Translations under genes and position numbers: made by a program
Assembly (NCBI GenBank): GCA_016179185.1
Contig: JACORW010000101.1
Location: 2,204-66,203, forward strand
Direction: 5' to 3'
Length of the DNA stretch: 64,000 bases
Source of the DNA: Gammaproteobacteria bacterium
GTDB lineage: Bacteria; Pseudomonadota; Gammaproteobacteria; Eutrophobiales; Eutrophobiaceae
The notes under the pieces: model-generated
What the model was told of the DNA's origin: nothing
Database searches by the model: none
The model's input: only the letters and a program-made list of their open reading frames with translations
Shown here: one piece after another, positions 1 to 64,000 of the stretch
Layout of the letters: each line of letters starts with the position of its first letter
Position numbering within the stretch: the first letter of the stretch is position 1

Positions 1-1
1 G

Positions 2-142
2 GGGAACACCTCCCCCGATCCCGCGAACGCGGCGCTGGACCGCGAAGGAGACGGCATCTTCCGCCGCACCCGCACACTGTCATTCGCTCCGCGGGACCAG
101 GGTCTCTGGTTGCGCGGCTTTCTGCCTCCGATACCCTTCTGA
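2..142 (+). CDS. 3' end of an unidentified CDS running off the window start (ends ...LWLRGFLPPIPF)
   Basis: Open frame from position 2 to the TGA at 140-142, with strong GC3 bias typical of coding DNA in this genome. No recognisable family. Confidence 0.25.
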   Translation, partial: GNTSPDPANAALDREGDGIFRRTRTLSFAPRDQGLWLRGFLPPIPF

Positions 143-154
143 GCCCGCCTCTCC

Positions 155-315
155 TTGCAGGGCTGAGTTTTGTGGGGCCGGGTTTTGTGGGGCCGGGTTT
201 ACCCGGCCATTCCATGCATCCCGGCCGGCTGAAAGCCGGCCCCACAGTAAACCCCCACAGGTCCGACGAACTTGTTGAACTGAGTTTTGTGGGGCCGGGT
301 TTACCCGGCCGTTGT
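155..315. repeat. REP family 1 cluster (units CCGGCCGGCTGAAAGCCGGCCCCACA / GTGGGGCCGGGTTTACCCGGCC), about 3 copies
   Basis: Direct reading: gagttttgtggggccgggttttgtggggccgggtttacccggcc ... cccggccggctgaaagccggccccacag ... gagttttgtggggccgggtttacccggcc. The same motifs recur at 10 or more loci in the window. Confidence 0.85.
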
Positions 316-426
316 TTTTTTGCTTGCTGAAGCGACCAGTGGGTATCGCCGTGCGATAAACCGCGACTTGCGCGCGCCCGGGGGAGCGTAGACTCCCGGC
401 CGCACCTCCCAGCGCGAGGCCGATCC

Positions 427-771
427 ATGCGCAATCCACGCTGCTTTTCAGCCGCTCTGCTAGTCATCGCGTCGCTGTTCTTTCTGCCGGGCGCAAGAGT
501 TGCGCTGGCGGTGGCAAAGTTAACCGGCGATCTTCCGCGCCGCGCCCATCCGGGGTTTACACCGGAGCCCGATGGCGATGTCATGAAGGTTACTGCGCTC
601 GTACCCGGCAGTCCGGCGGCGCGGGCCGGATTGAAAGACAGCGATCAAGTATTGCTCGTCAACGGGAAACCGGTGAGCAACCCACTTGCCGGCCTCGATC
701 TGCTGCGTCGGGCCGATGCTGCGCTGGCTGCGGGAGGTGGCCTTTGGACCCTGAGATGCAGGCAAAAGTGA
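427..771 (+). CDS. small secreted PDZ-domain protein
   Basis: N-terminal signal-peptide-like segment (LLVIASLFFLPGARVALA) followed by a PDZ-like core (VTALVPGSPAARAGLKDSDQVLLVNGKPV). Confidence 0.55.
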   Translation: MRNPRCFSAALLVIASLFFLPGARVALAVAKLTGDLPRRAHPGFTPEPDGDVMKVTALVPGSPAARAGLKDSDQVLLVNGKPVSNPLAGLDLLRRADAALAAGGGLWTLRCRQK

Positions 772-783
772 TATAATTCAGAG

Positions 784-981
784 ATGAAATTGGATCGCTC
801 CAAGGTGGCCATCAAGCGCCTTCACTCCACTGACGACGACGAATTCTCCCCGTTATCACCGGCAGAGCGCGTCCTGAGCGTCTGGCCACTCACCCGGGAA
901 ATCTGGCACCTCACCGCACCTGCGCATGCTGAACAAGGACTACAAAGAGATGTTGCAGTTGTTGTCCGACGAGGGTGCTGA
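784..981 (+). CDS. small hypothetical ORF overlapping the start of the downstream nucleotidyltransferase gene (possible partner/antitoxin; doubtful)
   Basis: 65-aa ORF in a different frame, overlapping 926-1378 by about 55 nt. No recognisable motif. Confidence 0.2.
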   Translation: MKLDRSKVAIKRLHSTDDDEFSPLSPAERVLSVWPLTREIWHLTAPAHAEQGLQRDVAVVVRRGC

Positions 982-1378
982 ATACTTCGTCGTTGGCGCC
1001 TACGCACTTGCCGCCCATGGCTATCCGCGTGCAACCGGCGATCTTGATATCTGCGTACGCGCGTCCGCGCACAACGCAAGCAAGGTCTATTCCGCCCTGC
1101 GCAAGTTCGGCGCTCCACTGGAACACCTGAAGGAACACGACCTGACATCCGAGGACCTGGTCTTCCAAATCGGCGTGGCCCCGACGCGCATTGACATCCT
1201 CACCGGCATTTCCGGCGTGGCGTTTGACGAAGCCGATGCGGACAAGTTATTTCTGGATATTGACGGACTACAAGTGCCGTTCATTTCCGTTGCCAAGCTG
1301 ATTCAGAACAAAGTCGCCACCGGCAGGCCCAAGGATATTGATGACGCCGCCAGGCTGCGCAAACTCCTGAAGTCCTGA
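926..1378 (+). CDS. minimal nucleotidyltransferase-fold protein (possible toxin-antitoxin-type NTase)
   Basis: GxYALAAHGYPRATGDLDI matches the NTase-fold signature [GS]x9-13 DxD. Size (~150 aa) is typical of stand-alone NTase toxin/antitoxin components. Confidence 0.55.
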   Translation: MLNKDYKEMLQLLSDEGAEYFVVGAYALAAHGYPRATGDLDICVRASAHNASKVYSALRKFGAPLEHLKEHDLTSEDLVFQIGVAPTRIDILTGISGVAFDEADADKLFLDIDGLQVPFISVAKLIQNKVATGRPKDIDDAARLRKLLKS

Positions 1379-1419
1379 GAGGAGCTGAGTGGGGTCGGAG
1401 CGCGTGCCCCGACCCCTGA

Positions 1420-1780
1420 TCCCATCCCGGCCGGCTGAACGCTGGCCCCACAAAAGTTTTGACACCACGGGGAAGCACCCACCATCGGAGAGGGATGTGG
1501 GGCCGGGTTCTGTGGGGCCGGGTTTACCCCGGCCATTCCCAACACCCTGGCCGGCTGAAGCGACCCACAGGATGTGGGAAATGCCGCGTGACGCCTACAT
1601 GGATGTAGGCGGTAGAGCGACGCAGGATGCCAAAGCCGAGGACAGGATGTCCGGAGCGGCCGGCCCCACAAAATTTCCGACCCCATGGGGAAGCACCCAA
1701 CATCAAAGACACTTGTGGGGCCGGGTTTACCCGGCCATGTTCAGGCCGGCATAAAGCCGGCCCCACATTTACACCACGAC
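1420..1780. repeat. REP family 1 cluster (several copies, both orientations)
   Basis: ccggccggctgaacgctggccccacaaaag, gtggggccgggttctgtggggccgggtttaccccggcc, ggccggccccacaaaatttcc, cttgtggggccgggtttacccggcc, ggccggcataaagccggccccacatt. Confidence 0.85.
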
Positions 1781-1868
1781 AAAATCTGCCGCAGTCAGAC
1801 CATCCACGTCTGAAGCAATCACCGCGAACTGCACCGCCGCCCCACCGCCGATCCCATCCGCGTCATAG

Positions 1869-2123
1869 AACAGGGCGCCGGTGCTGGTGTTGTTTTTCAA
1901 TACGTTCCAGGATCCGGTCGTGCGGCAGGACGGGTACAGTCTGCTGGGCGCGCGCCTGTCGTTCGAGACCCTCTCCCGGCGCTGGTATGGGGCCTTGTTC
2001 GCGAGCAATCTTCTGGACGAGTTATACGCCCAGACGATGATCCGGCAGGACCCCATCATCGGCAACCTGCGCTTCTGGGGCGCGCCGCGCACATACGGCA
2101 TCCAGATCGGCGTGCGGTATTGA
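1869..2123 (+). pseudogene. C-terminal remnant (~85 aa) of a TonB-dependent receptor, truncated upstream by an in-frame stop at 1866-1868
   Basis: The translation ...FASNLLDELYAQTM...GNLRFWGAPRTYGIQIGVRY* has the typical TBDR C-terminal beta-barrel ending (NxFDxxY ... RTYGxxxxxxF/Y). There is no upstream coding continuation. It is embedded between REP clusters next to the RAYT. Confidence 0.4.
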
Positions 2124-2133
2124 CATGCGCCAC

Positions 2134-2297
2134 TCGGCCGGCTGAAAGCCGGCCCCACAAGTTTACCCACAGTTCATCGCCACTCCTGTGGGGCCGGGTT
2201 TACCCGGCCATCTTCATACCCCGGCCGGCTGAAAGCCGGCGCCACAAGTTTACCCACAGTTCATCGCCACTCCTGTGGGGCCGGGTTTACCCGGCCA
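2134..2297. repeat. two tandem copies of an ~80-bp composite REP family 1 unit, immediately 3' of the RAYT gene
   Basis: ccggccggctgaaagccggc[cg]ccacaagtttacccacagttcatcgccactcctgtggggccgggtttacccggcc is present twice in direct orientation. Confidence 0.9.
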
Positions 2298-2770
2298 ATG
2301 TCACTGACCGTTTGTATCCACTCCAGCCATTTCGCATCCCACAACGGATAAACTCGAATATCCGAGACCAACCCCGCGCGCAGCGGATTGGCGACTATAT
2401 ATCGCGCAACTGTCGGCAAATCTTCTTCGTGCCGCAGCGCATGATCGTAGTATCCGCGTTGCCAAATTTTTCCCGATACACCTTTGGCACGATGGATTGC
2501 CCGGGTCGAACGACCCTTCAGCTTGCGCATGACATTTGACAGGGTGGCGTCCCTCCCAAGCTGGATGAGCCAATGCAAATGATCCGGCATCAGCACCCAT
2601 GCCATGGAATTCACCGCTCCGCACACGTGCAGCGCGCGCATTTCCCTGACCACCAGCCGGGCGACGATCAGGTCCGCGAACCATGGCGCCCGCCGTTCCG
2701 CGGTGGCCGTAACGAAGTAGAGCTGGTGTGGAATGGATACACGTCCTTTGCATAATTTGAAATATCCCAT
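2261..2770 (-). CDS. rayT: REP-associated tyrosine transposase (RAYT; IS200/IS605-like Y1 transposase)
   Basis: HxH motif (PDHLHWLIQ) and the C-terminal catalytic tyrosine region (IWQRGYYDHALR). An N-terminal YFVTA beta-strand is typical of RAYTs. AGGAGG lies 6 nt upstream of the ATG at 2770. The gene is flanked on both sides by doublets of REP family 1. The ORF-track extension to 2821 (MWGRLSAGR...) is a translation of the REP. Confidence 0.85.
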   Translation of the reverse strand: MGYFKLCKGRVSIPHQLYFVTATAERRAPWFADLIVARLVVREMRALHVCGAVNSMAWVLMPDHLHWLIQLGRDATLSNVMRKLKGRSTRAIHRAKGVSGKIWQRGYYDHALRHEEDLPTVARYIVANPLRAGLVSDIRVYPLWDAKWLEWIQTVSDIGRVNPAPQEWR

Positions 2771-2795
2771 CCATTGCCTCCTTGCCTGGATTCTC

Positions 2796-2935
2796 CGGCC
2801 GGCTGAAAGCCGGCCCCACAAGTTTACCCACAGTTCATCGCCACTCCTGTGGGGCCGGGTTTACCCGGCCATCTTCATGCCCCGGCCGGCTGCAAGCCGG
2901 CCCCACAAGTTTACCCACAGTTCATCCGACCCACA
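2796..2935. repeat. two tandem composite REP family 1 units immediately 5' of the RAYT gene
   Basis: Same ~80-bp unit as 2134-2297, in the same orientation. Confidence 0.9.
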
Positions 2936-2947
2936 GGACAATTGATC

Positions 2948-4462
2948 TCACTCCTCCATCGCATTGACGAGCTGGATGCCGTCTCGACGCGCGGTCGCCT
3001 GCCAGTAGTAGAACACCGGCACACCGGTGAGGATGATGATGAGACCGGGCCAGGTGATGGCCGGCTGGTAGATGAACAGCACGATCAGGATGATCGCGGC
3101 AAGAATGATGTACAGCGCCGGCACCCAGGGATAGCCCCAGGCCTTGTACGGCCGCGGAATGTCAGGCCGGCGGCGGCGCAACACGAACACGCCGAGGATC
3201 GTGAGGATGTAGAAGATGATCGCGGCGGACATCGTGTAGGTGAGCAGATCGCCGTACAGATTGCCGTAGCTCAGCGTGCCGTCGGCCGCGGTCTTCACCG
3301 TGCGCGGAAACACGAACACGGACGCCCAGGCGCCCTGATAGATCAATCCCCATGCCGGCACGCTATAGCGATTCAATTTCCCCACCGTGCGGAAGAACAG
3401 CCCGTCCCGGGCCATGGCGTAGTAGGCCCGCGCCCCGGACAGGATCAACCCGTTGTTGCAGCCGAAGGTCGCGATCAGGATCACAATCGCCATCAGCACT
3501 GCTCCGAAACCCGGGAACACGACCTCCGCCGTGGCCGAGGCCACGAGATCGCTCGGGATCTGCTGCATCGTCTCCAGCGGCAGCGTGGTCAGATACGCGA
3601 CATTGGCCAGCAGATAGAGCCCGATGACCAGCATGGTGCCGAAGGCCAGCGACAGCGGCACGTTGCGCCGCGGCTCCTTCACTTCGCCGGCCGTGAACGT
3701 GATCATGTTCCAGGCATCGGCGGAGAACAGGGAATTGGTCTGCGCAACGCAGACGGCGATGAACAGGCCGAAGGGCACGGCCAGCGCCGTGATGGACGGC
3801 CCCACTTCCTGCAATGTGCCGCGCACCGTCCACAGATCGGAGAAGTTCACCGCCACCGCGTCCGCTTGCCAGCCGAGCGTCACGCCAAGCAAGACCAGCG
3901 CCACCAATGCGCCGATCTTCGCGAACGTGAACAGATTCTGCACCAGCCTGCCCCAGCGCAGGCCGTAGGTGCTGATCCAGGTCAGCACGATGATCACCAG
4001 CAGCGCCACCAGTTGCACCGCCGACAGCGACACGGCGTACATGGATCCCAGATGGATCGGTGCCACCAGGTAATTCGATTCGGACACCGATGGGATCAAC
4101 ACGCCCAGGTACCGGGCAAATCCGATGGCCACGGCCGCGATGGTGCCCGCCTGGATCACCGCGAAAAACGTCCATCCATACAGAAATCCCCACAGCGGGG
4201 ACAGGGCTTCGCGCAAATAGATATATTGCCCACCCGCCTTGGGCATCATCGTCGCCAGCTCGCCGTAGCTCAGCGCCGCGGTGATGGTGAGCAACCCGGT
4301 GATGGCCCAGGCGACCAGCAACCAGCCGGGTGATCCAACCTGCCGGGCCATGTCCGCAGAGACGAGAAATATGCCGGAGCCGATCATGGAGCCGGCCACG
4401 ATCATCGTGGAATCCAGCAGGCCGAGCCCGCGGACGAGTCTGGGTTCGTCAGTCATCGTCAA
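2948..4462 (-). CDS. APC-family amino acid permease
   Basis: 504 aa with about 12 predicted TM segments and an N-terminal GSMIGSGIF motif characteristic of amino acid/polyamine/organocation transporters. Confidence 0.8.
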   Translation of the reverse strand: MTMTDEPRLVRGLGLLDSTMIVAGSMIGSGIFLVSADMARQVGSPGWLLVAWAITGLLTITAALSYGELATMMPKAGGQYIYLREALSPLWGFLYGWTFFAVIQAGTIAAVAIGFARYLGVLIPSVSESNYLVAPIHLGSMYAVSLSAVQLVALLVIIVLTWISTYGLRWGRLVQNLFTFAKIGALVALVLLGVTLGWQADAVAVNFSDLWTVRGTLQEVGPSITALAVPFGLFIAVCVAQTNSLFSADAWNMITFTAGEVKEPRRNVPLSLAFGTMLVIGLYLLANVAYLTTLPLETMQQIPSDLVASATAEVVFPGFGAVLMAIVILIATFGCNNGLILSGARAYYAMARDGLFFRTVGKLNRYSVPAWGLIYQGAWASVFVFPRTVKTAADGTLSYGNLYGDLLTYTMSAAIIFYILTILGVFVLRRRRPDIPRPYKAWGYPWVPALYIILAAIILIVLFIYQPAITWPGLIIILTGVPVFYYWQATARRDGIQLVNAMEE

Positions 4463-5408
4463 ACGCCGTCACGCATACCCCATTCTGGGTATGCGCTGCG
4501 TACAGCAAACCGTCAGTGTTGGATTGTGCGCAGAGGTTGCCATGGCAATCCACCGCAATCATGCCACCCTTGCCGCCGAGGATCGTCACGCGCTGATGGA
4601 TAACCTCGTTCATCGCCTCCCTCAACGCAAGTCCTTTCAGCTCCATCAGTGCGCAGACCCGGTACGCGGCCACCGATCGGATGAAAAATTCGCCCTGGCC
4701 CGTGGCGGACACACCGCACCAACGGCTGTCTGCATAGGTACCGGCTCCGATCAGCGGAGAATCCCCGACCCGCCCCGGAAGTTTGTTCAAGGTTCCGCCG
4801 GTGGAGGTGCCGGCGACAATCCGGCCATTGCGATCGCGCACTACACAACCCACGGTGCCGAACGTGCGGCCGGCCCCTTCCCGCGATCTCTGCGAGGGCG
4901 GCGCTGCATTCTGCAAGTTGCGCAGCCGCTCGCGCATGGCCGGCGTGACGAACCACGCCGGGCCGGCCTGCTCGATCCCCTGTTCCCGGGCAAACCGATC
5001 CGCGCCTTCGCCCTGCAGCAACACATGGCCGGATCGCTCCAGCACGGCGCGGGCGGCGCGGATGGGATTGCGCGCAGTCGCCACACCCGCGACCGCACCG
5101 GCGCCCAGATCATCTCCGCGCATGATCGCGGCGTCGAGCTCGACGTTGCCCTCGGCGGTCAGTGCCGAACCGCGGCCGGCATCGAACTCGGGACTGTCTT
5201 CGAGCATGACGATGGCGGCCTCCACTGCGTCCACGCCGCTGCCGTCCCTGTTCAGAATCTCCCCTGCCGCCCGCGCGGAGGCCGCGAGGGTCTTTTTGAT
5301 CTTCGTCACGACCGCTTCGTTGCGGCGCCGCTCCGCCGACAGAAACCCGCCATGGACGATCACGGCCCAGCCCGCGGATCCTCCCTCGACATGGCATCCT
5401 GCCGGCAT
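4449..5408 (-). CDS. iaaA: isoaspartyl peptidase / L-asparaginase (Ntn hydrolase, plant-type asparaginase family)
   Basis: HGGAG-like N-terminus (IVHGGF). The autoproteolytic GTVG threonine nucleophile sits in TFGTVGCVVRD, and a TSTGG motif follows. Start taken at the internal Met (MPAGCHVEGG). Confidence 0.75.
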   Translation of the reverse strand: MPAGCHVEGGSAGWAVIVHGGFLSAERRRNEAVVTKIKKTLAASARAAGEILNRDGSGVDAVEAAIVMLEDSPEFDAGRGSALTAEGNVELDAAIMRGDDLGAGAVAGVATARNPIRAARAVLERSGHVLLQGEGADRFAREQGIEQAGPAWFVTPAMRERLRNLQNAAPPSQRSREGAGRTFGTVGCVVRDRNGRIVAGTSTGGTLNKLPGRVGDSPLIGAGTYADSRWCGVSATGQGEFFIRSVAAYRVCALMELKGLALREAMNEVIHQRVTILGGKGGMIAVDCHGNLCAQSNTDGLLYAAHTQNGVCVTAFDDD

Positions 5409-5412
5409 GGGA

Positions 5413-5913
5413 TCAATCGCTGTTGTAATCCGGGATCCCGGCGGTGATTTCTTCGTTGCGCCGGGCAACCTCGCGGCGCATGTCGCGACGCATCGCCGCC
5501 GCCTCGTATAACTTGCGCTCGAACGTGGTGCTGATTTCCAGCGGCGGCGCCGGGATCGGTTTGCCGTCCTCGCCCATGGCCACCATCGTGAAGTAACAGG
5601 AGTTTGTGTGGCGCCGGGTCTTGCTGCGCAGATCCTCCGCCATCACCCTGACTCCGACCTCCATGGACGATTTGCCGACATAGTTCACATTGGCCCGGAA
5701 CGTCACGAGTTCGCCGACGCGGATCGGCTCCTTGAACGCAACCTGATCCAGCGACACTGTGACGACATAACTCTTGCAATAACGCGCCGCGCAGGCATAG
5801 GCCACCTGGTCGAGCAGCTTCAGCAATGCGCCGCCGTGCACGTTGCCGGCGAAGTTTGCCATCTCCGGCGTCATCAGCACGGTCATGTGCAGGGACTTTT
5901 CCTGAACTTCCAT
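5413..5913 (-). CDS. acyl-CoA thioesterase (hotdog fold, YciA-like)
   Basis: About 165 aa, with the NVHGG motif of YciA/Acot-type hotdog thioesterases (ANFAGNVHGGALLKLLDQVAYACAARY). Confidence 0.75.
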   Translation of the reverse strand: MEVQEKSLHMTVLMTPEMANFAGNVHGGALLKLLDQVAYACAARYCKSYVVTVSLDQVAFKEPIRVGELVTFRANVNYVGKSSMEVGVRVMAEDLRSKTRRHTNSCYFTMVAMGEDGKPIPAPPLEISTTFERKLYEAAAMRRDMRREVARRNEEITAGIPDYNSD

Positions 5914-5936
5914 GGACCTCCTCCTGATTAAGCCGA

Positions 5937-5975
5937 GTGGGGTCTGACCCCATTCGGGGTCAGACCCCCTGCTCA
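5937..5975. repeat. family 2 palindromic element (GGGGTCTGACCCC-ATTC-GGGGTCAGACCCC)
   Basis: gagtggggtctgaccccattcggggtcagaccccctgc between the thioesterase and cpdA genes. Confidence 0.9.
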
Positions 5976-5985
5976 GAGCTCCTGT

Positions 5986-6771
5986 TCAGATTCTTACCAC
6001 TCGAGTGCACAGCGCGCCGCCCGGGAGCAGTTCCAGCACCCGGAATCCCGGCGCCAGCGGATCCACCGCGTACTCACCGCTGCCCGGCGCGAATTGTACA
6101 CAGGTGGAGGGCGTGCCCAGCAGCGGAATGCCGTTGCGCTCCATGCTGAACTCCTGATGAATGTGCCCCCAGACCATGCCGCGCACATTATTATATGCAT
6201 CGGTGACGTTGAGTAATTCGGGGCCGTTGTCCAGGCCCATGGCATCCATCCACGGGCTGCCGACGGGCACGGGCTGGTGATGCAGGCAGATCAATACCGG
6301 CGTCTCCCCCGCCGCGGACAATTCCGAACCTGCAAACGCCAGTTCTTCCGGCGAAAATCGGCCGCGATCGCTGCCGGCCAGCCAGTCATTCAACATCAGC
6401 ACGCGCCAGCTGCCGAAATCCATGATACGCGAGGTGCTGACCGCGCCTGCGTTCATCAGGCGCGCCATCATCACCGGGTCGTCGTGATTTCCGGCCAGGC
6501 ACACCACCGGGCAATTGCGATCACGGAGCAACGCGAGCAGTCGCGCGTACGCTTCCGGGATGGGGATGTCCACCAGATCGCCGGTCAGCACCACGCAATC
6601 CGGGCGCTCCGGTTGTGCGTCCACGGCGTCCAGCACCGCGGCCAGCGTGGCCGCGGTGTCTACGCCCTCAAATACCGTCGGCCCGGGATCGCAGGCGATG
6701 TGCGTGTCGGTGATTTGAACCAGCCGGATGCGCGCCGGGTCCCGGGGATGTACACGCAGTGCATGCGTCAT
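5986..6771 (-). CDS. cpdA: 3',5'-cyclic-nucleotide phosphodiesterase CpdA (calcineurin-like metallophosphoesterase)
   Basis: Metallophosphoesterase motifs DTH (VQITDTHI), GDLVD, GNHD and GHIH. Start taken at MTHALRVHP. The upstream ORF extension runs through repeat elements and a duplicated copy of the 5' end. Confidence 0.8.
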   Translation of the reverse strand: MTHALRVHPRDPARIRLVQITDTHIACDPGPTVFEGVDTAATLAAVLDAVDAQPERPDCVVLTGDLVDIPIPEAYARLLALLRDRNCPVVCLAGNHDDPVMMARLMNAGAVSTSRIMDFGSWRVLMLNDWLAGSDRGRFSPEELAFAGSELSAAGETPVLICLHHQPVPVGSPWMDAMGLDNGPELLNVTDAYNNVRGMVWGHIHQEFSMERNGIPLLGTPSTCVQFAPGSGEYAVDPLAPGFRVLELLPGGALCTRVVRI

Positions 6772-7008
6772 TGAGCTGGGTGGGGTCTGACCCCGTTCGG
6801 GGTCAGACCCCCGCGTCGGCCCCGGATCGCAGGCGATGTGCGTGTCGGTGATTTGAACCAGCCGGATGCGCGCCGGGTCCCGGGGCTTCACATCCAGAGC
6901 TGGCTGGGGTCTGACCCCATTCGGGGTCAGACCCCTGTTTCGCGTCATAGTTTTGCCGCATGGTGCCGCATGGGGTCTGACCCCATTCGGGGCCAGACCC
7001 CTGCGTTT
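6690..7008. repeat. cluster of three family-2 palindromic elements (6783-6812, 6905-6940, 6968-7005). The first is flanked by a 62-bp or longer direct duplication of the cpdA 5' end (6696-6757 = 6820-6881)
   Basis: Direct reading: ggatcgcaggcgatgtgcgtgtcggtgatttgaaccagccggatgcgcgccgggtcccgggg occurs twice, separated by tgggtggggtctgaccccgttcggggtcagaccccc. Confidence 0.85.
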
Positions 7009-7011
7009 CGC

Positions 7012-9939
7012 TTACGGATCCTCGTTCAGAAGGCTCTCGTTCAGATCGATGTGATAATGGTCATCGTGTCCAAGGAGCGGCTTGATCGTCGAGCTGAGCG
7101 TTGCACCCGCATCGAGTTCCAGAAGTACGGTGTTATCCGCTGCGGTGATTTTTCCGTCCCGGATCAGGCCCCAGGCCCAGCCACTCGGAAGCGGGTCATG
7201 GGGACGGCCAATGATGGTGAATACCTCGCCGACAATGGGATTGCTCGCCAGATTGGCCAGACCGGTCCGCTGGTCGAGGATCCATTGCCTCAGCTCCTCC
7301 GTCGCAGCCTCATCCCCCAGCACGGCATTGGTCGCCAGTTCCTCCGCCGCCAGATAGTTCAGCAAACCGAAGGGATCATCAGTCCCGGCACTGTAAAGTA
7401 CGTCGCCAAAATGGAAGATGTCTATGTCGGTTCCGGATTTGTGGCCCGCATGCCCGATGTTTCGACCATGCTCCCCCGAAATGTCGTTTATCCGAGTGAT
7501 CAGCGACCCGTACGTTTCCAGCCACTCGAATGTTCCCTTCGAGGCCCAGTCATCACCGCCGACATCCCGCTTTCCGCCGTAGCGGAGAATACCATCGGGC
7601 ATGCGCCACAGCGCCTTTTCAGAGCCGCTGTAGAGCGTGGCGCTCGCCGGCTCACCGTTCACGGTTGCCTCAAACTGGAATTCATACTTGATGTTGTGCG
7701 CCTCAGGCGGCGTTCCATTCACCGGTGAGGTCCTGGGGTTGTCGCCGCCAAAGGTAACCGGCACCCGAAACTCCCTGGGCCCGTAACCCGCCGTAATGGG
7801 TTTTCCGCTGAACGCTGTTTTGCCCAGCGTATCGCCTGCCCCCAGCAACAGTTTGACCGTGACATTGGTGATGTCCGCGGCCTTGACACCGGCCGGAGAT
7901 ATGATCTTGAAATCGTACCACTTGTGAAAGTGGTTCGAACTCAGCCGGCGCGGCACGCTGAAGAAGGTTCCATCCTTGTCCGATCCGGGCATAATCAACT
8001 GGATGTTCAACTCCTGGCCGGCCACCGCGAGCGTCGCGTCCACATAGGTCGGCAGGATGTCGTCGCCGATATTCGTTGCCGACCCCGTCACCGTGATCGC
8101 CGCGTCCTGATCAACGGTGAGCAGCGAGACGTCCAGTGACTCCTTGATTAGCCCGGTGGATCCGGTGGGATCCCAGAAGGGTTCCAGGCTCACCTGCGAA
8201 TTCACGTTCCGTGATATGGAAAACAGCCGCGTCCCGTCGTTGGCAACAACGGCGAGGTCCCAGACATCGTTAAATATACTTTGCGAAAGCACGAATTCCG
8301 GATATTCGGTGGTGATGACCTGGTAGGTCAGTTCCAGTTTTTTCGTACCCATGGGCACCAGCAGTGTCGCCGTGTCCTGGACGCGCTGGTCCTCGAAATC
8401 GGCCGCCGCGCTGATCGTGACCTGCGCCGTCGCCGCGGCCACCAGTCCCTGCGGCGGTGCCCGCGGCACATCCGGCGCCTTCGCGCTTTTTCTCCTGCGC
8501 TGCATTTCCATGGGCCGCGGTTTCAGCAACGCGGGCGCGCTGATGATCGAAAACGGCGGCACGCCATTGACATAATCTTCCGGACCCAGCAGCGTGATCT
8601 CCAACTGCGTCGCGCCCGTGACAAAAAGCGCGCCGCTGCTGCTGTAAGTGACTTCTCCTTCCTGGTGCTCCAGTTCGAATGCGACGTTTCCCGCGGGCAC
8701 GCCGGTGAGCGTGAAGCTGCCGTCCGCCGCGGTGGCGGCGAACGCCTCGACCTTGGTCCCGAGAACGCGAAACAGGATCTCAGCGCCCTGCGTGGACAGC
8801 TCGGGATTGGATGGCGGCGCAACCACCTGGCCGGAGAGCGAATAACGACCGACACGGAAGGAGAGTGTCCCGTCCAATGACGTACCGTTGGCGGTGCTCG
8901 CGGAGACATGCAGGATCTGCTCGCCGTCCACGCCGAGAATATCGCCAAGGTAGGCTTCCGAAACGGTTCGGATCTCGCCGTTGCCGAGTATTTCAAAGCG
9001 ATCCGTGACATCCACGGTCGTCCCGGTCTGCACCTGTTCCACACTGGCGTTTCCCAGTTGAGTCGGCACCAGCGCGCTGCCGGAGGAGTTCCTGAAAGTC
9101 ACGCTCAACTCGGATGTCGAGGCGGGAACCACCGGGGAAAGATCACCGGTCAGGCGATGATCCAGCGCCACGGCCAGGCCCGCTCCGGTCATCAGCAGCT
9201 TGACCGTCTTGGTCGTGTCCCGGCGGATGGTTACCAGCTTTCCCGCCCCGGCCAGGTAGGGGTCGAAGGCAGTCACGCGATGTTTGCCTGCCGTAGCCTG
9301 GAAATCCAGCACGCCGTTATCCAGCGTCTCGCCGACGAGCTCATTGTCCAGATAGACGGGGATCCCGGCGGCCGCGGGATTCTTCTTGCCTTCGTAAAAC
9401 GTCTGCACGGAAATCGTCCCGGTTCCGGAGTGTTCCACGGATATGCTGACATCAATGGCGGACAGCGGTCGCGCGCCGCTTTGCAATGCAGCGGTCAATT
9501 TTTTCCGTTTCAGGGAGGCAACCTGGACGTCGCTGGGCAATTCCATGAACTCGGTCGCGCTGGCTGCCGCCTTGCCGAACAGGACGATGGAACCCGTGAC
9601 CGTATCTTTCGCCAGGGTTTCGCTTGGAGTGACGATCAGCGTCAGCGTCAGGGTCTGGCCGTTCGCGAGACTTTCTACGCCTCCATACTCGATTGTGGCG
9701 AATTTTGCGATGCTCTTGCTGAGCAGCACCTGGAAGTTGCTGATGGCAAGATTTGCCGTAATGGTGTTGGTCCGGGACACCGTCTGGCCGGCATTGGCGT
9801 TTACGTTCCATTCTGCCTGCGCCCAGTCCACGGCGTTGGCGGCATGCGCCGGCGTGGATACCAGAGTCACAAAGGAGAGGCAGAATATTGCGGTCACCGC
9901 AAGATACTGCGGAAGCATGAGTTTGCGAATATTTAGCAT
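7012..9939 (-). CDS. large secreted multidomain protein with a C-terminal MepA-like (peptidase M74/LAS-family) murein endopeptidase domain
   Basis: Signal peptide MLNIRKLMLPQYLAVTAIFCLSFVTLVSTPAHA, with GGAGG 7 nt upstream of the ATG at 9939. The C-terminal motifs GHAGHKSGTDIDIF and GHDDHYHIDL match the HxxxxxxD ... HxH zinc ligands of MepA-type LAS metallopeptidases. The remainder is beta-rich repeats. Confidence 0.55.
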   Translation of the reverse strand: MLNIRKLMLPQYLAVTAIFCLSFVTLVSTPAHAANAVDWAQAEWNVNANAGQTVSRTNTITANLAISNFQVLLSKSIAKFATIEYGGVESLANGQTLTLTLIVTPSETLAKDTVTGSIVLFGKAAASATEFMELPSDVQVASLKRKKLTAALQSGARPLSAIDVSISVEHSGTGTISVQTFYEGKKNPAAAGIPVYLDNELVGETLDNGVLDFQATAGKHRVTAFDPYLAGAGKLVTIRRDTTKTVKLLMTGAGLAVALDHRLTGDLSPVVPASTSELSVTFRNSSGSALVPTQLGNASVEQVQTGTTVDVTDRFEILGNGEIRTVSEAYLGDILGVDGEQILHVSASTANGTSLDGTLSFRVGRYSLSGQVVAPPSNPELSTQGAEILFRVLGTKVEAFAATAADGSFTLTGVPAGNVAFELEHQEGEVTYSSSGALFVTGATQLEITLLGPEDYVNGVPPFSIISAPALLKPRPMEMQRRRKSAKAPDVPRAPPQGLVAAATAQVTISAAADFEDQRVQDTATLLVPMGTKKLELTYQVITTEYPEFVLSQSIFNDVWDLAVVANDGTRLFSISRNVNSQVSLEPFWDPTGSTGLIKESLDVSLLTVDQDAAITVTGSATNIGDDILPTYVDATLAVAGQELNIQLIMPGSDKDGTFFSVPRRLSSNHFHKWYDFKIISPAGVKAADITNVTVKLLLGAGDTLGKTAFSGKPITAGYGPREFRVPVTFGGDNPRTSPVNGTPPEAHNIKYEFQFEATVNGEPASATLYSGSEKALWRMPDGILRYGGKRDVGGDDWASKGTFEWLETYGSLITRINDISGEHGRNIGHAGHKSGTDIDIFHFGDVLYSAGTDDPFGLLNYLAAEELATNAVLGDEAATEELRQWILDQRTGLANLASNPIVGEVFTIIGRPHDPLPSGWAWGLIRDGKITAADNTVLLELDAGATLSSTIKPLLGHDDHYHIDLNESLLNEDP

Positions 9940-9969
9940 GACAGCCTCCGGACAGCTCAATAAATCAAT

Positions 9970-10000
9970 AGCTTACCAATTGGGGTCTGACCCCATTTGG
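9970..10000. repeat. degenerate or half family-2 palindrome
   Basis: ttggggtctgaccccatttggagt between the 975-aa gene and the M4 protease gene. Confidence 0.6.
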
Positions 10001-10014
10001 AGTTACTTTACACC

Positions 10015-13000
10015 CTATTGATCCAGCAGGAATTCCCGGATTGCCTCCAGGATTGACGATGCTGCCCGCTCATTCACGCGCGGATTCCTGCCGGTGTCAG
10101 CTTCCACCTTGTCGTTCACTCCGTCGCCGTCAGTGTCGCTGTCGTTTGGCGCAGTGCCGAGCTGGAATTCCTCAAAATTGGTCAGGCCGTCGGCATCGCC
10201 GTCCAGGTCGCGGTCCTGGTCGCTCAATGGATTCAGCCCGTTATCGCCCTCATAGCCATCGGCCATGCCATCCCCATCGGAGTCCGGTGCATTCACCAGC
10301 GTTCCCAGTTGCGACTCCTCGAAATTCGTGAGCCCGTCCGAATCGAGATCCAGATCTCTGTCAGCGCCATTCAGCGGGTCAAGGCCATGTTGAATTTCAT
10401 AGTCGTCCAGCATCCCGTCGCCGTCATCATCCACGTCACTGACATTGCCCGTCCCGTCACCGTCCGTGTCCAGTTCGAAATTGACGGTCAGCGCGACGTC
10501 CTGGGTCACGGTGAAGGCACAGGCGGCGGACGCGGATGAGCAGAGATCGGAGCCACCCCACGCCGCAAAGACGGAATATGGGTCGGCCACCGCCGTCAGC
10601 GTCACCAAAGAATCCTGCGGAAAACTTTCCGAACAATCGTCGCCACAGACGATCCCCGCCGGCACCGACTGAACGAGGCCGGTTCCCGTCGCCGCCGGAT
10701 CCTTTGCCACGGAGACATTGAATCCGATCGGCGCGGTATAGGCGCCCCGGCGATAGATCATGCCGAAGTCTCCGTCGCTCAACCACAGACTCTGCCCCCC
10801 GCTCAGCGTGATCCTGTCGCTCTGCACGGCCTGGCTATATAAAGAGGATCCGGTCGCCGCGCCGGCGTCGGGTTTCGAGAACACAATCGCCCCATCGTCC
10901 CCCGTATACCCGGGAACCGAGTAGGAGTAACCGGGAATGGCCGCAATCAGGCCGACCTGGCCGGTAAACAGATCGCCGGCGTAGGCATTCGCCTGGGAGA
11001 TCCCGGACTGGAAGGCATCGAAAGTCAGGAACCGATCGCTGGTCTGCGACAACGCCGGAAAGCCGGTATCCAGTCCCTGGATGGGCGCCACGATCATGCG
11101 GATCTGCGACGTGGAAAGTTCCACGGCGTAAATGCTCCATAGCCCCAGTGCCGATCCGCCGGTATAGGTGACCTCGTTGAATGCGTCGTAGATGAGCGAC
11201 TTTCCGTCCCGGCTGAAGTCCATCGCGTCCGCCGTCACGACGTTTATCGTGCCGCCGTCAATTGCCGGCGCTTGCAGCTTGATGGTTCGATCATTGCTGC
11301 TATCGGCGAGATCCACGAATTCGATCTTGTTTTCGGGGAACCCCTGCGCGTCCAGCAGCACAAATGCAAACTGCTCTCCGCTGGGGGAAACCGCAACGGA
11401 AAATACCAGGCCCGGCAACCCCAGGCACGATTCGACTTCACTCACGCCGGCATTGGTGTTGATTGCGCAGAGATCGTTGATGGAATCCACAAACCAGGCG
11501 AGGGCCCCGTCGCCGGTGACGCTCGGGCGCGTAAATGCAACGGTGCCGCCGCTCAGAAATACCCCGACCGGACCGTCGTTCAAGGCCGTTTCCCGGCGCC
11601 CGAGGAAGAAACCGCCGTAAAACGAGTCGTAAAAAACGAACGCCGTGGAATCGGGGCTGCTTATGGGCGGCTGAGTCGGCGGCGGCGGTGTCGGGGGCGC
11701 AGCGAAGATTTCCACCGCGTCGAATGCCGCGGCGGTCGTGTTCGCCTGGACCGATCCCGCGCCGAACAGTTCTTCGGCCGCCGCGACGGCATTCAACCGC
11801 GCATCCACAAAGTCGGCATCCGGAAACAGCTTGGTGGTCAGGGCCCGATAAAATATTTTGGCTGCATCGAGCGTGCCGATGGCGCCGGGGAGTCCTTCCG
11901 CCAGCAGGTAGAACGCATGATTGACTATGCTGCTGTTGAGATGCACGCCGCCGTTATCCTGCGTCGTGTTGATGTACCCGCTCATGCTTGATGGGCAGGG
12001 AACGCCGAGGCAGTCCACGCTGCCCGGATTTTTCATGTTCCGAAATACCTGGCCGACGTCCTCCCCCACCTTCCAGTCTGCATCGCCCTGCGTACGCGTT
12101 TCCACCATCACGCCGAATATGTCCGCAAGCGACTCGTTCAGCGCGCCGGACTGGCCCTGATAGATCAGATCTGCGGTCGAACTGATCACGGCGTGGGTCA
12201 TTTCGTGGGCCACCACGTCGAGCGCGCCGGCATAGATCCGCTTGTCGCCAAAGGCCATGATTTGATTGCTTGCATCCCAGAACGCGTTGTCGAAATCGAG
12301 CCCGAGTCGCACCAATGCCTGCATGTTCGCGCCCTGCCCGTCAATGGAATTCCTGGCATGTCTTTCGAGGTAGTAGTCATAGGTCTCCGCCAGCGCCCAG
12401 GCCGCGCTCACCGCATCGGCCAGCCATCCGGAGTTCGGATTGGCGGATACCACGTCGGATAGCGGTGTCGGGTAGGACTGGGGATCAGAAGTCGCCGGCT
12501 TGTTCTTGGCATCCAGCACGATGATGCCGCCGATGGTCTGTGACGGGTTCGGAGGCGTGGACGACGGGTTGTACATCGTCTTGCTGGTGTCAACCATATA
12601 GTAGCTGGCGCCGGACTGCCAGACATCGAGAGCACGGCTGATGCCGAACAGATCGAGTCCCGATCCCTGGACATTTGCATTCATGATCCGGTTGAACTTC
12701 CTCAGCACGTTGCCGTGCATGGCATCCACGATTACCACCCAGCTCTCGCTGACGGAGACATCCACTTGGGTCTTCCAGGCTAGCCGGTAGGGCGCATCCC
12801 GCGGCGCAAACACGATGAGTTCGGGTGCGGCCACCCCGGCGTGTTCGTCCGCAGTGACTTCGCTGCGCGCCAGTGCCATCGCCCGCCCCTGGTCCACGGC
12901 CGGCCGATCCAGCAGTTTCCGCGGAATGACCCGGTGGGCGCCCGCCATGAGGTCCACGTGCCCCTGCCCGTCCAGTTGCACCAGCAGCCCCGACGGCCAG

Positions 13001-13596
13001 ACCCGCAATCCCCTGTGCCGTTGCTCGAAGCGGACCTGGGTGCGCCCGAGCTCATCCTGACCCTGGCCAAGAAAGCGGTACTCCTGATCCGGATCGCCCA
13101 CGCCGATTACGTTCCGGTACTTGCGCAGAAACTGCTCGGCGGTGGCCCGTGAGCTGGGCAGGCCTTCCTGGAGCTTGATGCCCCGGATCTGACGCGGGGT
13201 CCCGGTGCGGGAATCCATGCGCACTTCCAGGGGGCGGAGCAAAGGCGAAATCTGTTGTGCCGCGATACTTCTTGTCCGCTGCACCGATTTGATGCCGCCG
13301 CGGGCCGTGCTCCTTGCCGCCTGGGCACCGGGTGCTGATGTTGCGCGCCATTGCGCGATCCAGGTCTTGAGCTGAACTATCCGGGGATCCGCGGCTCGAC
13401 CGGAGGCCGGCGCGGTTGCATGGATCGCGGGCGCACTGGACGCGGGGATCAGCTTGACCTGGGTCTGGGCGCCTTGGGTCTGCGCGGCCGATGCCGCCGG
13501 CAATCCTGCCAGAACGAGAACACTCCAAACACACTGCCGTCGCAGCGTATTAACGCGGGGGTTTGCGGAGCGCATCTTGTTGTAGTTCTTATGCAC
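10015..13596 (-). CDS. giant secreted M4 (thermolysin-like) zinc metalloprotease with InlB-B-repeat-like, Ig-like and C-terminal calcium-binding TSP3-type repeats
   Basis: HExxH (VVAHEMTHAV) and the downstream ESLADIFG glutamate motif of family M4. N-terminal signal peptide (start ambiguous: GTG 13596 or ATG 13575). C-terminal repeats DxDxDGxxDxxE (DTDGDGTGNVSDVDDDGDGMLDDYE...) and the tail GRNPRVNERAASSILEAIREFLLDQ are shared with the S8 giant. Confidence 0.8.
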   Translation of the reverse strand: MHKNYNKMRSANPRVNTLRRQCVWSVLVLAGLPAASAAQTQGAQTQVKLIPASSAPAIHATAPASGRAADPRIVQLKTWIAQWRATSAPGAQAARSTARGGIKSVQRTRSIAAQQISPLLRPLEVRMDSRTGTPRQIRGIKLQEGLPSSRATAEQFLRKYRNVIGVGDPDQEYRFLGQGQDELGRTQVRFEQRHRGLRVWPSGLLVQLDGQGHVDLMAGAHRVIPRKLLDRPAVDQGRAMALARSEVTADEHAGVAAPELIVFAPRDAPYRLAWKTQVDVSVSESWVVIVDAMHGNVLRKFNRIMNANVQGSGLDLFGISRALDVWQSGASYYMVDTSKTMYNPSSTPPNPSQTIGGIIVLDAKNKPATSDPQSYPTPLSDVVSANPNSGWLADAVSAAWALAETYDYYLERHARNSIDGQGANMQALVRLGLDFDNAFWDASNQIMAFGDKRIYAGALDVVAHEMTHAVISSTADLIYQGQSGALNESLADIFGVMVETRTQGDADWKVGEDVGQVFRNMKNPGSVDCLGVPCPSSMSGYINTTQDNGGVHLNSSIVNHAFYLLAEGLPGAIGTLDAAKIFYRALTTKLFPDADFVDARLNAVAAAEELFGAGSVQANTTAAAFDAVEIFAAPPTPPPPTQPPISSPDSTAFVFYDSFYGGFFLGRRETALNDGPVGVFLSGGTVAFTRPSVTGDGALAWFVDSINDLCAINTNAGVSEVESCLGLPGLVFSVAVSPSGEQFAFVLLDAQGFPENKIEFVDLADSSNDRTIKLQAPAIDGGTINVVTADAMDFSRDGKSLIYDAFNEVTYTGGSALGLWSIYAVELSTSQIRMIVAPIQGLDTGFPALSQTSDRFLTFDAFQSGISQANAYAGDLFTGQVGLIAAIPGYSYSVPGYTGDDGAIVFSKPDAGAATGSSLYSQAVQSDRITLSGGQSLWLSDGDFGMIYRRGAYTAPIGFNVSVAKDPAATGTGLVQSVPAGIVCGDDCSESFPQDSLVTLTAVADPYSVFAAWGGSDLCSSASAACAFTVTQDVALTVNFELDTDGDGTGNVSDVDDDGDGMLDDYEIQHGLDPLNGADRDLDLDSDGLTNFEESQLGTLVNAPDSDGDGMADGYEGDNGLNPLSDQDRDLDGDADGLTNFEEFQLGTAPNDSDTDGDGVNDKVEADTGRNPRVNERAASSILEAIREFLLDQ

Positions 13597-13629
13597 CCGT
13601 TTCGCCGGTTACATTCGGCGCACCTCCTT

Positions 13630-14001
13630 CTAATCCGCGATCTCGACCCGGGTCGCCTTCGGCACGCCGCCTTTCCACGCGTAACACCCGCTCATGCCGA
13701 AGCCGACGTTTTTCTGCAGCGAATACGCCGTAAGCGCCGCACTCAGCATGGCCTTCTTGTCCGGGGCGTCTTTCCAGTCAATGACAATATGACTGTATTG
13801 AAACTGCCCGCCGCAATTCAGTTCATTCAGGTATTCCGGGGAAAACTGGACGACGGCGTAGGTGGCGTAAGTAGTGATGGCGGTAATTGACGCTGCCGGC
13901 GGTGACGGCGTCGAATCTTTGACGGCCAATGCCGGAAAACTCGCAAATGCCGATACCAACGACGCCACGACCCATCCCCCGAAACTCTTTGCGGTTTTCA
14001 T
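13630..14001 (-). CDS. small secreted two-cysteine protein, paralog A (unknown function), immediately upstream of the M4 protease gene
   Basis: Signal peptide MKTAKSFGGWVVASLVSAFASFPALA, with GGAGG 7 nt upstream of the ATG at 14001. About 75% identical to the 24034-24405 product (conserved stretches KDSTPSPP...LNCGG...VIDWKDAPDKKAMLSAAL...GC..WKGG.PKATRVE). Confidence 0.75.
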   Translation of the reverse strand: MKTAKSFGGWVVASLVSAFASFPALAVKDSTPSPPAASITAITTYATYAVVQFSPEYLNELNCGGQFQYSHIVIDWKDAPDKKAMLSAALTAYSLQKNVGFGMSGCYAWKGGVPKATRVEIAD

Positions 14002-14048
14002 ATTCGACCTCCAGCGCATGGTCAAGAAAGTATAGCGTTAATCTCCTC

Positions 14049-15266
14049 CTACACCACCAGCTCGTTCAGCCCCAATATCGCCACCAGCACCGACATGATG
14101 ATCAGCGCAATCAGACCGCCGAGTCCGAGGATCAGGACCGGCTCCAGCAACGCCAGCGCCCGCTTGATCGCGATGCGCACATTCCCGTCGTAGATCTCGG
14201 ACGTTTTGAGCAACATCTGATCCAGTTGGCCGCTCTCCTCACCCACTTCCATCAACTGCACCGCGAGCGGCGGAAACAGTCCCGACTTGCGCAGCGGGCC
14301 GGTGAGCGGCAGGCCCTGTTCCAGGCTGGCGCCCATGTCCTCGACCACGGCGGCCAGCGCGCGGTTCCTGACCACGTCGCCCGCGAGACGGATGCCGGTC
14401 AGGATCGGAACGCCGCTGCCCAGCAGGATCCCCAGTGTGCGCGTAAACCGCGCCGTCTCGAACTCCCGGATCACGGTGCCGATGAGCGGCAGCCGGAGAC
14501 AGGCCAGGTCCCAGCGCAAGCGCGGCGCCGGTTGTTCAAGCCGCTTCTTCACGATCCACCCGAGCACAACCAGTCCCGCAAGCAGCGGCAGCCAGGCGTC
14601 GCGGGCGATCCCTGCGGCACCAAACACGAGCCGGGTCAGTAACGGCAGTGTTGCGCCGGCGTCCTCGAACAACGGAATGAACTGCGGCACCACGAACACC
14701 ATGATCGCCGCGAGAGAACACAGCGCCACGACGCACAGGAGTGCGGGATATATCAGCGCCGTCTGGACCGCGGAGCGCAATTCCTGCGACTGTTCCAGGT
14801 AGGTGGCCAGGCGATCGATGACCGGGGGCAGTTCACCGGCAGCCTCGCCCGCGCGGATCAGGTTCACATGCAGCGCAGTGAAATGACGGGGATGCTGCGC
14901 CAGCGCTTCGGAAAGCGATGCGCCACGCTGCACGCTGTCCTGGATCTCCTGGATCAGGCGTTGCAGGGGCGGCGACTGCACGACTCTCGCCAATGTGATG
15001 AGCGCTTCATCCAGCGCCAGACCGGCCTGCAACAGCGTCCCCAACTGCCGCGTCAGGGCGATGATATCCCCGCGCGAAATCAGGCGGGGTCTGACCCCGA
15101 ATGGGGTCAGACCCCATTTCCACGTTGCAATACCCGGGTCCGCGCTGATGGGCAGGTGCCCCTGATCGCGCAGTTGCGCCACCGCGGCGTCCCGGGAGTC
15201 AGCCTCGATCTCCCCCTGTACCACCTGGCCGCCGGGCGCGACGGCCTTGTAGCGAAACTGCGTCAT
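14049..15266 (-). CDS. gspF: type II secretion system inner-membrane platform protein GspF
   Basis: About 405 aa with two GspF/PilC-type repeats (...ALTRQLGTLLQAGLALDEAL...), three TM segments, and operon context with gspE. Contains an in-frame family-2 palindrome (WGLTPFGVRP). Confidence 0.9.
   Translation of the reverse strand: MTQFRYKAVAPGGQVVQGEIEADSRDAAVAQLRDQGHLPISADPGIATWKWGLTPFGVRPRLISRGDIIALTRQLGTLLQAGLALDEALITLARVVQSPPLQRLIQEIQDSVQRGASLSEALAQHPRHFTALHVNLIRAGEAAGELPPVIDRLATYLEQSQELRSAVQTALIYPALLCVVALCSLAAIMVFVVPQFIPLFEDAGATLPLLTRLVFGAAGIARDAWLPLLAGLVVLGWIVKKRLEQPAPRLRWDLACLRLPLIGTVIREFETARFTRTLGILLGSGVPILTGIRLAGDVVRNRALAAVVEDMGASLEQGLPLTGPLRKSGLFPPLAVQLMEVGEESGQLDQMLLKTSEIYDGNVRIAIKRALALLEPVLILGLGGLIALIIMSVLVAILGLNELVV
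15084..15115. repeat. family-2 palindromic element located in-frame inside the gspF coding sequence
   Basis: gcggggtctgaccccgaatggggtcagacccc on the plus strand, translated within GspF as W-G-L-T-P-F-G-V-R-P in the variable linker between the N-terminal domain and the first conserved repeat. Confidence 0.85.
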
Positions 15267-15273
15267 CGCCCGC

Positions 15274-27063: not shown

Positions 27064-27723
27064 TTAATTGCCGTCGTCGCCGGCCTTCGGTGGCACGGCC
27101 GGCGCAGGGTTCACCTCCACCGCCTTTGACTCCTTATTCTGTACCTCTTTCTGTGCCTCTTTGGGCGGTTCCTGCTGTTTGGGCAGGGGAGGCGCGGTCT
27201 TTTTGCCGGCGGCCGGGGACCCCTGAATGCGGAGTTCCAGAGTCCGGACTTCGCTGCCTTTTTCAAGCACCACGGCCTCCGGTTGGATCTCCGCCAGGGT
27301 CCAGCCATTCACGGCCTCACCCACCGCGATCTTGTGCACACCTTTGCCGCGAGCGGTCTCCAGTATGGCCAGGGGCCGTTCATTCGTGATCACGACCGCG
27401 GTAAGTATCATCTCCGCGGGATCCGTCGTTCCGGCGGATAGCTGCGCTGCTCCCGCTGTGGGAGCCGCAGTGGCGATCTGGGCTTTTCGGTCCGGCGAAA
27501 ACAGCGGACGTTCGGTAATCGCGGCATACTCCTGCACGGGCGGGAACGGACGCGCGTCCGGTACCGGTGCCGCCGGGGCCTCGGCGATCAACTTCGCGCC
27601 GCTGTCCGCCTTCACTTCCACCGGCCGCGCGCGGAGCTCGACGACCAGCACGCCGGCAAGCGCCAGCGTTCCCGCGGCCAGGATAAGTTGCAGGATTAAT
27701 TCCGCATTGCGCGTCAGCCGCAT
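27064..27723 (-). CDS. gspN: type II secretion protein GspC/GspN-like (XpsN-like)
   Basis: N-terminal TM anchor (ELILQLILAAGTLALAGVLVV), a periplasmic domain and a Pro/Lys-rich C-terminus. Its position between gspM and gspD matches the Xanthomonas xpsN arrangement. Sequence-level assignment is weak. Confidence 0.5.
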   Translation of the reverse strand: MRLTRNAELILQLILAAGTLALAGVLVVELRARPVEVKADSGAKLIAEAPAAPVPDARPFPPVQEYAAITERPLFSPDRKAQIATAAPTAGAAQLSAGTTDPAEMILTAVVITNERPLAILETARGKGVHKIAVGEAVNGWTLAEIQPEAVVLEKGSEVRTLELRIQGSPAAGKKTAPPLPKQQEPPKEAQKEVQNKESKAVEVNPAPAVPPKAGDDGN

Positions 27724-27726
27724 GAT

Positions 27727-28299
27727 TCACCTGCCGAGAAAACCGGTTGCCGTGAACTGCAGATCGAGATTTCCCGCCGTCGCCGGCGCGCGGCGTGATC
27801 CGCCGCCCTCCCGTGCCCGGACCAGAACGTTATCCAGCAACAACAACGGACGCCCCGATTCCACCGCATGCAGAATGTCCCGCAGCGCCTCCACGTCCAG
27901 ACTGACCTGCACTTGCAAGGACACCGGCGGTAGCGTTTCCCCTTTCTTCGCCGCCATCACGCGCGCGGTCTTCAGACTGCCGCGGTGACTTTCAATGACA
28001 CCTTCCAGGTGCCGCTGTAGTTCCGCCGCCGCCAGCGCGGGCGATTTGCCGCCAAGAAAGGCCGCATTGTCCGCCGGCTTGCCACGCAGCGCCGCGATCG
28101 CTGCCTGCAATTCCGGCACGCGGGCGCCGGCATGCGACATCTTGCCGTACTGGAACTCCAGGATTTCGACCCGTCCGCCGAAATGTTCACGCAGGGCAAG
28201 GGCCGGCGCAACGCAGACGCCATGGATCAGCGCGAGAATGACGACCGTGACACCGGCGCAGATGGCACCGTGCTGCCCGCGCGTGAGCGCCGGCATCAT
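27727..28299 (-). CDS. gspM: type II secretion system protein GspM
   Basis: About 190 aa, single N-terminal TM (AICAGVTVVILALIHGV). Start ATGATG overlaps the gspL stop (ATGA-type coupling). The long ORF-track extension to 28971 is an out-of-frame artifact overlapping gspL. Confidence 0.7.
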   Translation of the reverse strand: MMPALTRGQHGAICAGVTVVILALIHGVCVAPALALREHFGGRVEILEFQYGKMSHAGARVPELQAAIAALRGKPADNAAFLGGKSPALAAAELQRHLEGVIESHRGSLKTARVMAAKKGETLPPVSLQVQVSLDVEALRDILHAVESGRPLLLLDNVLVRAREGGGSRRAPATAGNLDLQFTATGFLGR

Positions 28300-29378
28300 C
28301 GGGAAGGACTCCCGGCGATCCGGGCCGAGACGTGGAACCGGTCCCGCTGCGTCGCGCTGCTGCGCGTGGTGGCGGACGCGAACTGCACGTCCCTGAAATG
28401 ACGCGAGCGATCCAGCAGTTCGATGATCGCGCCGGCGGCCTCCGATTCGCCCTGAAGCTCGATGCGATCGCCCCGGATACTCATCTGGCTGACCCAGGTG
28501 TTGTCCGGCAGCGCCACGGTAAGTTCTCTCAGAAGATCGATGACCGCCACGCGCGTCCCCAGCGTGGCGGCGAGAAACCGCGGGCGGGCCAGCAACAGAT
28601 TGTGTTCTTCCATAAGACTGCGCGCCTGCTCCGCCTGCGGTCGCAATGCGCCGATCCGGGTTTCCAGCTCGCGGACGCGCCAGGCCTGATGGGCCGGCGG
28701 GAGATACAGCGCGGCAAGCAGCGAGGCGAGCAGCAACCAGAAAAGCCGCCGCGTCCGGGCGGATACCATGGGCGCCGGCGCGGGGCGCCGCTCCATCGGC
28801 AGGAGATTCCACTCCACTGCGTCGTCCGGGACCGTAACCCGATCGGGCCGGAGTCCCCAGCGACTGATCCGGTCCTGCAGCGGCTCCAGGTAATCGCGGC
28901 GCGCCACCAGCAATTCCACGCGCAACCGATCCTGTTCCGGCTCGCGCGCGATGATGCGGCAGTCGAACCACACCTTCTCTTCGGTAAACGGCGTCTGCCG
29001 ATCCATGTCGAAGGCAATTACCTTCCTCAAATTTCCCTCCGCTGCCAGGGGCAGAACCAGCGGCTTGCAGAGCACGCGGCTTGAAGGGATACGGACGACG
29101 ACGTTTATGCCCTGTTCACCACGGGAATCGAGGAACGGTTGCAAATACTCTGAAACCTCGCCGCCTTCCCCCTGCCACGACAGAACCTCGCGCCGCACGC
29201 CGGTTTGACCGGCGACATGGGTGATGGAACCGGAATCCGGATCAATGTCGAGCAACAGGAGATCCGGCGGCTGTACCAGGCGGCGGCCCATCGCGGCCGG
29301 CATGAGGCACGCCATGCCGGTCAGCCACCAGCGATAGAACTCCCGCAACGCCGCCACAGGGTGCACTCCGGTCATCAC
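28296..29378 (-). CDS. gspL: type II secretion system protein GspL
   Basis: 360 aa with a cytoplasmic actin-like domain, a central TM (LFWLLLASLLAALYL) and a periplasmic domain. Translationally coupled to gspK and gspM. Confidence 0.75.
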   Translation of the reverse strand: MMTGVHPVAALREFYRWWLTGMACLMPAAMGRRLVQPPDLLLLDIDPDSGSITHVAGQTGVRREVLSWQGEGGEVSEYLQPFLDSRGEQGINVVVRIPSSRVLCKPLVLPLAAEGNLRKVIAFDMDRQTPFTEEKVWFDCRIIAREPEQDRLRVELLVARRDYLEPLQDRISRWGLRPDRVTVPDDAVEWNLLPMERRPAPAPMVSARTRRLFWLLLASLLAALYLPPAHQAWRVRELETRIGALRPQAEQARSLMEEHNLLLARPRFLAATLGTRVAVIDLLRELTVALPDNTWVSQMSIRGDRIELQGESEAAGAIIELLDRSRHFRDVQFASATTRSSATQRDRFHVSARIAGSPSR

Positions 29379-30304
29379 AGCCAGGGATCCGTATCGGCGG
29401 GCGCATCGAGGGTGTTCCCCTCACGCCAGGACAGCACCGAATACGGCTCGGGCCTGCCGGCCTCGATGCGCACAACCGCTTCCAGGACCACGCGGCTGCC
29501 GGCCGCCTGCCCTGCGCTCGTGATCGTGACAATTCGGCCTCTCGCCTGGGAAAGAAGCCGTTCATCCAGTTTGACCGGCAGGGCCGCGCCGCCCGGGTCC
29601 GGCGCGGAGCGCTGCGCAAGGTATTGCTCCGCCTGCTTCGGCGTGATCCCCGGGAGGGCAAGCAGGACATCGCTCACCGCGACTTCGGGATTGATCCCGG
29701 TCTGGCCCGAGTAGACCGTCACGGCACCGCGCAGCCGGTCATAGAGTTCCGCGTCCACCCCGTGCACCAGGCGCAATTCATCCTTCGCCGTGAACGGTCC
29801 GTTTCTGGGTGCATGGCCGGCACCGGCGGCGGCGTAATCCTCCCCTTCCGCCCCGAATTTCCGCTTGCTGTCGTCGGCATCCCGCCAGTCCAGGATGGAT
29901 TGCAGGACCGACACCGATTCATTGCCGTCACCCGTTGCTGACTGGAGCAGGTTGTACAGGAGACCAAGATCGGCGGCATTGAGATCGATTCTGCCCGCTT
30001 CATCCTGGAGACCGATGGCCACCATGCCGTTTTCAAACGCAACATCATGGATCTCGCCCGCGGCCGGCCAGGTGTCCGGCTGCTGCGGGCGCAACAGTTC
30101 GCGCACCGCCAGCCACACGCCCGATTCCGCCAGCGCCCTGGCCTGCGCCGAGGCGCGCAGCCGCGCGGTCAACTCGGCCTCGGTTCGGGCGGTCATGCTG
30201 TAACTGCCCGCGAGCAGCGTCATCAGCGCCAGCAGCCACAGGACGATGGCGAGGACCACACCGCGCTGGCGGCCCAGGGTAGTGATTCTTTCCGAGCCCC
30301 TCAT
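29375..30304 (-). CDS. gspK: type II secretion system minor pseudopilin GspK
   Basis: About 309 aa. N-terminal prepilin-like hydrophobic segment (QRGVVLAIVLWLLALMTLLAG) lacking the conserved Glu5, as is typical for GspK. Operon position. Confidence 0.8.
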   Translation of the reverse strand: MRGSERITTLGRQRGVVLAIVLWLLALMTLLAGSYSMTARTEAELTARLRASAQARALAESGVWLAVRELLRPQQPDTWPAAGEIHDVAFENGMVAIGLQDEAGRIDLNAADLGLLYNLLQSATGDGNESVSVLQSILDWRDADDSKRKFGAEGEDYAAAGAGHAPRNGPFTAKDELRLVHGVDAELYDRLRGAVTVYSGQTGINPEVAVSDVLLALPGITPKQAEQYLAQRSAPDPGGAALPVKLDERLLSQARGRIVTITSAGQAAGSRVVLEAVVRIEAGRPEPYSVLSWREGNTLDAPADTDPWL

Positions 30305-30996
30305 TCCTCTGCACCGTGTTTGGGAGTTCCGAGTTCAATGACAAAAGGCGCGCGGACGGGCTGGGTATCGGCACGCAGGGCGACGGTCACCTCCGGCCAG
30401 GGCGGCGCATCCCGATCACCGTCGAACAAAACCTGCACGAGCTTCGGCAGGCGGGATTCGTTGTTCCAGGCCGCGTGCCATTGCAGCGGATCCCCGCGCC
30501 GTTTTTTGCCGTAATAGCGGAACGACACCGGTCCGATGCCTTCGATGACCGGCAACATCTCCGCGGCCGGATCATTCATGCCCGCGTTGACCGGCATGTC
30601 CCGGACGGAGTGGAGCGGCTGGTAAGCAACCATCAGTGCGCCGCGCCCTTCCTCCGCCGCCAGCCAGCTCAGCGTCAACCGGTGCAATGCGCCGGCGGCG
30701 GTGTGGGCCGGCAGCGGCGCGACGAGCTGCAGGCGATTACTGGTCCCCTGGAACATCAGGCGCCGGTGGTCGCCGTCGGTGATGTGGATCGGCACCGCCT
30801 GCTCGATCTCGCGGCGCAGAAAATGCAGGCCGAGTCTGAGGGCCTCATTGCCGTCCGCGCGCGCCATCGCCGTCTCCCAGCTCCGGCTGGTCACGCGCAG
30901 GCTTCCCAATATCGTCCCCAGAATAAGCGCCAGAATGGTCAGTGCCACCAGCACTTCCACCAGCGTGAAACCCGCGCTCCGCTGCCTGAACATCAT
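30301..30996 (-). CDS. gspJ: type II secretion system minor pseudopilin GspJ
   Basis: Prepilin N-terminus GFTLVEVLVALTILALI. Size and operon position. Confidence 0.8.
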   Translation of the reverse strand: MMFRQRSAGFTLVEVLVALTILALILGTILGSLRVTSRSWETAMARADGNEALRLGLHFLRREIEQAVPIHITDGDHRRLMFQGTSNRLQLVAPLPAHTAAGALHRLTLSWLAAEEGRGALMVAYQPLHSVRDMPVNAGMNDPAAEMLPVIEGIGPVSFRYYGKKRRGDPLQWHAAWNNESRLPKLVQVLFDGDRDAPPWPEVTVALRADTQPVRAPFVIELGTPKHGAEE

Positions 30997-31385
30997 TCCG
31001 CTCCAGGCCCGCCGCTTTCCGGTTTCAGGGTGGACAACCTGAACGATCGCGCTTTGCCCCGATCTTCCCAGCGCACCTCCACGTCCACGCGCCGGAGCCG
31101 CAACAGCGAGTCCAGTTCCGCGGGGGCGCCGTCCTGATACGGGCCCGTCTCAATGGTCCACAGATAACGCTCCGCCGCGACCCCGGACGCCGCAATGCCC
31201 GGCGCATCCGCGGCACTCAGCTCTGTCATCCGCGATTCGGCTATCGCCACGGCCCGGGCGTAGTCCCCCGCCTGAACCACGGAGGCCGTGCCGCGGGCGT
31301 AAATCTGGAATATGACGCCCAGCGCCAGCGCGGCGATGGAAAACGCGACCAGCGTTTCGAGCAGGGAGAAGCCGGCAGCGCGCAT
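30993..31385 (-). CDS. gspI: type II secretion system minor pseudopilin GspI
   Basis: Prepilin N-terminus GFSLLETLVAFSIAALALG. About 130 aa. Confidence 0.8.
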   Translation of the reverse strand: MRAAGFSLLETLVAFSIAALALGVIFQIYARGTASVVQAGDYARAVAIAESRMTELSAADAPGIAASGVAAERYLWTIETGPYQDGAPAELDSLLRLRRVDVEVRWEDRGKARSFRLSTLKPESGGPGAE

Positions 31386-31390
31386 GGAGA

Positions 31391-31867
31391 TCAGCGCGCC
31401 ACCGCAACGCCTCCGGTGATCCAGTTCACGTCAATCCGGTAGCTGCGGGCGGCATGTTCCAGCAGCACGCGCCCGCCGGTGGAGCTGCCGTCAGGGAAAA
31501 ACCGGATCCCGCCGGCGGATGCCGAGTTCCGCTCGGCGTCCGCCGTGGTCAGGGTAATGACGGCGTCCTTGGGCAGGGTCAGATCCCTGGTACGCTCATT
31601 GAGCGAAATGCGCTTCGCGTCCACGTCCACGCCGAGGACGGTTTCGCGGCCTGAAGAAACCGCCGTGTTGCGCGCCAGCCGCAACGCCGCGGCGACCTCG
31701 CGGGCGGCGCTGCTTACCTGCAACTTGTCCAGCGCCGGGGCGAAGACCGGCGGCACGACGGCCGCGGCCAGCGCCAGGATCGCCATGACGACCAGCAACT
31801 CGAGCAGCGAAAATCCCGGCGCGTGGCGGAACACGCTGCGCGGCGATTGCGCAATGTCCCTCGTCAC
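31391..31867 (-). CDS. gspH: type II secretion system minor pseudopilin GspH
   Basis: Prepilin N-terminus GFSLLELLVVMAILALAAA. About 158 aa. Confidence 0.8.
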   Translation of the reverse strand: MTRDIAQSPRSVFRHAPGFSLLELLVVMAILALAAAVVPPVFAPALDKLQVSSAAREVAAALRLARNTAVSSGRETVLGVDVDAKRISLNERTRDLTLPKDAVITLTTADAERNSASAGGIRFFPDGSSTGGRVLLEHAARSYRIDVNWITGGVAVAR

Positions 31868-32280
31868 TCCCAGCTCCGGATATCCTTTGCATCCCCCTCG
31901 CCGCCGGGTGCGCCGTCCGCGCCGAGGGAGACGAGTTCAAAGGCGGCCTGCTCTCCCGGATAACGATATTGGTACTCCCGGCCCCAGGGATCCTTCGGTA
32001 TGACGGATTTCTTCAGATACGGGCCATCCCAGGCGGGCATGCCGGCAGGCGGCTGAACCAGCGCGGCCAGGCCCTCGCCGGCGCTGGGATAGCGGCCGTT
32101 GTCCAGATAAAAGAGATCCAGCGCAGCGCCCAGGTCTTCTATCTGCAACCGGGCGGTGTCGGATTTCGCGCCGCCCAGGTGCTTCATCACCTGCGGCCCG
32201 ACCAAACCCACCAGCAGCCCGAGAATGGCAAGCACCACCAGCAATTCCACCAACGTAAATCCTCGAACCGGGTCACTCAT
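31864..32280 (-). CDS. gspG: type II secretion system major pseudopilin GspG
   Basis: GFTLVELLVVLAILGLLVGLVGPQVM prepilin N-terminus and the conserved LDLFYLDNGRYPS...GL.ALV core of GspG. 138 aa. Confidence 0.9.
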   Translation of the reverse strand: MSDPVRGFTLVELLVVLAILGLLVGLVGPQVMKHLGGAKSDTARLQIEDLGAALDLFYLDNGRYPSAGEGLAALVQPPAGMPAWDGPYLKKSVIPKDPWGREYQYRYPGEQAAFELVSLGADGAPGGEGDAKDIRSWE

Positions 32281-32365
32281 TGGAATTCGTTTTCCAGCTC
32301 ATTCGGCGTCTTAAATCGAGAATAGCTTGAAGCCCCGGTGAAGTCACCCGCACCCCCGCCGGATT

Positions 32366-32406
32366 GGGGTCAGACCCCGGGGTCAGACCCCGGGGTCTGA
32401 CCCCGG
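32366..32406. repeat. three tandem half-sites of the family-2 palindrome (GGGGTCAGACCCC x2, then GGGGTCTGACCCC) in the gspG upstream region
   Basis: ggggtcagaccccggggtcagaccccggggtctgaccccgg. Confidence 0.85.
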
Positions 32407-32450
32407 TTAACCGCGGTCAACCGATTAACGCGGTTAACGATTCGTTAACG
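32403..32450. promoter_or_regulatory. candidate operator: inverted repeat GTTAACCGCG-N13-CGCGGTTAAC plus a third GTTAAC, in the divergent promoter region between gspG and the 32537 gene
   Basis: ggttaaccgcggtcaaccgattaacgcggttaacgattcgttaacg. Dyad symmetry lies 120-170 bp upstream of the gspG start codon. Confidence 0.35.
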
Positions 32451-32536
32451 CCATCCTAACCGTGTCTTAATCTACACAGGCGCAGACTCTTTCCCGACAA
32501 GCCGTACATCGGACCTCAACAACAGGAGCAGATCCT

Positions 32537-33271
32537 ATGAATCGCCAATTCACCTGTTTCGCGCTGTTCCTTGCCCTGGCAATTTCAGGCACTGCAATGG
32601 CCGGAACCAAAAAATTCACGAAGAAATTTCCGCTGGGCGACTGTGTGTTTGTCACGGAAGGCCAGAACCCCTATTTCAAATTGCAGATCGGCCGGGAATT
32701 GCACCTGGACAATGCCGCCTGCGTGGACGCGGGTAACTGCGATGAGCTGGAGGAAGTGATCATCACCGTGCTCGACGAGACCCGGGTTGTGACATTCGAA
32801 ATTGACGGCGTGATGACCCCCGTCACGACACGGGTGGTGGAAGAGAACGAGAGCGTGGACGGCCAGCTCGCGGAGGTGTCCCGGAATTTCTTTGCCGAAT
32901 GCCAGGCCACGCGCGACGTTTACTACTTCGGCGAGGAGGTGGATGACTACGAGAACGGCCAGATCGTCAGTCATGAAGGGGAATGGGAGGCCGGCGTCGA
33001 AGACGCCACGCCCGGCCTCTTCATACCGGGCGGCGCGTTCCTGCTGGGGTCGAGGTATTACCAGGAGTTCGCCCCGGGTATCGCCAAGGACAGGGCCGAG
33101 CACGTGAAGGCCGGGCTGACCATGGACGTCCCGGCGGGAACCTTCGAGGACTGTGTCAAGATCAAGGAGACCACGCCGCTCGAAGAGGGCGAAGTGGACT
33201 TCAAGTTCTATTGCCCCGGCGTCGGCATAGTCATTGACGAAGATCTGGAGCTGACCCAGATCGTCGAATAG
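32537..33271 (+). CDS. secreted hypothetical protein (divergent from the T2SS operon)
   Basis: Signal peptide MNRQFTCFALFLALAISGTAMA, with AGGAG RBS 8 nt upstream. Acidic, six Cys. No recognisable family. Confidence 0.6.
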   Translation: MNRQFTCFALFLALAISGTAMAGTKKFTKKFPLGDCVFVTEGQNPYFKLQIGRELHLDNAACVDAGNCDELEEVIITVLDETRVVTFEIDGVMTPVTTRVVEENESVDGQLAEVSRNFFAECQATRDVYYFGEEVDDYENGQIVSHEGEWEAGVEDATPGLFIPGGAFLLGSRYYQEFAPGIAKDRAEHVKAGLTMDVPAGTFEDCVKIKETTPLEEGEVDFKFYCPGVGIVIDEDLELTQIVE

Positions 33272-33279
33272 ACTCCCAT

Positions 33280-33535
33280 ATGTGGGGCCGGCCGCTCCGG
33301 ACATCCTGTCCTCGCGCGGCATTCCCCACATCCTGTGGGTCGCCGCTTTGGACAACCCGTCACGCGGCATTCCCCACATCCCTGTGGGTTGCTTCATCCC
33401 GGCCGGGATGCGAGGCACGGATAACCCCGGCCCCACAGGATTCTTTCTCAACCCGTGAGGCCGGGTTCGCCCCGGCTGCGTTTGTGGGGCCCGGTTCACC
33501 CCGGCCGGCATTCTTTGTGAACCCGCTGCCGGAAA
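33280..33535. repeat. REP family 1 cluster (degenerate copies)
   Basis: gtggggccggccgctccgg, ccccacatcctgtggg, ccggccccacaggattc, gtggggcccggttcaccccggccgg. Confidence 0.75.
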
Positions 33536-33572
33536 ACAGGCCATTCAACCGCCTGTTATAGAATGGACGCCG

Positions 33573-34952
33573 ATGCTTGCCAGCGTCCACACCCTGCTGC
33601 AATCGGGATCCGCCCGCGACGCCGTCACGGTGGCCGGCTGGGTGCGCACGCGCCGTGACTCGAAGGATTTCTCGTTTATCGAACTGAATGACGGGACCTG
33701 CCTGACCAACCTGCAGATCCTGGTGGAACCAGGCTGCCCGGATTACGCAAATATCGGGAACATTCACACCGGCGCGGCAATCCGCGTGGACGGCGAGCTG
33801 GTGGCGTCGCCGGGCAAGGGCCAGCGCTGGGAGGTGCGCGCCCGCCGCGTGCACCTGGTGGGTCCGGCACCGGAGGATTTCCCGCTGCAGAAAAAGCGCC
33901 ACACCGATGAATACCTGCGCACTATTGCCCACTTGCGCCCGCGCACCAACAAGTATGGCGCCATGTTCCGCATCCGCGCGCGGCTTGCGCACGCGATTCA
34001 CGAGTTTTTTCATGCGCGCGGGTTTTACTGGATCCACACGCCCATCATCACCGGCGCCGACTGCGAGGGCGCCGGCGAGCTGTTCCGGGTCACGACGCTG
34101 GACCTGGCCAACGTTCCGAAGCTCAATGGCGCCGTGGACTTCGGCCAGGATTTCTTCGGCAAGGAGGCGAACCTGACCGTTTCCGGCCAGTTATCGGTGG
34201 AGACCTGCTGCCTCGCCCTGGGCAAGGTCTACACCTTCGGCCCGACGTTCCGCTCCGAAAATTCGAACACCAGCCGCCACATGGCCGAGTTCTGGATGAT
34301 CGAACCGGAGATGGCGTTTGCGGACCTTCGCGACGACATGGCGCTGGGCGAGGACCTGATCCGGTATCTGGTTCGCTTCGTGCAGCGGGAATGCGCCGAA
34401 GACCTTGATCTGTTCGCGAAATTCGTGGATCGGAACCTGCCGGCCACGCTGGAGAACATTGCCGGGCACGAGTTCATCCGCCTGCCGTACACCGAGGCCG
34501 TGGACATCCTGCAAAAGTCGGGCCGGAAGTTCGACTACGCCCCGGCGTGGGGCCGGGATCTCCAGTCCGAACACGAAAGATTTTTGACCGAGGATCACTT
34601 CAGGCAGCCGGTGATCGTCTACGATTATCCGCAGGGCCTGAAGGCGTTTTACATGCGCCAGAATGACGACGGAAGGACGGTGGCGGCGATGGACATCCTG
34701 GTGCCGTCCATCGGCGAGATAGTGGGAGGCAGCCAGCGGGAAGAACGCTACGACAACCTGCAGCGGCGCATCAGGGAACTCGGCTTCAACGAGGCGGATT
34801 ACTGGTGGTATCTGGACACGCGCAAATACGGTACCGTGCCGCATGCCGGTTTCGGCCTCGGATTCGAGCGCCTGTTGATGCTGGTCACGGGCGTCGGCAA
34901 CATCCGTGATGTGATACCGTTCCCGCGCACACCGAAGCATCTTGAGTTTTAG
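33573..34952 (+). CDS. asnS: asparagine--tRNA ligase
   Basis: Collinear similarity to class II AsnRS throughout ([83 protein letters not shown]). Confidence 0.95.
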
Positions 34953-35105
34953 CAGGTTGATGCAAAACGTGATGAGCGCAGCCAGAACAAGGCGCGAGCC
35001 CCCGAAAAACCGGAGCGTACACGCCAGTACGTGAGGATTTTGAGGGGGCGAGCAACGCAGTCATGGCAAGCGCAATAGTTTTGCATCAACCTGTTAGTCC
35101 CGGGA
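34953..35105. other. long-range hairpin: 16-nt stem CAGGTTGATGCAAAAC ... GTTTTGCATCAACCTG enclosing an ~100-nt loop, between asnS and the GFA-family gene
   Basis: The same 16-mer recurs at 35624-35640 as the 5' arm of a compact terminator-like hairpin. Confidence 0.6.
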
Positions 35106-35115
35106 GGGGCACAAC

Positions 35116-35622
35116 ATGATTGAAGGCGGCTGCCACTGCGGTGCACTTCGTTACCGGATTGTTGACGACCTGATCGATGCCGGTTATTGCCACTGCGACA
35201 TCTGCCAGCAAACCACCGGCGCGCCGGTGCTGGCGTGGTCCCGCTTTCCGTTCGATTCGTTTTCCTACTCCGAGGGCCGCCCGGTGGTGTACGAATCGTC
35301 CGAGTGGGGGCAGCGGGAATTCTGCGGAACCTGCGGCGCGCAGATCTGTTATCGCGATAGTGAAGATCCGGAAACCGTCGAGGTGAATACGGCGACCCTG
35401 GATGAGCCGGAATCGTTCGAGCCCGAATACCACATCTTCACCGTGGACCAGTTGAGCTGGTTTGATATTGACGACGATCTGCCCCGCTACGAACGGGAAC
35501 GTCCGGATGACGAAGACGGCGATGACGATGAGGACGACGACGCGGACGACGAAGACGATGATCAGGACCCTGACGACTTCGACGACTATGACGATGACGA
35601 CGGCGACGGCGACGGACGTTAG
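35116..35622 (+). CDS. GFA-family (CENP-V/glutathione-dependent formaldehyde-activating enzyme-like) zinc protein with a ~50-aa poly-acidic C-terminal tail
   Basis: CHCGALRY...CHCDICQ...CGTCGA cysteine pattern of the GFA domain. The C-terminus is DDEDGDDDEDDDADDEDDDQDPDDFDDYDDDDGDGDGR. Confidence 0.7.
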   Translation: MIEGGCHCGALRYRIVDDLIDAGYCHCDICQQTTGAPVLAWSRFPFDSFSYSEGRPVVYESSEWGQREFCGTCGAQICYRDSEDPETVEVNTATLDEPESFEPEYHIFTVDQLSWFDIDDDLPRYERERPDDEDGDDDEDDDADDEDDDQDPDDFDDYDDDDGDGDGR

Positions 35623-35665
35623 CAGGTTGATGCAAAACCCGGTTTCGCATCAGCCTGTTAGCCGG
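35622..35665 (+). terminator. imperfect hairpin (CAGGTTGATGCAAAAC-ccg-GTTTCGCATCAGCCTG) following the GFA-family gene
   Basis: Inverted repeat read directly. No U-tract, so it may be structural rather than an intrinsic terminator. Confidence 0.35.
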
Positions 35666-35699
35666 ACAACTGCCGGGACGAACGCACTGGACTGAACGC

Positions 35700-36089
35700 A
35701 TGGGACGCAGCGAAGACATAGACCGGCATCTGAACGTGTTCGGCGAACCGCTGGCGCCGTGCAGCATGAAGCCGATGACCGGCTTCTACCGGGACGGCTG
35801 CTGCCGCAGCGGCGACGACGATCCCGGCCGCCACGTGGTGTGTGTCGAAGTGACGCGGGAATTTCTGCAATTTTCCCGGGCCAGGGGCAATGATCTGTCC
35901 ACGCCGGTCAAGGCCTATGGCTTCCCCGGGTTGCGCCCCGGCGATCGCTGGTGCCTGTGTGGCCTGCGCTGGAAGGAGGCCTTCGACGCCGGCAAGGCGC
36001 CGCGCGTGGTGCTGGCGGCGACGCACAATTCCATGCTGGAGATCGTTGATTTCTCCATCCTGAAGGGATTTGCAGTAGACATGAACTGA
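35700..36089 (+). CDS. DUF2237-family protein
   Basis: About 129 aa, with the conserved N-terminal NVFGEPLAPCS...GFYRDGCC core. Confidence 0.6.
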   Translation: MGRSEDIDRHLNVFGEPLAPCSMKPMTGFYRDGCCRSGDDDPGRHVVCVEVTREFLQFSRARGNDLSTPVKAYGFPGLRPGDRWCLCGLRWKEAFDAGKAPRVVLAATHNSMLEIVDFSILKGFAVDMN

Positions 36090-36099
36090 ATCGCCGGCC

Positions 36100-36200
36100 G
36101 ACGTCAGGCCGGGGGTAAACCCGGCCTCACCGGAGCGATCGAGATTCAGCCGTTCCCGTGGGGCCGGTCCTTGTGGGGCCGGCTTTCCGCCGGCCGATAC
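36100..36200. repeat. REP family 1 copies immediately upstream of the PLP-enzyme gene
   Basis: caggccgggggtaaacccggcctcacc ... cgtggggccggtccttgtggggccggctttccgccggcc. Confidence 0.8.
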
Positions 36201-36224
36201 AACGATCATCGGAGTTGGAATTAC

Positions 36225-37187
36225 TTGACCGGGGATCCATCGCTTCGCGCGGTTTCCCTCGCGGACATCCAGGCAGCGGCCGCGCGCATTGCGCCCTTCG
36301 TGCACCGCACGCCGGTGCTCACCTGCGCCGCGCTCGACGCGATGACCGGCGGGCACCTGTACTTCAAATGCGAGAACTTCCAGAAGGCGGGCGCGTTCAA
36401 GATGCGCGGCGCCGCCAACGCAGTGGCGCAACTGGATGATGCGTCAAGGCTCCGCGGCGTGGCCACGCATTCCTCCGGCAATCACGGCGCAGCGCTGGCC
36501 CTCGCCGCCCGGCTGATGGGCGTCAAGGCCCATGTCGTGATGCCGGCCAACGCGCCGCAGGTAAAAAAGCAGGCCGTGGCCGGATATGGCGCCGAGATCA
36601 CCTGGTGCGAGCCGGCGCTGGATTCGCGCGAAAAACATCTTGACAGCGTGGTGAAACGCACCGGCGCCGCGATCATTCATCCCTACAATGACGATCGCAT
36701 CATCGCGGGCCAGGGCACGGCGGCGCTGGAGCTGTTTCAGCAGATACCGGATCTCGACCTGCTCGTCACGCCGGTGGGCGGCGGCGGGCTGATCAGCGGT
36801 TGCGCCATTGCCGCAAAAAGCCTGCGCCCTTCGGTTCGCGTCATCGGCGTGGAACCCGAGGGAGCCGACGACGCGCGCCGATCCCTTGCGGCCGGCGCGC
36901 TGCTTCCTGCAGCCGCACCGGCGAGCATCGCCGACGGTCTGCTGGCGCCCCTTGGTCCCAGGACCTTCGCCGTGATCCGGCATTTCGTGGATGAGATTGT
37001 CGCGGTCAGCGATGCCGCCATCGTTCGGGCCATGCGCATCGTGTGGGAGCGCATGAAGGTCATCATTGAACCCTCGGCGGCGGTGACAGTGGCGGCGATC
37101 CTGGAGGACAGGATAGACACACGCAATCGGCGTTGTGGCATCATCCTGTCCGGAGGCAACGTGGACCTGGACCGATTGGCCTGGTGA
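36225..37187 (+). CDS. PLP-dependent serine/threonine dehydratase family enzyme (TdcB/serine-racemase-like)
   Basis: PLP-lysine motif FKCENFQKAGAFKMRGA and the glycine-rich loop SSGNHG. Collinear with catabolic threonine dehydratases. Start assigned to the TTG at 36225. The ORF-track extension (MWGRLSAGR...) is a REP translation. Confidence 0.75.
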   Translation: MTGDPSLRAVSLADIQAAAARIAPFVHRTPVLTCAALDAMTGGHLYFKCENFQKAGAFKMRGAANAVAQLDDASRLRGVATHSSGNHGAALALAARLMGVKAHVVMPANAPQVKKQAVAGYGAEITWCEPALDSREKHLDSVVKRTGAAIIHPYNDDRIIAGQGTAALELFQQIPDLDLLVTPVGGGGLISGCAIAAKSLRPSVRVIGVEPEGADDARRSLAAGALLPAAAPASIADGLLAPLGPRTFAVIRHFVDEIVAVSDAAIVRAMRIVWERMKVIIEPSAAVTVAAILEDRIDTRNRRCGIILSGGNVDLDRLAW

Positions 37188-37200
37188 GTGAACTTTTCAC

Positions 37201-38382
37201 TTAGTCAACCCGACACACCAGCCCTTTCAGATACCGCCCCTCCGGAAAGGACGTCGCCACCGGATGATCCGCAGCCTGTGACAGCCAGCGGATGATTCGC
37301 ACGTTTCGGCCCGAGTCCACCGCGGCGTCGGCCACTATCTTCTGAAACAGATCCGGCGTGACGTGCCCCGAACACGAAAACGTGATCAGCACCCCGCCGG
37401 GGCGCAGCAGTTTCAACGCCAGCAGGTTGATGTCCTTGTAGGCGCGCCCGCCCTTGATGAGTTGTGCGGCATTCGCCACGAATTTCGGCGGATCGAGCAC
37501 CGCCAGATCAAAAGCGCGGCGGCTGTCACGAAACGTACGCAATTGCCCGGCCACATCGGCGCATAACGGCTCGGAGCCGGACAGGTCAAATCCGTTCAAC
37601 TGTACATGTTTCGCGATCCGGTCCAGCGCCGCCTGGGAAGACTCGATGCTGGTGACCCGCGCGGCGCCGCCGCGCAACGCCGCCACGGTGAATGCGCCGG
37701 TATAGGCGAATCCGTTCAGGACCTCGCGCCCGCGGCTGAATTCAGCGACCACCGGCAGATTTTCGGACTGGTCGAGGTACAGTCCGGTCTTGTGCCCCGC
37801 GCGCAGGTCGGCAATGAATCGCTGGCCGGCGACCAGCACGGTCAGATCCTCCGGCGGCGCATTGCCCCACAGCAATCCGGTGCGCATTTCCAGCCCCTCT
37901 TTGCGGCGCACGTCCACGTCGGAGCGTTCCCAGATCCCGGCGGGTTCGCAGTGCTGTACCAGCGCGGACACGATCGCATCGCGCCAGCGCTCGACACCCG
38001 CAGCAAGAAACTGGCACACGAGATACCGGCCGTACTGATCGACGATGAACCCCGGCAGTCCATCCGATTCGCCATTGACCAGGCGCCGCGCGCTATCCGG
38101 TTCCGGCGCTGTCCCGCGCCGCGCGACGGCGGCGCGGATCCGCTCGCCGAAAAACTCCGCATCAATCGCGGTATCCGGCGCAAAGCTCCACACCCGGATC
38201 GCGATCTGGGATTTGGGCGAGAAGGCGCCCAGCGCCAGCGTCGCGCCCGATTCGCCGGTCACGATGACCGTGGTGCCGGGTTCGAGCCCCGCCGGGAGTT
38301 TCTGCAGGGCGCCGGAGAACACCCACGGGTGCCGCGACTTCAATGAACTGTCACGGCCCGGCTTCAGGCGAACGGATATCAT
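37201..38382 (-). CDS. rlmI: 23S rRNA (cytosine1962-C5)-methyltransferase RlmI-like class I SAM-dependent methyltransferase
   Basis: N-terminal PUA-like domain (MISVRLKPGRDSSLKSRHPWVF) and a C-terminal Rossmann MTase (LNGFAYTGAFTV, VLDPPKF). Confidence 0.7.
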   Translation of the reverse strand: MISVRLKPGRDSSLKSRHPWVFSGALQKLPAGLEPGTTVIVTGESGATLALGAFSPKSQIAIRVWSFAPDTAIDAEFFGERIRAAVARRGTAPEPDSARRLVNGESDGLPGFIVDQYGRYLVCQFLAAGVERWRDAIVSALVQHCEPAGIWERSDVDVRRKEGLEMRTGLLWGNAPPEDLTVLVAGQRFIADLRAGHKTGLYLDQSENLPVVAEFSRGREVLNGFAYTGAFTVAALRGGAARVTSIESSQAALDRIAKHVQLNGFDLSGSEPLCADVAGQLRTFRDSRRAFDLAVLDPPKFVANAAQLIKGGRAYKDINLLALKLLRPGGVLITFSCSGHVTPDLFQKIVADAAVDSGRNVRIIRWLSQAADHPVATSFPEGRYLKGLVCRVD

Positions 38383-38469
38383 GCAATTGCACCATTGTAT
38401 TCACGGCGTGTTGCCAACATGGGATCAGACCACCCGCTTAGTACTTGTAGCATATTACCGGGCAGGTAC

Positions 38470-40389
38470 TTACTTCCCGTGCTTGTGGCCGATCAGAAAT
38501 TCCCGGACGCGCTGCAAGTCCCGGACAAGTTCCATTTCCGGCAGGCTGCGCAGGAAGACCTTGCCGTAGGGACGCGACAGCAGACGCGGGTCGCAGATCA
38601 TCAACACTCCGTAATCCTGTTCATCGCGGATCAGCCGGCCGATGCCCTGGCGCAGACCGATCACCGCTTCCGGCAACTGATACTCCATGAAAGGATTGCG
38701 CCCCTCCTCCTCGAGTTTCTGAAGGCGCGCCTGCAGCACCGGGTCATCGGGTGTGGCGAACGGCAGCTTGTCAATGATGACACAGCTCAGCGACTGGCCG
38801 CGGACGTCCACGCCCTCCCAGAAACTGCCGGTCCCGAGCAGCACGGCATTGCCGGCGCCCCGGAACCGCTCCAGCAGCTCGGTCCGCGGCGCGTCTCCCT
38901 GGACCAGCACCGGAAACGCGGAAGACGCGCGCACCAGCGGCGCGGCGAGCCACAACGCGCGGTAACTCGTGAACAGGAGAAACGCGCGGCCGCCGGTGAG
39001 TGCAAGCAACGGCAGCACGGCGTCAATGACCCGCTCCGTATAACCCTCGGCGCGCGGATCCGGCAGACCCGCGGGGATGTACAACAGCGACTGGTGCCGG
39101 AACTCGAACGGACTCGGCCAACTGCGCGCCGGCACCTGTTGCAGTCCGAGCCGTCCGGCAAAGTGCGAGAAATCTCCGCTGACGCTCAAGGTCGCCGAGG
39201 TGAAAATGCACGGATGCACCTCCGGGTCAAGCCCCTGCCGGAACGGTTCGGCCACGTCCAGCGGTGTCTGGTGCAGCAGAAAACCGCGGCCGCGCAATTC
39301 CAGCCACTGCACCGATGTGCCGTCGGGCCGATCCTGGAACGCCGCGATCAGCGACACCAGCTCGGTCAGGCGGCGAAAACAGTTGTCCAGCAGGCGGCCG
39401 CGGGCGGCGAAATTCTCCAGCACCTCGCGCACCGCCTCGGCGGTGGAAAGCAGCGTGTCCAACGCAGCCTTGATCGGCGCCGCATCGCGAAGCTCGCGCC
39501 AGCCACGGCTGCCCTCCCCGGTACCCAGCGCCAGCCGCAGCCCGCGCAACGCCGTGTCCACCGCATCCAGCCGTTGGAGGAATTCGGGCAGGTCCGCCGC
39601 CTCCTTCAGGTACGCGGCGCGCGCGTCGTGGAGGCAATCGAACCATTGGTGACTGGTGACCGAACGGGTGAAGAACTGCGAGGCCAACTCCGGCAATTGA
39701 TGCGCTTCATCGAAAATCGCCACATCGAAATCGGGTAACAGCTCTCCGTGCCCGCGCCCGCGCAGACCGAGATCGGACAGGAACAGATGATGATTGACGA
39801 CGGCGACATCGGCCTCCTGGGCACGCTTGCGCGCCTTGAAGACGAAACACTCGTCGAAATGCGCGCATGCCTGCCCGAGACAGTTCTCCGCCGTGGACGT
39901 GACCAGGCCGCGCAGACTGCTTTCCTCAGGCAATTCGGGAAAGCCGGCCAGGTCCCCGTCCACCGTGCGGCTGCCCCACGCACGGATGCCTGCCAGCAGC
40001 CCCAGCGCGGATCGATCCAGTTCGGCGCCCTGCTGTTCCGCCAGGTGCATGCGCAGCAGGCAGAGATAGTTGGCGCGCCCCTTCAACAGCGCGGCAGTTG
40101 CGGAGAGCTTCAATGCCTTTGCGACCCGGGGCAGATCGCGCTCAAACAACTGGTCCTGAAGATTGCGCGTGCCGGTGGAGATGATCACCTTGCGACGGGA
40201 CAGCAACGCCGGGACCAGGTAGGCCAGCGTCTTGCCGGTGCCGGTGCCGGCCTCGCAGATGAGGGATTCACCGGCTTCGATGGTCGCGGCGATGGCCTCG
40301 GCCATCTCCAACTGCTGCGGCCGCGCCACATAGCCGTCCACCCATTTCGCCAGCGGCCCCCTGGCCGCCAGCACGCTGCGCGGTGTCAT
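38470..40389 (-). CDS. dinG: DinG/Rad3-family ATP-dependent DNA helicase
   Basis: Walker A EAGTGTGKTLAYLVP, DEAH box (VIFDEAHQL) and C-terminal helicase motifs. Start MTPRS at 40389 overlaps the epmA stop (ATGA). Confidence 0.8.
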   Translation of the reverse strand: MTPRSVLAARGPLAKWVDGYVARPQQLEMAEAIAATIEAGESLICEAGTGTGKTLAYLVPALLSRRKVIISTGTRNLQDQLFERDLPRVAKALKLSATAALLKGRANYLCLLRMHLAEQQGAELDRSALGLLAGIRAWGSRTVDGDLAGFPELPEESSLRGLVTSTAENCLGQACAHFDECFVFKARKRAQEADVAVVNHHLFLSDLGLRGRGHGELLPDFDVAIFDEAHQLPELASQFFTRSVTSHQWFDCLHDARAAYLKEAADLPEFLQRLDAVDTALRGLRLALGTGEGSRGWRELRDAAPIKAALDTLLSTAEAVREVLENFAARGRLLDNCFRRLTELVSLIAAFQDRPDGTSVQWLELRGRGFLLHQTPLDVAEPFRQGLDPEVHPCIFTSATLSVSGDFSHFAGRLGLQQVPARSWPSPFEFRHQSLLYIPAGLPDPRAEGYTERVIDAVLPLLALTGGRAFLLFTSYRALWLAAPLVRASSAFPVLVQGDAPRTELLERFRGAGNAVLLGTGSFWEGVDVRGQSLSCVIIDKLPFATPDDPVLQARLQKLEEEGRNPFMEYQLPEAVIGLRQGIGRLIRDEQDYGVLMICDPRLLSRPYGKVFLRSLPEMELVRDLQRVREFLIGHKHGK

Positions 40390-41369
40390 CACGCCCGATC
40401 GAAAGGAAAGGCGAGCACCTGATCCAGGCGTTCCGCCCCGCACAGCGTCATCAGCAACCGGTCCACGCCGAGCGCGACGCCGGCGCATTCCGGCAACCCG
40501 TGGGCCAAGGCCTGCAACAGATGCTCTTCCATGGGCAACACCGGAAAATTCACGCTGCGGCGCCGCTGATTGTCGCGCTCGAATCGCCGGCGCTGCTCGG
40601 CGGCATCGGTCAGTTCATGGAATCCGTTCGCAATCTCAACGCCGTTGATGAACAGTTCGAACCGCTCCGCAACCGGTGGCTTCCCCGGACGCACACGCGC
40701 CAGCGCCGCCTGGTGCACGGGATAATCATGAACGAACATCGCGCCGCCGCGGCCAAGCGCAGGCGCCACCAGTTCGCTGAACAGAAAATCCAGCAGCGCC
40801 GCATCGTCCGCGGGCTCCGAGATGAAACCCAGCGCGGCGGCGCGGCGCACCAGACAATCCGTGTCCGCGCTGTGCGGATCCAGACCGACCCGGTCCATGA
40901 ATGCCTGCCCGTAGGCGATGCGCCCGGCCTTCGCTATCCCGAGGCTTTGCAGCAACGCGTTTACTTCGTCCATGAGCCGGTGATGTTCGAATCCCGGCCG
41001 ATACCATTCCAGCATTGTGAACTCGGGATTGTGCACACGGCCGGTCTCGTGGTCGCGAAATACCCGGCAGATCTGGAAAATCGGACCGCTGCCCGATGCC
41101 AGGAGGCGTTTCATCGCAAATTCCGGCGAACTGTGCAGGTACCGGCGCACGGTCCGGTTGTCGCCGGGGTGCTGCACGGACAGCGTCAGGCTGTGGATGT
41201 TCGGGTCCGTCGCCGCCGCGCCTCCCAGATACGGCGTTTCCACTTCCAGCACGCCGCGCTCCGCCATGAAGGATCGGATCTGGCGCAACAAGAGCGCGCG
41301 CCGCTCCAGCACCTCGCGAGATGCCAGGGGCCGCCAGTTGTCGGAATTCATATCGTGCCTTCCACTCAT
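40389..41369 (-). CDS. epmA: elongation factor P--(R)-beta-lysine ligase EpmA (PoxA/GenX)
   Basis: Collinear with E. coli EpmA (GVLEVETP, HNPEFTMLEWY, ERFELF..GVEIANGFHELTDA.EQ..RFE.DN, GVALGVDRL). Adjacent to efp. Confidence 0.9.
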   Translation of the reverse strand: MSGRHDMNSDNWRPLASREVLERRALLLRQIRSFMAERGVLEVETPYLGGAAATDPNIHSLTLSVQHPGDNRTVRRYLHSSPEFAMKRLLASGSGPIFQICRVFRDHETGRVHNPEFTMLEWYRPGFEHHRLMDEVNALLQSLGIAKAGRIAYGQAFMDRVGLDPHSADTDCLVRRAAALGFISEPADDAALLDFLFSELVAPALGRGGAMFVHDYPVHQAALARVRPGKPPVAERFELFINGVEIANGFHELTDAAEQRRRFERDNQRRRSVNFPVLPMEEHLLQALAHGLPECAGVALGVDRLLMTLCGAERLDQVLAFPFDRA

Positions 41370-41379
41370 ACTTCGGCCG

Positions 41380-41440
41380 GCGTGAAGCCGGCCCCACAGG
41401 AACCGAGGATTTGTGGGGCCGAGTTTATCCCGACCAGGCG
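41380..41440. repeat. REP family 1 pair between epmA and efp
   Basis: ccggccggcgtgaagccggccccacagg ... ttgtggggccgagtttatcccgacc. Confidence 0.85.
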
Positions 41441-41442
41441 CG

Positions 41443-42012
41443 TCAGTCTTTTGCGCGGCTCAGGTATTCGCTCGTACGCGTGTCCACGCGAATGCGTTCG
41501 CCCTCGGACACGAACAGCGGCACCTTGACGACCGCACCGGTTTCCAGCGTCGCGGGCTTGCTGCCGCCGGTCGCGGTGTCACCGCGCACGCCCGGTTCGG
41601 TCTGCGTGATGGTCAGCGTCACGACATTCGGAGCGGCAACCACGAGCGGCACGCCGTCCCATAACGTCACCACGCAGGTCTCTTCACCCTTCAGCCACTG
41701 GGCGGTTGCGCCCATGGCCCGGGCATCCGCCGCCAGTTGCTCGTAGCTTTTCGGATTCATGAAGTGCCACAGATCGCCGTCGTTGTACAGATATTGCAGC
41801 GCCACGTCCATGACGTCCGCGCCGTCCACCGTGTCGCCGGATTTGAACGTGCGCTCCAGCACCCGGCCGGTCTTCAGGTTGCGCAACTTGACGCGATTGA
41901 ACGCCTGCCCCTTGCCGGGCTTGACGAACTCGTTCTCCAGGATCGAACAGGGATCGTTCTCAAGCATGATCTTGAGCCCGGTCCTGAATTCATTGGTGCT
42001 GTAGACGGACAT
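41443..42012 (-). CDS. efp: elongation factor P
   Basis: [15 protein letters not shown]...[19 protein letters not shown]. The acceptor Lys lies in the KPGKGQA loop. 189 aa. Confidence 0.95.
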
Positions 42013-42086
42013 GACATTACCCGCGGGATGCTGAAGGCGCGCCATCATACCGGTATTCACCGGCCATTCGTACTGGCACGGCTCTT

Positions 42087-44363
42087 TCAAGCCGCCGGTT
42101 CCGGCGCCGGCGCGCGTTCCACGTTGAGCCGCGACACTTGCCGGAATCCGCGCGGCAGCATGCAGCCGCGACGGCCGCGCTCGCCGCGATAGGGATCCAG
42201 GTCACGCGGTTTCAGACTCAGCGTGCGCTTGCCCGACACCATGACCAGCGTATCTTCCGGACCGAGCATGACCATGCCGGTGACAAACTCTTCCCGGGTT
42301 CTCAGTTTGGCGCCGGGTATCTGAATGATTTTAAGGCCCTTGCCCCTGGCCAGCCGCGGCAACTGCTGCGCCGGTGTCACCAACAGGCGGCCGATGGAAC
42401 TGACCGCAGCCACGCATTCCTGCCCCGGGTCCCGGGCCTCGGCCGGCGCCAGCACGCGCGCGTCCTTCGGCACGCTCAACACCACCTTGCCGTTGCGGTT
42501 CTTCGCGTACAGGTCCTCCAGCTTCGCCAGGAATCCGTAGCCGGCATCCGTGCCCAGCAGGAACAGCGACTCCGGCGCGCCGATCATCACGCCTTCGAAC
42601 GTGGCGCCGTCCGGCGGCGTCACACGGCTGGAAATGGGCTCGCCCAGGCCGCGAGCCGACGGGAGCGAATGAGCGGGAATGGAATAGCTGCGGCCGGTGG
42701 AGTCCAGAAACACCGCAAGCTGGTTGCTGCGACCCCGCCCTGCCTGGCGGAAACCATCGCCGGCCCGATACCCAAGCGATTCGGGGTCTATTTCATGACC
42801 CTTGGCGGCGCGGATCCAGCCCTTTTCCGACAGCACCACCGTGATGGGCTCGGTCGGCACGAGTTCAGCCACATCAATCTGTTTCGCTTCCTCGCGCTCC
42901 ACCAGCGGCGAACGGCGGGCATCTCCGTACGCTTCGGCATCAGCCTGGATCTCGCGCTTCACCAGCGTCTTCATGCGCTGCCGCGAGCCCAGCAATTGCA
43001 CCAACTCGCCGCGTTCCTTCTTCAGCGCCTTGAGGTCCGCCTGGATCTTCATCTCCTCCAACTTCGCCAGTTTGCGCAGCTTGAGTTCCAGGATCGCCTC
43101 CGCCTGAACATCCGAGAGCCTGAAGCGCTTCATCAGCACGGGTTTCGGTTCGTCCTCGCGCCGGATGATGGCGATGACCTCGTCCAGGTGCAGGTAAGCA
43201 ATGAGCAGCCCCTCAAACACGTGGATCTCAGCCTCCACCTTGCCGAGACGGTGTTCGAGACGGCGTTTCACCGTCTCCAGCCGGTACTCGATCCATTCCT
43301 TGAGAATGGTGCGCAGGTTCTTGACCTGGGGCCGGCCATCGGTCCCGATCATGTTCAGGTTCGCGCGATAACTGCGCTCGAGATCCGTGGTCGCGAACAG
43401 GTGCGACATCATCTCGTCCAGGTCCACGCGGCTGCTGCGCGGCACGAGCACGAGGCGCGTCGGGTCCTCATGATCGGATTCATCGCGCACGTCCTCCAGC
43501 ATCGGCAGCTTCTTCGCCTGCATCTGTTCGGCGATCTGCTCCAGTACCCGGCTGCCGGAGGTCTGGTACGGCAGCGCGGTAATCACGACGTTGCCTTCCT
43601 CCGTCTCCCAGCGCGCGCGCATGCGCACGGAACCGCTGCCGGTCTCGTACATGCTGACAATCTCCCTGCGCGGCGTGATGATCTCCGCGGCGGTGGGGAA
43701 ATCCGGACCGCGCACGCAATCGCACAGTTCGCGCAGGGTAGTACCCGGCGCATCCAGCAGCGCAACGCAGGCATCCGCGACTTCGCGCAGGTTGTGCGGC
43801 GGAATATCGGTGGCCATGCCGACCGCGATCCCGGTGGCGCCGTTCAGCAGCACGTTGGGCAGCCGCGCGGGCAGAAGGCGCGGCTCGGTCAGCGTGCCGT
43901 CGAAGTTCGGCGCCCAGTCCACGGTACCCTGCCCGAGTTCCGCCAGCAGCAGGTCCGCATACGGCCGCAGTTTCGATTCGGTGTAACGCATCGCGGCGAA
44001 CGACTTCGGATCGTCCATGGAGCCGAAATTTCCCTGCCCGTCAATGAGCGGATAGCGGTAGCTGAACTCCTGCGCCATCAGCACCATGGCCTCGTAGCAG
44101 GCGGAATCCCCGTGCGGATGGAATTTGCCGATCACGTCACCGACGGTGCGCGCAGATTTCTTGTACTTCGCGGCCGCCTTGAGTCCCAGCTCCGACATGG
44201 CGTAGACGATGCGGCGCTGCACCGGCTTCAGGCCGTCGGCGATGTGCGGCAGCGCCCGGTCGAGGATCACGTACATGGAATAGTCCAGGTACGCTTTCTC
44301 GGTGAATTCATGCAGCGGCCGGCTTTCCAGCCGCTCGAAATCGAAGGTCAGGTTGTCGGCCAT
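42087..44363 (-). CDS. parC: DNA topoisomerase IV subunit A
   Basis: N-terminus collinear with E. coli ParC ([45 protein letters not shown]), including the active-site Tyr region. About 758 aa (ParC-sized, shorter than GyrA). Confidence 0.9.
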
Positions 44364-44399
44364 ATCGGTTGATCCGCAAGTCGGGTGGTGATGACGCAT

Positions 44400-44460
44400 T
44401 ATAATTGGCGCTGGTGGCTTGTGGCTGGTGGCTGGTGGCTGGTGGCTGGGGCTCGAGCTG
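44400..44460. repeat. heptamer tandem repeat (GGTGGCT/GGCTTGT)n, family 3
   Basis: ggcgctggtggcttgtggctggtggctggtggctggtggctggggctcgagctgg in the parC upstream region. Confidence 0.8.
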
Positions 44461-44557
44461 GTAAGGACAGCCCGACAAAATCGGTGCCGCGTCACCGGTT
44501 TTTGCCTGACGCCGCGTCAGCGATTACGATGCGCGAAGAATTTTATGGAGATGGATC

Positions 44558-46300
44558 ATGAGTTCGATGACCGCCAGAGTGAAATTGCGTTTCACAGGTA
44601 TTGCGCTGGCACTGGCCCTGTTTTGGACGCCGGCCGTTGCGTCCGTCGCCAACGGTGACTGGGACCGGTTTGTTTCCGATTACGTCGAGGCCACGTTCAA
44701 GGCGCAGCCGTACTTCGCGGTGCAGGCCGGACGCCATGAATTCGACGGACGCATGCCGGACTGGAGCAAGTCGGGGATCGAGACCGAGATCGCGCGACTG
44801 CGACAGGCGCGCAGTGCTGCGGCTGCATTCGCTGCAGCGACGCTTTCTTCCGCGCAGCAATTCGAGCGCGATTACCTCGTTGCGACGATGGACAACAGCC
44901 TGTTCTGGCTGGCGAAGGCGGGATTTCCGTTCCGCAACCCGGCCTGGTATGTGAATCAGCTCGATCCGGAGGTCTATTTGTCGCGGGAGTACGCGCCGCT
45001 GGCGCAGCGCCTGCCCGGATACCTTGGGTATGCAAAGGCCATCCCCGGCATTGCCGCAAATATCCGCGCCAATCTGCGCACGCCGCTGCCGAAAAGTTAC
45101 GTGGAATACGGCATCGCCGCGTTCGGCGGGTTCGCGGAATTTTACCGCAATGATGTGCCGAAGGTCTTTGCCGGCATCGCCAACCCGCCATTGCAGAAGG
45201 AACTGGCTGCTGCGAATGCAGCCGCCGCCGACGCCATGGGAGAACTGAAGGACTGGTTCGTCTCCCAGCGCGCCGCGGCGAATGACGATTTTGTGCTGGG
45301 CCCCGACTTGTATGCAGCCATGGTCCGGGACACCGAGAGAGTAGACATGACCATTGCGCAACTGGAAGCCGCCGGCCGCGCCGATCTGGAACGCAATACC
45401 GCCGCATTGAAAAAAGCCTGCACCGAACTCGCGCCGGGAAGCTCCCTGCGCGAGTGCGTCGGCAGAGTGCAGGATCGGAAACCGGCCAGGGGACCCGTGG
45501 CAGAGGCGCGCGTCCAACTGGTCAGCCTGCGGAAGTTCATTGACGAGAAAGGCATCGTTTCGGTGCCGGGCACGGACATCGCGCTGGTTCAGGAATCGCC
45601 TCCGTACAACCGCCAGAATTCCGCCTACATCACCATTGCGGGCCCCTTTGAAACCGGCGTCGCGTCGGTCTACAACATCTCTCCCCCGGATCCGGCCTGG
45701 ACTCCCGAAGAACAGGCTGCCTACATTGACGGCGAGGCGGAACTGCTGAACACGTCCGTACACGAGGTGTGGCCGGGGCACTTTCTGCAATTCGTGCATT
45801 CCAATCGCAGCAAGTCCGTCGTCGGGCGGCTATGGGTGGGTTATGCGTTCGCCGAGGGCTGGGCGCATTACACCGAGGAACTGATGTGGGAGATGGGGCT
45901 CGGCAACGGAAATCCGGAGAACCATATCGCGCAATTGCTGGACGCGCTGTGGCGCAATGTGCGGCTGCTGTCGTCCATCGGCCTGCACACCCAGGGCATG
46001 ACCACCGACACCTCGGAGAAGATGTTCCAGGAATTTGCGTTCAGCGATGCGGGCAATGCGCGGCAGCAGGCCCGCCGGGGAACCTACGACCCGGCATATC
46101 TCAACTACACGCTGGGCAAGCTGATGATCCGGAAACTGCGCGATGACTGGGTGGCGCGGCAGATGGCAGGCAAACCGGGTGCCGATCCGAAGTCATTCTG
46201 GCGTGCGTTTCATGACCAGTTCCTGTCCTGGGGCGGCCCGCCGATCCCGCTGGCGCGCCGGGCGATGCTGGGCGATGAGGACCAAGGGCCGTTGCTTTAA
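44558..46300 (+). CDS. DUF885-family secreted protein (putative metallopeptidase-like)
   Basis: Signal peptide MSSMTARVKLRFTGIALALALFWTPAVASVA and the conserved SVHEVWPGHFLQF (HExxPGH) motif of DUF885. Confidence 0.7.
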   Translation: MSSMTARVKLRFTGIALALALFWTPAVASVANGDWDRFVSDYVEATFKAQPYFAVQAGRHEFDGRMPDWSKSGIETEIARLRQARSAAAAFAAATLSSAQQFERDYLVATMDNSLFWLAKAGFPFRNPAWYVNQLDPEVYLSREYAPLAQRLPGYLGYAKAIPGIAANIRANLRTPLPKSYVEYGIAAFGGFAEFYRNDVPKVFAGIANPPLQKELAAANAAAADAMGELKDWFVSQRAAANDDFVLGPDLYAAMVRDTERVDMTIAQLEAAGRADLERNTAALKKACTELAPGSSLRECVGRVQDRKPARGPVAEARVQLVSLRKFIDEKGIVSVPGTDIALVQESPPYNRQNSAYITIAGPFETGVASVYNISPPDPAWTPEEQAAYIDGEAELLNTSVHEVWPGHFLQFVHSNRSKSVVGRLWVGYAFAEGWAHYTEELMWEMGLGNGNPENHIAQLLDALWRNVRLLSSIGLHTQGMTTDTSEKMFQEFAFSDAGNARQQARRGTYDPAYLNYTLGKLMIRKLRDDWVARQMAGKPGADPKSFWRAFHDQFLSWGGPPIPLARRAMLGDEDQGPLL

Positions 46301-46362
46301 TGGGGTCGGAGTGAATTATTTTTGGGCATCGCACCAAATGAATTCACTCCGACCCCATTTTC
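46298..46362. repeat. family 4 palindromic element (~62 bp), left boundary of the AT-rich island
   Basis: taatggggtcggagtgaattatttttgggcatcgcaccaaatgaattcactccgaccccatttt. Confidence 0.9.
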
Positions 46363-46380
46363 CGAAAGTAAGATTTCGAG

Positions 46381-46833
46381 TTGCTGAAATTGAATTCACA
46401 TTTCCGATGCGCGTCGTGTGGGAGGCTTGAGGGTGACCTTTCAGACGGGATGGAAAGCGTCACGTTTCTTGGAATGAAATGGTGTCCAATTTGTGCACGA
46501 ATTGGGAAGGGGCGGGAAGGAAGAAAATTTATTTCTATGCCGAGCCCAGGGCGGATGTATGAAAACACTCGGGACGACCCACTGGCTGCGTGGGAGGATT
46601 GCTTCGAGAAGAGACCTAAGAAGCGGATATTGGTAGAGGATGCCAAGGCAGAAATTCGAAGGGCATTGGATCACTGGAATGGGGATAAGTCTTCCGGCTC
46701 GGCAATGCCTGTGTTCTTTGGATGGTTAAGTCGCCACCGCCCATATTTTCTTACGTTTCGAGGACGTGGAGATACATGGCAAAAGGTGCATAGCTGGCTA
46801 CTACAGTATGAGCGTGAAAAAAGTGGCCGCTGA
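46381..46833 (+). CDS. hypothetical zinc-ribbon protein (CxxC...CxxC), island gene 1
   Basis: CASCGRLEG ... CPICARIG cysteine pairs. AT-rich codon usage, distinct from the flanking genome. Start uncertain. Confidence 0.4.
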   Translation: MLKLNSHFRCASCGRLEGDLSDGMESVTFLGMKWCPICARIGKGREGRKFISMPSPGRMYENTRDDPLAAWEDCFEKRPKKRILVEDAKAEIRRALDHWNGDKSSGSAMPVFFGWLSRHRPYFLTFRGRGDTWQKVHSWLLQYEREKSGR

Positions 46834-46897
46834 TTCGTTGGCTCGTCTAGTCAAAGAATGTGGGGGCAAATTTGACTAACACCGAGAGGGTGCTCGG

Positions 46898-47425
46898 ATG
46901 CGGGTCATACTGATTATTTTTCTAATCTGGGGGCTTTGGGCATCGATCTCAATGGGCGGTTTATACAAGCTCAGGCAAATGAACGCTGAGTTCGACTATC
47001 CAAATAAGAGCGTGCCATTTCTTCTTTCCAAACTCAGTTACTCACAATCAAATGGGTATTGGGATAGTTACCACGTAGAACAGTGCTCCTTATACATGCC
47101 CAATTGGACAAAGGCAGAACGCTGTGTGACAGCACGACTTTCTTGCGAGTATGTTGCTACACAAAAGAAAAACCTATTAAAGGACGGAGAGCATGCAGAT
47201 ATTTTTTCAGACGAGTTTCACTCATGTTGGTTAGAGAATCGTCCGTTATTCGGGCCAGTTGAATGGTTGCGCGCCTCTCGTGGCCTACTAAGGGCTGCCG
47301 TTGTTTTTGGAGTTACGTGGTTGACAGGTGGTTGGGATAAAGAAGGTGAGGAGGCGTTGAAATGGGAGAACAACAACAAAGGCTGGGTAAGACCGTTGAT
47401 CGAGTGGATGGAGAGAGCAGGTTGA
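46898..47425 (+). CDS. hypothetical membrane-anchored protein, island gene 2
   Basis: N-terminal TM (MRVILIIFLIWGLWASISMGGLY). GGATG-preceded start. No known family. Confidence 0.5.
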   Translation: MRVILIIFLIWGLWASISMGGLYKLRQMNAEFDYPNKSVPFLLSKLSYSQSNGYWDSYHVEQCSLYMPNWTKAERCVTARLSCEYVATQKKNLLKDGEHADIFSDEFHSCWLENRPLFGPVEWLRASRGLLRAAVVFGVTWLTGGWDKEGEEALKWENNNKGWVRPLIEWMERAG

Positions 47426-47456
47426 GGTAAGAGTATTAGAGTTCAGGACCACGGAT

Positions 47457-47520
47457 AAATGGGGTCGGAGTGAATTATTTTTGGGCATCGCACCAAATTA
47501 ATTCACTGCGACCCCATTTT
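47457..47520. repeat. family 4 palindromic element
   Basis: aatggggtcggagtgaattatttttgggcatcgcaccaaattaattcactgcgaccccatttt. Confidence 0.9.
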
Positions 47521-47540
47521 AAGAGCACGACTTCGATGGC

Positions 47541-48371
47541 ATGTATTATCCAACAATACGTTCCGGGTGCCTTCGTATGCCAGCAACTAATTCCATGAGC
47601 AACGAACCCCTCTTAGATCTATACGATTCGTTTTTCAAAACCGCATCGACCCCTGCAGAGCTAACTTCGCGCCTCTCTTGTCCTCTGCTCCTAAGTGTCG
47701 GGTCGGGCTGGCATCAGGCCATTCGTCGTCTCCTCGTTGTGGGCAAGGAGACTTTTGGATGGGATTGGACACCGGGCGATTATTATCCGTGGCCACACCC
47801 CCCGCTAACTACACTTGCCGACTTCAATGGCTACCCAAATGCCGTCCGCGCGCTGGTTGACGGCTACGCTTCATTCGCATTTTCAAAGCATCAATCAGCT
47901 AATTTCAACGGCCCTTTCTGGCGAGCGTTCCGCCAGTTGCACGAAGAAATCAATGAAGGCCACAAAGCAGATATTCTTTGGACCAACCTGTTCAGATGCG
48001 ACCTCGAGGGCGGTTCGGTAATTGATCGGGCCACTCCCGCCGAACTGAACAACATCCTGGCGTTTCAGCATGGTTTGCTAAGCCGCGAGATACGCATCCT
48101 TTCGCCAACCGCCGTCGTCTTCTTCACCGGACCCAACTACGATCTCGCCCTCCGCGCCGAGTTTCCAGACATTGTTTTTGCCCCAGTCTCCGGCCATGTA
48201 GAGCGGCAGTTTTGCCAGATCGCCCATCCTGACCTACCGACGCCGTCGTTTCGCATTTATCATCCGAATTATCTAGCGCGGAATCACAACAGATGGCTTT
48301 GGCTTCGGGAAGTAGCGTCGTATATTGCCACGTCTACAGCGATGCCCGGAAGAGGTCCAGAACACCATTAG
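47541..48371 (+). CDS. hypothetical protein with weak uracil-DNA-glycosylase-superfamily-like motifs, island gene 3
   Basis: The motif order resembles the UDG-superfamily fold: VVGKETFGW (GExPG-like), WTNLFRCDL (xTNvvKCrP-like), AVVFFTGPN (central strand), IYHPNYLARN (HPSPLxx-like). Speculative. Confidence 0.45.
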   Translation: MYYPTIRSGCLRMPATNSMSNEPLLDLYDSFFKTASTPAELTSRLSCPLLLSVGSGWHQAIRRLLVVGKETFGWDWTPGDYYPWPHPPLTTLADFNGYPNAVRALVDGYASFAFSKHQSANFNGPFWRAFRQLHEEINEGHKADILWTNLFRCDLEGGSVIDRATPAELNNILAFQHGLLSREIRILSPTAVVFFTGPNYDLALRAEFPDIVFAPVSGHVERQFCQIAHPDLPTPSFRIYHPNYLARNHNRWLWLREVASYIATSTAMPGRGPEHH

Positions 48372-48444
48372 TCGTTTGAGCGTAACCGCACATACATCGT
48401 TAACCGCCGAATAAATTGCAATTATCGATGACAGGTAGCGCTAC

Positions 48445-48879
48445 ATGACTGTACTCAAAATCCTTGCTTTCTTGGCTGTACTGGCCGCGTTGGTATGGTC
48501 TGCGCGCGCATTGAACGAATACTCCGAAGAAAAATATAGATATCATCCGTTCAATGTAGGGAATACGTTCACTATGGTTCTTTCAATCGTCCTGTTCGTT
48601 ATAGCTGTGCTCGTGCTGCCTGAGGGCCAGACTCTGAGCGCAGTCCTATCTGATGCCGTGAAGCTCAATGTCACGGAGGAGACCTCAAATACTGTTGTGC
48701 TGATTGTTCTAGCGGCCTTAGTCGCAGTGATCGTGTACGTACACACTGCTATGAAGTCAAATATACTGATCGCGACGTATGCCATGATTGTGCAATTCCT
48801 TGCGGCACTCCTCATTTTTGTGATTCTTGTCCTTGCGCTCATGAGCACAGGTTCAAAGCACAAACGACGATCGCGTTGA
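48445..48879 (+). CDS. hypothetical integral membrane protein (4 TM), island gene 4
   Basis: Four hydrophobic segments, with a basic C-terminus KHKRRSR. Confidence 0.5.
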   Translation: MTVLKILAFLAVLAALVWSARALNEYSEEKYRYHPFNVGNTFTMVLSIVLFVIAVLVLPEGQTLSAVLSDAVKLNVTEETSNTVVLIVLAALVAVIVYVHTAMKSNILIATYAMIVQFLAALLIFVILVLALMSTGSKHKRRSR

Positions 48880-48989
48880 AAAAGACTGGCCATCAGCCAC
48901 AAGATAACGCACTTACTCACACGGCTATGCCCCGAGATTAAGACATCGTTAATGTGTAATTAAACGTAGCCGCGTCAAAAAAGAAAAAA

Positions 48990-49020
48990 GGGGGTCGGAG
49001 TGAATTAATTTGGTGCATCG
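48990..49020. repeat. left arm of a family 4 palindrome, overlapping the 3' end of the second RAYT gene
   Basis: ggggtcggagtgaattaatttggtgcatcg. The matching right arm is 760 bp away at 49784-49815, so the RAYT gene lies between the two arms. Confidence 0.8.
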
Positions 49021-49712
49021 GCATTGGTTTCGCGGCATGGACGACCAATTTTGCAATGTCCAATCTTTCGACCGAGTGCAGATTCTACCTCAGCGCGGAA
49101 TCGCGCGTTACCCACCGGGTAATTGTAGGCTAGACATTGCCGGATGTGATGAATGTCGTCGTCCTGGAGCGGGGACCTGAACCATTCCCGATAGGCCCAC
49201 TGCCGTTCGGCATCACTGGCGCCCAATTGGAGATAGAGAGGATGTTCATTCAGCAGGTCGTCCGTTTCGCCCCAGGCATGAGATCGGTATGAGGACCAGC
49301 GATATTGTTCTGGCGCCTCAACCATGCCTGCCGCCACCGGGTTCATCTCAATGTAGCGCATGCAGGTCAGCAGAAAATCGGATGCATGCACAAGACTCGC
49401 TTTGTGGCGTCCCTCCCAGAGCGTGCCGGTACGCCGATAGGCACGGTTTACATACAGCACATAATGCCGTCCAACATGCTGCATGACCCGGGAAATGCCC
49501 GAGGCGTCACTCGGCGTCATCAGCAAGTGCACATGGTTGGTCATCAACACGTAGGCATGCAAGGCAACGCCAAAGCGCCGTAATCCTTCGCCCAGGCAGC
49601 GCCGATAGAACAGAAAATCATCCGGGCAGAAAAAACTGGCACTGCGGTTGTTGCCGCGCTGCACGACATGTGCCGGAATACCGGCCAGATACATCCGTGT
49701 CTTTCGAGGCAT
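49005..49712 (-). CDS. second REP-associated tyrosine transposase (RAYT, distinct lineage from 2261-2770)
   Basis: HVHLL (HxH) motif, LWEGRHKASLV, YIEMNPVAAGMV and the C-terminal Tyr region (YRWSSY). The N-terminus MPRKTRMYLAGIPAHVVQRGNNR is typical of ~230-aa IS200-like REP-associated transposases. Confidence 0.8.
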   Translation of the reverse strand: MPRKTRMYLAGIPAHVVQRGNNRSASFFCPDDFLFYRRCLGEGLRRFGVALHAYVLMTNHVHLLMTPSDASGISRVMQHVGRHYVLYVNRAYRRTGTLWEGRHKASLVHASDFLLTCMRYIEMNPVAAGMVEAPEQYRWSSYRSHAWGETDDLLNEHPLYLQLGASDAERQWAYREWFRSPLQDDDIHHIRQCLAYNYPVGNARFRAEVESALGRKIGHCKIGRPCRETNADAPN

Positions 49713-49783
49713 GGCAACTCCATTGCCACTCTGTTAAAGATTACATCCGGATCATCCTGAAATCTCCGACCGGATGCAATCAC

Positions 49784-49815
49784 GCACCAAAATAATTCAC
49801 TCCGACCCCATTTTT
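49784..49815. repeat. right arm of a family 4 palindrome, 5' of the second RAYT
   Basis: gcaccaaaataattcactccgaccccattttt. Confidence 0.8.
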
Positions 49816-49821
49816 CATTTT

Positions 49822-50724
49822 TCAAAAGATTGGTATTTCGAATTCGGCGTCAAAATCCACTCCCGGGACATCCGAGCGCGCCCTGAGCACCCAGTCAACC
49901 TTGTTGGTGCCGCTGCGGATGTCGGTTCCCAAGCCTCCCACCGGCAATGTCAGGCGTACCGGAATGATCACCGAGCGATTCGCTCGGGTGAAGTCCCCCG
50001 GATCCACTGTGACCGGCGTGCCTTCCCATAGCACGTCCACCTTGATGTTCGTTTCCCTGGGTTCGAACACTTTCGGGACGTTGCGCACGTGACGATTTGC
50101 GATCCCGACGGTCACGGGGAAGGTCAGGTACCTGCCACGCTCGACCTCGATTTTTCCCTCGAGCGGGCCTCCCAGACGATATGGAAGGCTATCGGGCAGA
50201 AACCAGGCACGGCCAAACTTGACAAAACGGCGACCAAAATAAAACGCGGCCCAGATGAGACAAAACCCGGCGGCCGGAAACCCAAACGCATAGAGCCACA
50301 TCCCCGTTTCCCCGAGCCACCCTTGCGCCAGGATATAAGCGGCCACCGGCAGCGAAATCGCATTCCAGACAATCGCGCACATCCAGAAAAAAGCCATCCA
50401 AAACAGGCCATCGTCGGCGATACGGCGCCTGTGCCAGTCTTCGCGCCACAGCCACGGTTCATCGGGATGTGCCGCCTGCTGTGCGAAAAACCGGCGGGAG
50501 CGGCGCACCCATCGGATGCCTCCCACGATGCCGCCTCCGCCGATGGCAGCCGCCCCCGCGCCAAATGCCAGAAAGACGGCCCCGCCTTCATACCCCCCTT
50601 CTAACAGCATTGTTACGCCACCGAACATGCAGAACAGGCCAATCAAAAGGACGATGGAGCAGATTGCAACGATGATTATGAGTTCGGCCGTCCCGGTCGG
50701 ACGGCTGTCAGTAGTCGCCACCAA
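49822..50724 (-). CDS. hypothetical membrane protein with a Gly-rich N-terminal TM region, island gene 5
   Basis: Several TM segments (LIIIVAICSIVLLIGLFCMFGGV; GGAVFLAFGAGAAAIGGGGIVGG; FWMAFFWMCAIVW). No known family. Confidence 0.5.
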   Translation of the reverse strand: MVATTDSRPTGTAELIIIVAICSIVLLIGLFCMFGGVTMLLEGGYEGGAVFLAFGAGAAAIGGGGIVGGIRWVRRSRRFFAQQAAHPDEPWLWREDWHRRRIADDGLFWMAFFWMCAIVWNAISLPVAAYILAQGWLGETGMWLYAFGFPAAGFCLIWAAFYFGRRFVKFGRAWFLPDSLPYRLGGPLEGKIEVERGRYLTFPVTVGIANRHVRNVPKVFEPRETNIKVDVLWEGTPVTVDPGDFTRANRSVIIPVRLTLPVGGLGTDIRSGTNKVDWVLRARSDVPGVDFDAEFEIPIF

Positions 50725-50726
50725 AA

Positions 50727-50788
50727 TAAATGGGGTCGGAGTGATTTATGTTGGTGCATGCACCAAAAAAATTCACTCCGACCCCAAT
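50727..50788. repeat. family 4 palindromic element, right boundary of the island
   Basis: aaatggggtcggagtgatttatgttggtgcatgcaccaaaaaaattcactccgaccccaatt. Confidence 0.9.
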
Positions 50789-50805
50789 TCCTGTGAGCTG
50801 CAGAG

Positions 50806-52326
50806 CTATGGAGCAGGTGTCGCCTCCAGCGCAGCATCGGCTTGCAGGAAGCCGGCGCCGACCGGGTCGCAGGGTTCTCCGTTGCAATCCGTATCCCAGG
50901 AGCCTTCGCCCGCAATGATCGGAACGGGAATAATGCGGCTGTCATCGCCCGACATCGGGAGCGTCGTGCTCTTCATGATTCCCTCCACGGCGGCCTGATC
51001 CAGGGCGGGATTCTTGCCGACGATGAGCGCCGCCACTCCGGCCGTGAGCGGCGAGGAAAAGCTCGTGCCGCTCCAGAAACAGAACGTCTCGTTGCCGCCT
51101 CCCACCCCGGCCAGCCGGCACGGCGCGACCGTGAATTGCCCCGGCGCCACCACGTCCAGCTCCTGCGGATCAATACCGAAGCCGGTGCCGAGCGAAGGGA
51201 TCGCACGGCTGCTGAAGGTGGCAATGAACGCATTCTGCTCCTCGCTGTCCCCGGTGCCGTCCGGGTCGTTGGGCACGTCCACCGAGCGCCAGAAACTGGC
51301 CGCCGTGAACTGATTGACAAACCCCGCGGCGGCGGCCGAAATCACCTCCGGATACGCCCCCGGCCAGCCCATGCCGGCCTCGCCCTCGTTGCCGGCCGAC
51401 GCCACCACGATCACCCCGGCGGCAATGGCATCGTCAATGGCCGCCCGATCGGCCGTGCCGGGCGCACCGCCTCCCAGCGACATGTTGATGACCACCGGGC
51501 CGATCACCCCGTCGATCTTGAGCTGGGTGACATAGTCTATGGCGGCGATGATCCGGGAACTCCAGGTAAACGCCTCGCCGTTCGGGAACACCTTGAGCGG
51601 AATGATCGTGGCCTCCGGCGCGACGCCGTCGATCACAGTGCCGGCGAACTTGAAGCCGACAACATGGGAAGCGACCGACGTCCCGTGGCTGTTGGTGTCG
51701 CGCTGCCACATGTCGGTCGGATTCGAGGTGGTGAACTCGTCCACGGGGACAAAGTCTTCGGCCGTCGCGCCGCCGCCCATGAAGGCCCGGGCAAGCCCCG
51801 TGGCCACTCTGCCCTCGTCAATGAAGCTCCGCCACTCGCGCATCATCCCGGTGTCGATCACCGCCACATGCACGCCGGCACCGGTCTCGGCGACCTCGCG
51901 GGCGTCATCGTTCAGCCAGGGCGCCGCATCGGCCTCCACATCCACGACATCGAGAATGTCCCGATCCCACGTTCCGACGGCGCTCAGCCAGCGAATTCGA
52001 TCCGTTTCCACCGACTCCACGAAGTCAAACCCTTCGATGGTCGCTCGCGCCCTTGACCCGCGCGGCGTCACCACGATGAGGTTGCGGTTGTGGATGACCC
52101 CGTGGACGGTGCCGTACGCTGCCACCTGCTCGCGCATCGCCTCGGTAACCGGCACCGAGGATTTGATGATCAGGCGATTCTGCTTCGGCGCCTTGCCCTG
52201 GTTGTCGAATGCCAGAACGGGTTTTCGGGTCAGCTCGTCGGTTTCCGATACCTGTCCATAGCCAGCCGTGCTGGCCAGCAGCACGGCACACGAAGTAAAA
52301 GCAAGAAAAATAAGGGGGCGTTTCAT
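50806..52326 (-). CDS. secreted S8-family (subtilisin-like) serine peptidase
   Basis: HVAVIDTGM (Asp), HGTSVASHV (His) and GTSFSSPLTAGVAALI (Ser). Signal peptide MKRPLIFLAFTSCAVLLASTAGYG, with GGAGG 8 nt upstream of the ATG at 52326. Confidence 0.85.
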   Translation of the reverse strand: MKRPLIFLAFTSCAVLLASTAGYGQVSETDELTRKPVLAFDNQGKAPKQNRLIIKSSVPVTEAMREQVAAYGTVHGVIHNRNLIVVTPRGSRARATIEGFDFVESVETDRIRWLSAVGTWDRDILDVVDVEADAAPWLNDDAREVAETGAGVHVAVIDTGMMREWRSFIDEGRVATGLARAFMGGGATAEDFVPVDEFTTSNPTDMWQRDTNSHGTSVASHVVGFKFAGTVIDGVAPEATIIPLKVFPNGEAFTWSSRIIAAIDYVTQLKIDGVIGPVVINMSLGGGAPGTADRAAIDDAIAAGVIVVASAGNEGEAGMGWPGAYPEVISAAAAGFVNQFTAASFWRSVDVPNDPDGTGDSEEQNAFIATFSSRAIPSLGTGFGIDPQELDVVAPGQFTVAPCRLAGVGGGNETFCFWSGTSFSSPLTAGVAALIVGKNPALDQAAVEGIMKSTTLPMSGDDSRIIPVPIIAGEGSWDTDCNGEPCDPVGAGFLQADAALEATPAP

Positions 52327-52384
52327 GGCGATTCCTCCGACTCGTGGCATGCCTTGCCGTTGCACGGATATTAGAAGCATACCT

Positions 52385-52470
52385 CGCATTCAAGCTAAAA
52401 GCAGCTACAAGCTACAGGTAAACGGACCGCGATATTTGCCTTTGGTTCTTGGTGGCTTGTAGCTGTTTCA
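52385..52470. terminator. family 3 heptamer-repeat stem-loop (CAGCTACAAGCTACAGG ... GGTGGCTTGTAGCTG) at the 3' end of the TonB-dependent receptor gene
   Basis: Inverted repeat read directly, with an ~45-nt loop. Confidence 0.5.
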
Positions 52471-54951
52471 CAGTGACACCCGGATCCCCACGAACCCTGC
52501 CCTGGGCGCGGCGGGACCGAGGAACCTCGGGTCATTGAATCCCTGGAACTCCGGCAGGTCCACGCTGCTCGGATCCTCGCCCAGCAATCCGAAGGTTTCG
52601 TAATCGGCATTGAACAGGTTCGTGACCCGCGCCAGAAGTTCGATTTGATCGGTCAGGGTCCAGGATCCGCGCACGTTGACAACGGCGTACCCGTCCACAC
52701 GATCAAGCTGGTTGGACTCATCGCCGCGCATCACCTGCCTTGAGTTATAGAGCAGGTCCAGGCCGAGGCCCAGCGTCGGGGCAAGTCTTACGTCGGCGCC
52801 CAATTTGAATTGATGCGCCGGGATCCCCGGAATATGGTCGCCGGGACGCACCTGGATGGTGCCGTCTTCGTCCGCGAATTCGTGGTTCGGGCTCAACACG
52901 GCGAGGTTATCCTGAAACGTTGCGTGAATGTAACTGTACGCACCGTACCATTCCAGATTTCCAACGGCGCCCGTCAATGACCCCTCGAAGCCCATGCGCC
53001 GGGTTTCGTCCACGTTGGCGAAAAGCCCGGTGGAACGACCCGTGGACTGAAAAATGATGTCGTCGTTGCTGACGGTATGGAAGAACGCCGCGCGGTAGCG
53101 GATCCGATCTCCGACCCGGCCGCGCACGCCGGCCTCCCAGCTTTCGGCCACGACCTGGTCGAGTGGCGGATCGGAAAGAAACGCATTCGGCAGCCGGCAT
53201 TCGAATTCGACATCGTCCGGGTCCCCGCCTTCCGCCACGGCGTTCGCCACGGCGATCTCGAAGATCCGATCATTGCAGGACAGTTCGATGGGCGTCGGCG
53301 CGCGCGAGGATTCGCTGTAGCCGGCATAAAGATTCATGTTCTCGCTGAAACTGAATGTGGCGCCCAGCGCCGGGTTGAAGCGATCGAAATCGTGTTCGCC
53401 GTTCAGCTCCGGCCGTTCGCCGGATTGGTCGGCCAGATCCACGGCCGTGTTGTTATAGCGTCCTGAGATGGTCACGCTGAACCGATCGGTGACATCCAGC
53501 GTGTCCGTGAAGTAAAGGCTCCAGCTCTCCGTAGCGGTGTGGATGTTCGTCGCCGCGGGATCCAGAAACGCCCCGGTGCCCAGTTCGAGCGAACTGCGCG
53601 TGGCCGGGTCGAAGCGCGCCAGCTCCACCACCGCGTCGAATGCCGTTGTGCCGCGGTACCAGGCCCCGCCGAATACCAACTGGTTGCCTTTCCCGAACAC
53701 ATCCCGGCGCAGAGAAAGTTGCAGATCGACGCCACGGCTCTTCTGCACGCGCGCGCTCTGGTTGTTGATGGCCTGATCGGACAGCACGCCGGTGCCGGAA
53801 ATCTCATCGGTCAGGTCCTCGACATGGAACACATCCGCGGCCCCGGCGGCGGCATTGAGAAAATCCTCAAGCGCACCCGCGTCCGCAAACTGATCGCCGC
53901 ACACGTCATCTTCCTCAAGCCCCAACTCCTCCAGGTCGTCGTCCTCCAGCCCGTCCAGCAAACGCTGTGCGCCGCCCAGGCCGCACAGGGCAAGTTCCGT
54001 CCCGTCGCCGTTGAACGAATCGGTTTCGTTGCGGCGGTAATAGGCGGTCCCCGAGACGGTCATTTCATGCGTCAGCTCATGGCTGCCATCGAGGCTGACC
54101 ATCACCATGTCGTTTTCGGTGATATCCGGGGCGGTGAAGACCGTATCGCGCTCGATGGCCATGAGTTCCACCGGCAGCGGGCCGTTTCCGAACAGCTCGC
54201 TGCTGCCGTACTGCGCGTTCAGGTTCAGCGCGGAGCGTGTCCCGCGCCACCCGAAACTGCCGAAGACATTCAATGAATCCGACTCCGACAGCTCGCGCCA
54301 GCCGTCTTCGTCAAAATAGTTCATGCCGACGTAATAACCCCAGGTGCCGTTGTTGGCGCCGCTTTCCGCGTCCACGACCCGGCGGTCGAACGACCCGCCC
54401 CACAGCTCCGCGCTGTGCCCGGCGGAATTGAACCCGTCCTTCATGCGCACCGACAGCGCCCCTCCCAGCGCGTTGAGCCCGAACACGGGATTCGCGCCGC
54501 CGATGAGTTCCACCGAGTGAATGGCCTCCTCCGGCAACAGGTCCCAGTTGATGGTATCGCCCAGCGGTTCGTTGATGCGCGCGCCGTTCTGGTACACGGC
54601 CAGGCCCTGTGCCAGCCCGAGCAGCGGCGACGCGGCAAATCCGCGGTACTGCAGATCGGGCTGAAGGGGATTGTTCTGGGCCTCGTTCAGGTTGACGCTG
54701 GCCAGATTGCGGTTCAGGAAATCGGACAGGTCGAGGCTTTCGGATCGCTCGATGTCCTCGCTGGTGGCGGACTGGACGTTGTACGGAATTTTCTCCTCCG
54801 GCAAGGCCGCGCCGTGGGACGGGGTGACCCCGATGACGACGACTTCATCCAGCGCCTGCTCGGCACGGGGCGCAGAAAACGTGCCGAGCACAACGACCAG
54901 GCAGATTGCGCCCGGTATCGCCATGTGTCCGTTCAGGAACCCGCTCAACAT
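52468..54951 (-). CDS. TonB-dependent outer-membrane receptor
   Basis: Signal peptide, then a TonB-box-like DEVVVIGV, plug domain and a long beta-barrel. GGAGG lies 8 nt upstream of the ATG at 54951. Confidence 0.85.
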   Translation of the reverse strand: MLSGFLNGHMAIPGAICLVVVLGTFSAPRAEQALDEVVVIGVTPSHGAALPEEKIPYNVQSATSEDIERSESLDLSDFLNRNLASVNLNEAQNNPLQPDLQYRGFAASPLLGLAQGLAVYQNGARINEPLGDTINWDLLPEEAIHSVELIGGANPVFGLNALGGALSVRMKDGFNSAGHSAELWGGSFDRRVVDAESGANNGTWGYYVGMNYFDEDGWRELSESDSLNVFGSFGWRGTRSALNLNAQYGSSELFGNGPLPVELMAIERDTVFTAPDITENDMVMVSLDGSHELTHEMTVSGTAYYRRNETDSFNGDGTELALCGLGGAQRLLDGLEDDDLEELGLEEDDVCGDQFADAGALEDFLNAAAGAADVFHVEDLTDEISGTGVLSDQAINNQSARVQKSRGVDLQLSLRRDVFGKGNQLVFGGAWYRGTTAFDAVVELARFDPATRSSLELGTGAFLDPAATNIHTATESWSLYFTDTLDVTDRFSVTISGRYNNTAVDLADQSGERPELNGEHDFDRFNPALGATFSFSENMNLYAGYSESSRAPTPIELSCNDRIFEIAVANAVAEGGDPDDVEFECRLPNAFLSDPPLDQVVAESWEAGVRGRVGDRIRYRAAFFHTVSNDDIIFQSTGRSTGLFANVDETRRMGFEGSLTGAVGNLEWYGAYSYIHATFQDNLAVLSPNHEFADEDGTIQVRPGDHIPGIPAHQFKLGADVRLAPTLGLGLDLLYNSRQVMRGDESNQLDRVDGYAVVNVRGSWTLTDQIELLARVTNLFNADYETFGLLGEDPSSVDLPEFQGFNDPRFLGPAAPRAGFVGIRVSL

Positions 54952-55049
54952 TACGAATCCTCCTGGTGACAAATGCAGCCAACGCCGAAAGTGACCAGGG
55001 CCGCAGGCTTGGTTAATTCGCGGCTTGAATTGCCGCGATCGGGAAACGG

Positions 55050-56186
55050 CTACGGGCGCCGCGGGCGGTACAGCGGTTTCTCCTCGCCGGTCCCGATTTC
55101 CAGCTTGTCCGGGGACTGGAACTGCCCGGGGTCCTCCAGCCGCAGGCGCAGGCGCAAATTGTTGCGCGAGTCCGCATGCCGCAGCGCCTCATCCACGGAA
55201 ATCCTGCCGGCCTTGAACAGGTCGTACAGCGACTGATCGAAGGTCTGCATGCCGGCGATCTTGCCCTGCTCCATCGCGTCCTTGATCTCGTTGATGCGCG
55301 ATTTCTCGATCAACTCGGATATGAACGGCGTGTTGAGCAGGATCTCCACCGCGGGCACGCGCTTGCCGTCGATCCCCGGGACCAGGCGCTGTGAGACGAT
55401 GGCCCGGAGATGCTGCGCCAGGTCAAGCAACAGTGCGTGGTGCGCCGTGTCCGGGAAGAAGTTGATGATGCGCTCCAGGGTCTGGTTGGCGTTGTTGGCG
55501 TGCAGCGTGGACAGGCACACGTGCCCGGTCTCGGCGTAGTGCAGTGCGTGGCGCATCGTCTCGCGGTCGCGGATTTCGCCGATGACAATCACATCCGGCG
55601 CCTCGCGCAGGGCGTTCTTCAGGGCTTCCGGATAAGAGTGGGTGTCCAGCCCCACTTCGCGCTGATCCACGACGGACTTCTTGTGTTCGTGCATGAACTC
55701 GATGGGGTCCTCGATGGTCAGAATGTGCCCCGATTTGTGCTCGTTGCGATAATTGACCATGGACGCCAGCGTCGTGGACTTGCCTGACCCGGTCGCGCCG
55801 ACCACGAGGACAAGCCCCTGCTTTTCCATGATCAGGCGCTTCAGTATCTCGGGCAGGCCGAGTTCCTCGATGGACGGGATACGGCTCTTGATGTAGCGCA
55901 CCACCATCGCCGTGTCGCCGCGCTGGCGGTAAATATTGATGCGGAAGCGGCCCAGCTTGGCCACCGTGACCGCCATGTTCAGCTCCAGGTCGCGCTCGAA
56001 GGCGGCGATCTGGTCGTCGTTCATCATCGAATAGGCAACGTCATGCACGTCGCCGGCGCTGAGCGGCGTGCTGCCGACGGGATGTGACTCGCCCTGCAAC
56101 TTGATGTTCACCGGGGCACCGGCGCTGAAAAACAGATCGGAGGCGTCCTTCTCCACCATCAATTGCAGGTACGCGGAAATGTCCAT
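55050..56186 (-). CDS. pilU: type IV pilus retraction ATPase PilU (PilT family)
   Basis: Walker A GATGSGKSTT and PilT-family Asp/His boxes. The 378-aa length fits PilU rather than PilT. Confidence 0.8.
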   Translation of the reverse strand: MDISAYLQLMVEKDASDLFFSAGAPVNIKLQGESHPVGSTPLSAGDVHDVAYSMMNDDQIAAFERDLELNMAVTVAKLGRFRINIYRQRGDTAMVVRYIKSRIPSIEELGLPEILKRLIMEKQGLVLVVGATGSGKSTTLASMVNYRNEHKSGHILTIEDPIEFMHEHKKSVVDQREVGLDTHSYPEALKNALREAPDVIVIGEIRDRETMRHALHYAETGHVCLSTLHANNANQTLERIINFFPDTAHHALLLDLAQHLRAIVSQRLVPGIDGKRVPAVEILLNTPFISELIEKSRINEIKDAMEQGKIAGMQTFDQSLYDLFKAGRISVDEALRHADSRNNLRLRLRLEDPGQFQSPDKLEIGTGEEKPLYRPRRP

Positions 56187-56237
56187 GCTTGCAGTTTAGC
56201 GTCTGTCAAGTGCCAGGGAACTGATTTGCCGAATCGG

Positions 56238-64000: not shown

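Follow-up and report, generated by a model that had tools for sequence, protein, structure and literature searches.

A type II secretion locus with paralogous small secreted proteins, tail-bearing giant proteases and possible AB5-like complexes

The stretch analysed here (the window, 64,000 nucleotides of a gammaproteobacterial contig) carries a locus whose sequence supports its reading as a complete Xps-type type II secretion system (T2SS) gene set with genes for large secreted hydrolases interleaved. The most informative features of the locus are its paralogous small secreted proteins and the C-terminal tail shared by its two giant proteases; the small-protein paralogy and family, and the occurrence of the tail on both giants and on enzymes in unrelated metagenomic loci, are new here. 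We give about an even chance to the reading that this is an Xps-type T2SS locus with slot cassettes, in which a small OB-fold protein and a tail-bearing hydrolase form AB5-like complexes. For such complexes we infer the oligomerisation, the docking of tail and ring, the dependence on the T2SS and the biological target.

Secretion machinery and gene order

All genes of the locus lie on the minus strand. The gene order, the coordinates, the 4-nt overlaps at five junctions and the 82-bp REP array given in a preliminary description of this DNA all hold, and Pfam and NCBIfam models, scored against curated cut-offs, confirm its T2SS, S8 and M4 domain calls, with GspJ and XpsN/GspC falling below the cut-offs and GspL recognised through PilN. 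The machinery genes and repeat-associated features are as follows.

31864-32280, minus strand: gspG (T2SSG above curated cut-off)
31391-31867, minus strand: gspH (GspH above curated cut-off)
30993-31385, minus strand: gspI (N_methyl match just below cut-off)
30301-30996, minus strand: gspJ (T2SSJ 23.1 bits, cut-off 28; N_methyl match)
29375-30304, minus strand: gspK (T2SSK and T2SSK_1st above curated cut-off)
28296-29378, minus strand: gspL (PilN above cut-off, weak PilM_2; no match to the dedicated GspL model)
27727-28299, minus strand: gspM (NCBIfam T2SS_GspM_XpsM, NF040576, about 118 bits, cut-off 60)
27064-27723, minus strand: gspN/C, XpsN-type (XpsN/GspC 47 bits, cut-off 400)
26715..27053, no strand: REP-like tandem array (TRF: 82 bp x 4.1 copies, 94% matches)
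24470-26623, minus strand: gspD secretin (Pfam N0, three Secretin_N and Secretin, far above cut-off)
15274-16992, minus strand: gspE ATPase (Pfam MshEN and T2SSE, far above cut-off)
14049-15266, minus strand: gspF inner-membrane platform protein (Pfam T2SSF, far above cut-off)
2135-2297 and 2795-2960: related 87-bp arrays (TRF)
2261-2821 and 49005-49712: RAYT-type Y1 transposase genes

The block from gspG to gspN/C (27064..32280, minus strand) is tightly packed, with 4-nt overlaps at G/H, I/J, J/K, K/L and L/M and gaps of 5 nt at H/I and 3 nt at M/N, and the REP array sits in the 440-nt gap separating gspN/C from gspD. The Pfam N_methyl model matches pseudopilins G, H and J and falls just below its cut-off on I. 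Model scores are weak for gspJ, gspN/C and gspL; position and synteny with the related locus L046 back all three, and the Pfam XpsN model matches the L046 orthologue of gspN/C. The N-terminus of gspD contains a possible lipobox-like sequence (...GIVCGC). No Peptidase_A24 match that would indicate a prepilin peptidase (GspO/PilD) was obtained among the window ORFs scanned, but a working T2SS is still possible because this gene is often encoded elsewhere.

The order G to N, D, small protein, E, F is common to the closest metagenomic relatives. L046 reads G-H-I-J-K-L-M-XpsN-D-small-E-(360 aa)-F, its gspD and gspE being 74% and 79% identical to those of the window; L063 gspD is 80% identical. In L046, L048 and L063, gspE lies directly downstream of gspD or of the small gene, and a small gene follows gspD wherever the upstream DNA of relatives is visible (L046-L049, which are one organism, L051/L052 and L053), making small protein B of the window the positional orthologue of these genes. 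Farther relatives have EFGHIJKLMND (the Xps order), an orphan D, or F-D. The wider clade is plastic: the orphan gspD of L002 is surrounded by genes of sugar metabolism, L009, L011 and L061 have F-D, and the order in L012 is scrambled. The separation of E-F from the other gsp genes, which had been singled out as unusual, stands in so far as it recurs in L046, L048 and L063, but it is a lineage trait, because the closest relatives share the order and distant ones keep EFGHIJKLMND. In the lineage of the window, gspE-gspF would have moved downstream of gspD.

Giant proteases, shared tail and small-protein family

The secreted-protein genes and associated features of the locus are listed below.

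7012..9960, minus strand: 975/982-aa secreted protein, possible LAS-type (HxxxxxxD...HxH) C-terminal domain, the motif seen by eye
10015..13596, minus strand: giant M4 (thermolysin-family) metallopeptidase, 1193 aa (Peptidase_M4, M4_C and FTP above cut-offs)
10018..10137, minus strand: C-terminal tail of the M4 giant, ending ...DTDGDGVNDKVEADTGRNPRVNERAASSILEAIREFLLDQ
13630..14001, minus strand: small secreted protein A, 123 aa from ATG, paralogue of small protein B
17067..23768, minus strand: giant S8 peptidase, 2233 aa from ATG (ORF extends to 23924), called with Pfam/NCBIfam
17070..17180, minus strand: C-terminal tail of the S8 giant, 37 residues
23923..23969, minus strand: hairpin then U-run 3' of the small protein B gene, a weak candidate intrinsic terminator (fold z -1.28, not significant), missed by a consensus terminator scan
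24034..24405, minus strand: small secreted protein B, 123 aa, predicted AB5-B-subunit-like OB fold, two conserved Cys

The S8 giant comprises a signal peptide, a weak STN-like segment, a fervidolysin-like prodomain, the S8 domain, CARDB, a PLC-like segment, Ig-like/Y_Y_Y and InlB-B-repeat-like regions, TSP3 repeats and the C-terminal tail, of which Peptidase_S8, the prodomain and CARDB pass curated cut-offs. The earlier phospholipase C call stands in part: the segment scores 19.8 bits against a Pfam cut-off of 26.8, but matches a solved phospholipase C (E 1.6e-6). The giant has no close homologue, the best being only 39% identical over 47% of its length. The M4 giant has an FTP propeptide, M4, M4_C, an InlB-B-repeat-like region, TSP3 repeats and the same type of tail. 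In the 975/982-aa protein the tail is absent, and this protein is tied to the system by position only; its description as MepA-like is not borne out, with a faint match to NCBIfam PRK09429 (E 0.036, 13.5 bits against a cut-off of 272) and the motif seen by eye, no Pfam match to Peptidase M74 at E <= 0.01 and no PDB sequence match. Judged by eye, the N-termini of all three large and both small proteins resemble signal peptides. The Pfam/NCBIfam matches of the giants include neither RTX nor another known sorting family; the preliminary description had named T1SS-type signals as a possible objection, and both observations favour its reading.

In both giants the TSP3 repeats, which are calcium-binding, are followed by GRNPxVNE and a roughly 15-residue amphipathic helix (helicity judged by eye) with an acidic end; the C-termini of the S8 and M4 proteins are 59% identical. 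The motif is strictly C-terminal and conserved, and occurs also on a divergent 750-aa S8 protein of L046, on both proteins flanking a family member in L082, and on metagenomic fragments. Looser phi-phi-Q-phi-phi...[DE] endings are found on an M10 protease adjoining the small gene in L083 and an S8 protease near the small gene in L054. The tail HMM and regular expression were built from sequences they recover, so only absence elsewhere is informative: in T2SS loci without a small gene the HMM matches nothing but the truncated stub of L063, and none of the other 119 S8-giant homologues among the matches listed ends in the tail. No neighbour with the tail was observed within 10 kb of the small genes in L081, L085 and L087. 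Conservation of GRNPxVNE and the helix spans S8, M4, trypsin-like and enzyme-free proteins and is confined to cases in which a gene of the small family occurs as well.

Small proteins A and B are paralogues (67% identity) with a mature length of roughly 95 aa; the preliminary description treated them as mere extra cargo, overlooking both this paralogy and the tail common to the giants. The family has six close homologues among 5.8 billion proteins and 184 cluster representatives in a profile search, and is unannotated, having no Pfam or NCBIfam model. Toxin-B models from these databases gave no match at E <= 0.1 on 34 family members, and a sequence comparison with the PDB matched nothing but the B subunit of Shiga-like toxin I (E 0.85). 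The AlphaFold2 monomer model (pLDDT 85.8) and the top Foldseek matches, which agree with an AB5 B-subunit-like class, predict a fold like that of a cholera-/pertussis-type toxin B subunit; the modelled protein combines an OB fold with a long helix of the sort that lines the pore in AB5 toxins.

Family members adjoin mostly proteases (S8, M4, M10, trypsin-like), and the distant ones adjoin proteases or toxins outside any T2SS locus. A member in L082, 33% identical, is flanked by two tail-ending proteins, one of them a 187-aa TSP3 protein without an enzyme domain. L081 has four diverged paralogues in tandem beside an Rhs/RNase toxin that has its own Barstar immunity gene, and three tandem paralogues end an independent T2SS-like operon in L085; such arrays may hint at ring formation.

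Cargo slots, a proposed complex and competing explanations

The position after gspD and the small gene varies in content among relatives. It holds nothing extra in L046, different CARDB proteins in L051/L052 and L057, and, between gspD and gspE of L063, IS3 fragments followed by a stub of 68 aa that shares 72% identity with the S8-giant tail. The S8 giant gene is a low-GC island (about 0.50), its GC3 being 0.52 and that of small B 0.56, against about 0.80 for the neighbouring gspD and gspE; the occupants in L051 and L057 are likewise low in GC (0.52). From this composition, the S8 gene was probably acquired horizontally. The idea of a dedicated secretion-plus-cargo module therefore gives way to one in which cargo is neither fixed nor co-evolved, as the slot varies and both the S8 gene and that of small B are foreign in composition.

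Operon junctions would serve as slots for mobile cargo, and the window would contain two cargo cassettes, one in which small B is paired with the S8 giant and one in which small A is paired with the M4 giant. The small gene adjoins its presumed partner gene in the window (gaps 265 and 54 nt) and also in L082 and L083. Both partners would cross the inner membrane by Sec, and the small protein may oligomerise into a ring in the periplasm. By analogy with the A2 helix of AB5 toxins, the C-terminal helix of the hydrolase would dock in this ring, with the TSP3 repeats acting as a flexible tether, and the complex, already folded, would leave through the T2SS. The ring would contribute a determinant for secretion, binding to a (glycan) target, or both.

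The locus could also have arisen by plain accretion, unrelated secreted-protein genes having inserted in the gaps of a fragmented, permissive T2SS cluster with no physical partnership; the small protein would then be either a secretin accessory specific to the lineage or a secreted protein of the ordinary kind, and the tail a shuffled TSP3 module. The very plastic gene order of L002, L009, L011, L061 and L012, the variable slot contents and IS remnants among close relatives, and the active repeat system represented by the REP array and RAYT genes all agree with this. So does L046, where the small gene fits closely in between gspD and gspE and adjoins no protease, the tail-bearing S8 gene being 7.5 kb away on the other strand. 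We nonetheless consider accretion rather unlikely, as it leaves unexplained why the part of the tail outside TSP3 is conserved at the exact C-terminus only alongside a small-family gene, and why distant family members lie beside proteases or toxins away from T2SS loci.

Two further explanations keep the small protein or the tail functional but dispense with the ring. Inhibitor-protease pairs typically have a small gene followed by the protease, an order seen here, and the neighbours of the family are mostly proteases, so the small protein might be a periplasmic inhibitor or chaperone (immunity-like or a detached pro-region) that keeps proteases inactive or folding-competent until export. This appears quite improbable, given that a single inhibitor fold would need to suit four catalytic classes with no relation to one another, that the partners share a tail and not an active site, that the L082 member flanks an enzyme-free protein, and that the L081 toxin already has its immunity gene. 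The remaining explanation, that the tail directs sorting or retention in another pathway (such as anchoring at the surface or loading into vesicles), the giants being T2SS-independent and the linkage coincidental or regulatory, strikes us as highly improbable: known CTERM sorting tags have a transmembrane stretch and a basic end, whereas this tail is amphipathic and acidic and has neither, no NCBIfam sorting-domain model matches it, and the window ORFs scanned include no apparent gene for a sortase-like partner. Its strictly C-terminal, conserved position would suit such a signal, and there is a precedent in the T2SS-associated protease VesB, which is reported to carry a C-terminal GlyGly-CTERM/rhombosortase tag (PMC13393428).

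Extending the ring-and-tail reading beyond this locus, it is possible, though somewhat doubtful, that the small proteins are an unrecognised, environmentally widespread AB5-type B family whose rings capture any secreted protein with a GRNPxVNE-helix tail and hand it to the T2SS and/or to glycans. Captured cargo would then include giant proteases, TSP3 proteins and possibly Rhs toxins, and the glycans would be on prey or substrate. If so, the AB5 principle would reach beyond the few known pathogen toxins, and T2SS substrates would gain a portable recognition handle, a modular 'tag and ring' adaptor.

Comparison with known systems

In AB5 toxins the C-terminal helix of the A subunit occupies the B5 pore; SubA is an S8 protease and EcxA/CfxA a putative metalloprotease, and EcxAB/CfxAB, with a metalloprotease A on a B pentamer, have been discussed as 'A subunit replacement' (PMC11610972). 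The EcxAB/CfxAB systems resemble the present proposal in showing that a B5 platform can take on proteases of more than one class. EcxA, a putative metzincin, has a B subunit of the cholera-like kind, whereas here an M4 thermolysin-family enzyme of 1193 aa would pair with an unannotated B-like family. SubA has 347 aa and its genes are ordered A then B; the S8 protein here has 2233 aa, many extra domains and a TSP3 tether, and the order is B then A. The small protein also lacks detectable sequence homology to SubB, its pentamer and the docking of the tail are proposed by analogy, and the host is an environmental MAG, while SubAB comes from Shiga-toxigenic E. coli.

The proposed route through Sec, periplasmic assembly and T2SS export of a folded complex would parallel that of cholera toxin and LT through the Eps/Gsp T2SS. 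The ctxAB genes themselves lie outside the eps operon. Cholera toxin is assembled in the periplasm and its T2SS secretion signal is carried by the B pentamer (PMC6521164); if this model applies, the B-like gene would be kept inside the T2SS operon because the B ring carries the secretion signal.

The earlier statement that canonical operons carry no substrates needs correction, as the gene for the ~180 kDa secreted substrate SslE (sslE, yghJ) of E. coli lies in, and is co-regulated with, a T2SS cluster (PMC3707838). That T2SS-beta cluster, yghJ(sslE)-pppA-yghG-gspC-M, is like the present locus in having within it a gene for a giant substrate, presumptive in the present case, but sslE is at the 5' edge and not between core genes, SslE is a lipoprotein, and there are no paired small subunits or shared tail. 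The machinery itself resembles the Xanthomonas-type Xps T2SS (xpsEFGHIJKLMND) in its XpsM-type GspM, its weak XpsN match, the PilN match of its GspL and the placing of D at the end of the G-to-D block, and differs from it in that E-F has moved downstream of D and a lineage-specific small gene is inserted after D.

The T2SS locus and its gene order among relatives

The elements reported for the T2SS locus (10015-32280) in the preliminary description were all recovered at their positions on the minus strand.

Features of the locus, in minus-strand order
gspG-H-I-J-K-L-M-N/C, minus strand, with 4-nt overlaps at five junctions
440-nt gap upstream of gspD, with a REP-like array (82-bp x 4.1)
24470-26623, minus strand, gspD
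24034-24405, minus strand, gene for a 123-aa secreted protein (small protein B)
17067-23768, minus strand, gene for a 2233-aa S8 peptidase (S8 giant)
gspE followed by gspF, minus strand
13630-14001, minus strand, second 123-aa gene (small protein A)
10015-13596, minus strand, gene for an 1193-aa M4 peptidase (M4 giant)
7012-9960, minus strand, gene for a 975/982-aa protein

With Pfam and NCBIfam models, curated cut-offs were passed by most of the machinery proteins and by the catalytic domains of the S8 and M4 giants, in agreement with the original domain calls. GspJ and XpsN/GspC scored under the cut-offs of their models and GspL matched PilN and, weakly, PilM_2, with no dedicated GspL model; these three calls also rest on position and on synteny with L046, one of the closest related loci. 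The phospholipase-C-like segment assigned to the S8 giant was sub-threshold in Pfam but matched a solved phospholipase C at E 1.6e-6, and the "MepA-like" label of the 975/982-aa protein found no support past a motif spotted on visual inspection. Small protein B has the same sequence as the MAG protein HYR49_10735 (uncultured Gammaproteobacteria bacterium, NCBI), and the nearest species-level genomes have GspD proteins only 64% identical. No Rfam family reached gathering score in a scan of the whole window, and a consensus search for promoters and terminators over 9.5-27.2 kb gave counts at or below shuffled expectation and is therefore uninformative on transcription units. The GspD N-terminus is lipobox-like in the window (...LGAGIVCGCQ) and in the related locus L057 (550-2745; ...FGTGVLCGCQ), a motif compatible with a self-piloting lipoprotein secretin that may have no need of a separate pilotin. 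The small protein is an unlikely pilotin, as it lacks a lipobox cysteine after its signal peptide and the gspD N-terminus is itself lipobox-like.

Gene order was compared across 45 genomic and 24 metagenomic loci fetched through GspD, and further ones fetched through the small protein. Some of the more distant relatives, whose GspD is no more than 59-65% identical, have the Xanthomonas-type order E-F-G-H-I-J-K-L-M-N-D, and others an orphan gspD amid metabolic genes, F-D or a scrambled order (L012). L046, with GspD, GspE and GspG 74%, 79% and 84% identical to those of the window, is arranged G-H-I-J-K-L-M-XpsN-D-small-E-(360-aa secreted protein)-F, and the small gene follows gspD in all relatives with visible upstream DNA (L051/L052, L053 and L046-L049, the last four being one organism with an identical small protein). 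Since the closest relatives have the layout of the window, the movement of E-F downstream of D, with the small gene after D, is a lineage trait and no local accident. The 360-aa protein between gspE and gspF (L046 12095-13177) has a signal peptide and no Pfam match, and marks a further occupied slot in the machinery.

Elsewhere in the window, REP-like arrays lie at 2135-2297, 2795-2960 and 26715-27053, their 87-bp and 82-bp units sharing GCCGGCCCCACA...TGTGGGGCCGG, and are accompanied by two Y1/IS200-like (RAYT-type) transposase genes (2261-2821 and 49005-49712, both minus strand), one of which sits between both 87-bp arrays. A second low-GC island (about 46300-49000; 0.51-0.53 vs about 0.63) adjoins a RAYT gene, contains four small ORFs without Pfam match and one weak UDG-like ORF, and is probably another acquired segment. 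An additional 527-aa S8 peptidase gene (50806-52389, minus strand), whose product lacks the C-terminal tail described below, adjoins a TonB-dependent receptor gene (52468-54972, minus strand), and a 378-aa T2SSE-family ATPase, PilT-like by size, is encoded at 55050-56186 (minus strand), unlinked to the gsp locus.

Content and composition of the cargo slot

The gap between the small gene and gspE, here termed the slot, differs in content from one relative to the next. It holds nothing extra in L046, differing CARDB-repeat secreted proteins in L051/L052 and L057, the 6.7-kb S8 gene in the window and, in L063, IS3 transposase fragments followed directly upstream of gspE by a 68-aa stub that is 72% identical to the C-terminus of the S8 giant. 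GC3 is 0.52 in the S8 gene and 0.56 in small B vs about 0.80 in gspD and gspE, with compositional boundaries at about 16.9 and 24.45 kb, and the slot occupants of L051 and L057 are low in GC too (0.52). The S8 giant is without a close homologue, the best match covering 47% of its length at 39% identity. Related proteins are giant, multidomain S8 peptidases as well, of which the few with source names span several phyla. The second cassette (small A, M4 giant and the 982-aa protein) is missing in L046, where a toxin-antitoxin pair follows gspF. The variable slot, the low GC3 and this missing cassette indicate that the cargo genes are accessory and have probably been exchanged horizontally, and we are confident in describing the region as a T2SS locus whose slots take exchangeable cargo acquired by horizontal transfer.

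This bears on the earlier reading of the locus as a dedicated secretion-plus-cargo module. That reading is supported in part: the linkage is real across the lineage, but the cargo is an accessory that can be swapped, and the general phenomenon has precedent. The accompanying generalization that T2SS operons carry no substrates was too strong, because E. coli sslE, which encodes a secreted protein of roughly 180 kDa, lies inside a T2SS cluster (yghJ-pppA-yghG-gspC-M) and is co-regulated with it (PMC3707838).

A small-protein family and a shared C-terminal tail

Two relationships had gone unremarked in the preliminary description: small proteins A and B are paralogues (67% identical, no gaps), and the S8 and M4 giants have a common C-terminal module (59% identity). 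Only six close homologues of the small protein were found among 5.8 billion proteins, and profile searching against 1.84 billion cluster representatives yielded 184 family matches, about 70-200 aa long in all but one of those listed. Across the 34 members aligned, the N-terminus is signal-peptide-like and two cysteines are nearly invariant; no Pfam or NCBIfam model covers the family. AlphaFold2 run on only 6 close sequences gave an unusable model (pLDDT 49.6), superseded by one from the 34-sequence alignment (pLDDT 85.8, >90 across the mature domain), in which the predicted fold is an OB fold resembling AB5 B subunits, the class that Foldseek also ranked at the top, with weak E-values. In the PDB the family profile matched a single sequence, that of the Shiga-like toxin I B subunit, and not significantly (E 0.85). 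Of two small-protein alignments used to scan metagenomes, one was too divergent to yield patterns and the other led to no confirmed locus. A role as a general Xps component was rejected, as the family HMM found no member in any of the T2SS loci fetched by way of gspD, among them those whose GspD is no more than 65% identical.

The family also occurs in other contexts. Four tandem diverged paralogues in L081 (8665-18042) lie directly upstream of a 2383-aa toxin (SpvB/TcdB/Rhs/PT-HINT/ribonuclease) with a Barstar immunity gene, which suggests that partners of the family may include toxins that are not proteases. In L085 (1-10357) and L086, three tandem paralogues end an independent, distantly related T2SS-like operon just before ligA, ordered F-E-four unannotated genes-787-aa secretin (STN and cohesin matches)-pseudopilins. 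Two lineages thus show the family in association with T2SS-type operons, and several others show it with large secreted enzymes or toxins. In four distant loci the gene immediately downstream of a small-family gene encodes a protein of 77-280 aa.

Proteins encoded immediately downstream of small-family genes
L087, 8724-9326
L054, 3894-4736
L083, 1374-2132
L082, 2905-3138

Those of L054, L083 and L087 are mutually homologous, all four have weak FecR_C matches, and that of L087 has a weak GspD-N0 match too. The N-terminus of the S8 giant, just downstream of small B (window about 23450-23640; residues ~98-156 of a 2285-aa ORF), has a faint STN match (E 0.096); an HMM test of its homology to the four STN/FecR_C-like proteins gave no significant result (E 0.42).

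The module common to the giants consists of an InlB-B-repeat-like domain, TSP3 repeats, the motif GRNPxVNE and an amphipathic stretch of about 15 residues that ends acidic. A 750-aa S8 protein of L046, divergently transcribed at the far end of the locus, ends in the same tail. Its position is occupied in the window by a 244-aa ORF (32537-33271, plus strand) that is divergent from gspG, has a signal peptide and matches no family. The family member of L082 shares only ~33% identity with small B. On its two sides are encoded a trypsin-like/CARDB/TSP3 protease of 618 aa and a TSP3 protein of 187 aa, both ending ...GRNPLVNExAVIQxIN..ILD[DE]. An M10 metalloprotease immediately upstream of the small gene in L083 ends ...IPSILQLLLDE, and an S8 protease near that of L054 ends ...LPWLQLLLE. 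A regex written post hoc to capture the tail core matched 7/3,441 stop-terminated segments, all adjoining a small gene, and a tail HMM had no match in T2SS loci without the small gene, save the truncated L063 stub; as both were built from the sequences that they recover, only the absences count as evidence. That the tail is simply a trait of giant S8 peptidases was rejected, since none of the other S8-giant homologues among the matches listed has it (0/119). No tail-bearing neighbour lies within 10 kb in L081, L085 or L087, and a protein search with the tail profile returned short fragments only, which confirmed the motif and did not reveal carrier domains.

An AB5-like proposal and its alternatives

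Our full explanation, a T2SS locus with swappable cargo in which the small protein and the tailed giants form AB5-like complexes, seems to us evenly poised between right and wrong. The helix-in-ring model, drawn by analogy with AB5 toxins, is more tentative, and we lean somewhat against it. In such complexes TSP3 repeats would tether the giant enzyme to a ring of small proteins, which might serve as a secretion handle, a targeting lectin or both. The proposal is weakened by the L046 small gene without an adjacent protease, by the loci without tails and by how common the OB fold is.

Plain accretion of genes into a permissive, fragmented T2SS cluster is one alternative, and we consider it unlikely, at perhaps one chance in a few. 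The small protein might instead be a periplasmic inhibitor or chaperone, but inhibition fits poorly with partners that have no enzyme domain and with an Rhs toxin for which a dedicated immunity gene is already present, and we regard this as improbable. Least probable is that the tail serves as a sorting tag of some other pathway, which squares poorly with its acidic, non-membrane character and with the lack of a sortase-like gene among the ORFs scanned in the window.

What is new in the AB5-like proposal is the pairing of a B-subunit-like small protein with a shared tail, both unannotated, the one as a family and the other as a motif. We know of no linear secretion signal in T2SS substrates, and their recognition is for that reason still an open problem; cholera toxin and LT are the one clear case, with the signal on the B pentamer. 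If the proposal is true, an operon-fixed B-like gene and a portable C-terminal tag on varied enzymes would constitute a testable modular route of T2SS recognition. The AB5 toxins known to us have small A subunits and come from pathogens; here, free-living bacteria would employ the design in deploying very large hydrolases. Even if the partnership of small protein and tail is false, the locus is a clear case of T2SS operon junctions acting as exchange slots for acquired exoenzyme genes.

All known AB5 toxins have a ring of five OB-fold B subunits, with a pore lined by one helix per subunit into which a C-terminal helix of the A subunit is inserted. Among the A subunits are SubA, an S8 protease, and EcxA/CfxA, a putative metalloprotease, a diversity thought to be due to "A subunit replacement" (PMC11610972). 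The subunits of cholera toxin cross by Sec and assemble in the periplasm, and the T2SS, which recognises the B pentamer, then exports the holotoxin (PMC6521164). The window presents the same parts list, namely a T2SS, a B-like protein with S8 and metalloprotease partners, N-termini that resemble signal peptides and a helix-like tail that is strictly C-terminal, and it is on this correspondence that AB5-like complexes are proposed.

Follow-up and report, generated by a model that had tools for sequence, protein, structure and literature searches.

A predicted C-terminal helix tag, GRNP-VNE, on two proteases of a T2SS operon and on unrelated exported proteins of environmental bacteria

The window, a stretch of 64,000 nucleotides from a contig (JACORW010000101.1) of a member of the Gammaproteobacteria, contains a minus-strand operon whose order, according to Pfam, is gspG-H-I-J-K-L-M-C-D, a giant S8 subtilase gene, gspE-F and an M4 metallopeptidase gene. 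The S8 gene is inserted between gspD and gspE. The two protease genes are 3.5 kb apart, with gspE and gspF (14049..16992) between them. The genes of the locus, all on the minus strand, are the following.

7012..9960, minus strand: 982-residue exported protein with a C-terminal LAS/MepA-like HxH motif, downstream of the M4 gene
10015..13575, minus strand: M4 thermolysin-family metallopeptidase gene (Pfam); its open reading frame reaches 13596
14049-15266, minus strand: GspF (T2SSF, 2e-59)
15274-16992, minus strand: GspE ATPase with MshEN N-domain (T2SSE, 1e-140; MshEN)
17067..23768, minus strand: giant S8 subtilase gene, 2233 residues as annotated (Pfam); its open reading frame reaches 23924
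24470..26623, minus strand: GspD secretin (Pfam Secretin, 4e-49; Secretin_N; GspD N0 domains)
27064..32280, minus strand: block of T2SS genes from gspG to the gspC-like gene (Pfam), made up of those below
27064-27723, minus strand: gspC-like gene, no PDZ domain (weak T2SSC match, 1.2e-3; translation)
about 27727-28300, minus strand: gspM, subtype b (T2SSM_b)
28296-29378, minus strand: gspL-like gene (PilM/PilN-like Pfam match)
29375-30304, minus strand: gspK (Pfam T2SSK)
30301-30996, minus strand: gspJ (Pfam T2SSJ)
30993-31385, minus strand: gspI, assigned by position and an N_methyl motif only (3.4e-4; 20.5 bits, below the 21.2 cutoff)
31391-31867, minus strand: gspH (Pfam GspH)
31864-32280, minus strand: gspG (T2SSG, 6e-39)

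With GspD, GspE, GspF/L/M, GspG and H-K encoded in one cluster, the locus is a T2SS operon as judged by its gene content; Pfam detects no prepilin peptidase gene within the window. (An ORF at 32585-33544, upstream of gspG, is apparently spurious.) The position of their genes suggests that the M4 and S8 proteins are cargo of this T2SS and may depend on it for export. A relative, L139, whose GspD is 80% identical to that of the window, has the order gspD, 3' remnant, gspE; the tail on this remnant shares 72% identity with that of S8.

The M4 protein consists, in Pfam terms, of a signal peptide, an FTP propeptide, the M4 catalytic domains, a middle region of ~330 residues that matches no Pfam family, an InlB B-repeat-like segment, a TSP3 array and the terminal tail. 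It is 100% identical to a protein (P0002) of an NCBI Gammaproteobacteria MAG; the alignment of another homologue, P0005, begins at residue 45, which supports the longer start with the signal peptide. The S8 protein is identical to NCBI protein P0122. GC3 of the S8 gene is 0.52, compared with 0.75-0.82 in its neighbours, and is uniform along the gene, tail included. In composition the gene is foreign to the locus, pointing to horizontal acquisition together with the tail; the tag would thus already have been functional in another lineage. The C-termini quoted in the preliminary description are exact when read as minus-strand translations of 10015-13596 and 17067-23924; plus-strand frames at the coordinates of these two minus-strand genes are meaningless. 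The C-terminal features are as follows.

10015-10017, minus strand: stop codon of the M4 gene
10018..10092, minus strand: M4 terminal tail, GRNPRVNERAASSILEAIREFLLDQ (GRNP-VNE helix tag, divergent)
10093..10470, minus strand: M4 TSP3-type Ca-binding array with six distinct D.D.DG loops
17067-17069, minus strand: stop codon of the S8 gene
17070..17135, minus strand: S8 terminal tail, 22 residues (GRNP-VNE helix tag, canonical)
17136..17435, minus strand: S8 TSP3 array, with one Cys-containing eukaryote-type TSP_3 repeat and bacterial-type EF-like loops

That both proteases end in TSP3-type DxDxDG repeats, as the preliminary description had noticed, is borne out by Pfam and NCBIfam matches and by loop patterns, which together assign the two arrays to the TSP3/bacterial TSP3 repeats. 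PF02412 matches residues 2163-2185 of the S8 protein with 25.2 bits (cutoff 25), PF18884 matches the M4 protein with 18.8 bits (under its cutoff of 25), and both proteins have partial NCBIfam matches to the thrombospondin-type MtsC/MtsD/CglD. The EF-hand-like 12-residue loop D.D.DG.....[DE] occurs four times in the S8 protein; in the M4 protein it gives seven pattern matches, two of them overlapping, for six distinct loops, in which the forms DGM.D.YE...GL[DN]P and DGLTNFEE..LGT.P alternate. Weak matches to calmodulin EF loops in a sequence search of the PDB are consistent with an EF-hand-like loop in the M4 array. Membership in this family suggests that both arrays bind Ca2+.

The two C-termini are clearly alike (59% identity over 79 residues by BLASTP, E=1e-27), and to that extent the conserved block of the preliminary description stands, but most of it, up to GRNP.VNE, is generic TSP3 repeat. 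The part DGLTN[FI]EE..LGTxPN..D[ST]DxDGVxDKVE is this generic bacterial repeat, with 328 tblastn-confirmed loci in genomes of bacteria and Asgard archaea; scanning the genome collection with generic TSP3 patterns returned TSP3 proteins from many phyla, with GRNPLINE only in L001 and placed internally there. Even NP.VN[DE]AA is an ordinary linker of TSP3 repeats, and the tail starts with the same NP.VNEAA. Most bacterial TSP3 arrays, however, end without a GRNP-VNE helix. What is specific to the tag is GRNPx[VI]NE together with the hydrophobic helix of 10-17 residues, acidic at its end, that runs from there to the stop. GRNPRVNE in M4 and GRNPSVNE in S8 both fit GR[ND]Px[VI]NE, in each case directly after a TSP3 loop. 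The aligned DNA of the two tails has a mean column identity of 78% (the alignment tool's own measure), with the differences mostly at synonymous third-codon positions, so that conservation is at the protein level; these synonymous differences, together with the strongly different GC3 of the two tails (0.67 vs 0.36-0.50), rule out recent gene conversion between them.

A search for other carriers, as the preliminary description had recommended, gave 103 pattern matches in metagenome DNA, among them 40 terminal endings in 39 loci; besides these, the window itself contributes the M4 and S8 proteins as carriers. In the 40 terminal cases the stop follows 10-17 codons after the NE, with a mode of 12. 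Although the Arg of GRNP had been left unspecified in the search pattern, it is found in 40/40 terminal and only 5/60 internal matches (Fisher p=9e-23), and the mean Kyte-Doolittle value of the next 10 residues is 1.79±0.45 in terminal as against -0.41±0.94 in internal matches. The consensus of the aligned tails, GRNP[LAT][VI]NE[AP]A[VI][LI]x[IL][IL][ND][SG]..[DE], describes a hydrophobic helix with an acidic end and not the amphipathic acidic helix that had been proposed at the outset. A 21-position tail HMM, built from 37 metagenome tails and including no sequence from the window, gives the S8 tail 36 bits in a match that takes in profile positions 1-21 and reaches to within 1 residue of the stop; a score of that size from an HMM built without window sequences places the shared tail far beyond chance and, within the family, makes the S8 tail canonical. 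The M4 tail scores 11 bits, for its GRNPRVNE portion only, and its 17-residue helix is more polar (Kyte-Doolittle 0.86 vs the family mean of 1.79), which marks it as a divergent member that has lost much of its hydrophobicity. AF2 predicts a helix for both, at 67-80 of 81 residues in S8 (pLDDT 74-80) and at 218-234 of a 235-residue C-terminal fragment in M4 (pLDDT ~60-70). The weaker version of the tail (LNESLLNEDP) that had been seen on the MepA-like protein does not hold up: this 982-residue protein has no tail HMM match, no TSP3 repeat and no GRNP. Internal copies of the tail unit do occur: L146/P0281 has three, L142 and L115 have a single copy apiece, and in these three carriers they lead straight into further Ca loops.

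The domains of the carriers are diverse and include RHS-repeat, NHL propeller with C13 peptidase, two S8 subtilases, sortilin/BNR, terpene-cyclase/TED-like, Big_5, GDSL lipase, cohesin, cyclophilin and DUF3108. Carrier loci range from 38 to 61% in GC, and the Gammaproteobacteria MAG protein OGT81276.1 is among the carriers. By these comparisons the tail is a real and recurrent C-terminal module, shared by proteins that are otherwise unrelated. Of the 22 full-length carriers, most begin with a hydrophobic segment resembling a signal peptide (by visual judgement and a Kyte-Doolittle window, no predictor being used), three have lipoboxes, and none looks cytoplasmic, cytoplasmic carriers being what the preliminary description had named as counting against its proposal. 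L154, like the window, has two neighbouring carriers. The carrier L151 is a cohesin protein; ~1.7 kb upstream of its gene, on the same strand and beyond some small ORFs, a dockerin protein is encoded. Anchoring scaffoldins share this type of architecture. No conserved partner, receptor or processing-enzyme gene adjoins the 39 carrier loci, and T2SS genes adjoin L139 only, the other 38 having been examined and found to have none. RHS proteins and GGDEF-EAL regulators occur in carrier neighbourhoods, the latter probably by chance.

Among homologues of the two proteases the tail is nearly absent: it is found in none of the other 119 S8 homologues listed, and among M4 homologues a tail-like ending (GEDPRVNP+LLLRTIILEE) occurs only in P0005, where a score of -0.8 bits with the tail HMM suggests at best a distant variant. 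At the tail position other M4 homologues have PEP-CTERM-like tails, GGGGGCFI, dockerin-like segments or a TM segment with an Arg cluster. Since almost all these S8 and M4 homologues lack it, the tail spreads as a cassette, independently of the catalytic domain.

No match covering the tail was found in Pfam, NCBIfam, the PDB or the literature; against NCBIfam the tails gave none even at E<=10, and a Foldseek structure search found nothing. A word-indexed protein search with the 64-residue M4 tail returned one irrelevant TSP3 fragment. When 1.84 billion representatives were searched exhaustively with a 3-sequence, 39-position HMM profile, there were 17,289 matches, in which summed multi-repeat scores rank giant TSP3 proteins first; with the ranking swamped in this way, none of the best 150 of the 17,289 had the tail at its C-terminal end. 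A plasmid search brought up one variant from a cultured organism, Spartinivicinus ruber WP_163836657.1, ending KRHPAVHEPALQIVLDYLL, which is too divergent for a tail HMM score. On this evidence from sequence comparison the GRNP-VNE ending is a tag with no previous description, borne by the two proteases and by about 40 unrelated exported proteins of environmental bacteria.

Several known systems invite comparison. Bacterial TSP3 repeats (PF18884 TSP3_bac/PF02412 TSP_3) likewise form tandem DxDxDG EF-hand-like Ca2+ loops on exported proteins; their known bearers include OmpA-family proteins, the Myxococcus proteins CglD/MtsC/MtsD and secreted glucanases of Saccharophagus, and in S. degradans TSP3 modules are reported from secreted enzymes with type II signal sequences (PMC2386152). 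The Pfam and NCBIfam models nevertheless end ahead of the tail, and neither matches the GRNP-VNE helix. The tags recognised by exosortase, rhombosortase and myxosortase (PEP-CTERM, GlyGly-CTERM and MYXO-CTERM) are also short modular elements; they stand at the very C-terminal end of many Sec-exported proteins that are not related to one another, and a single locus or community has several carriers. Cargo with GlyGly-CTERM or MYXO-CTERM is exported by the T2SS, and MtsC (to go by its NCBIfam name) has MYXO-CTERM in addition to TSP3 repeats. The present tail differs in that its hydrophobic stretch of ~12-13 residues is broken by N/D and its end is acidic, with no basic cluster and no PEP, GG or Cys signature. 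The preliminary description was right that the M4 and S8 tails have no TM segment and are not PEP-CTERM, GlyGly-CTERM or LPXTG: neither tail has the signature motif, the ~20-residue TM helix or the basic cluster of these or of MYXO-CTERM, both end in D/E, NCBIfam gives no match, and no sortase-type gene was found near the carriers.

RTX substrates of the T1SS resemble the two proteins as large secreted proteases in which acidic Ca2+ repeats precede a short, helix-prone, acidic/hydrophobic C-terminal peptide. They differ in having GGxGxD repeats and an uncleaved C-terminal signal, whereas Sec signal peptides stand at the N-terminus of M4 and S8 and, it seems, of most other full-length carriers, the repeats belong to TSP3 and not to the RTX nonapeptides, and the adjacent machinery is that of the T2SS and not ABC/MFP/TolC; neither RTX repeats nor T1SS genes were detected. 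A type I dockerin, too, is a C-terminal Ca2+ loop with a helix, which links secreted enzymes of various kinds to a partner; M4 homologues have dockerin-like segments at the tail position, and one carrier (L151) is the cohesin protein. In contrast to dockerins, the tag has no Pfam Dockerin_1 match, a 10-residue GRNP spacer between loop and helix, and one helix with no duplicated F-hand; no cohesin-like partner for it was identified.

What might such a tail do? We lean, with less than even confidence, to a post-export docking or anchoring helix on a Ca-stiffened stalk. The M4 and S8 proteins would then be Sec-exported enzymes from a T2SS operon, each equipped with a portable C-terminal cassette of two parts: a short TSP3/EF-hand-like DxDxDG array that should become a stiff acidic stalk on binding extracellular Ca2+, and GRNPx[VI]NE with a strongly aliphatic 10-17-residue alpha-helix ending in Asp/Glu and the free carboxylate. 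With its hydrophobic face buried in the outer leaflet or a partner protein, the helix would keep the enzyme on the cell surface or within an assembly of several proteins, as the counterpart of the dockerins, PEP-CTERM-type tails and TM anchors of homologous proteases. The presence of anchoring or sorting modules at the same position in M4 homologues argues for such a role, as do the exported and modular nature of the carriers, their T2SS linkage in two related lineages and the helix predicted for both tails. Against it stand the three lipoprotein carriers, which are already anchored, the lost hydrophobicity of the M4 tail, the untagged 982-residue protein of the same operon, the absence of a partner gene and the fact that NP.VNEAA is a normal TSP3 linker. 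What the preliminary description had called a candidate sorting or retention signal has therefore held as a modular C-terminal element; its function, as signal or anchor, is an inference that the missing partner gene and the internal copies weaken.

Internal copies are easier to reconcile with a structural element than with a signal dependent on a free C-terminus and, with the absence of a partner gene, keep plausible, if rather unlikely, a helix that merely terminates or stabilises the TSP3 array with no sorting or docking role, as the exiting helix of the last EF-hand-like loop packing back on the short helices of preceding repeats. The helix is indeed always joined to a TSP3 loop through the invariant GRNP, derives from the ordinary linker NP.VND-AAL, is found between Ca loops in L146, L142 and L115, and belongs with the last two repeats to the part that AF2 predicts with the best confidence (pLDDT 74-90). 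Yet 8-9 large aliphatic residues in 13 exceed what two 6-residue helices can bury, bacterial TSP3 arrays mostly end without such a helix, and a cap would need neither the strict end (10-17 residues before the stop in 40 cases) nor an acidic terminus. Burial between chains would account for a helix whose hydrophobic surface takes up most of the circumference and which has a conserved Asn/Asp at its centre, for the adjacent carrier pairs (window and L154) and for the three copies in L146, which would bundle within one chain; dimers to pentamers might form in this way, as by the coiled coil of eukaryotic thrombospondins and COMP, but with only about two heptads the helix lacks the length to form a stable coiled coil by itself, and we consider oligomerisation unlikely.

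We hold it to be less probable still that the tail is a linear targeting signal read in the periplasm by GspC, GspD or the pseudopilus tip to select T2SS cargo. The embedding of carriers between gspD and gspE and after gspF, the order gspD-carrier-gspE kept in L139 and the fixation of a foreign tagged S8 gene inside the operon are what such a signal would lead one to expect. On the other side are the local GspC-like protein without PDZ domain, the untagged exported protein of the operon, the internal copies and, as weak evidence, the 38 other carrier loci without adjoining T2SS genes; known T2SS cargo are recognised as folded proteins and are not known to have a linear signal. As for the tail being no specific element, but low-complexity acidic repeats or a recent copy between neighbouring genes, the region is D-rich and repetitive and the M4 and S8 genes are close together, but this reading is refuted, with next to no probability left to it, by the motif common to 37 independent metagenome tails and the 36 bits that an HMM free of window sequences gives S8, besides the mostly synonymous differences and unequal GC3 of the two tails. 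A bolder reading, which we think improbable, would make the helix on its TSP3 stalk the address tag of an unrecognised post-Sec sorting or retention pathway of environmental Gammaproteobacteria, in which the T2SS or a cooperating surface receptor reads a linear, transferable C-terminal signal, and exports and then tethers enzymes of diverse kinds and RHS toxins.

Short C-terminal tags such as LPXTG, PEP-CTERM, GlyGly-CTERM and the T9SS C-terminal domain have, one by one, brought a dedicated sorting machine to light, and all of them permit prediction of a secretome from sequence. The GRNP-VNE tag is distinct in having no transmembrane segment, an acidic end and fusion to a Ca-binding stalk, and it is found on dozens of unrelated exported proteins, two of them encoded within a T2SS operon. 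Should it only be a structural cap, the domain model of TSP3 is still refined. If there is an address-tag pathway, cargo selection or retention by the T2SS would become testable by sequence alone. If the tag does serve surface retention, assembly or T2SS selection, it would provide a sequence rule for recognising surface-displayed proteases and toxins in uncultured Gammaproteobacteria, a portable tag usable for surface display, and a handle on how T2SS cargo stays associated with the cell.

M4 and S8, the two giant proteases of the window, both end in TSP3 calcium-binding repeats followed by GRNPx[VI]NE, a hydrophobic helix with an acidic end, and a stop codon. Minus-strand translation gives both C-termini exactly as the preliminary description quoted them; the plus-strand frames at the same coordinates are noise.

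Protease and secretion genes of the window
10015-13596, minus strand: M4, 1193 codons; thermolysin-type peptidase (Pfam: FTP propeptide, Peptidase_M4, M4_C, a middle region, an InlB B-repeat-like domain, TSP3)
17067-23924, minus strand: S8, 2285 codons; subtilase (Pfam: fervidolysin-type prodomain, CARDB, Y_Y_Y, TSP_3)
15274-16992, minus strand: GspE ATPase with an N-terminal MshEN domain
7012-9960, minus strand: exported 982-aa protein downstream of M4

The middle region of M4 (~330 residues) has no Pfam family match. M4 and S8 are 100% identical to NCBI proteins P0002 and P0122, respectively ('MAG: Gammaproteobacteria bacterium', one 88-kb contig). A Met at 13575, with a typical signal peptide after it (MRSANPRVNTLRRQCVWSVLVLAGLPAASA), lies ~120 codons ahead of the start in the NCBI model of M4 (1067 aa); the annotated start (region 13215-13596) is probably too short, since the homologue P0005 aligns with M4 from residue 45.

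The two tails are 59% identical over 79 residues (E=1e-27). Their DNA differs mostly at synonymous sites and their codon GC3 is unlike (about 0.67 vs 0.36-0.50), which excludes recent copying between them and argues for protein-level selection as the source of the resemblance. The conserved block of the preliminary description has to be divided: its GRNP/helix ending is specific, but DGLTNxEE..LGTxPN..D[ST]DxDG..D..E...G.[DN]P is the usual bacterial TSP3 repeat in two parts, both of them 12-residue EF-hand-like loops (D.D.DG.....[DE]), and calmodulin EF loops are the top, though weak, PDB sequence matches. Scanning a genome collection with both tails as query yielded no fewer than 328 loci confirmed by tblastn, spread over numerous bacterial phyla as well as Asgard and other archaea. 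'NP.VN[DE]AA' is a common inter-repeat linker (e.g. GLNPLVNDAALDPDGDG), and the S8 protease of locus L001 carries ...DKTEVDNGRNPLINEDG... internally, ahead of a DUF11 domain. By this reckoning only the final 12-17 residues could be tail-specific, and an independent test was therefore needed.

A metagenome contig collection was scanned for DNA encoding D.D.DG..D..E...G..P.[VI]NE, a pattern that leaves open the residues after NE and the two between G and P. It matches at 103 places. Of these, 40, representing 39 loci and 37 distinct sequences, reach a stop codon 10-17 codons past NE, with a mode of 12. GR.P is found in 40/40 terminal matches vs 5/60 internal ones (Fisher p=9e-23), being exactly GRNP in 31 of the 37 distinct tails, and the mean hydropathy of the ten residues after NE is 1.79±0.45 in terminal vs -0.41±0.94 in internal matches. 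The tail is genuine and recurs, with the alignment consensus GRNP[LAT][VI]NE[APG][AV][VIL][LIM]x[ILV][IL][NDQ][SG][LI][LE][LD][DE]-stop; what had been described as an amphipathic acidic helix is, in the metagenome tails, a hydrophobic run after NE with an acidic end. Against an HMM built from these tails alone, the S8 tail is canonical (36 bits across the whole profile, its match ending one residue short of the stop) and the M4 tail divergent (11 bits, all from GRNPRVNE, the helix being three residues longer and more polar). P0005, at about 0 bits, is at best a distant variant, and the end of the 982-aa protein (LNESLLNEDP), once taken for a weaker version, gives no match. AlphaFold2 predicts an alpha-helix at residues 67-80 of 81 for S8 (pLDDT 74-80) and at residues 218-234 of a 235-residue fragment for M4 (pLDDT about 60-70), with the highest confidence in both models on the two repeats preceding it.

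Lacking both a TM segment and a basic cluster, these tails do not belong among the PEP-CTERM, GlyGly-CTERM, MYXO-CTERM or LPXTG signals; on the first point the preliminary description had already set aside all but MYXO-CTERM. Type I secretion signals are ruled out by the N-terminal signal peptides. Even at E<=10 neither Pfam nor NCBIfam offers a model for the tail; PDB searches by sequence and by fold returned nothing relevant to it; and full-text literature search, which turns up secreted enzymes with TSP3 repeats and such repeats close to loci resembling type II secretion systems (T2SS), finds the GRNP-VNE helix ending described nowhere. The TSP3 repeat is known; the ending appears to be a new C-terminal tag on exported proteins that bear it.

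The catalytic or binding domains that precede the tag share no relationship: carriers include RHS/YD-repeat proteins, an NHL propeller with a C13 peptidase, two further S8 subtilases, PPC/Big proteins, a sortilin/BNR and DUF11 protein, terpene-cyclase/TED-like proteins, Big_5, a GDSL lipase, a cohesin protein, a cyclophilin and DUF3108. Judged by eye and with a Kyte-Doolittle window rather than a predictor, most of 22 full-length carriers have a Sec signal peptide-like hydrophobic N-terminal segment (with lipoboxes in three), and not one of them appears cytoplasmic. The GC content of carrier loci runs from 38 to 61%. OGT81276.1, annotated as hypothetical in a Gammaproteobacteria MAG from groundwater, is a carrier; in Spartinivicinus ruber, a cultured gammaproteobacterium, a plasmid-encoded protein ends in a diverged version. 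The matches of the one exhaustive protein search were dominated by multi-repeat proteins. The tail is generally absent from homologues of M4 and S8, and the B-repeat and TSP3 segment of M4 (~150 residues) is 44-46% identical to the matching part of the L001 and L154 S8 proteases; the tag travels as a cassette. At the same C-terminal position, M4 homologues (P0003-P0121) have PEP-CTERM-like tails, GGGGGCFI boxes, dockerin-like duplicated segments, a TM segment with an Arg cluster, or RRRSxRH ends, which marks this position as a swap site for anchoring/sorting modules.

The sole recurrent neighbours of carriers are RHS proteins and GGDEF-EAL regulators, the latter probably there by chance. At 6-7 independent loci (L095, L101, L117, L136, L151, L184 and L185 6408-16121), among them the S. 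ruber plasmid, carriers are RHS/YD-repeat proteins or same-strand neighbours of RHS-core proteins, directly adjacent in most cases and about 1.7 kb apart in L151. This association is commoner than chance expectation for so rare a family.

The window proteases are embedded in a complete minus-strand type II secretion operon, in the order gspG, H, I, J, K, L-like, M (subtype b), C-like, D, S8, gspE, gspF, M4, the 982-aa protein and a metallophosphoesterase. (GspI is called by position and a weak N-methylation motif only, and the GspC call is weak.) The MshEN domain is of the type that binds c-di-GMP in MshE, and its presence on GspE hints at c-di-GMP control of this T2SS. The S8 gene has a GC3 of 0.52, uniform over its whole length including the tail, vs 0.75-0.82 in the flanking gsp genes; by composition it looks like a horizontally acquired gene that arrived with the tag already on and became fixed between gspD and gspE. 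In a relative, the short metagenome contig L139 (GspD 80%, GspE 57% identical), the order around 500-1510 is gspD, IS3 transposase fragments, a 3' gene remnant, gspE. The 68-aa remnant retains the tag in its final stretch, which is 72% identical to the S8 tail; an IS element has apparently disrupted the carrier gene here. A tag carrier between gspD and gspE is thus common to two lineages. Upstream of gspG, a 319-aa ORF (32585-33544) with no family match and odd composition is probably no gene. The window also holds two IS200/Y1-transposase-like ORFs (2261-2821 and 49005-49712) and a second low-GC stretch (0.51-0.53) at 46-50 kb.

What is observed, then, is a conserved, predicted terminal helix joined by a GRNP turn to an array of calcium loops; numerous exported proteins of unrelated kinds carry it, including two encoded in a T2SS operon. 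The likeliest reading, which we hold tentatively, is docking or anchoring. The carrier would first be exported by Sec and probably then pass through the T2SS; its TSP3 loops would bind Ca2+ to form a stiff acidic stalk, and the aliphatic helix would be buried in a partner protein or the outer leaflet, so that the enzyme would remain docked, either at the surface or within an assembly. The tag is modular, known anchors hold the same position in homologues, the tail is too hydrophobic for an exposed peptide, and a gene for a dockerin protein lies about 1.7 kb upstream of the cohesin-bearing carrier of L151. Against this, the tail is clearly derived from a repeat linker, no partner gene was found beside the carrier loci, and the GRNP-VNE helix unit also occurs internally, once each in L142 and L115 and three times, as GRNP.VNE+[GA]AVV.LLQ.LLL, in L146 (the same 887-aa protein as P0281). 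Each internal unit is followed by Pro-Asp and another calcium loop; in L146 this is PD.D.DG with more TSP3 repeats, giving a higher-order repeat of ~160 residues.

For these reasons a purely structural cap, though rather unlikely, and an oligomerisation helix, unlikelier still, stay serious rivals to docking. That the tag is a signal recognised directly by the T2SS is weakly supported and improbable; the other 38 carrier loci have no adjacent T2SS gene. Of the candidate sorting/retention signal first proposed, the recurrent modular C-terminal element on unrelated exported proteins survives, while the internal copies speak against a strictly terminal signal. A variant, G[TR]HPQVNEAALMIVINRMVL, occurs in two proteins (L113 and L138) of the 1.1-Mb contig Ga0316204_10000008, running on into NNNNRKRKVIL...; L138 stops 38 residues past NE, and the L113 frame is open at the end of the stretch examined. 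The variant, with its basic extension, may form a separate subclass.

Further features of the window
4449-5468: asparaginase, beyond the metallophosphoesterase
2948-4462: amino-acid permease, with the asparaginase
50806-56186 region: third S8 peptidase, 527 aa, no tag, adjoining a TonB-dependent receptor and a PilT-like ATPase

With this third peptidase and its neighbours, the asparaginase and the permease, the region looks dedicated to protein foraging.

Follow-up and report, generated by a model that had tools for sequence, protein, structure and literature searches.

A REP-like hairpin repeat read in-frame within the interdomain linker of the type II secretion protein GspF, with no net change in linker length

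Introduction

The palindromic elements of Rickettsia (RPEs) are said, in the account given by Ogata et al. in 2000, to lie in-frame within the genes of functional proteins and to encode an extra peptide at the protein surface. RPE-1 is longer than 100 bp and adds 30-50 aa. Repeats of another kind, the REPs and REPINs, are reportedly coupled with RAYT proteins in systems termed REPtrons (the work of Nunvar et al. in 2010 and of Bertels and Rainey in 2011), and the REP between malE and malF of E. coli was reportedly recognised by Newbury et al. in 1987 as a stabiliser of mRNA.

REPs are also found inside genes: a minority of the GTAG- and CGTC-tagged units lie wholly within ORFs for known proteins and are read in-frame, and it has been argued that such units are tolerable in flexible linkers or loops and that they are related to the Rickettsia RPEs (Di Nocera, De Gregorio and Rocco 2013, PMC3733652). 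The presence of REPs inside genes, plausibly in flexible linkers or loops, is thus an already known category (PMC3733652), and intragenic palindromic repeats are usually described as harmless loop insertions. What may be new in the cases described here is that two of the three in-gene copies leave the length of the host protein with zero net change, and that in-gene copies are conserved at the nucleotide level. Coordinates refer throughout to the window, by which we mean the whole 64,000-nucleotide stretch of DNA that was analysed.

The hairpin in gspF

The palindrome that the initial annotation placed inside gspF at 15084-15115 is present, with its start corrected: the element, GGGGTCTGACCCC-GAAT-GGGGTCAGACCCC, occupies 15086-15115 (Table 1). 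The plus-strand letters are GGGGTCTGACCCCGAATGGGGTCAGACCCC; the minus-strand reading is GGGGTCTGACCCCATTCGGGGTCAGACCCC, directly preceded by a T, as in all other copies. The two 13-bp arms are perfectly complementary, the 4-nt loop itself is not palindromic, and the arm, GGGGTC-W-GACCCC, is a near-palindrome in its own right. The element is base-identical, preceding T included, to the two exact extragenic copies that start at 5939 and 6906. Matches to the 30-mer expected by chance number 0.00 (100 shuffles), against five full copies found. Since all 30 bases and the preceding T match other copies exactly, chance resemblance is excluded, and the gspF copy is confirmed as a genuine member of a dispersed family of hairpin repeats.

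Table 1. Positions of the gspF element, its host gene and linker, and the other copies of the repeat in the window
Feature	Position	Strand	Remarks
Palindromic REP-like element in gspF	15086..15115	-	13-bp arms, coding-strand loop ATTC; CDS nt 152-181; encodes W51-GLTPFGVRP-60
gspF, T2SS inner-membrane platform protein	14049..15266	-	405 aa, intact; Pfam T2SSF x2
GspF interdomain linker	15054..15140	-	Residues 43-71 between LPISA and TRQL, 29 aa; from alignment
gspE, T2SS ATPase	15274..16992	-	Directly upstream of gspF; Pfam T2SSE and MshEN
Exact extragenic copy, loop ATTC	5939..5968	+	Between metallophosphoesterase stop and thioesterase start, both genes on the minus strand
Extragenic copy, loop GTTC	6782..6811	+	12 nt upstream of the real metallophosphoesterase start; between the halves of an 87-bp duplication
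Exact extragenic copy, loop ATTC	6906..6935	+	
Extragenic copy with one mismatch	6972..7001	+	GGGGCCAGACCCC, right arm
Lone 13-mer arm	9982..9994	+	Between two minus-strand genes
Three abutting 13-mer arms	32366..32404	+	A/A/T centres, loopless; upstream of gspG

As RNA, the gspF element is predicted to form a 14-bp hairpin (minimum free energy of -38.9 kcal/mol in a 70-nt context, z -4.4), located ~160 nt beyond the gspE stop codon and 151 nt into the gspF coding sequence. A unit of 30 bp with a 13-14-bp stem and a 4-nt loop has the size and shape of a REP in the broad sense of that term. On each strand two of the three reading frames are free of stop codons (and read as GLTPxGVRP or GSDPxRGQTP); the third contains TGA.

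The linker of GspF

The in-frame reading of the element as WGLTPFGVRP, which had been noted at the outset together with an intact gspF frame, is correct, and so is the judgement of intactness. The gene product carries two T2SSF repeats (PF00482, E 2e-59) and the N-terminal domain, and its gene lies in a gsp cluster (gspD, gspG and gspH are near gspE-gspF), all of which identify it as GspF. It aligns with its homologs over the full length, with both T2SSF domains present, which makes gspF an intact and presumably functional gene; the best 120 full-length homologs span 404-419 aa. For P0001, a protein identical to the GspF of the window, a PF28597 assignment is available precomputed.

The first T2SSF domain begins at residue 72. 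In the AlphaFold2 model of GspF (pLDDT 84), residues 47-59 constitute the sole segment with pLDDT below 50, and this segment joins the N-terminal beta-alpha-beta domain to the first T2SSF helix. Both observations confirm the proposed location of the element, in a variable and disordered linker between the N-terminal domain and the first GspF repeat.

The closest orthologs of GspF are P0002 (74% identity) and P0003 (71%), and the DNA of both was compared with that of the window. Linker length was measured between the anchors LPISA and TRQL/TREL in an alignment of 26 sequences, and then in the 120 best homologs. The linker has 29 aa in the GspF of the window, in P0002 and in P0003 alike, and 28-33 aa in the 120 homologs, with a mode of 31, the three proteins just named constituting a clade in which it is 2 aa below that mode. 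The first 300 nt of gspF align with the DNA of both orthologs without any gap. The proposal that the 10-aa segment is an insertion relative to element-free GspF proteins is contradicted by these equal lengths and gap-free alignments. Both flanks keep their register up to 1-3 residues from the element, as is evident from A47, W49, I64 and D68, which the GspF of the window has in common with both orthologs. In between, the 10 codons beneath the element encode only 2 of 10 residues in common with each ortholog, and DNA identity to the orthologs across the 30 bp is 0.33 and 0.40. Between the orthologs themselves it is no more than 0.43 in this segment, so the linker is variable in sequence and fixed in length. 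Residues 51-60 of GspF are thereby marked as freely replaceable; the length of the linker is not.

Among the 120 GspF homologs, the peptide encoded by the element is confined to the window's own protein. A Smith-Waterman search with the 31-mer found no decayed copy in the gspF DNA of P0002 or P0003 (the scores equal those of a codon-shuffle null, and the best matches fall outside the linker), and the 13-mer arm is absent from both ortholog loci. Equal linker lengths, the gap-free DNA alignment and the lack of a decayed copy in the orthologs together point to acquisition in this lineage: the gspF copy is a lineage-specific acquisition in a disordered linker, with zero net change in length. The comparison with orthologs had been conceived as a choice between insertion and chance resemblance, with identical linker length and similar sequence as the signature of the latter. 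The length is indeed identical; the sequence is not similar, and it matches the other copies exactly. Neither insertion nor chance fits these data, and what remains is acquisition with a matching loss of ~30 bp.

Copies elsewhere in the window and in other genomes

The window holds five full copies and two partial sites, and the gspF copy is the sole one truly located in a coding sequence. The extragenic copies first noted near 5937, 6783, 6905 and 6968 are there. The one listed at 32366 is not a 30-mer: it is made up of three abutting 13-mer arms. To these sites the lone arm at 9982-9994 has been added. The copies at 6782, 6906 and 6972 have the same loop orientation (RTTC on the plus strand) at spacings of 124 and 66 bp, and the extragenic copies of the window sit between co-directional genes. 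Coding sequence is depleted of the repeat: one of five independent sites is coding, at a coding density of 82% (P = 0.004).

The 5' end of the metallophosphoesterase gene has undergone an 87-bp direct duplication (6676-6762 and 6814-6900, 92% identity) that has the 6782 copy of the element between its halves and two further copies upstream. All three copies are traversed by an open frame; homologs place the real start of the gene at ATG 6770. An ORF that runs through the 6782 and 6906 copies (5986..6948) was considered as a second in-frame case in the window and rejected, because its extension is not conserved protein: the alignments of all 150 best homologs begin between query residues 61 and 96, and 149 of these begin between 61 and 77. 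At the other partial site, the three abutting arms upstream of gspG run directly into short repeats containing GTTAAC/TTAACG (ggttaaccgcggtcaaccgattaacgcggttaacgattcgttaacg) in the region 32366-32450.

Species-representative genomes were searched with the 26 specified bases of the core and any loop, and metagenomes with the 31-mer of the window (loop RTTC). The core is found in more than 117 stretches of the species-representative genomes, mainly in Duganella and Rugamonas (where the loop is usually GTAC) and in Marinobacter (loops GTTC, ATTC and GAAC), with scattered matches in actinobacterial and other metagenome-assembled genomes; the 31-mer is found in 57 metagenome stretches. The number of 13-bp stems in 596 Gb is such that isolated matches to the 26-base core in remote phyla may be hairpins that arose by coincidence. 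In number, then, the copies are also like REPs in the broad sense: many, dispersed, near-identical and mostly extragenic. A copy was scored as in-gene when an ORF spanned it with coding-type GC periodicity on both sides, and such copies are rare (~2 of 125 in the genome loci; one gene among 62 metagenome copies). A literature search with the 12-mer and 13-mer sequences returned nothing relevant.

In a Planctomycetia metagenome-assembled genome (L005:1927-3984), an amino-acid permease and a protein-L-isoaspartate methyltransferase occupy one 685-aa frame that passes through a copy of the hairpin, and constitute either a read-through fusion or two genes separated by a terminator without an in-frame stop. 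With its loop AAAA and the T-run that follows, this copy looks like an intergenic terminator hairpin and was left out of the in-gene count.

In-gene copies in lpxK and in a SARP-type regulator

In lpxK of Duganella flavida (L082:2334-3473) the element is read as GSDPVRGQTP. Many of 120 LpxK homologs (336-442 aa) contain this peptide, either as such or in a decayed or duplicated form, and element-free alleles are 13-16 aa shorter at the loop concerned. The Duganella lpxK copy is a real in-frame insertion that has added ~13 aa to a loop of unconstrained length. The lpxK of D. sacchari and an allele of 95.9% DNA identity are distinguished by one indel of 39 bp, which includes the element and is bounded by ACCCC / ACTCC. 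From the D. sacchari allele the element appears to have been deleted precisely, and the indel shows that slippage deletions occur at the hairpin. The palindrome is resident in-frame in the hypervariable LpxK loop across many Duganella species (homologs P0121-P0240); in P0216 the element is duplicated, and P0199 (422 aa) has runs of SGSGPD-like repeats resembling partial copies.

The analogy with the in-frame elements of Rickettsia, drawn in the initial annotation for gspF, is thus apt for Duganella lpxK, which has the same core, read in-frame as an added peptide, tandem expansion included. It fails for gspF, in which the linker retains the 29 aa of the orthologs and no extra peptide results. 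The hairpin family is also unlike the RPEs in being only 30 bp long and in residing in free-living Proteobacteria and Actinobacteria.

The third in-gene case is that of a 572-aa SARP-type regulator encoded on three contigs (L166:12363-14081, L165 and L178), with the element in the linker before a transmembrane helix. Its orthologs (82% identical) have 575 aa and a linker 2-3 aa longer, so the element has brought no net gain. The organism, of 70-71% GC, has the peptide LGSDPVRGQTP in this SARP/BTAD-TM-beta-propeller protein, and related homologs are annotated Gaiellaceae.

Conservation was assessed in five Duganella lpxK alleles that are 78-87% identical gene-wide. In the 45-bp flanks 28-39 of 45 positions match, against 27-30 of 30 in the element; 3 of the 30 sites of the element are variable, against 52 of 120 in the flanks (P = 8e-5; third codon positions, 58%). 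In the D. aceris copy the central T and A have been exchanged between the arms, a compensated swap that leaves the palindrome perfect. The paucity of variable sites and this swap argue that some force holds in-gene copies constant; that force could be selection for the hairpin, gene conversion or palindrome-templated correction. Conservation of nucleotides far above that of the encoded loop implies that a force acting at the level of DNA or RNA dictates a stretch of protein sequence, and the Duganella lpxK series is a tractable system for deciding which of the three keeps hairpins perfect. Since the lpxK copies are nearly invariant while their flanks diverge, a copy need not be young to be perfect, and the gspF copy may be old despite its perfection.

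How gspF may have acquired its hairpin

We put at slightly better than an even chance the proposition that the gspF 30-mer is a copy of a dispersed REP-like hairpin, acquired in this lineage and kept by virtue of its linker site, its open frame and the preserved length. For the course of events we infer an in-frame insertion accompanied by the loss of ~30 bp of directly adjoining linker; this is the likeliest history, with about an even chance of being right. The element would have been inserted in-frame within the sole disordered linker of GspF, and the adjoining ~30 bp would have been lost either before or after. The loss would have been driven by stabilising selection on linker length, fixed at 28-33 aa, and the copy would have survived through the conjunction of a disordered site, a stop-free frame and a total linker length that was kept. 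The reason for favouring insertion with compensating loss is that net gain is found where length is free (the LpxK loop, unconstrained in length) and not where it is bounded (the GspF and SARP linkers): growth of the host protein appears, in three in-gene cases, to depend on the constraint on linker length. That protein growth should track linker length constraint, and that an in-gene repeat should be conserved more as nucleotides than as a protein loop, are both points absent from the earlier treatment of intragenic REPs (PMC3733652). Against this history, the loci compared include no closer relative, the next GspF being 74% identical, and neither an empty site nor an intermediate with 10 additional residues is found among the homologs. 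The lost 10 codons must have lain directly beside or under the element, and for that a single replacement would be a more economical account than a pair of events. The hairpin family has no mobilising enzyme linked to it, and the length rule rests on those three in-gene cases.

Such a replacement would be a single-step overwrite, in which the element was copied over 30 resident bp, for instance by break repair or template switching with another copy as template, so that the mechanism and not selection preserved the length. Two independent in-gene cases (GspF and the SARP regulator) with zero or slightly negative net change in length accord with it, as does the fact that the block exchanged in GspF coincides exactly with the 10 codons beneath the element, both flanks being in register. 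Yet the same core in Duganella lpxK is a length-adding 39-bp indel between alleles of 95.9% DNA identity, no homology that could guide conversion reaches past the edges of the element, and a SARP linker 2-3 aa shorter than those of its orthologs implies an inexact exchange. We take overwriting seriously as a possibility without favouring it. More far-reaching, and doubtful, are two further propositions: that the hairpin within coding sequences is no passive passenger but a selected nucleic-acid element, kept base-perfect over long spans of time, in part through compensatory arm swaps, and able to displace an equal length of linker, which in gspF would tune gspE-gspF as an RNA or DNA structure, or that the family spreads by a copy-over mechanism undescribed for REPs.

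A plain Rickettsia-like insertion of 10 aa, into an ancestor with an unusually short linker of ~19 aa, has in its favour that the family does insert plainly and in-frame elsewhere (lpxK), and that the clade of the window, P0002 and P0003 already has a linker 2 aa below the mode. We nevertheless think it unlikely: the shortest linker among the 120 homologs has 28 aa, and two element-free sister proteins have exactly 29 aa, with gap-free DNA alignments.

The notion that the hairpin is kept in gspF for a function in cis (as a binding site in DNA, or as an RNA stem that sets the GspE:GspF ratio by shielding the mRNA upstream or by slowing ribosomes) draws on the very stable predicted RNA fold, on in-gene lpxK copies that are much better conserved than their flanks and in which a compensatory swap has maintained the pairing, and on the location of extragenic copies between co-directional genes, as is reported for REPs (PMC3733652). 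That conservation is equally explicable by gene conversion or palindrome-templated correction, however, the gspF copy lacks a T-run and does not look like a terminator, and the element-free orthologs function without the hairpin. A function in cis is accordingly an improbable reason for its retention. Chance resemblance or an artefact of assembly has in its favour that the DNA comes from a metagenome-assembled genome, but the shuffles yield no match against the five full copies and 30 bp is less than one sequencing read, in a gspF that is colinear on both flanks and so shows no chimeric join; we give this next to no credence.

Class of the repeat and its mobiliser

The intragenic REPs already described (PMC3733652) resemble the present family: both consist of short, GC-rich stem-loops, located for the most part outside genes and between neighbours transcribed in the same direction. 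The hairpin family is unlike them in lacking a GTAG or CGTC tag and in having near-palindromic arms. Its 5' flank is always T-GGGG, GTGG occurs only at the 6782 copy, by chance, and CGTC is nowhere consistently adjacent. By this measure the family is REP-like in behaviour and outside the GTAG and CGTC superfamilies. The intragenic REPs have, moreover, been termed ORF-interrupting insertions (PMC3733652), and the gspF copy has zero net gain in length.

With the REPtrons the family has in common hairpin repeats of 20-40 bp, many near-identical copies and long persistence, and the window does hold a RAYT gene (2261-2821, minus strand; NF047646, an NCBIfam equivalog, at 150 bits against a cutoff of 80). 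This RAYT gene, however, has another repeat family, headed by GTGG, on either side, and the clustered hairpin copies are in direct orientation, not in the inverted pairs of REPIN/BIME doublets. In about 175 loci no RAYT gene was found beside copies of GGGGTCWGACCCC: tblastn with the RAYT of the window gave two weak matches, each more than 1 kb from any copy. The window RAYT was rejected as the mobiliser of the hairpin family on these two grounds, the other repeat family at its flanks and the want of a RAYT adjoining copies elsewhere. The RAYT locus is itself a REPtron (2120-2930), with tandem units of the second repeat family, of the form CGGCCGGCTGAAAGCCGGCCCCACAAGTTTACCCACAGTTCATCGCCACTCCTGTGGGGCCGGGTTTACCCGGCC, on both sides; this is probably the family that the initial annotation called family 1.

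The gspF hairpin resembles the malE-malF REP as a stable hairpin downstream of one cistron of an operon, which by analogy could protect upstream mRNA or uncouple neighbours. The malE-malF REP is intercistronic, and the gspF hairpin is inside the downstream coding sequence. A terminator search made no terminator-like call at the gspF copy, the only call near any of the copies being a 5-bp substem at 6988, and the gspF copy was rejected as an intrinsic terminator for want of a T-run or such a call. T-runs are present at unrelated copies, in L005 and L028. A search of the whole window against Rfam gave no match at gathering threshold. The repeat is not a MITE, in which terminal inverted repeats enclose a distinct core (70-300 bp) and target-site duplications are present: the whole unit is only 30 bp and coreless, and the flanks of the five copies have no common duplication. 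The first 10 bases of the element match what we take to be the terminal repeat of Tn3 (GGGGTCTGAC). We treat this as no more than a lead, having seen nothing else that is Tn3-like.

Neighbouring features of the window

In the most closely related gsp cluster (L001, the contig of P0002), an unannotated gene of 360 aa (8855-9937) lies between gspE and gspF, which abut in the window. A 131-aa ORF downstream of gspF in the window (13630-14025) matches an ORF that in L001 lies between gspD and gspE. Between gspE and gspD, at 17067-23924, the window has a 2285-aa subtilase-like ORF with 50.5% GC (against 60.9% for the window) and a weak codon-position GC bias, which suggests foreign origin; the region 46300-49800 also has 50.5% GC. 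This ORF and another at 10015-13596 are giant secreted-protease-like ORFs flanking the T2SS genes, and they have the same Asp-rich C-terminal module (D-x-D-A-D-G-L-T-N-x-E-E-x-x-L-G-T-A-P-N ... D-K-V-E-x-D-x-G-R-N-P-x-V-N-E), which could be a common sorting or calcium-binding tail.

Follow-up and report, generated by a model that had tools for sequence, protein, structure and literature searches.

A probable mosaic islet of accessory genes with a REPIN–RAYT system at the junction of two convergent core genes in a gammaproteobacterium

The closest described systems

In the REPIN–RAYT systems (Bertels and Rainey 2011, PMC3116915; Bertels, Gallie and Rainey 2017, PMC5581495), including that of E. 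coli TnpA_REP, inverted REP arms surround a Y1/HUH transposase gene, and hairpin doublets of the same arms occupy the extragenic space immediately past stop codons. Both features are shared by the locus described here, which lies in a 64-kb stretch of DNA, hereafter called the window, and the association of arm, doublet, and RAYT is kept across organisms whose RAYTs are 65–85% identical. In contrast to the described systems, a single arm here has neither a hairpin of its own nor the GTAG sequence, and only the doublet folds; the RAYT has 235 residues, with its last codons and stop inside an arm, and scores below the NCBIfam equivalog cut-off; and the population in the window is confined to a low-GC islet missing in relatives, while the unit occurs at another place in one relative.

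Three other systems are comparable. Small islets between convergent core genes likewise consist of a few kb of low-GC ORFans, with empty sites in relatives and without an integrase or tRNA gene, whereas the present stretch is composite (GC3 from 0.48 to 0.80) and contains an S8 peptidase gene of native appearance as well as a RAYT. The attC sites of integron cassettes resemble our elements in being imperfect palindromes, about 60 nt long, that separate small, low-GC, mostly ORFan genes and fold in single-stranded form, and a toxin–antitoxin pair adjoins one of our cases (contig L021). However, the elements described here lack the RYYYAAC/GTTRRRY boxes and an IntI gene, accompany two-gene modules of mixed orientation, are scattered between core genes of high GC content, and are linked to a Y1 transposase. 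Finally, as in MITEs and the palindrome-associated derivatives of IS200/IS605, the 62-nt element corresponds to the two ends of the transposase unit with the interior deleted, but the transposase is a RAYT and not that of an IS, and the unit is apparently single-copy, with no second copy in the window.

We consider that the locus is probably an islet with a mosaic of accessory genes gained by horizontal transfer, situated at the repeat-prone junction of two convergent core genes, with repeats that belong to a REPIN–RAYT system. Its features are listed in Table 1.

Table 1. Features in and around the islet, in window coordinates
Feature	Position	Strand	GC3	Description
parC	42087-44495	-		DNA_topoisoIV match 3e-140; adjoins DUF885 gene
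DUF885 gene	44558..46300	+		Core gene, left anchor; Pfam DUF885 9e-82
REPIN1	46298..46361	.		Full family-4 palindrome; folds at -25.5 kcal/mol, z -9.4
Gene A	46381..46833	+	0.49	150 aa, TTG start; four-Cys zinc ribbon, then helical domain
Gene B	46898..47425	+	0.48	175 aa; N-terminal signal/anchor segment, 4 Cys
REPIN2	47457..47520	.		Full family-4 palindrome, 31 nt past B stop; folds at -25.8 kcal/mol, z -10.4
Gene C	47595..48371	+	0.57	258 aa; from M19 of a 276-aa ORF starting at 47541
Gene D	48445..48879	+	0.53	144 aa; four-TM membrane protein, four hydrophobic segments (hydropathy)
Single REP arm, RAYT 3′ end	48987..49016	+		Encodes last RAYT codons (D-A-P-N) and TAA stop
RAYT gene	49005..49712	-	0.60	235-aa Y1/HUH transposase; Pfam Y1_Tnp 1.1e-8, 35.6 bits (cut-off 23)
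Single REP arm, RAYT 5′ side	49784..49813	-		8 nt past E stop
Gene E	49822..50724	-	0.69	300 aa, TTG start; Gly-rich membrane protein, motif AHPDEPWLWREDW
REPIN3	50728..50790	.		More diverged full palindrome; folds at -22.3 kcal/mol, z -7.8
S8 subtilase gene	50806..52389	-	0.80	Pfam Peptidase_S8 1.4e-34; native-like GC3
TonB-dependent receptor gene	52468..54972	-		Right anchor; Pfam TonB_dep_Rec_b-barrel and Plug

Extent and composition of the inserted stretch

The host is an uncultured gammaproteobacterium represented by a metagenome-assembled genome (MAG; locus tags HYR49_108xx). In two relatives (contigs L018 and L008), the DUF885 and TonB receptor genes are convergent with no gene between them, and the real indel is therefore the stretch 46301–52467 of the window. 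The orthologues on both sides are clear (77–80% amino acid identity for DUF885 and 74–76% for the receptor), and the receptor gene ends 182 nt from the DUF885 stop in L018 and 60 nt from it in L008, with other palindromic repeats filling the junction. The indel also takes in the S8 gene, which has no match in either relative. The preliminary description had placed the right end at 50790 and regarded the palindromes as the borders of the island; the inserted stretch actually ends at 52467, about 1.7 kb past REPIN3, an intercistronic element that follows the S8 stop by 15 nt and precedes the start of gene E by 3 nt. The presence/absence comparison that it had proposed thus yielded a junction free of the region in both relatives.

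The GC content is 0.498 across 46400–48900 and 0.521 across 46298–50790, as compared to 0.632 ± 0.017 (minimum 0.597) in 2.5-kb windows of the rest of the stretch. The previously noted fall from 65% to 48% is therefore real but slightly overstated, with measured values of about 63% and 50%. The horizontal acquisition proposed on this basis stands, as the GC3 of genes A–D (0.48–0.57) contrasts with that of the neighbouring native genes (0.74–0.88) and the region is missing in the two relatives.

Could the island be a chimera, created by the mis-joining of segments at the 63-nt repeats during assembly of the MAG? REPIN1 and REPIN2 share about 97% identity, the Logan contig L019 (k=31-based) is interrupted within REPIN2, and the left part, from the DUF885 gene through REPIN1, A, and B to REPIN2, has no independent assembly. 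However, Logan contigs from SRR12113390 independently match 47469–49702 (99.9%) and 49699–53093 (100%), and contig L043 contains, contiguously and with 100% identity, the RAYT 5′ end, gene E, REPIN3, the S8 gene, and the receptor gene. In addition, both normal reads and the large k-mers used in metagenome assembly exceed the repeats in length, and REPIN1 forms the in-frame stop codon of DUF885 (its first three bases are the TAA at 46298–46300) behind a conserved C-terminus. An assembly artefact is hardly credible.

Five accessory genes and a new UDG-superfamily clade

The proteins had been described as a zinc ribbon, two membrane proteins, a UDG-like protein, a Gly-rich membrane protein, and a RAYT; these descriptions are correct, and the five ORFs are real. 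Gene A lacks annotation in the public record, and its four cysteines (C10, C13, C35, and C38) are invariant across 65 homologues. Gene B has one N-terminal hydrophobic segment by hydropathy, and its family is rare, with only 30 matches among 1.84 billion representative proteins. Neither B nor D has a family match in Pfam, PADLOC, NCBIfam, or PHROGs, or any plasmid match; gene D was called independently on L019, with the exact sequence in both NCBI and Logan. Gene E, with 12% Gly and N-terminal transmembrane segments by hydropathy, has 49 homologues, among which the 299-aa forms favour the long start; its distant relatives are about 480 aa long, some with PF12158, and one homologue (P0078) resides with MazE-Fic in DNA inserted between the ftsZ and lpxC genes.

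Do these genes form one functional module, as had been suggested? PADLOC, PHROGs, Pfam, and NCBIfam gave no matches to the five genes, and the PADLOC check proposed for the island found no defence system. The loci of the A, C, and E homologues contain none of the other island genes nearby, and their contexts differ and are unrelated; the homologues occur in prophage, toxin–antitoxin, IS, or plasmid contexts, never together. A prophage context of gene C includes Cro/S24/HigB, while gene A has homologues by a NucS_C-like gene with IS21 and an integrase and on a conjugative plasmid. Genes A–E are five unrelated small, patchy accessory families that are not transferred as a group, and therefore they probably do not constitute one functional module. 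The notion of a mobilised cargo fits loosely, if it denotes mobile accessory genes in a mosaic, but not as a coherent gene set.

Gene C is a UDG-fold protein of a new clade of the UDG superfamily, although its score for Pfam UDG is under the threshold. The motifs of gene C are G(Q/K)ET-GW, FWRAF, LWTNLFR, FFTGPNYD, and YHPNYL. While the loops of the superfamily read GQDPY or GxNPG, that of the gene C family reads GQET, and the window copy has GKET, with Lys at a position that is Gln in at least 90% of family members. Gene C retains the positions of G-Q/K-E-T (water-activating loop), FW (stacking Phe), WTN (base-reading Asn), and the HP motif. Because these catalytic motif positions are kept, gene C most likely encodes an active monofunctional DNA glycosylase, as judged from its sequence. 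Divergent UDG-like glycosylases that serve in defence and are encoded on mobile DNA of lower GC content have been described (PMC11078745; bioRxiv 10.1101/2025.10.29.685425), and by analogy with Brig1 and Brig2 the protein might, speculatively, target modified phage bases. It is a plausible single-gene defence candidate.

A broader proposal is that some or all of A–E cooperate in an anti-phage islet, for example as a glycosylase with membrane effectors. Besides the Brig1 and Brig2 precedent and the low GC content, which suits the behaviour of defence islands, the homologue contexts speak for it: gene C, a UDG-fold orphan, has homologues in a prophage accessory region, by a KAP NTPase gene, and by WYL, DnaG-like, and UvrA-like genes, and homologues of gene A adjoin HicAB and NucS-like nuclease genes. 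However, no pair of island genes co-occurs in any homologue's locus, PADLOC is empty, and gene C alone would be a single-gene system. Moreover, gene C has no detectable sequence relation to Brig1 (PMC11078745; hhalign probability 0.1%), no match in sequenced phages, and only two distant matches in IMG/VR. A cooperating defence islet thus seems quite improbable.

The palindromes as REPINs of the adjacent RAYT

A search of the window with the 20-mer AAATGGGGTCGGAGTGAATT, allowing up to three mismatches, returned eight matches as compared to 0.01 expected, all within 46298–50789 and none in the remaining 59.5 kb. These eight family-4 arms make up three full palindromes of 62–63 nt at 46298, 47457, and 50728, as the preliminary description had recognised, and two single arms bracketing the RAYT gene, which had gone unmentioned. 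The single arms are inverted around the RAYT ORF (39-nt arms, 90% complementary, 767 nt apart) and do not fold as single-stranded DNA, whereas the doublets do, with energies of -22 to -26 kcal/mol (z -7.8 to -10.4). REPIN1 and REPIN2 differ by two substitutions and share the same orientation, and are presumably sister copies. The elements in the window lie 0–31 nt past the stop codons of DUF885, B, S8, E, and the RAYT.

The RAYT carries the HUH motif NHVHLL and the catalytic-Tyr motif MRYIEMNP, and scores 59.9 bits against NCBIfam REP_Tyr_transpos, under the cut-off of 80. The palindromes are REPINs, in which the two RAYT-flanking arms are joined head to head into one hairpin. Consistently, 21 doublets from at least eight contigs have an invariant 16-bp outer stem, with 88% pairing as compared to 34–49% in slid controls.

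A metagenome scan for family-4 repeats yielded 15 stretches on about 10 contigs. The arms there are flanked mostly by DNA of 0.65–0.75 GC, with as many as 10 arms within 12 kb, and the organisms rich in these REPINs have GC contents of 0.65–0.69. RAYT orthologues flanked by the same arms are 65–70% (L027/L028) or 85.5% (L044/L045) identical in amino acid sequence; an orthologue likewise ends inside an arm, with DAPK before the stop, and one sits in a 0.65 GC context, adjoining a predicted RND-type pump gene. Since the same arms, doublets, and an orthologous arm–RAYT–arm unit occur in other organisms, mostly in ordinary intergenic DNA of high GC content, the repeats belong to the REPIN–RAYT system and not to the island, and the view of the palindromes as elements that delimit the island or are special to it is not supported.

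Family-4 elements enclose low-GC ORFans in three independent cases (the window, L021, and L044), which may exceed coincidence. The hairpins could accordingly be imagined as attC-like landing or recombination sites where foreign ORFs are swapped in, possibly by the RAYT: A–B, C–D, and E lie between such elements in the window, with the near-identical direct copies REPIN1 and REPIN2 around A–B; in L021 they bound a 186-aa TM ORF adjoining a Gp49/HTH toxin–antitoxin pair; and in L044/L045 a Sel1 gene lies between the RAYT arm and a REPIN. This is very doubtful, as the islet lacks R′′/R′ attC boxes and an integrase gene, its modules are two-gene and of mixed orientation, and homologues of A, C, and E elsewhere lack such elements. 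Most family-4 members lie between high-GC genes at one per one or two genes, so that bracketing is expected from their density alone. We know of no mechanism for the capture of foreign DNA by a Y1 transposase.

Returning to the mosaic islet, we propose that the RAYT, as a single-strand HUH/Y1 transposase, would copy the hairpins into nearby non-essential extragenic space, and that the hairpins, whose flanks read AAA...TTTT, may double as transcript-end structures. Because the arms are confined to 4.5 kb and the two native REP families are not found inside the island in the window scan, a REPIN population throughout this host's genome is only assumed.

The same confinement, and the lack of native REP families in the islet, are compatible with the arrival from another genome of the whole 46.3–50.8 kb block, RAYT unit and REPINs included. 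The GC3 values of the RAYT and gene E are below those of native genes, the block, with its RAYT, is missing from the orthologous site in relatives, and about 190 kb covering the loci of 11 relatives contain no family-4 arms. In addition, the L044/L045 unit lies at a different locus in its relative, adjoining a low-GC ORFan and a REPIN, and its homology to the window stops exactly at the outer arm ends, 49813 and 48987, with unrelated flanks. This placement is more in line with mobility of the unit, which may be horizontal or intragenomic, than with the mostly vertical inheritance of RAYTs in REPIN-associated groups (PMC5581495), an inheritance that itself argues against arrival en bloc. On the other hand, the GC3 of the block is heterogeneous (0.48 to 0.69), unlike native DNA of one donor; the GC content of the family-4-rich organisms is unlike that of genes A–D; the confinement is judged from 64 kb of the host genome; and L044 matches a GC-rich repeat region of the window over 51 nt, which points to a related host and not to a distant donor. 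Arrival en bloc is thus rather unlikely, but if it occurred, the locus would represent a REPIN–RAYT system observed shortly after transfer and prior to the spread of its REPINs in the host.

Composition and boundaries of the low-GC islet

The islet is a known kind of object, a set of horizontally acquired foreign genes together with a REPIN-RAYT system. The low GC reported in the preliminary description is real and stands out clearly: the GC content is 0.498 for 46400-48900 and 0.521 for 46298-50790, against 0.632 ± 0.017 (minimum 0.597) in background 2.5-kb windows. The GC3 values by gene are 0.49 (A), 0.48 (B), 0.57 (C), 0.53 (D), 0.60 (the RAYT gene), and 0.69 (E), as compared to 0.74-0.88 in the surrounding genes, including the S8 peptidase (subtilase) gene. 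In the source MAG ("Gammaproteobacteria bacterium"), the region lies on an 88,476-bp contig (locus tags HYR49_10840-10860, proteins MBI1733243-48), with parC two genes away from the islet.

The informative relatives are the MAG RIFCSPLOWO2_02_FULL_61_13 (L018; DUF885 protein 77% and ParC 88% identical at the amino acid level) and a contig with an 80% identical DUF885 protein (L008). A presence/absence comparison showed that the stretch is missing from both: the DUF885 and TonB-dependent receptor genes are direct neighbours in convergent orientation, with spacers of 182 and 60 nt, respectively. From this adjacency in two relatives, the inserted stretch corresponds to 46301-52467 and thus includes the S8 peptidase gene, the composition of which looks native. 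The empty junction contains an approximately 100-nt MITE-like element with 16-nt inverted ends (GGTCCGATCTCCTGTTG ... CAACAGGAGATCGGAC) in L018 (11740-11880), and GC-rich REP hairpins in L008 (1385-1440). Since other palindromic repeats occupy it in both relatives, the DUF885/receptor junction is a repeat-prone extragenic site.

An integration site at a tRNA or small RNA gene was rejected, as there are no tRNA genes anywhere in the window and no Rfam match in 44-53 kb. The tyrosine-recombinase domain is absent from all of the ORFs of 44.5-55 kb, the span covered by the Pfam scan. Promoter and terminator consensus scans performed no better than shuffles, and nothing relevant on REP-flanked islands came up in a literature search. 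Independent Logan assemblies of SRR12113390 match 47469-49702 and 49699-53093, while the left part, REPIN1-A-B-REPIN2, has the MAG assembly as its sole support.

Elsewhere in the window, a second low-GC stretch (GC 0.505, GC3 0.52) consists of one 2285-aa ORF with Peptidase_S8, fervidolysin-like prodomain, CARDB, Y_Y_Y, and TSP_3 domains. The interval of 13.9-24.0 kb is bracketed by the two copies of a 249-nt direct repeat, which are 71% identical.

Features of the islet and other repeats and genes of the window
Feature	Position	Strand	Description
REPIN1	46298-46361		full palindrome, 62-63 nt
Gene A	46381-46833	+	
REPIN2	47457-47520		full palindrome, 62-63 nt
Single arm	48987-49016		inverted orientation, beside RAYT ORF
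RAYT ORF	49005-49712	-	IS200-like Y1 domain, Pfam PF01797, 1.1e-8, 35.6 bits (cut-off 23)
Single arm	49784-49813		inverted orientation, beside RAYT ORF
Extended RAYT-flanking arms	48978-49016 / 49784-49822		39 nt, 90% complementary
REPIN3	50728-50790		full palindrome, 62-63 nt
S8 peptidase gene	50806-52389	-	
TonB-dependent receptor gene	52468-54972		
First RAYT	2261-2821	-	Y1_Tnp, 4.9e-11
GC-rich REP family, flanking first RAYT	2131-2328, 2792-2911		GTGGGGCCGGGTTTACCCGGCC / GGCCGGCTGAAAGCCGGCCCCAC
GC-rich REP family, other copies	185-316, 1424-1785, 26698-27120, 33413-33511, 41375-41440, 58976-59037		GTGGGGCCGGGTTTACCCGGCC / GGCCGGCTGAAAGCCGGCCCCAC
GC-rich REP family, tandem array	26711-27120		82-nt tandem array
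Third palindromic repeat family	5921-7006, 9976-10003, 15068-15124		GGGGTCTGACCCCATTCGGGGTCAGACCCC
Second low-GC stretch	17067-23924	-	2285-aa ORF
Direct repeat	13630-13878 / 24034-24282		249 nt

Family-4 palindromes and the adjacent RAYT gene

The 20-mer AAATGGGGTCGGAGTGAATT, with at most three mismatches, has eight matches in the 64-kb window against 0.01 expected, and all eight lie inside 46298-50789. Besides the three full palindromes, two single arms bracket the RAYT gene; these do not appear in the preliminary description. Joining the two flanking arms head to head yields the 62-nt element, and the palindromes are therefore the REPINs of the adjacent RAYT, in the sense of Bertels and Rainey (PMC3116915, PMC5581495).

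As single-stranded DNA, the three doublets fold with -22 to -26 kcal/mol (z -7.8 to -10.4), while the single arms have no fold (-0.5 and -1.7 kcal/mol, z about 0). Among 21 doublets, the 16 outer base pairs of the stem (GGGGTCGGAGTGAATT / AATTCACTCCGACCCC) hardly vary and the inner stem is variable, with some compensatory changes; 88% of the cells pair, as compared to 34-49% with a slid partner. The elements thus resemble known REPIN-RAYT systems in their hairpin-forming inverted doublets, and in the location of the RAYT gene between inverted REP arms, a layout common to its orthologues. They differ from the E. coli-type REP, a short palindrome preceded by GTAG, in that the arms do not fold on their own and GTAG is not in the arm consensus.

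REP sequences classically lie close to the 3′ side of stop codons. Each element in the window is located 0-31 nt downstream of one: the DUF885 gene takes its TAA stop from REPIN1, the stop of B is followed by REPIN2 at 31 nt, and that of E by the RAYT 5′ arm at 8 nt. REPIN3 is intercistronic, being 15 nt past the S8 stop and 3 nt ahead of the E start. REPIN1 and REPIN2 differ by two substitutions over 63 nt and have the unusual centre GGGCATCGCACC in common, which is missing from REPIN3 and the RAYT arms, while their flanks are unrelated. Accordingly, REPIN1 and REPIN2 are sister copies, derived from a recent duplication of the element alone.

The RAYT translation contains the HUH motif NHVHLL and the catalytic-tyrosine motif MRYIEMNP. 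The NCBIfam model REP_Tyr_transpos (NF047646) matches only residues 40-140, with 59.9 bits, under its cut-off of 80, and the RAYT sequence has no significant match in the PDB. The 3′ arm contains the final four codons of the RAYT gene along with its TAA stop, as is also the case in an orthologue.

The same elements occur in other organisms. With a 26-nt arm pattern, we found 15 stretches on about 10 JGI metagenome contigs with overall GC of 0.61-0.69. These contigs carry many doublets, and the elements are dispersed and dense, with as many as 10 arms within 12 kb; a single 76-kb contig has 18. For almost all of the arms, the adjoining 400 nt on each side have a GC content of 0.60-0.78. On Ga0209172_10000187, a RAYT orthologue (65-70% amino acid identity) is bracketed by the same single arms in DNA of 0.65 GC, and its neighbour reads, from its sequence, as an RND-type pump gene. 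The family-4 repeats therefore belong to a REPIN-RAYT system that several organisms have in common, and they are not specific to this island. A general tie between family-4 REPINs and low-GC DNA was likewise rejected, as most copies elsewhere are flanked by DNA of 0.65-0.75 GC. In viral contigs, the REP 16-mer gave single matches and no doublets, which we roughly estimate as chance level.

Two other REP families, GTGGGGCCGGGTTTACCCGGCC (with the first RAYT) and GGGGTCTGACCCCAT, have copies spread over other parts of the window and none in the islet. A third palindromic repeat family, GGGGTCTGACCCCATTCGGGGTCAGACCCC, has the GGGGTC start in common with the family-4 arms.

Islet genes and the UDG-superfamily clade of gene C

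Gene A has 103 full-length homologues, in which a four-Cys motif is invariant, and represents a well-conserved zinc-ribbon family without a Pfam model. It is missing from the public MAG annotation, in which MBI1733243 (DUF885) is followed by MBI1733244 (gene B), probably because of its TTG start. For gene B (175 aa), 1.84 billion representative proteins include only 30 relatives. Gene D (144 aa) has four transmembrane segments, and gene E (300 aa) falls in a family of 49 members, with the motif AHPDEPWLWREDW. Plasmid searches returned one match for A, four distant ones for C, and none for B and D. In some genomes, the homologues of A and C have a GC content below that of the host. In L040 (JGI Ga0394876_0011505, 6082-8900), a 57% identical homologue of E is part of an insertion that separates ftsZ from lpxC and also contains an ABC substrate-binding gene, MazE-Fic, and a second copy of a 51-aa C-terminal fragment of FtsZ; this insertion is an islet within an otherwise conserved dcw cluster.

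The preliminary description had considered the gene set as a possible defence module. A tblastn search of all of the island proteins against every locus fetched for the A, C, and E homologues found the query gene alone, and a conserved module was rejected on this basis. PADLOC-DB 2.0 (2023, which predates Brig1 and Brig2) assigned the six proteins to no family at E values up to 0.1, and PHROGs and NCBIfam gave them no defence-system annotation. The lack of co-occurrence and these null results lead to the conclusion that the islet genes are a mosaic of independent accessory genes. The overall interpretation in the preliminary description is thus supported in part: the horizontally acquired islet stands, while the module and the island-specific palindromes do not.

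Gene C (258 aa from M19) has the alpha/beta/alpha fold of the UDG superfamily, and its family keeps the conserved loop after β1 and the C-terminal HP(S/N) motif of that superfamily. Pfam PF03167 matches C with 20.5 bits, under the gathering threshold of 24.3, and a few family members are annotated with it; C has no significant match among PDB sequences. The family motifs are, in order, G-Q-E-T-x-G-W (after strand 1), F-W-R-A-F, L-W-T-N-L-F-R (at a strand end), F-F-T-G-P-N-Y-D, and Y-H-P-N-Y-L. G50, F108, W109, H223, and P224 are invariant, and Q51, E52, and N131 are at least 90% conserved, while in the window copy a near-invariant Q is replaced by K. In family-1 UDGs, the motifs follow the order GQDPY, stacking Phe, LLLN, and HPSP. 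The motif order of C appears to parallel this one, and the catalytic roles that we assign from it are accordingly putative.

We found 73 homologues of C in 5.8 billion protein clusters, from Nitrospirae, Pseudomonas, Burkholderia, Sulfurimonas, and others. Their contexts include a prophage accessory region (Cro, S24 repressor, HigB), a KAP NTPase gene, and WYL, DnaG-like, and UvrA-like genes. In the last of these, a Nitrospirae MAG (L001, NCBI GCA_026387665.1, 3061-9532), the homologue has a GC content of 0.47 against 0.59 for the locus, and is flanked by genes for a WYL-domain regulator and a DnaG-like primase-domain protein on one side and a 929-aa UvrA-like ATPase on the other. This locus may be an uncharacterised defence or repair cluster. 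A phage origin of C was rejected, as 50,697 phage genomes contained no match and IMG/VR yielded only two distant ones. The C family forms a clade of the UDG superfamily that had not been named before; its catalytic-type motifs are apparently intact, and its distribution is patchy and mobile.

Recent work has shown an anti-phage glycosylase function for divergent UDG-like proteins encoded on mobile DNA of lower GC, namely Brig1 (PMC11078745) and Brig2 (bioRxiv 10.1101/2025.10.29.685425). Membership of C in Brig1 itself was rejected, as hhalign of the C-family profile against Brig1 (PMC11078745, supplement 1) gave a probability of 0.1% and an E value of 0.45. By analogy, gene C is a reasonable candidate for a Brig-like anti-phage glycosylase. 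After Brig1 and Brig2, its family can be tested cheaply as a possible new anti-phage or modified-base glycosylase.

Possible mobility of the RAYT unit

The eight family-4 arms are confined to 4.5 kb of the 64 kb of visible host DNA, and neither L018 nor L008 has the arm-RAYT-arm unit at the orthologous junction. A RAYT that is 85.5% identical at both the nucleotide and amino acid levels is present on two metagenome contigs from ENA (L044 and L045). These contigs match the window over exactly 48987-49813, bounded on each side by the outer end of an arm, and the flanks are unrelated. These homology limits indicate that the arm-RAYT-arm unit is a discrete entity present at different loci, and it is possibly mobile. 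The literature treats REPIN-RAYT systems as almost strictly vertical, and the family-4 elements are dispersed through high-GC DNA in several organisms; we consider the horizontal acquisition of the unit, or of the whole block, rather doubtful.

In L044 and L045, one flank of the unit is the end of a high-GC gene, with its TAA stop overlapping the arm and an encoded C-terminus that looks like that of an outer-membrane protein. On the other flank, a Sel1-repeat gene of low GC (0.46-0.51) is followed by a full REPIN, after which comes the beginning of a high-GC gene, read as MFS-transporter-like from its translation. Just ahead of this REPIN, L044 has stuttered partial copies of the element 5′ end (AAAATGGGGTGG, AAAATGGGGTCGC; ENA ERZ27284380 k139_429757, 1740-1826), which could be abortive or decayed insertions. 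On a further contig, L021, a low-GC 186-aa membrane ORF lies between two REPINs and adjoins a Gp49/HTH toxin-antitoxin pair.

Low-GC ORFans between family-4 elements therefore occur in three cases (the window, L021, and L044/L045), an arrangement that would arise if the hairpins served as landing sites for foreign genes. The surroundings of most copies elsewhere, at 0.65-0.75 GC, make this highly improbable. The comparison with an integron cassette array also fails: the element ends, which read AAATGGGG...CCCCATTT, lack the attC R″/R′ boxes (RYYYAAC ... GTTRRRY), and there is no integrase among the ORFs of 44.5-55 kb. The simplest reading is that REPINs are dense in this lineage, with about one per one to two genes on some contigs, and that non-essential foreign DNA near the RAYT tolerates their insertion.

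We give very little credence to a combined scheme, in which the arm-RAYT-arm unit would move between loci or genomes, the hairpins would act as landing or bracketing sites for the insertion or exchange of single foreign genes, and gene C would be captured cargo and a new family of defence DNA glycosylases. If the mobile unit and the landing sites were nevertheless real, then the REPIN-RAYT lineage would be an integron-like gene-capture platform, rather than a set of purely selfish or domesticated repeats. Apart from that scheme, the RAYT unit has sharp ends, resides in a compositionally foreign, strain-variable spot, and occupies a different locus in a relative, and few cases like it bear on whether REPIN-RAYT systems ever move horizontally.
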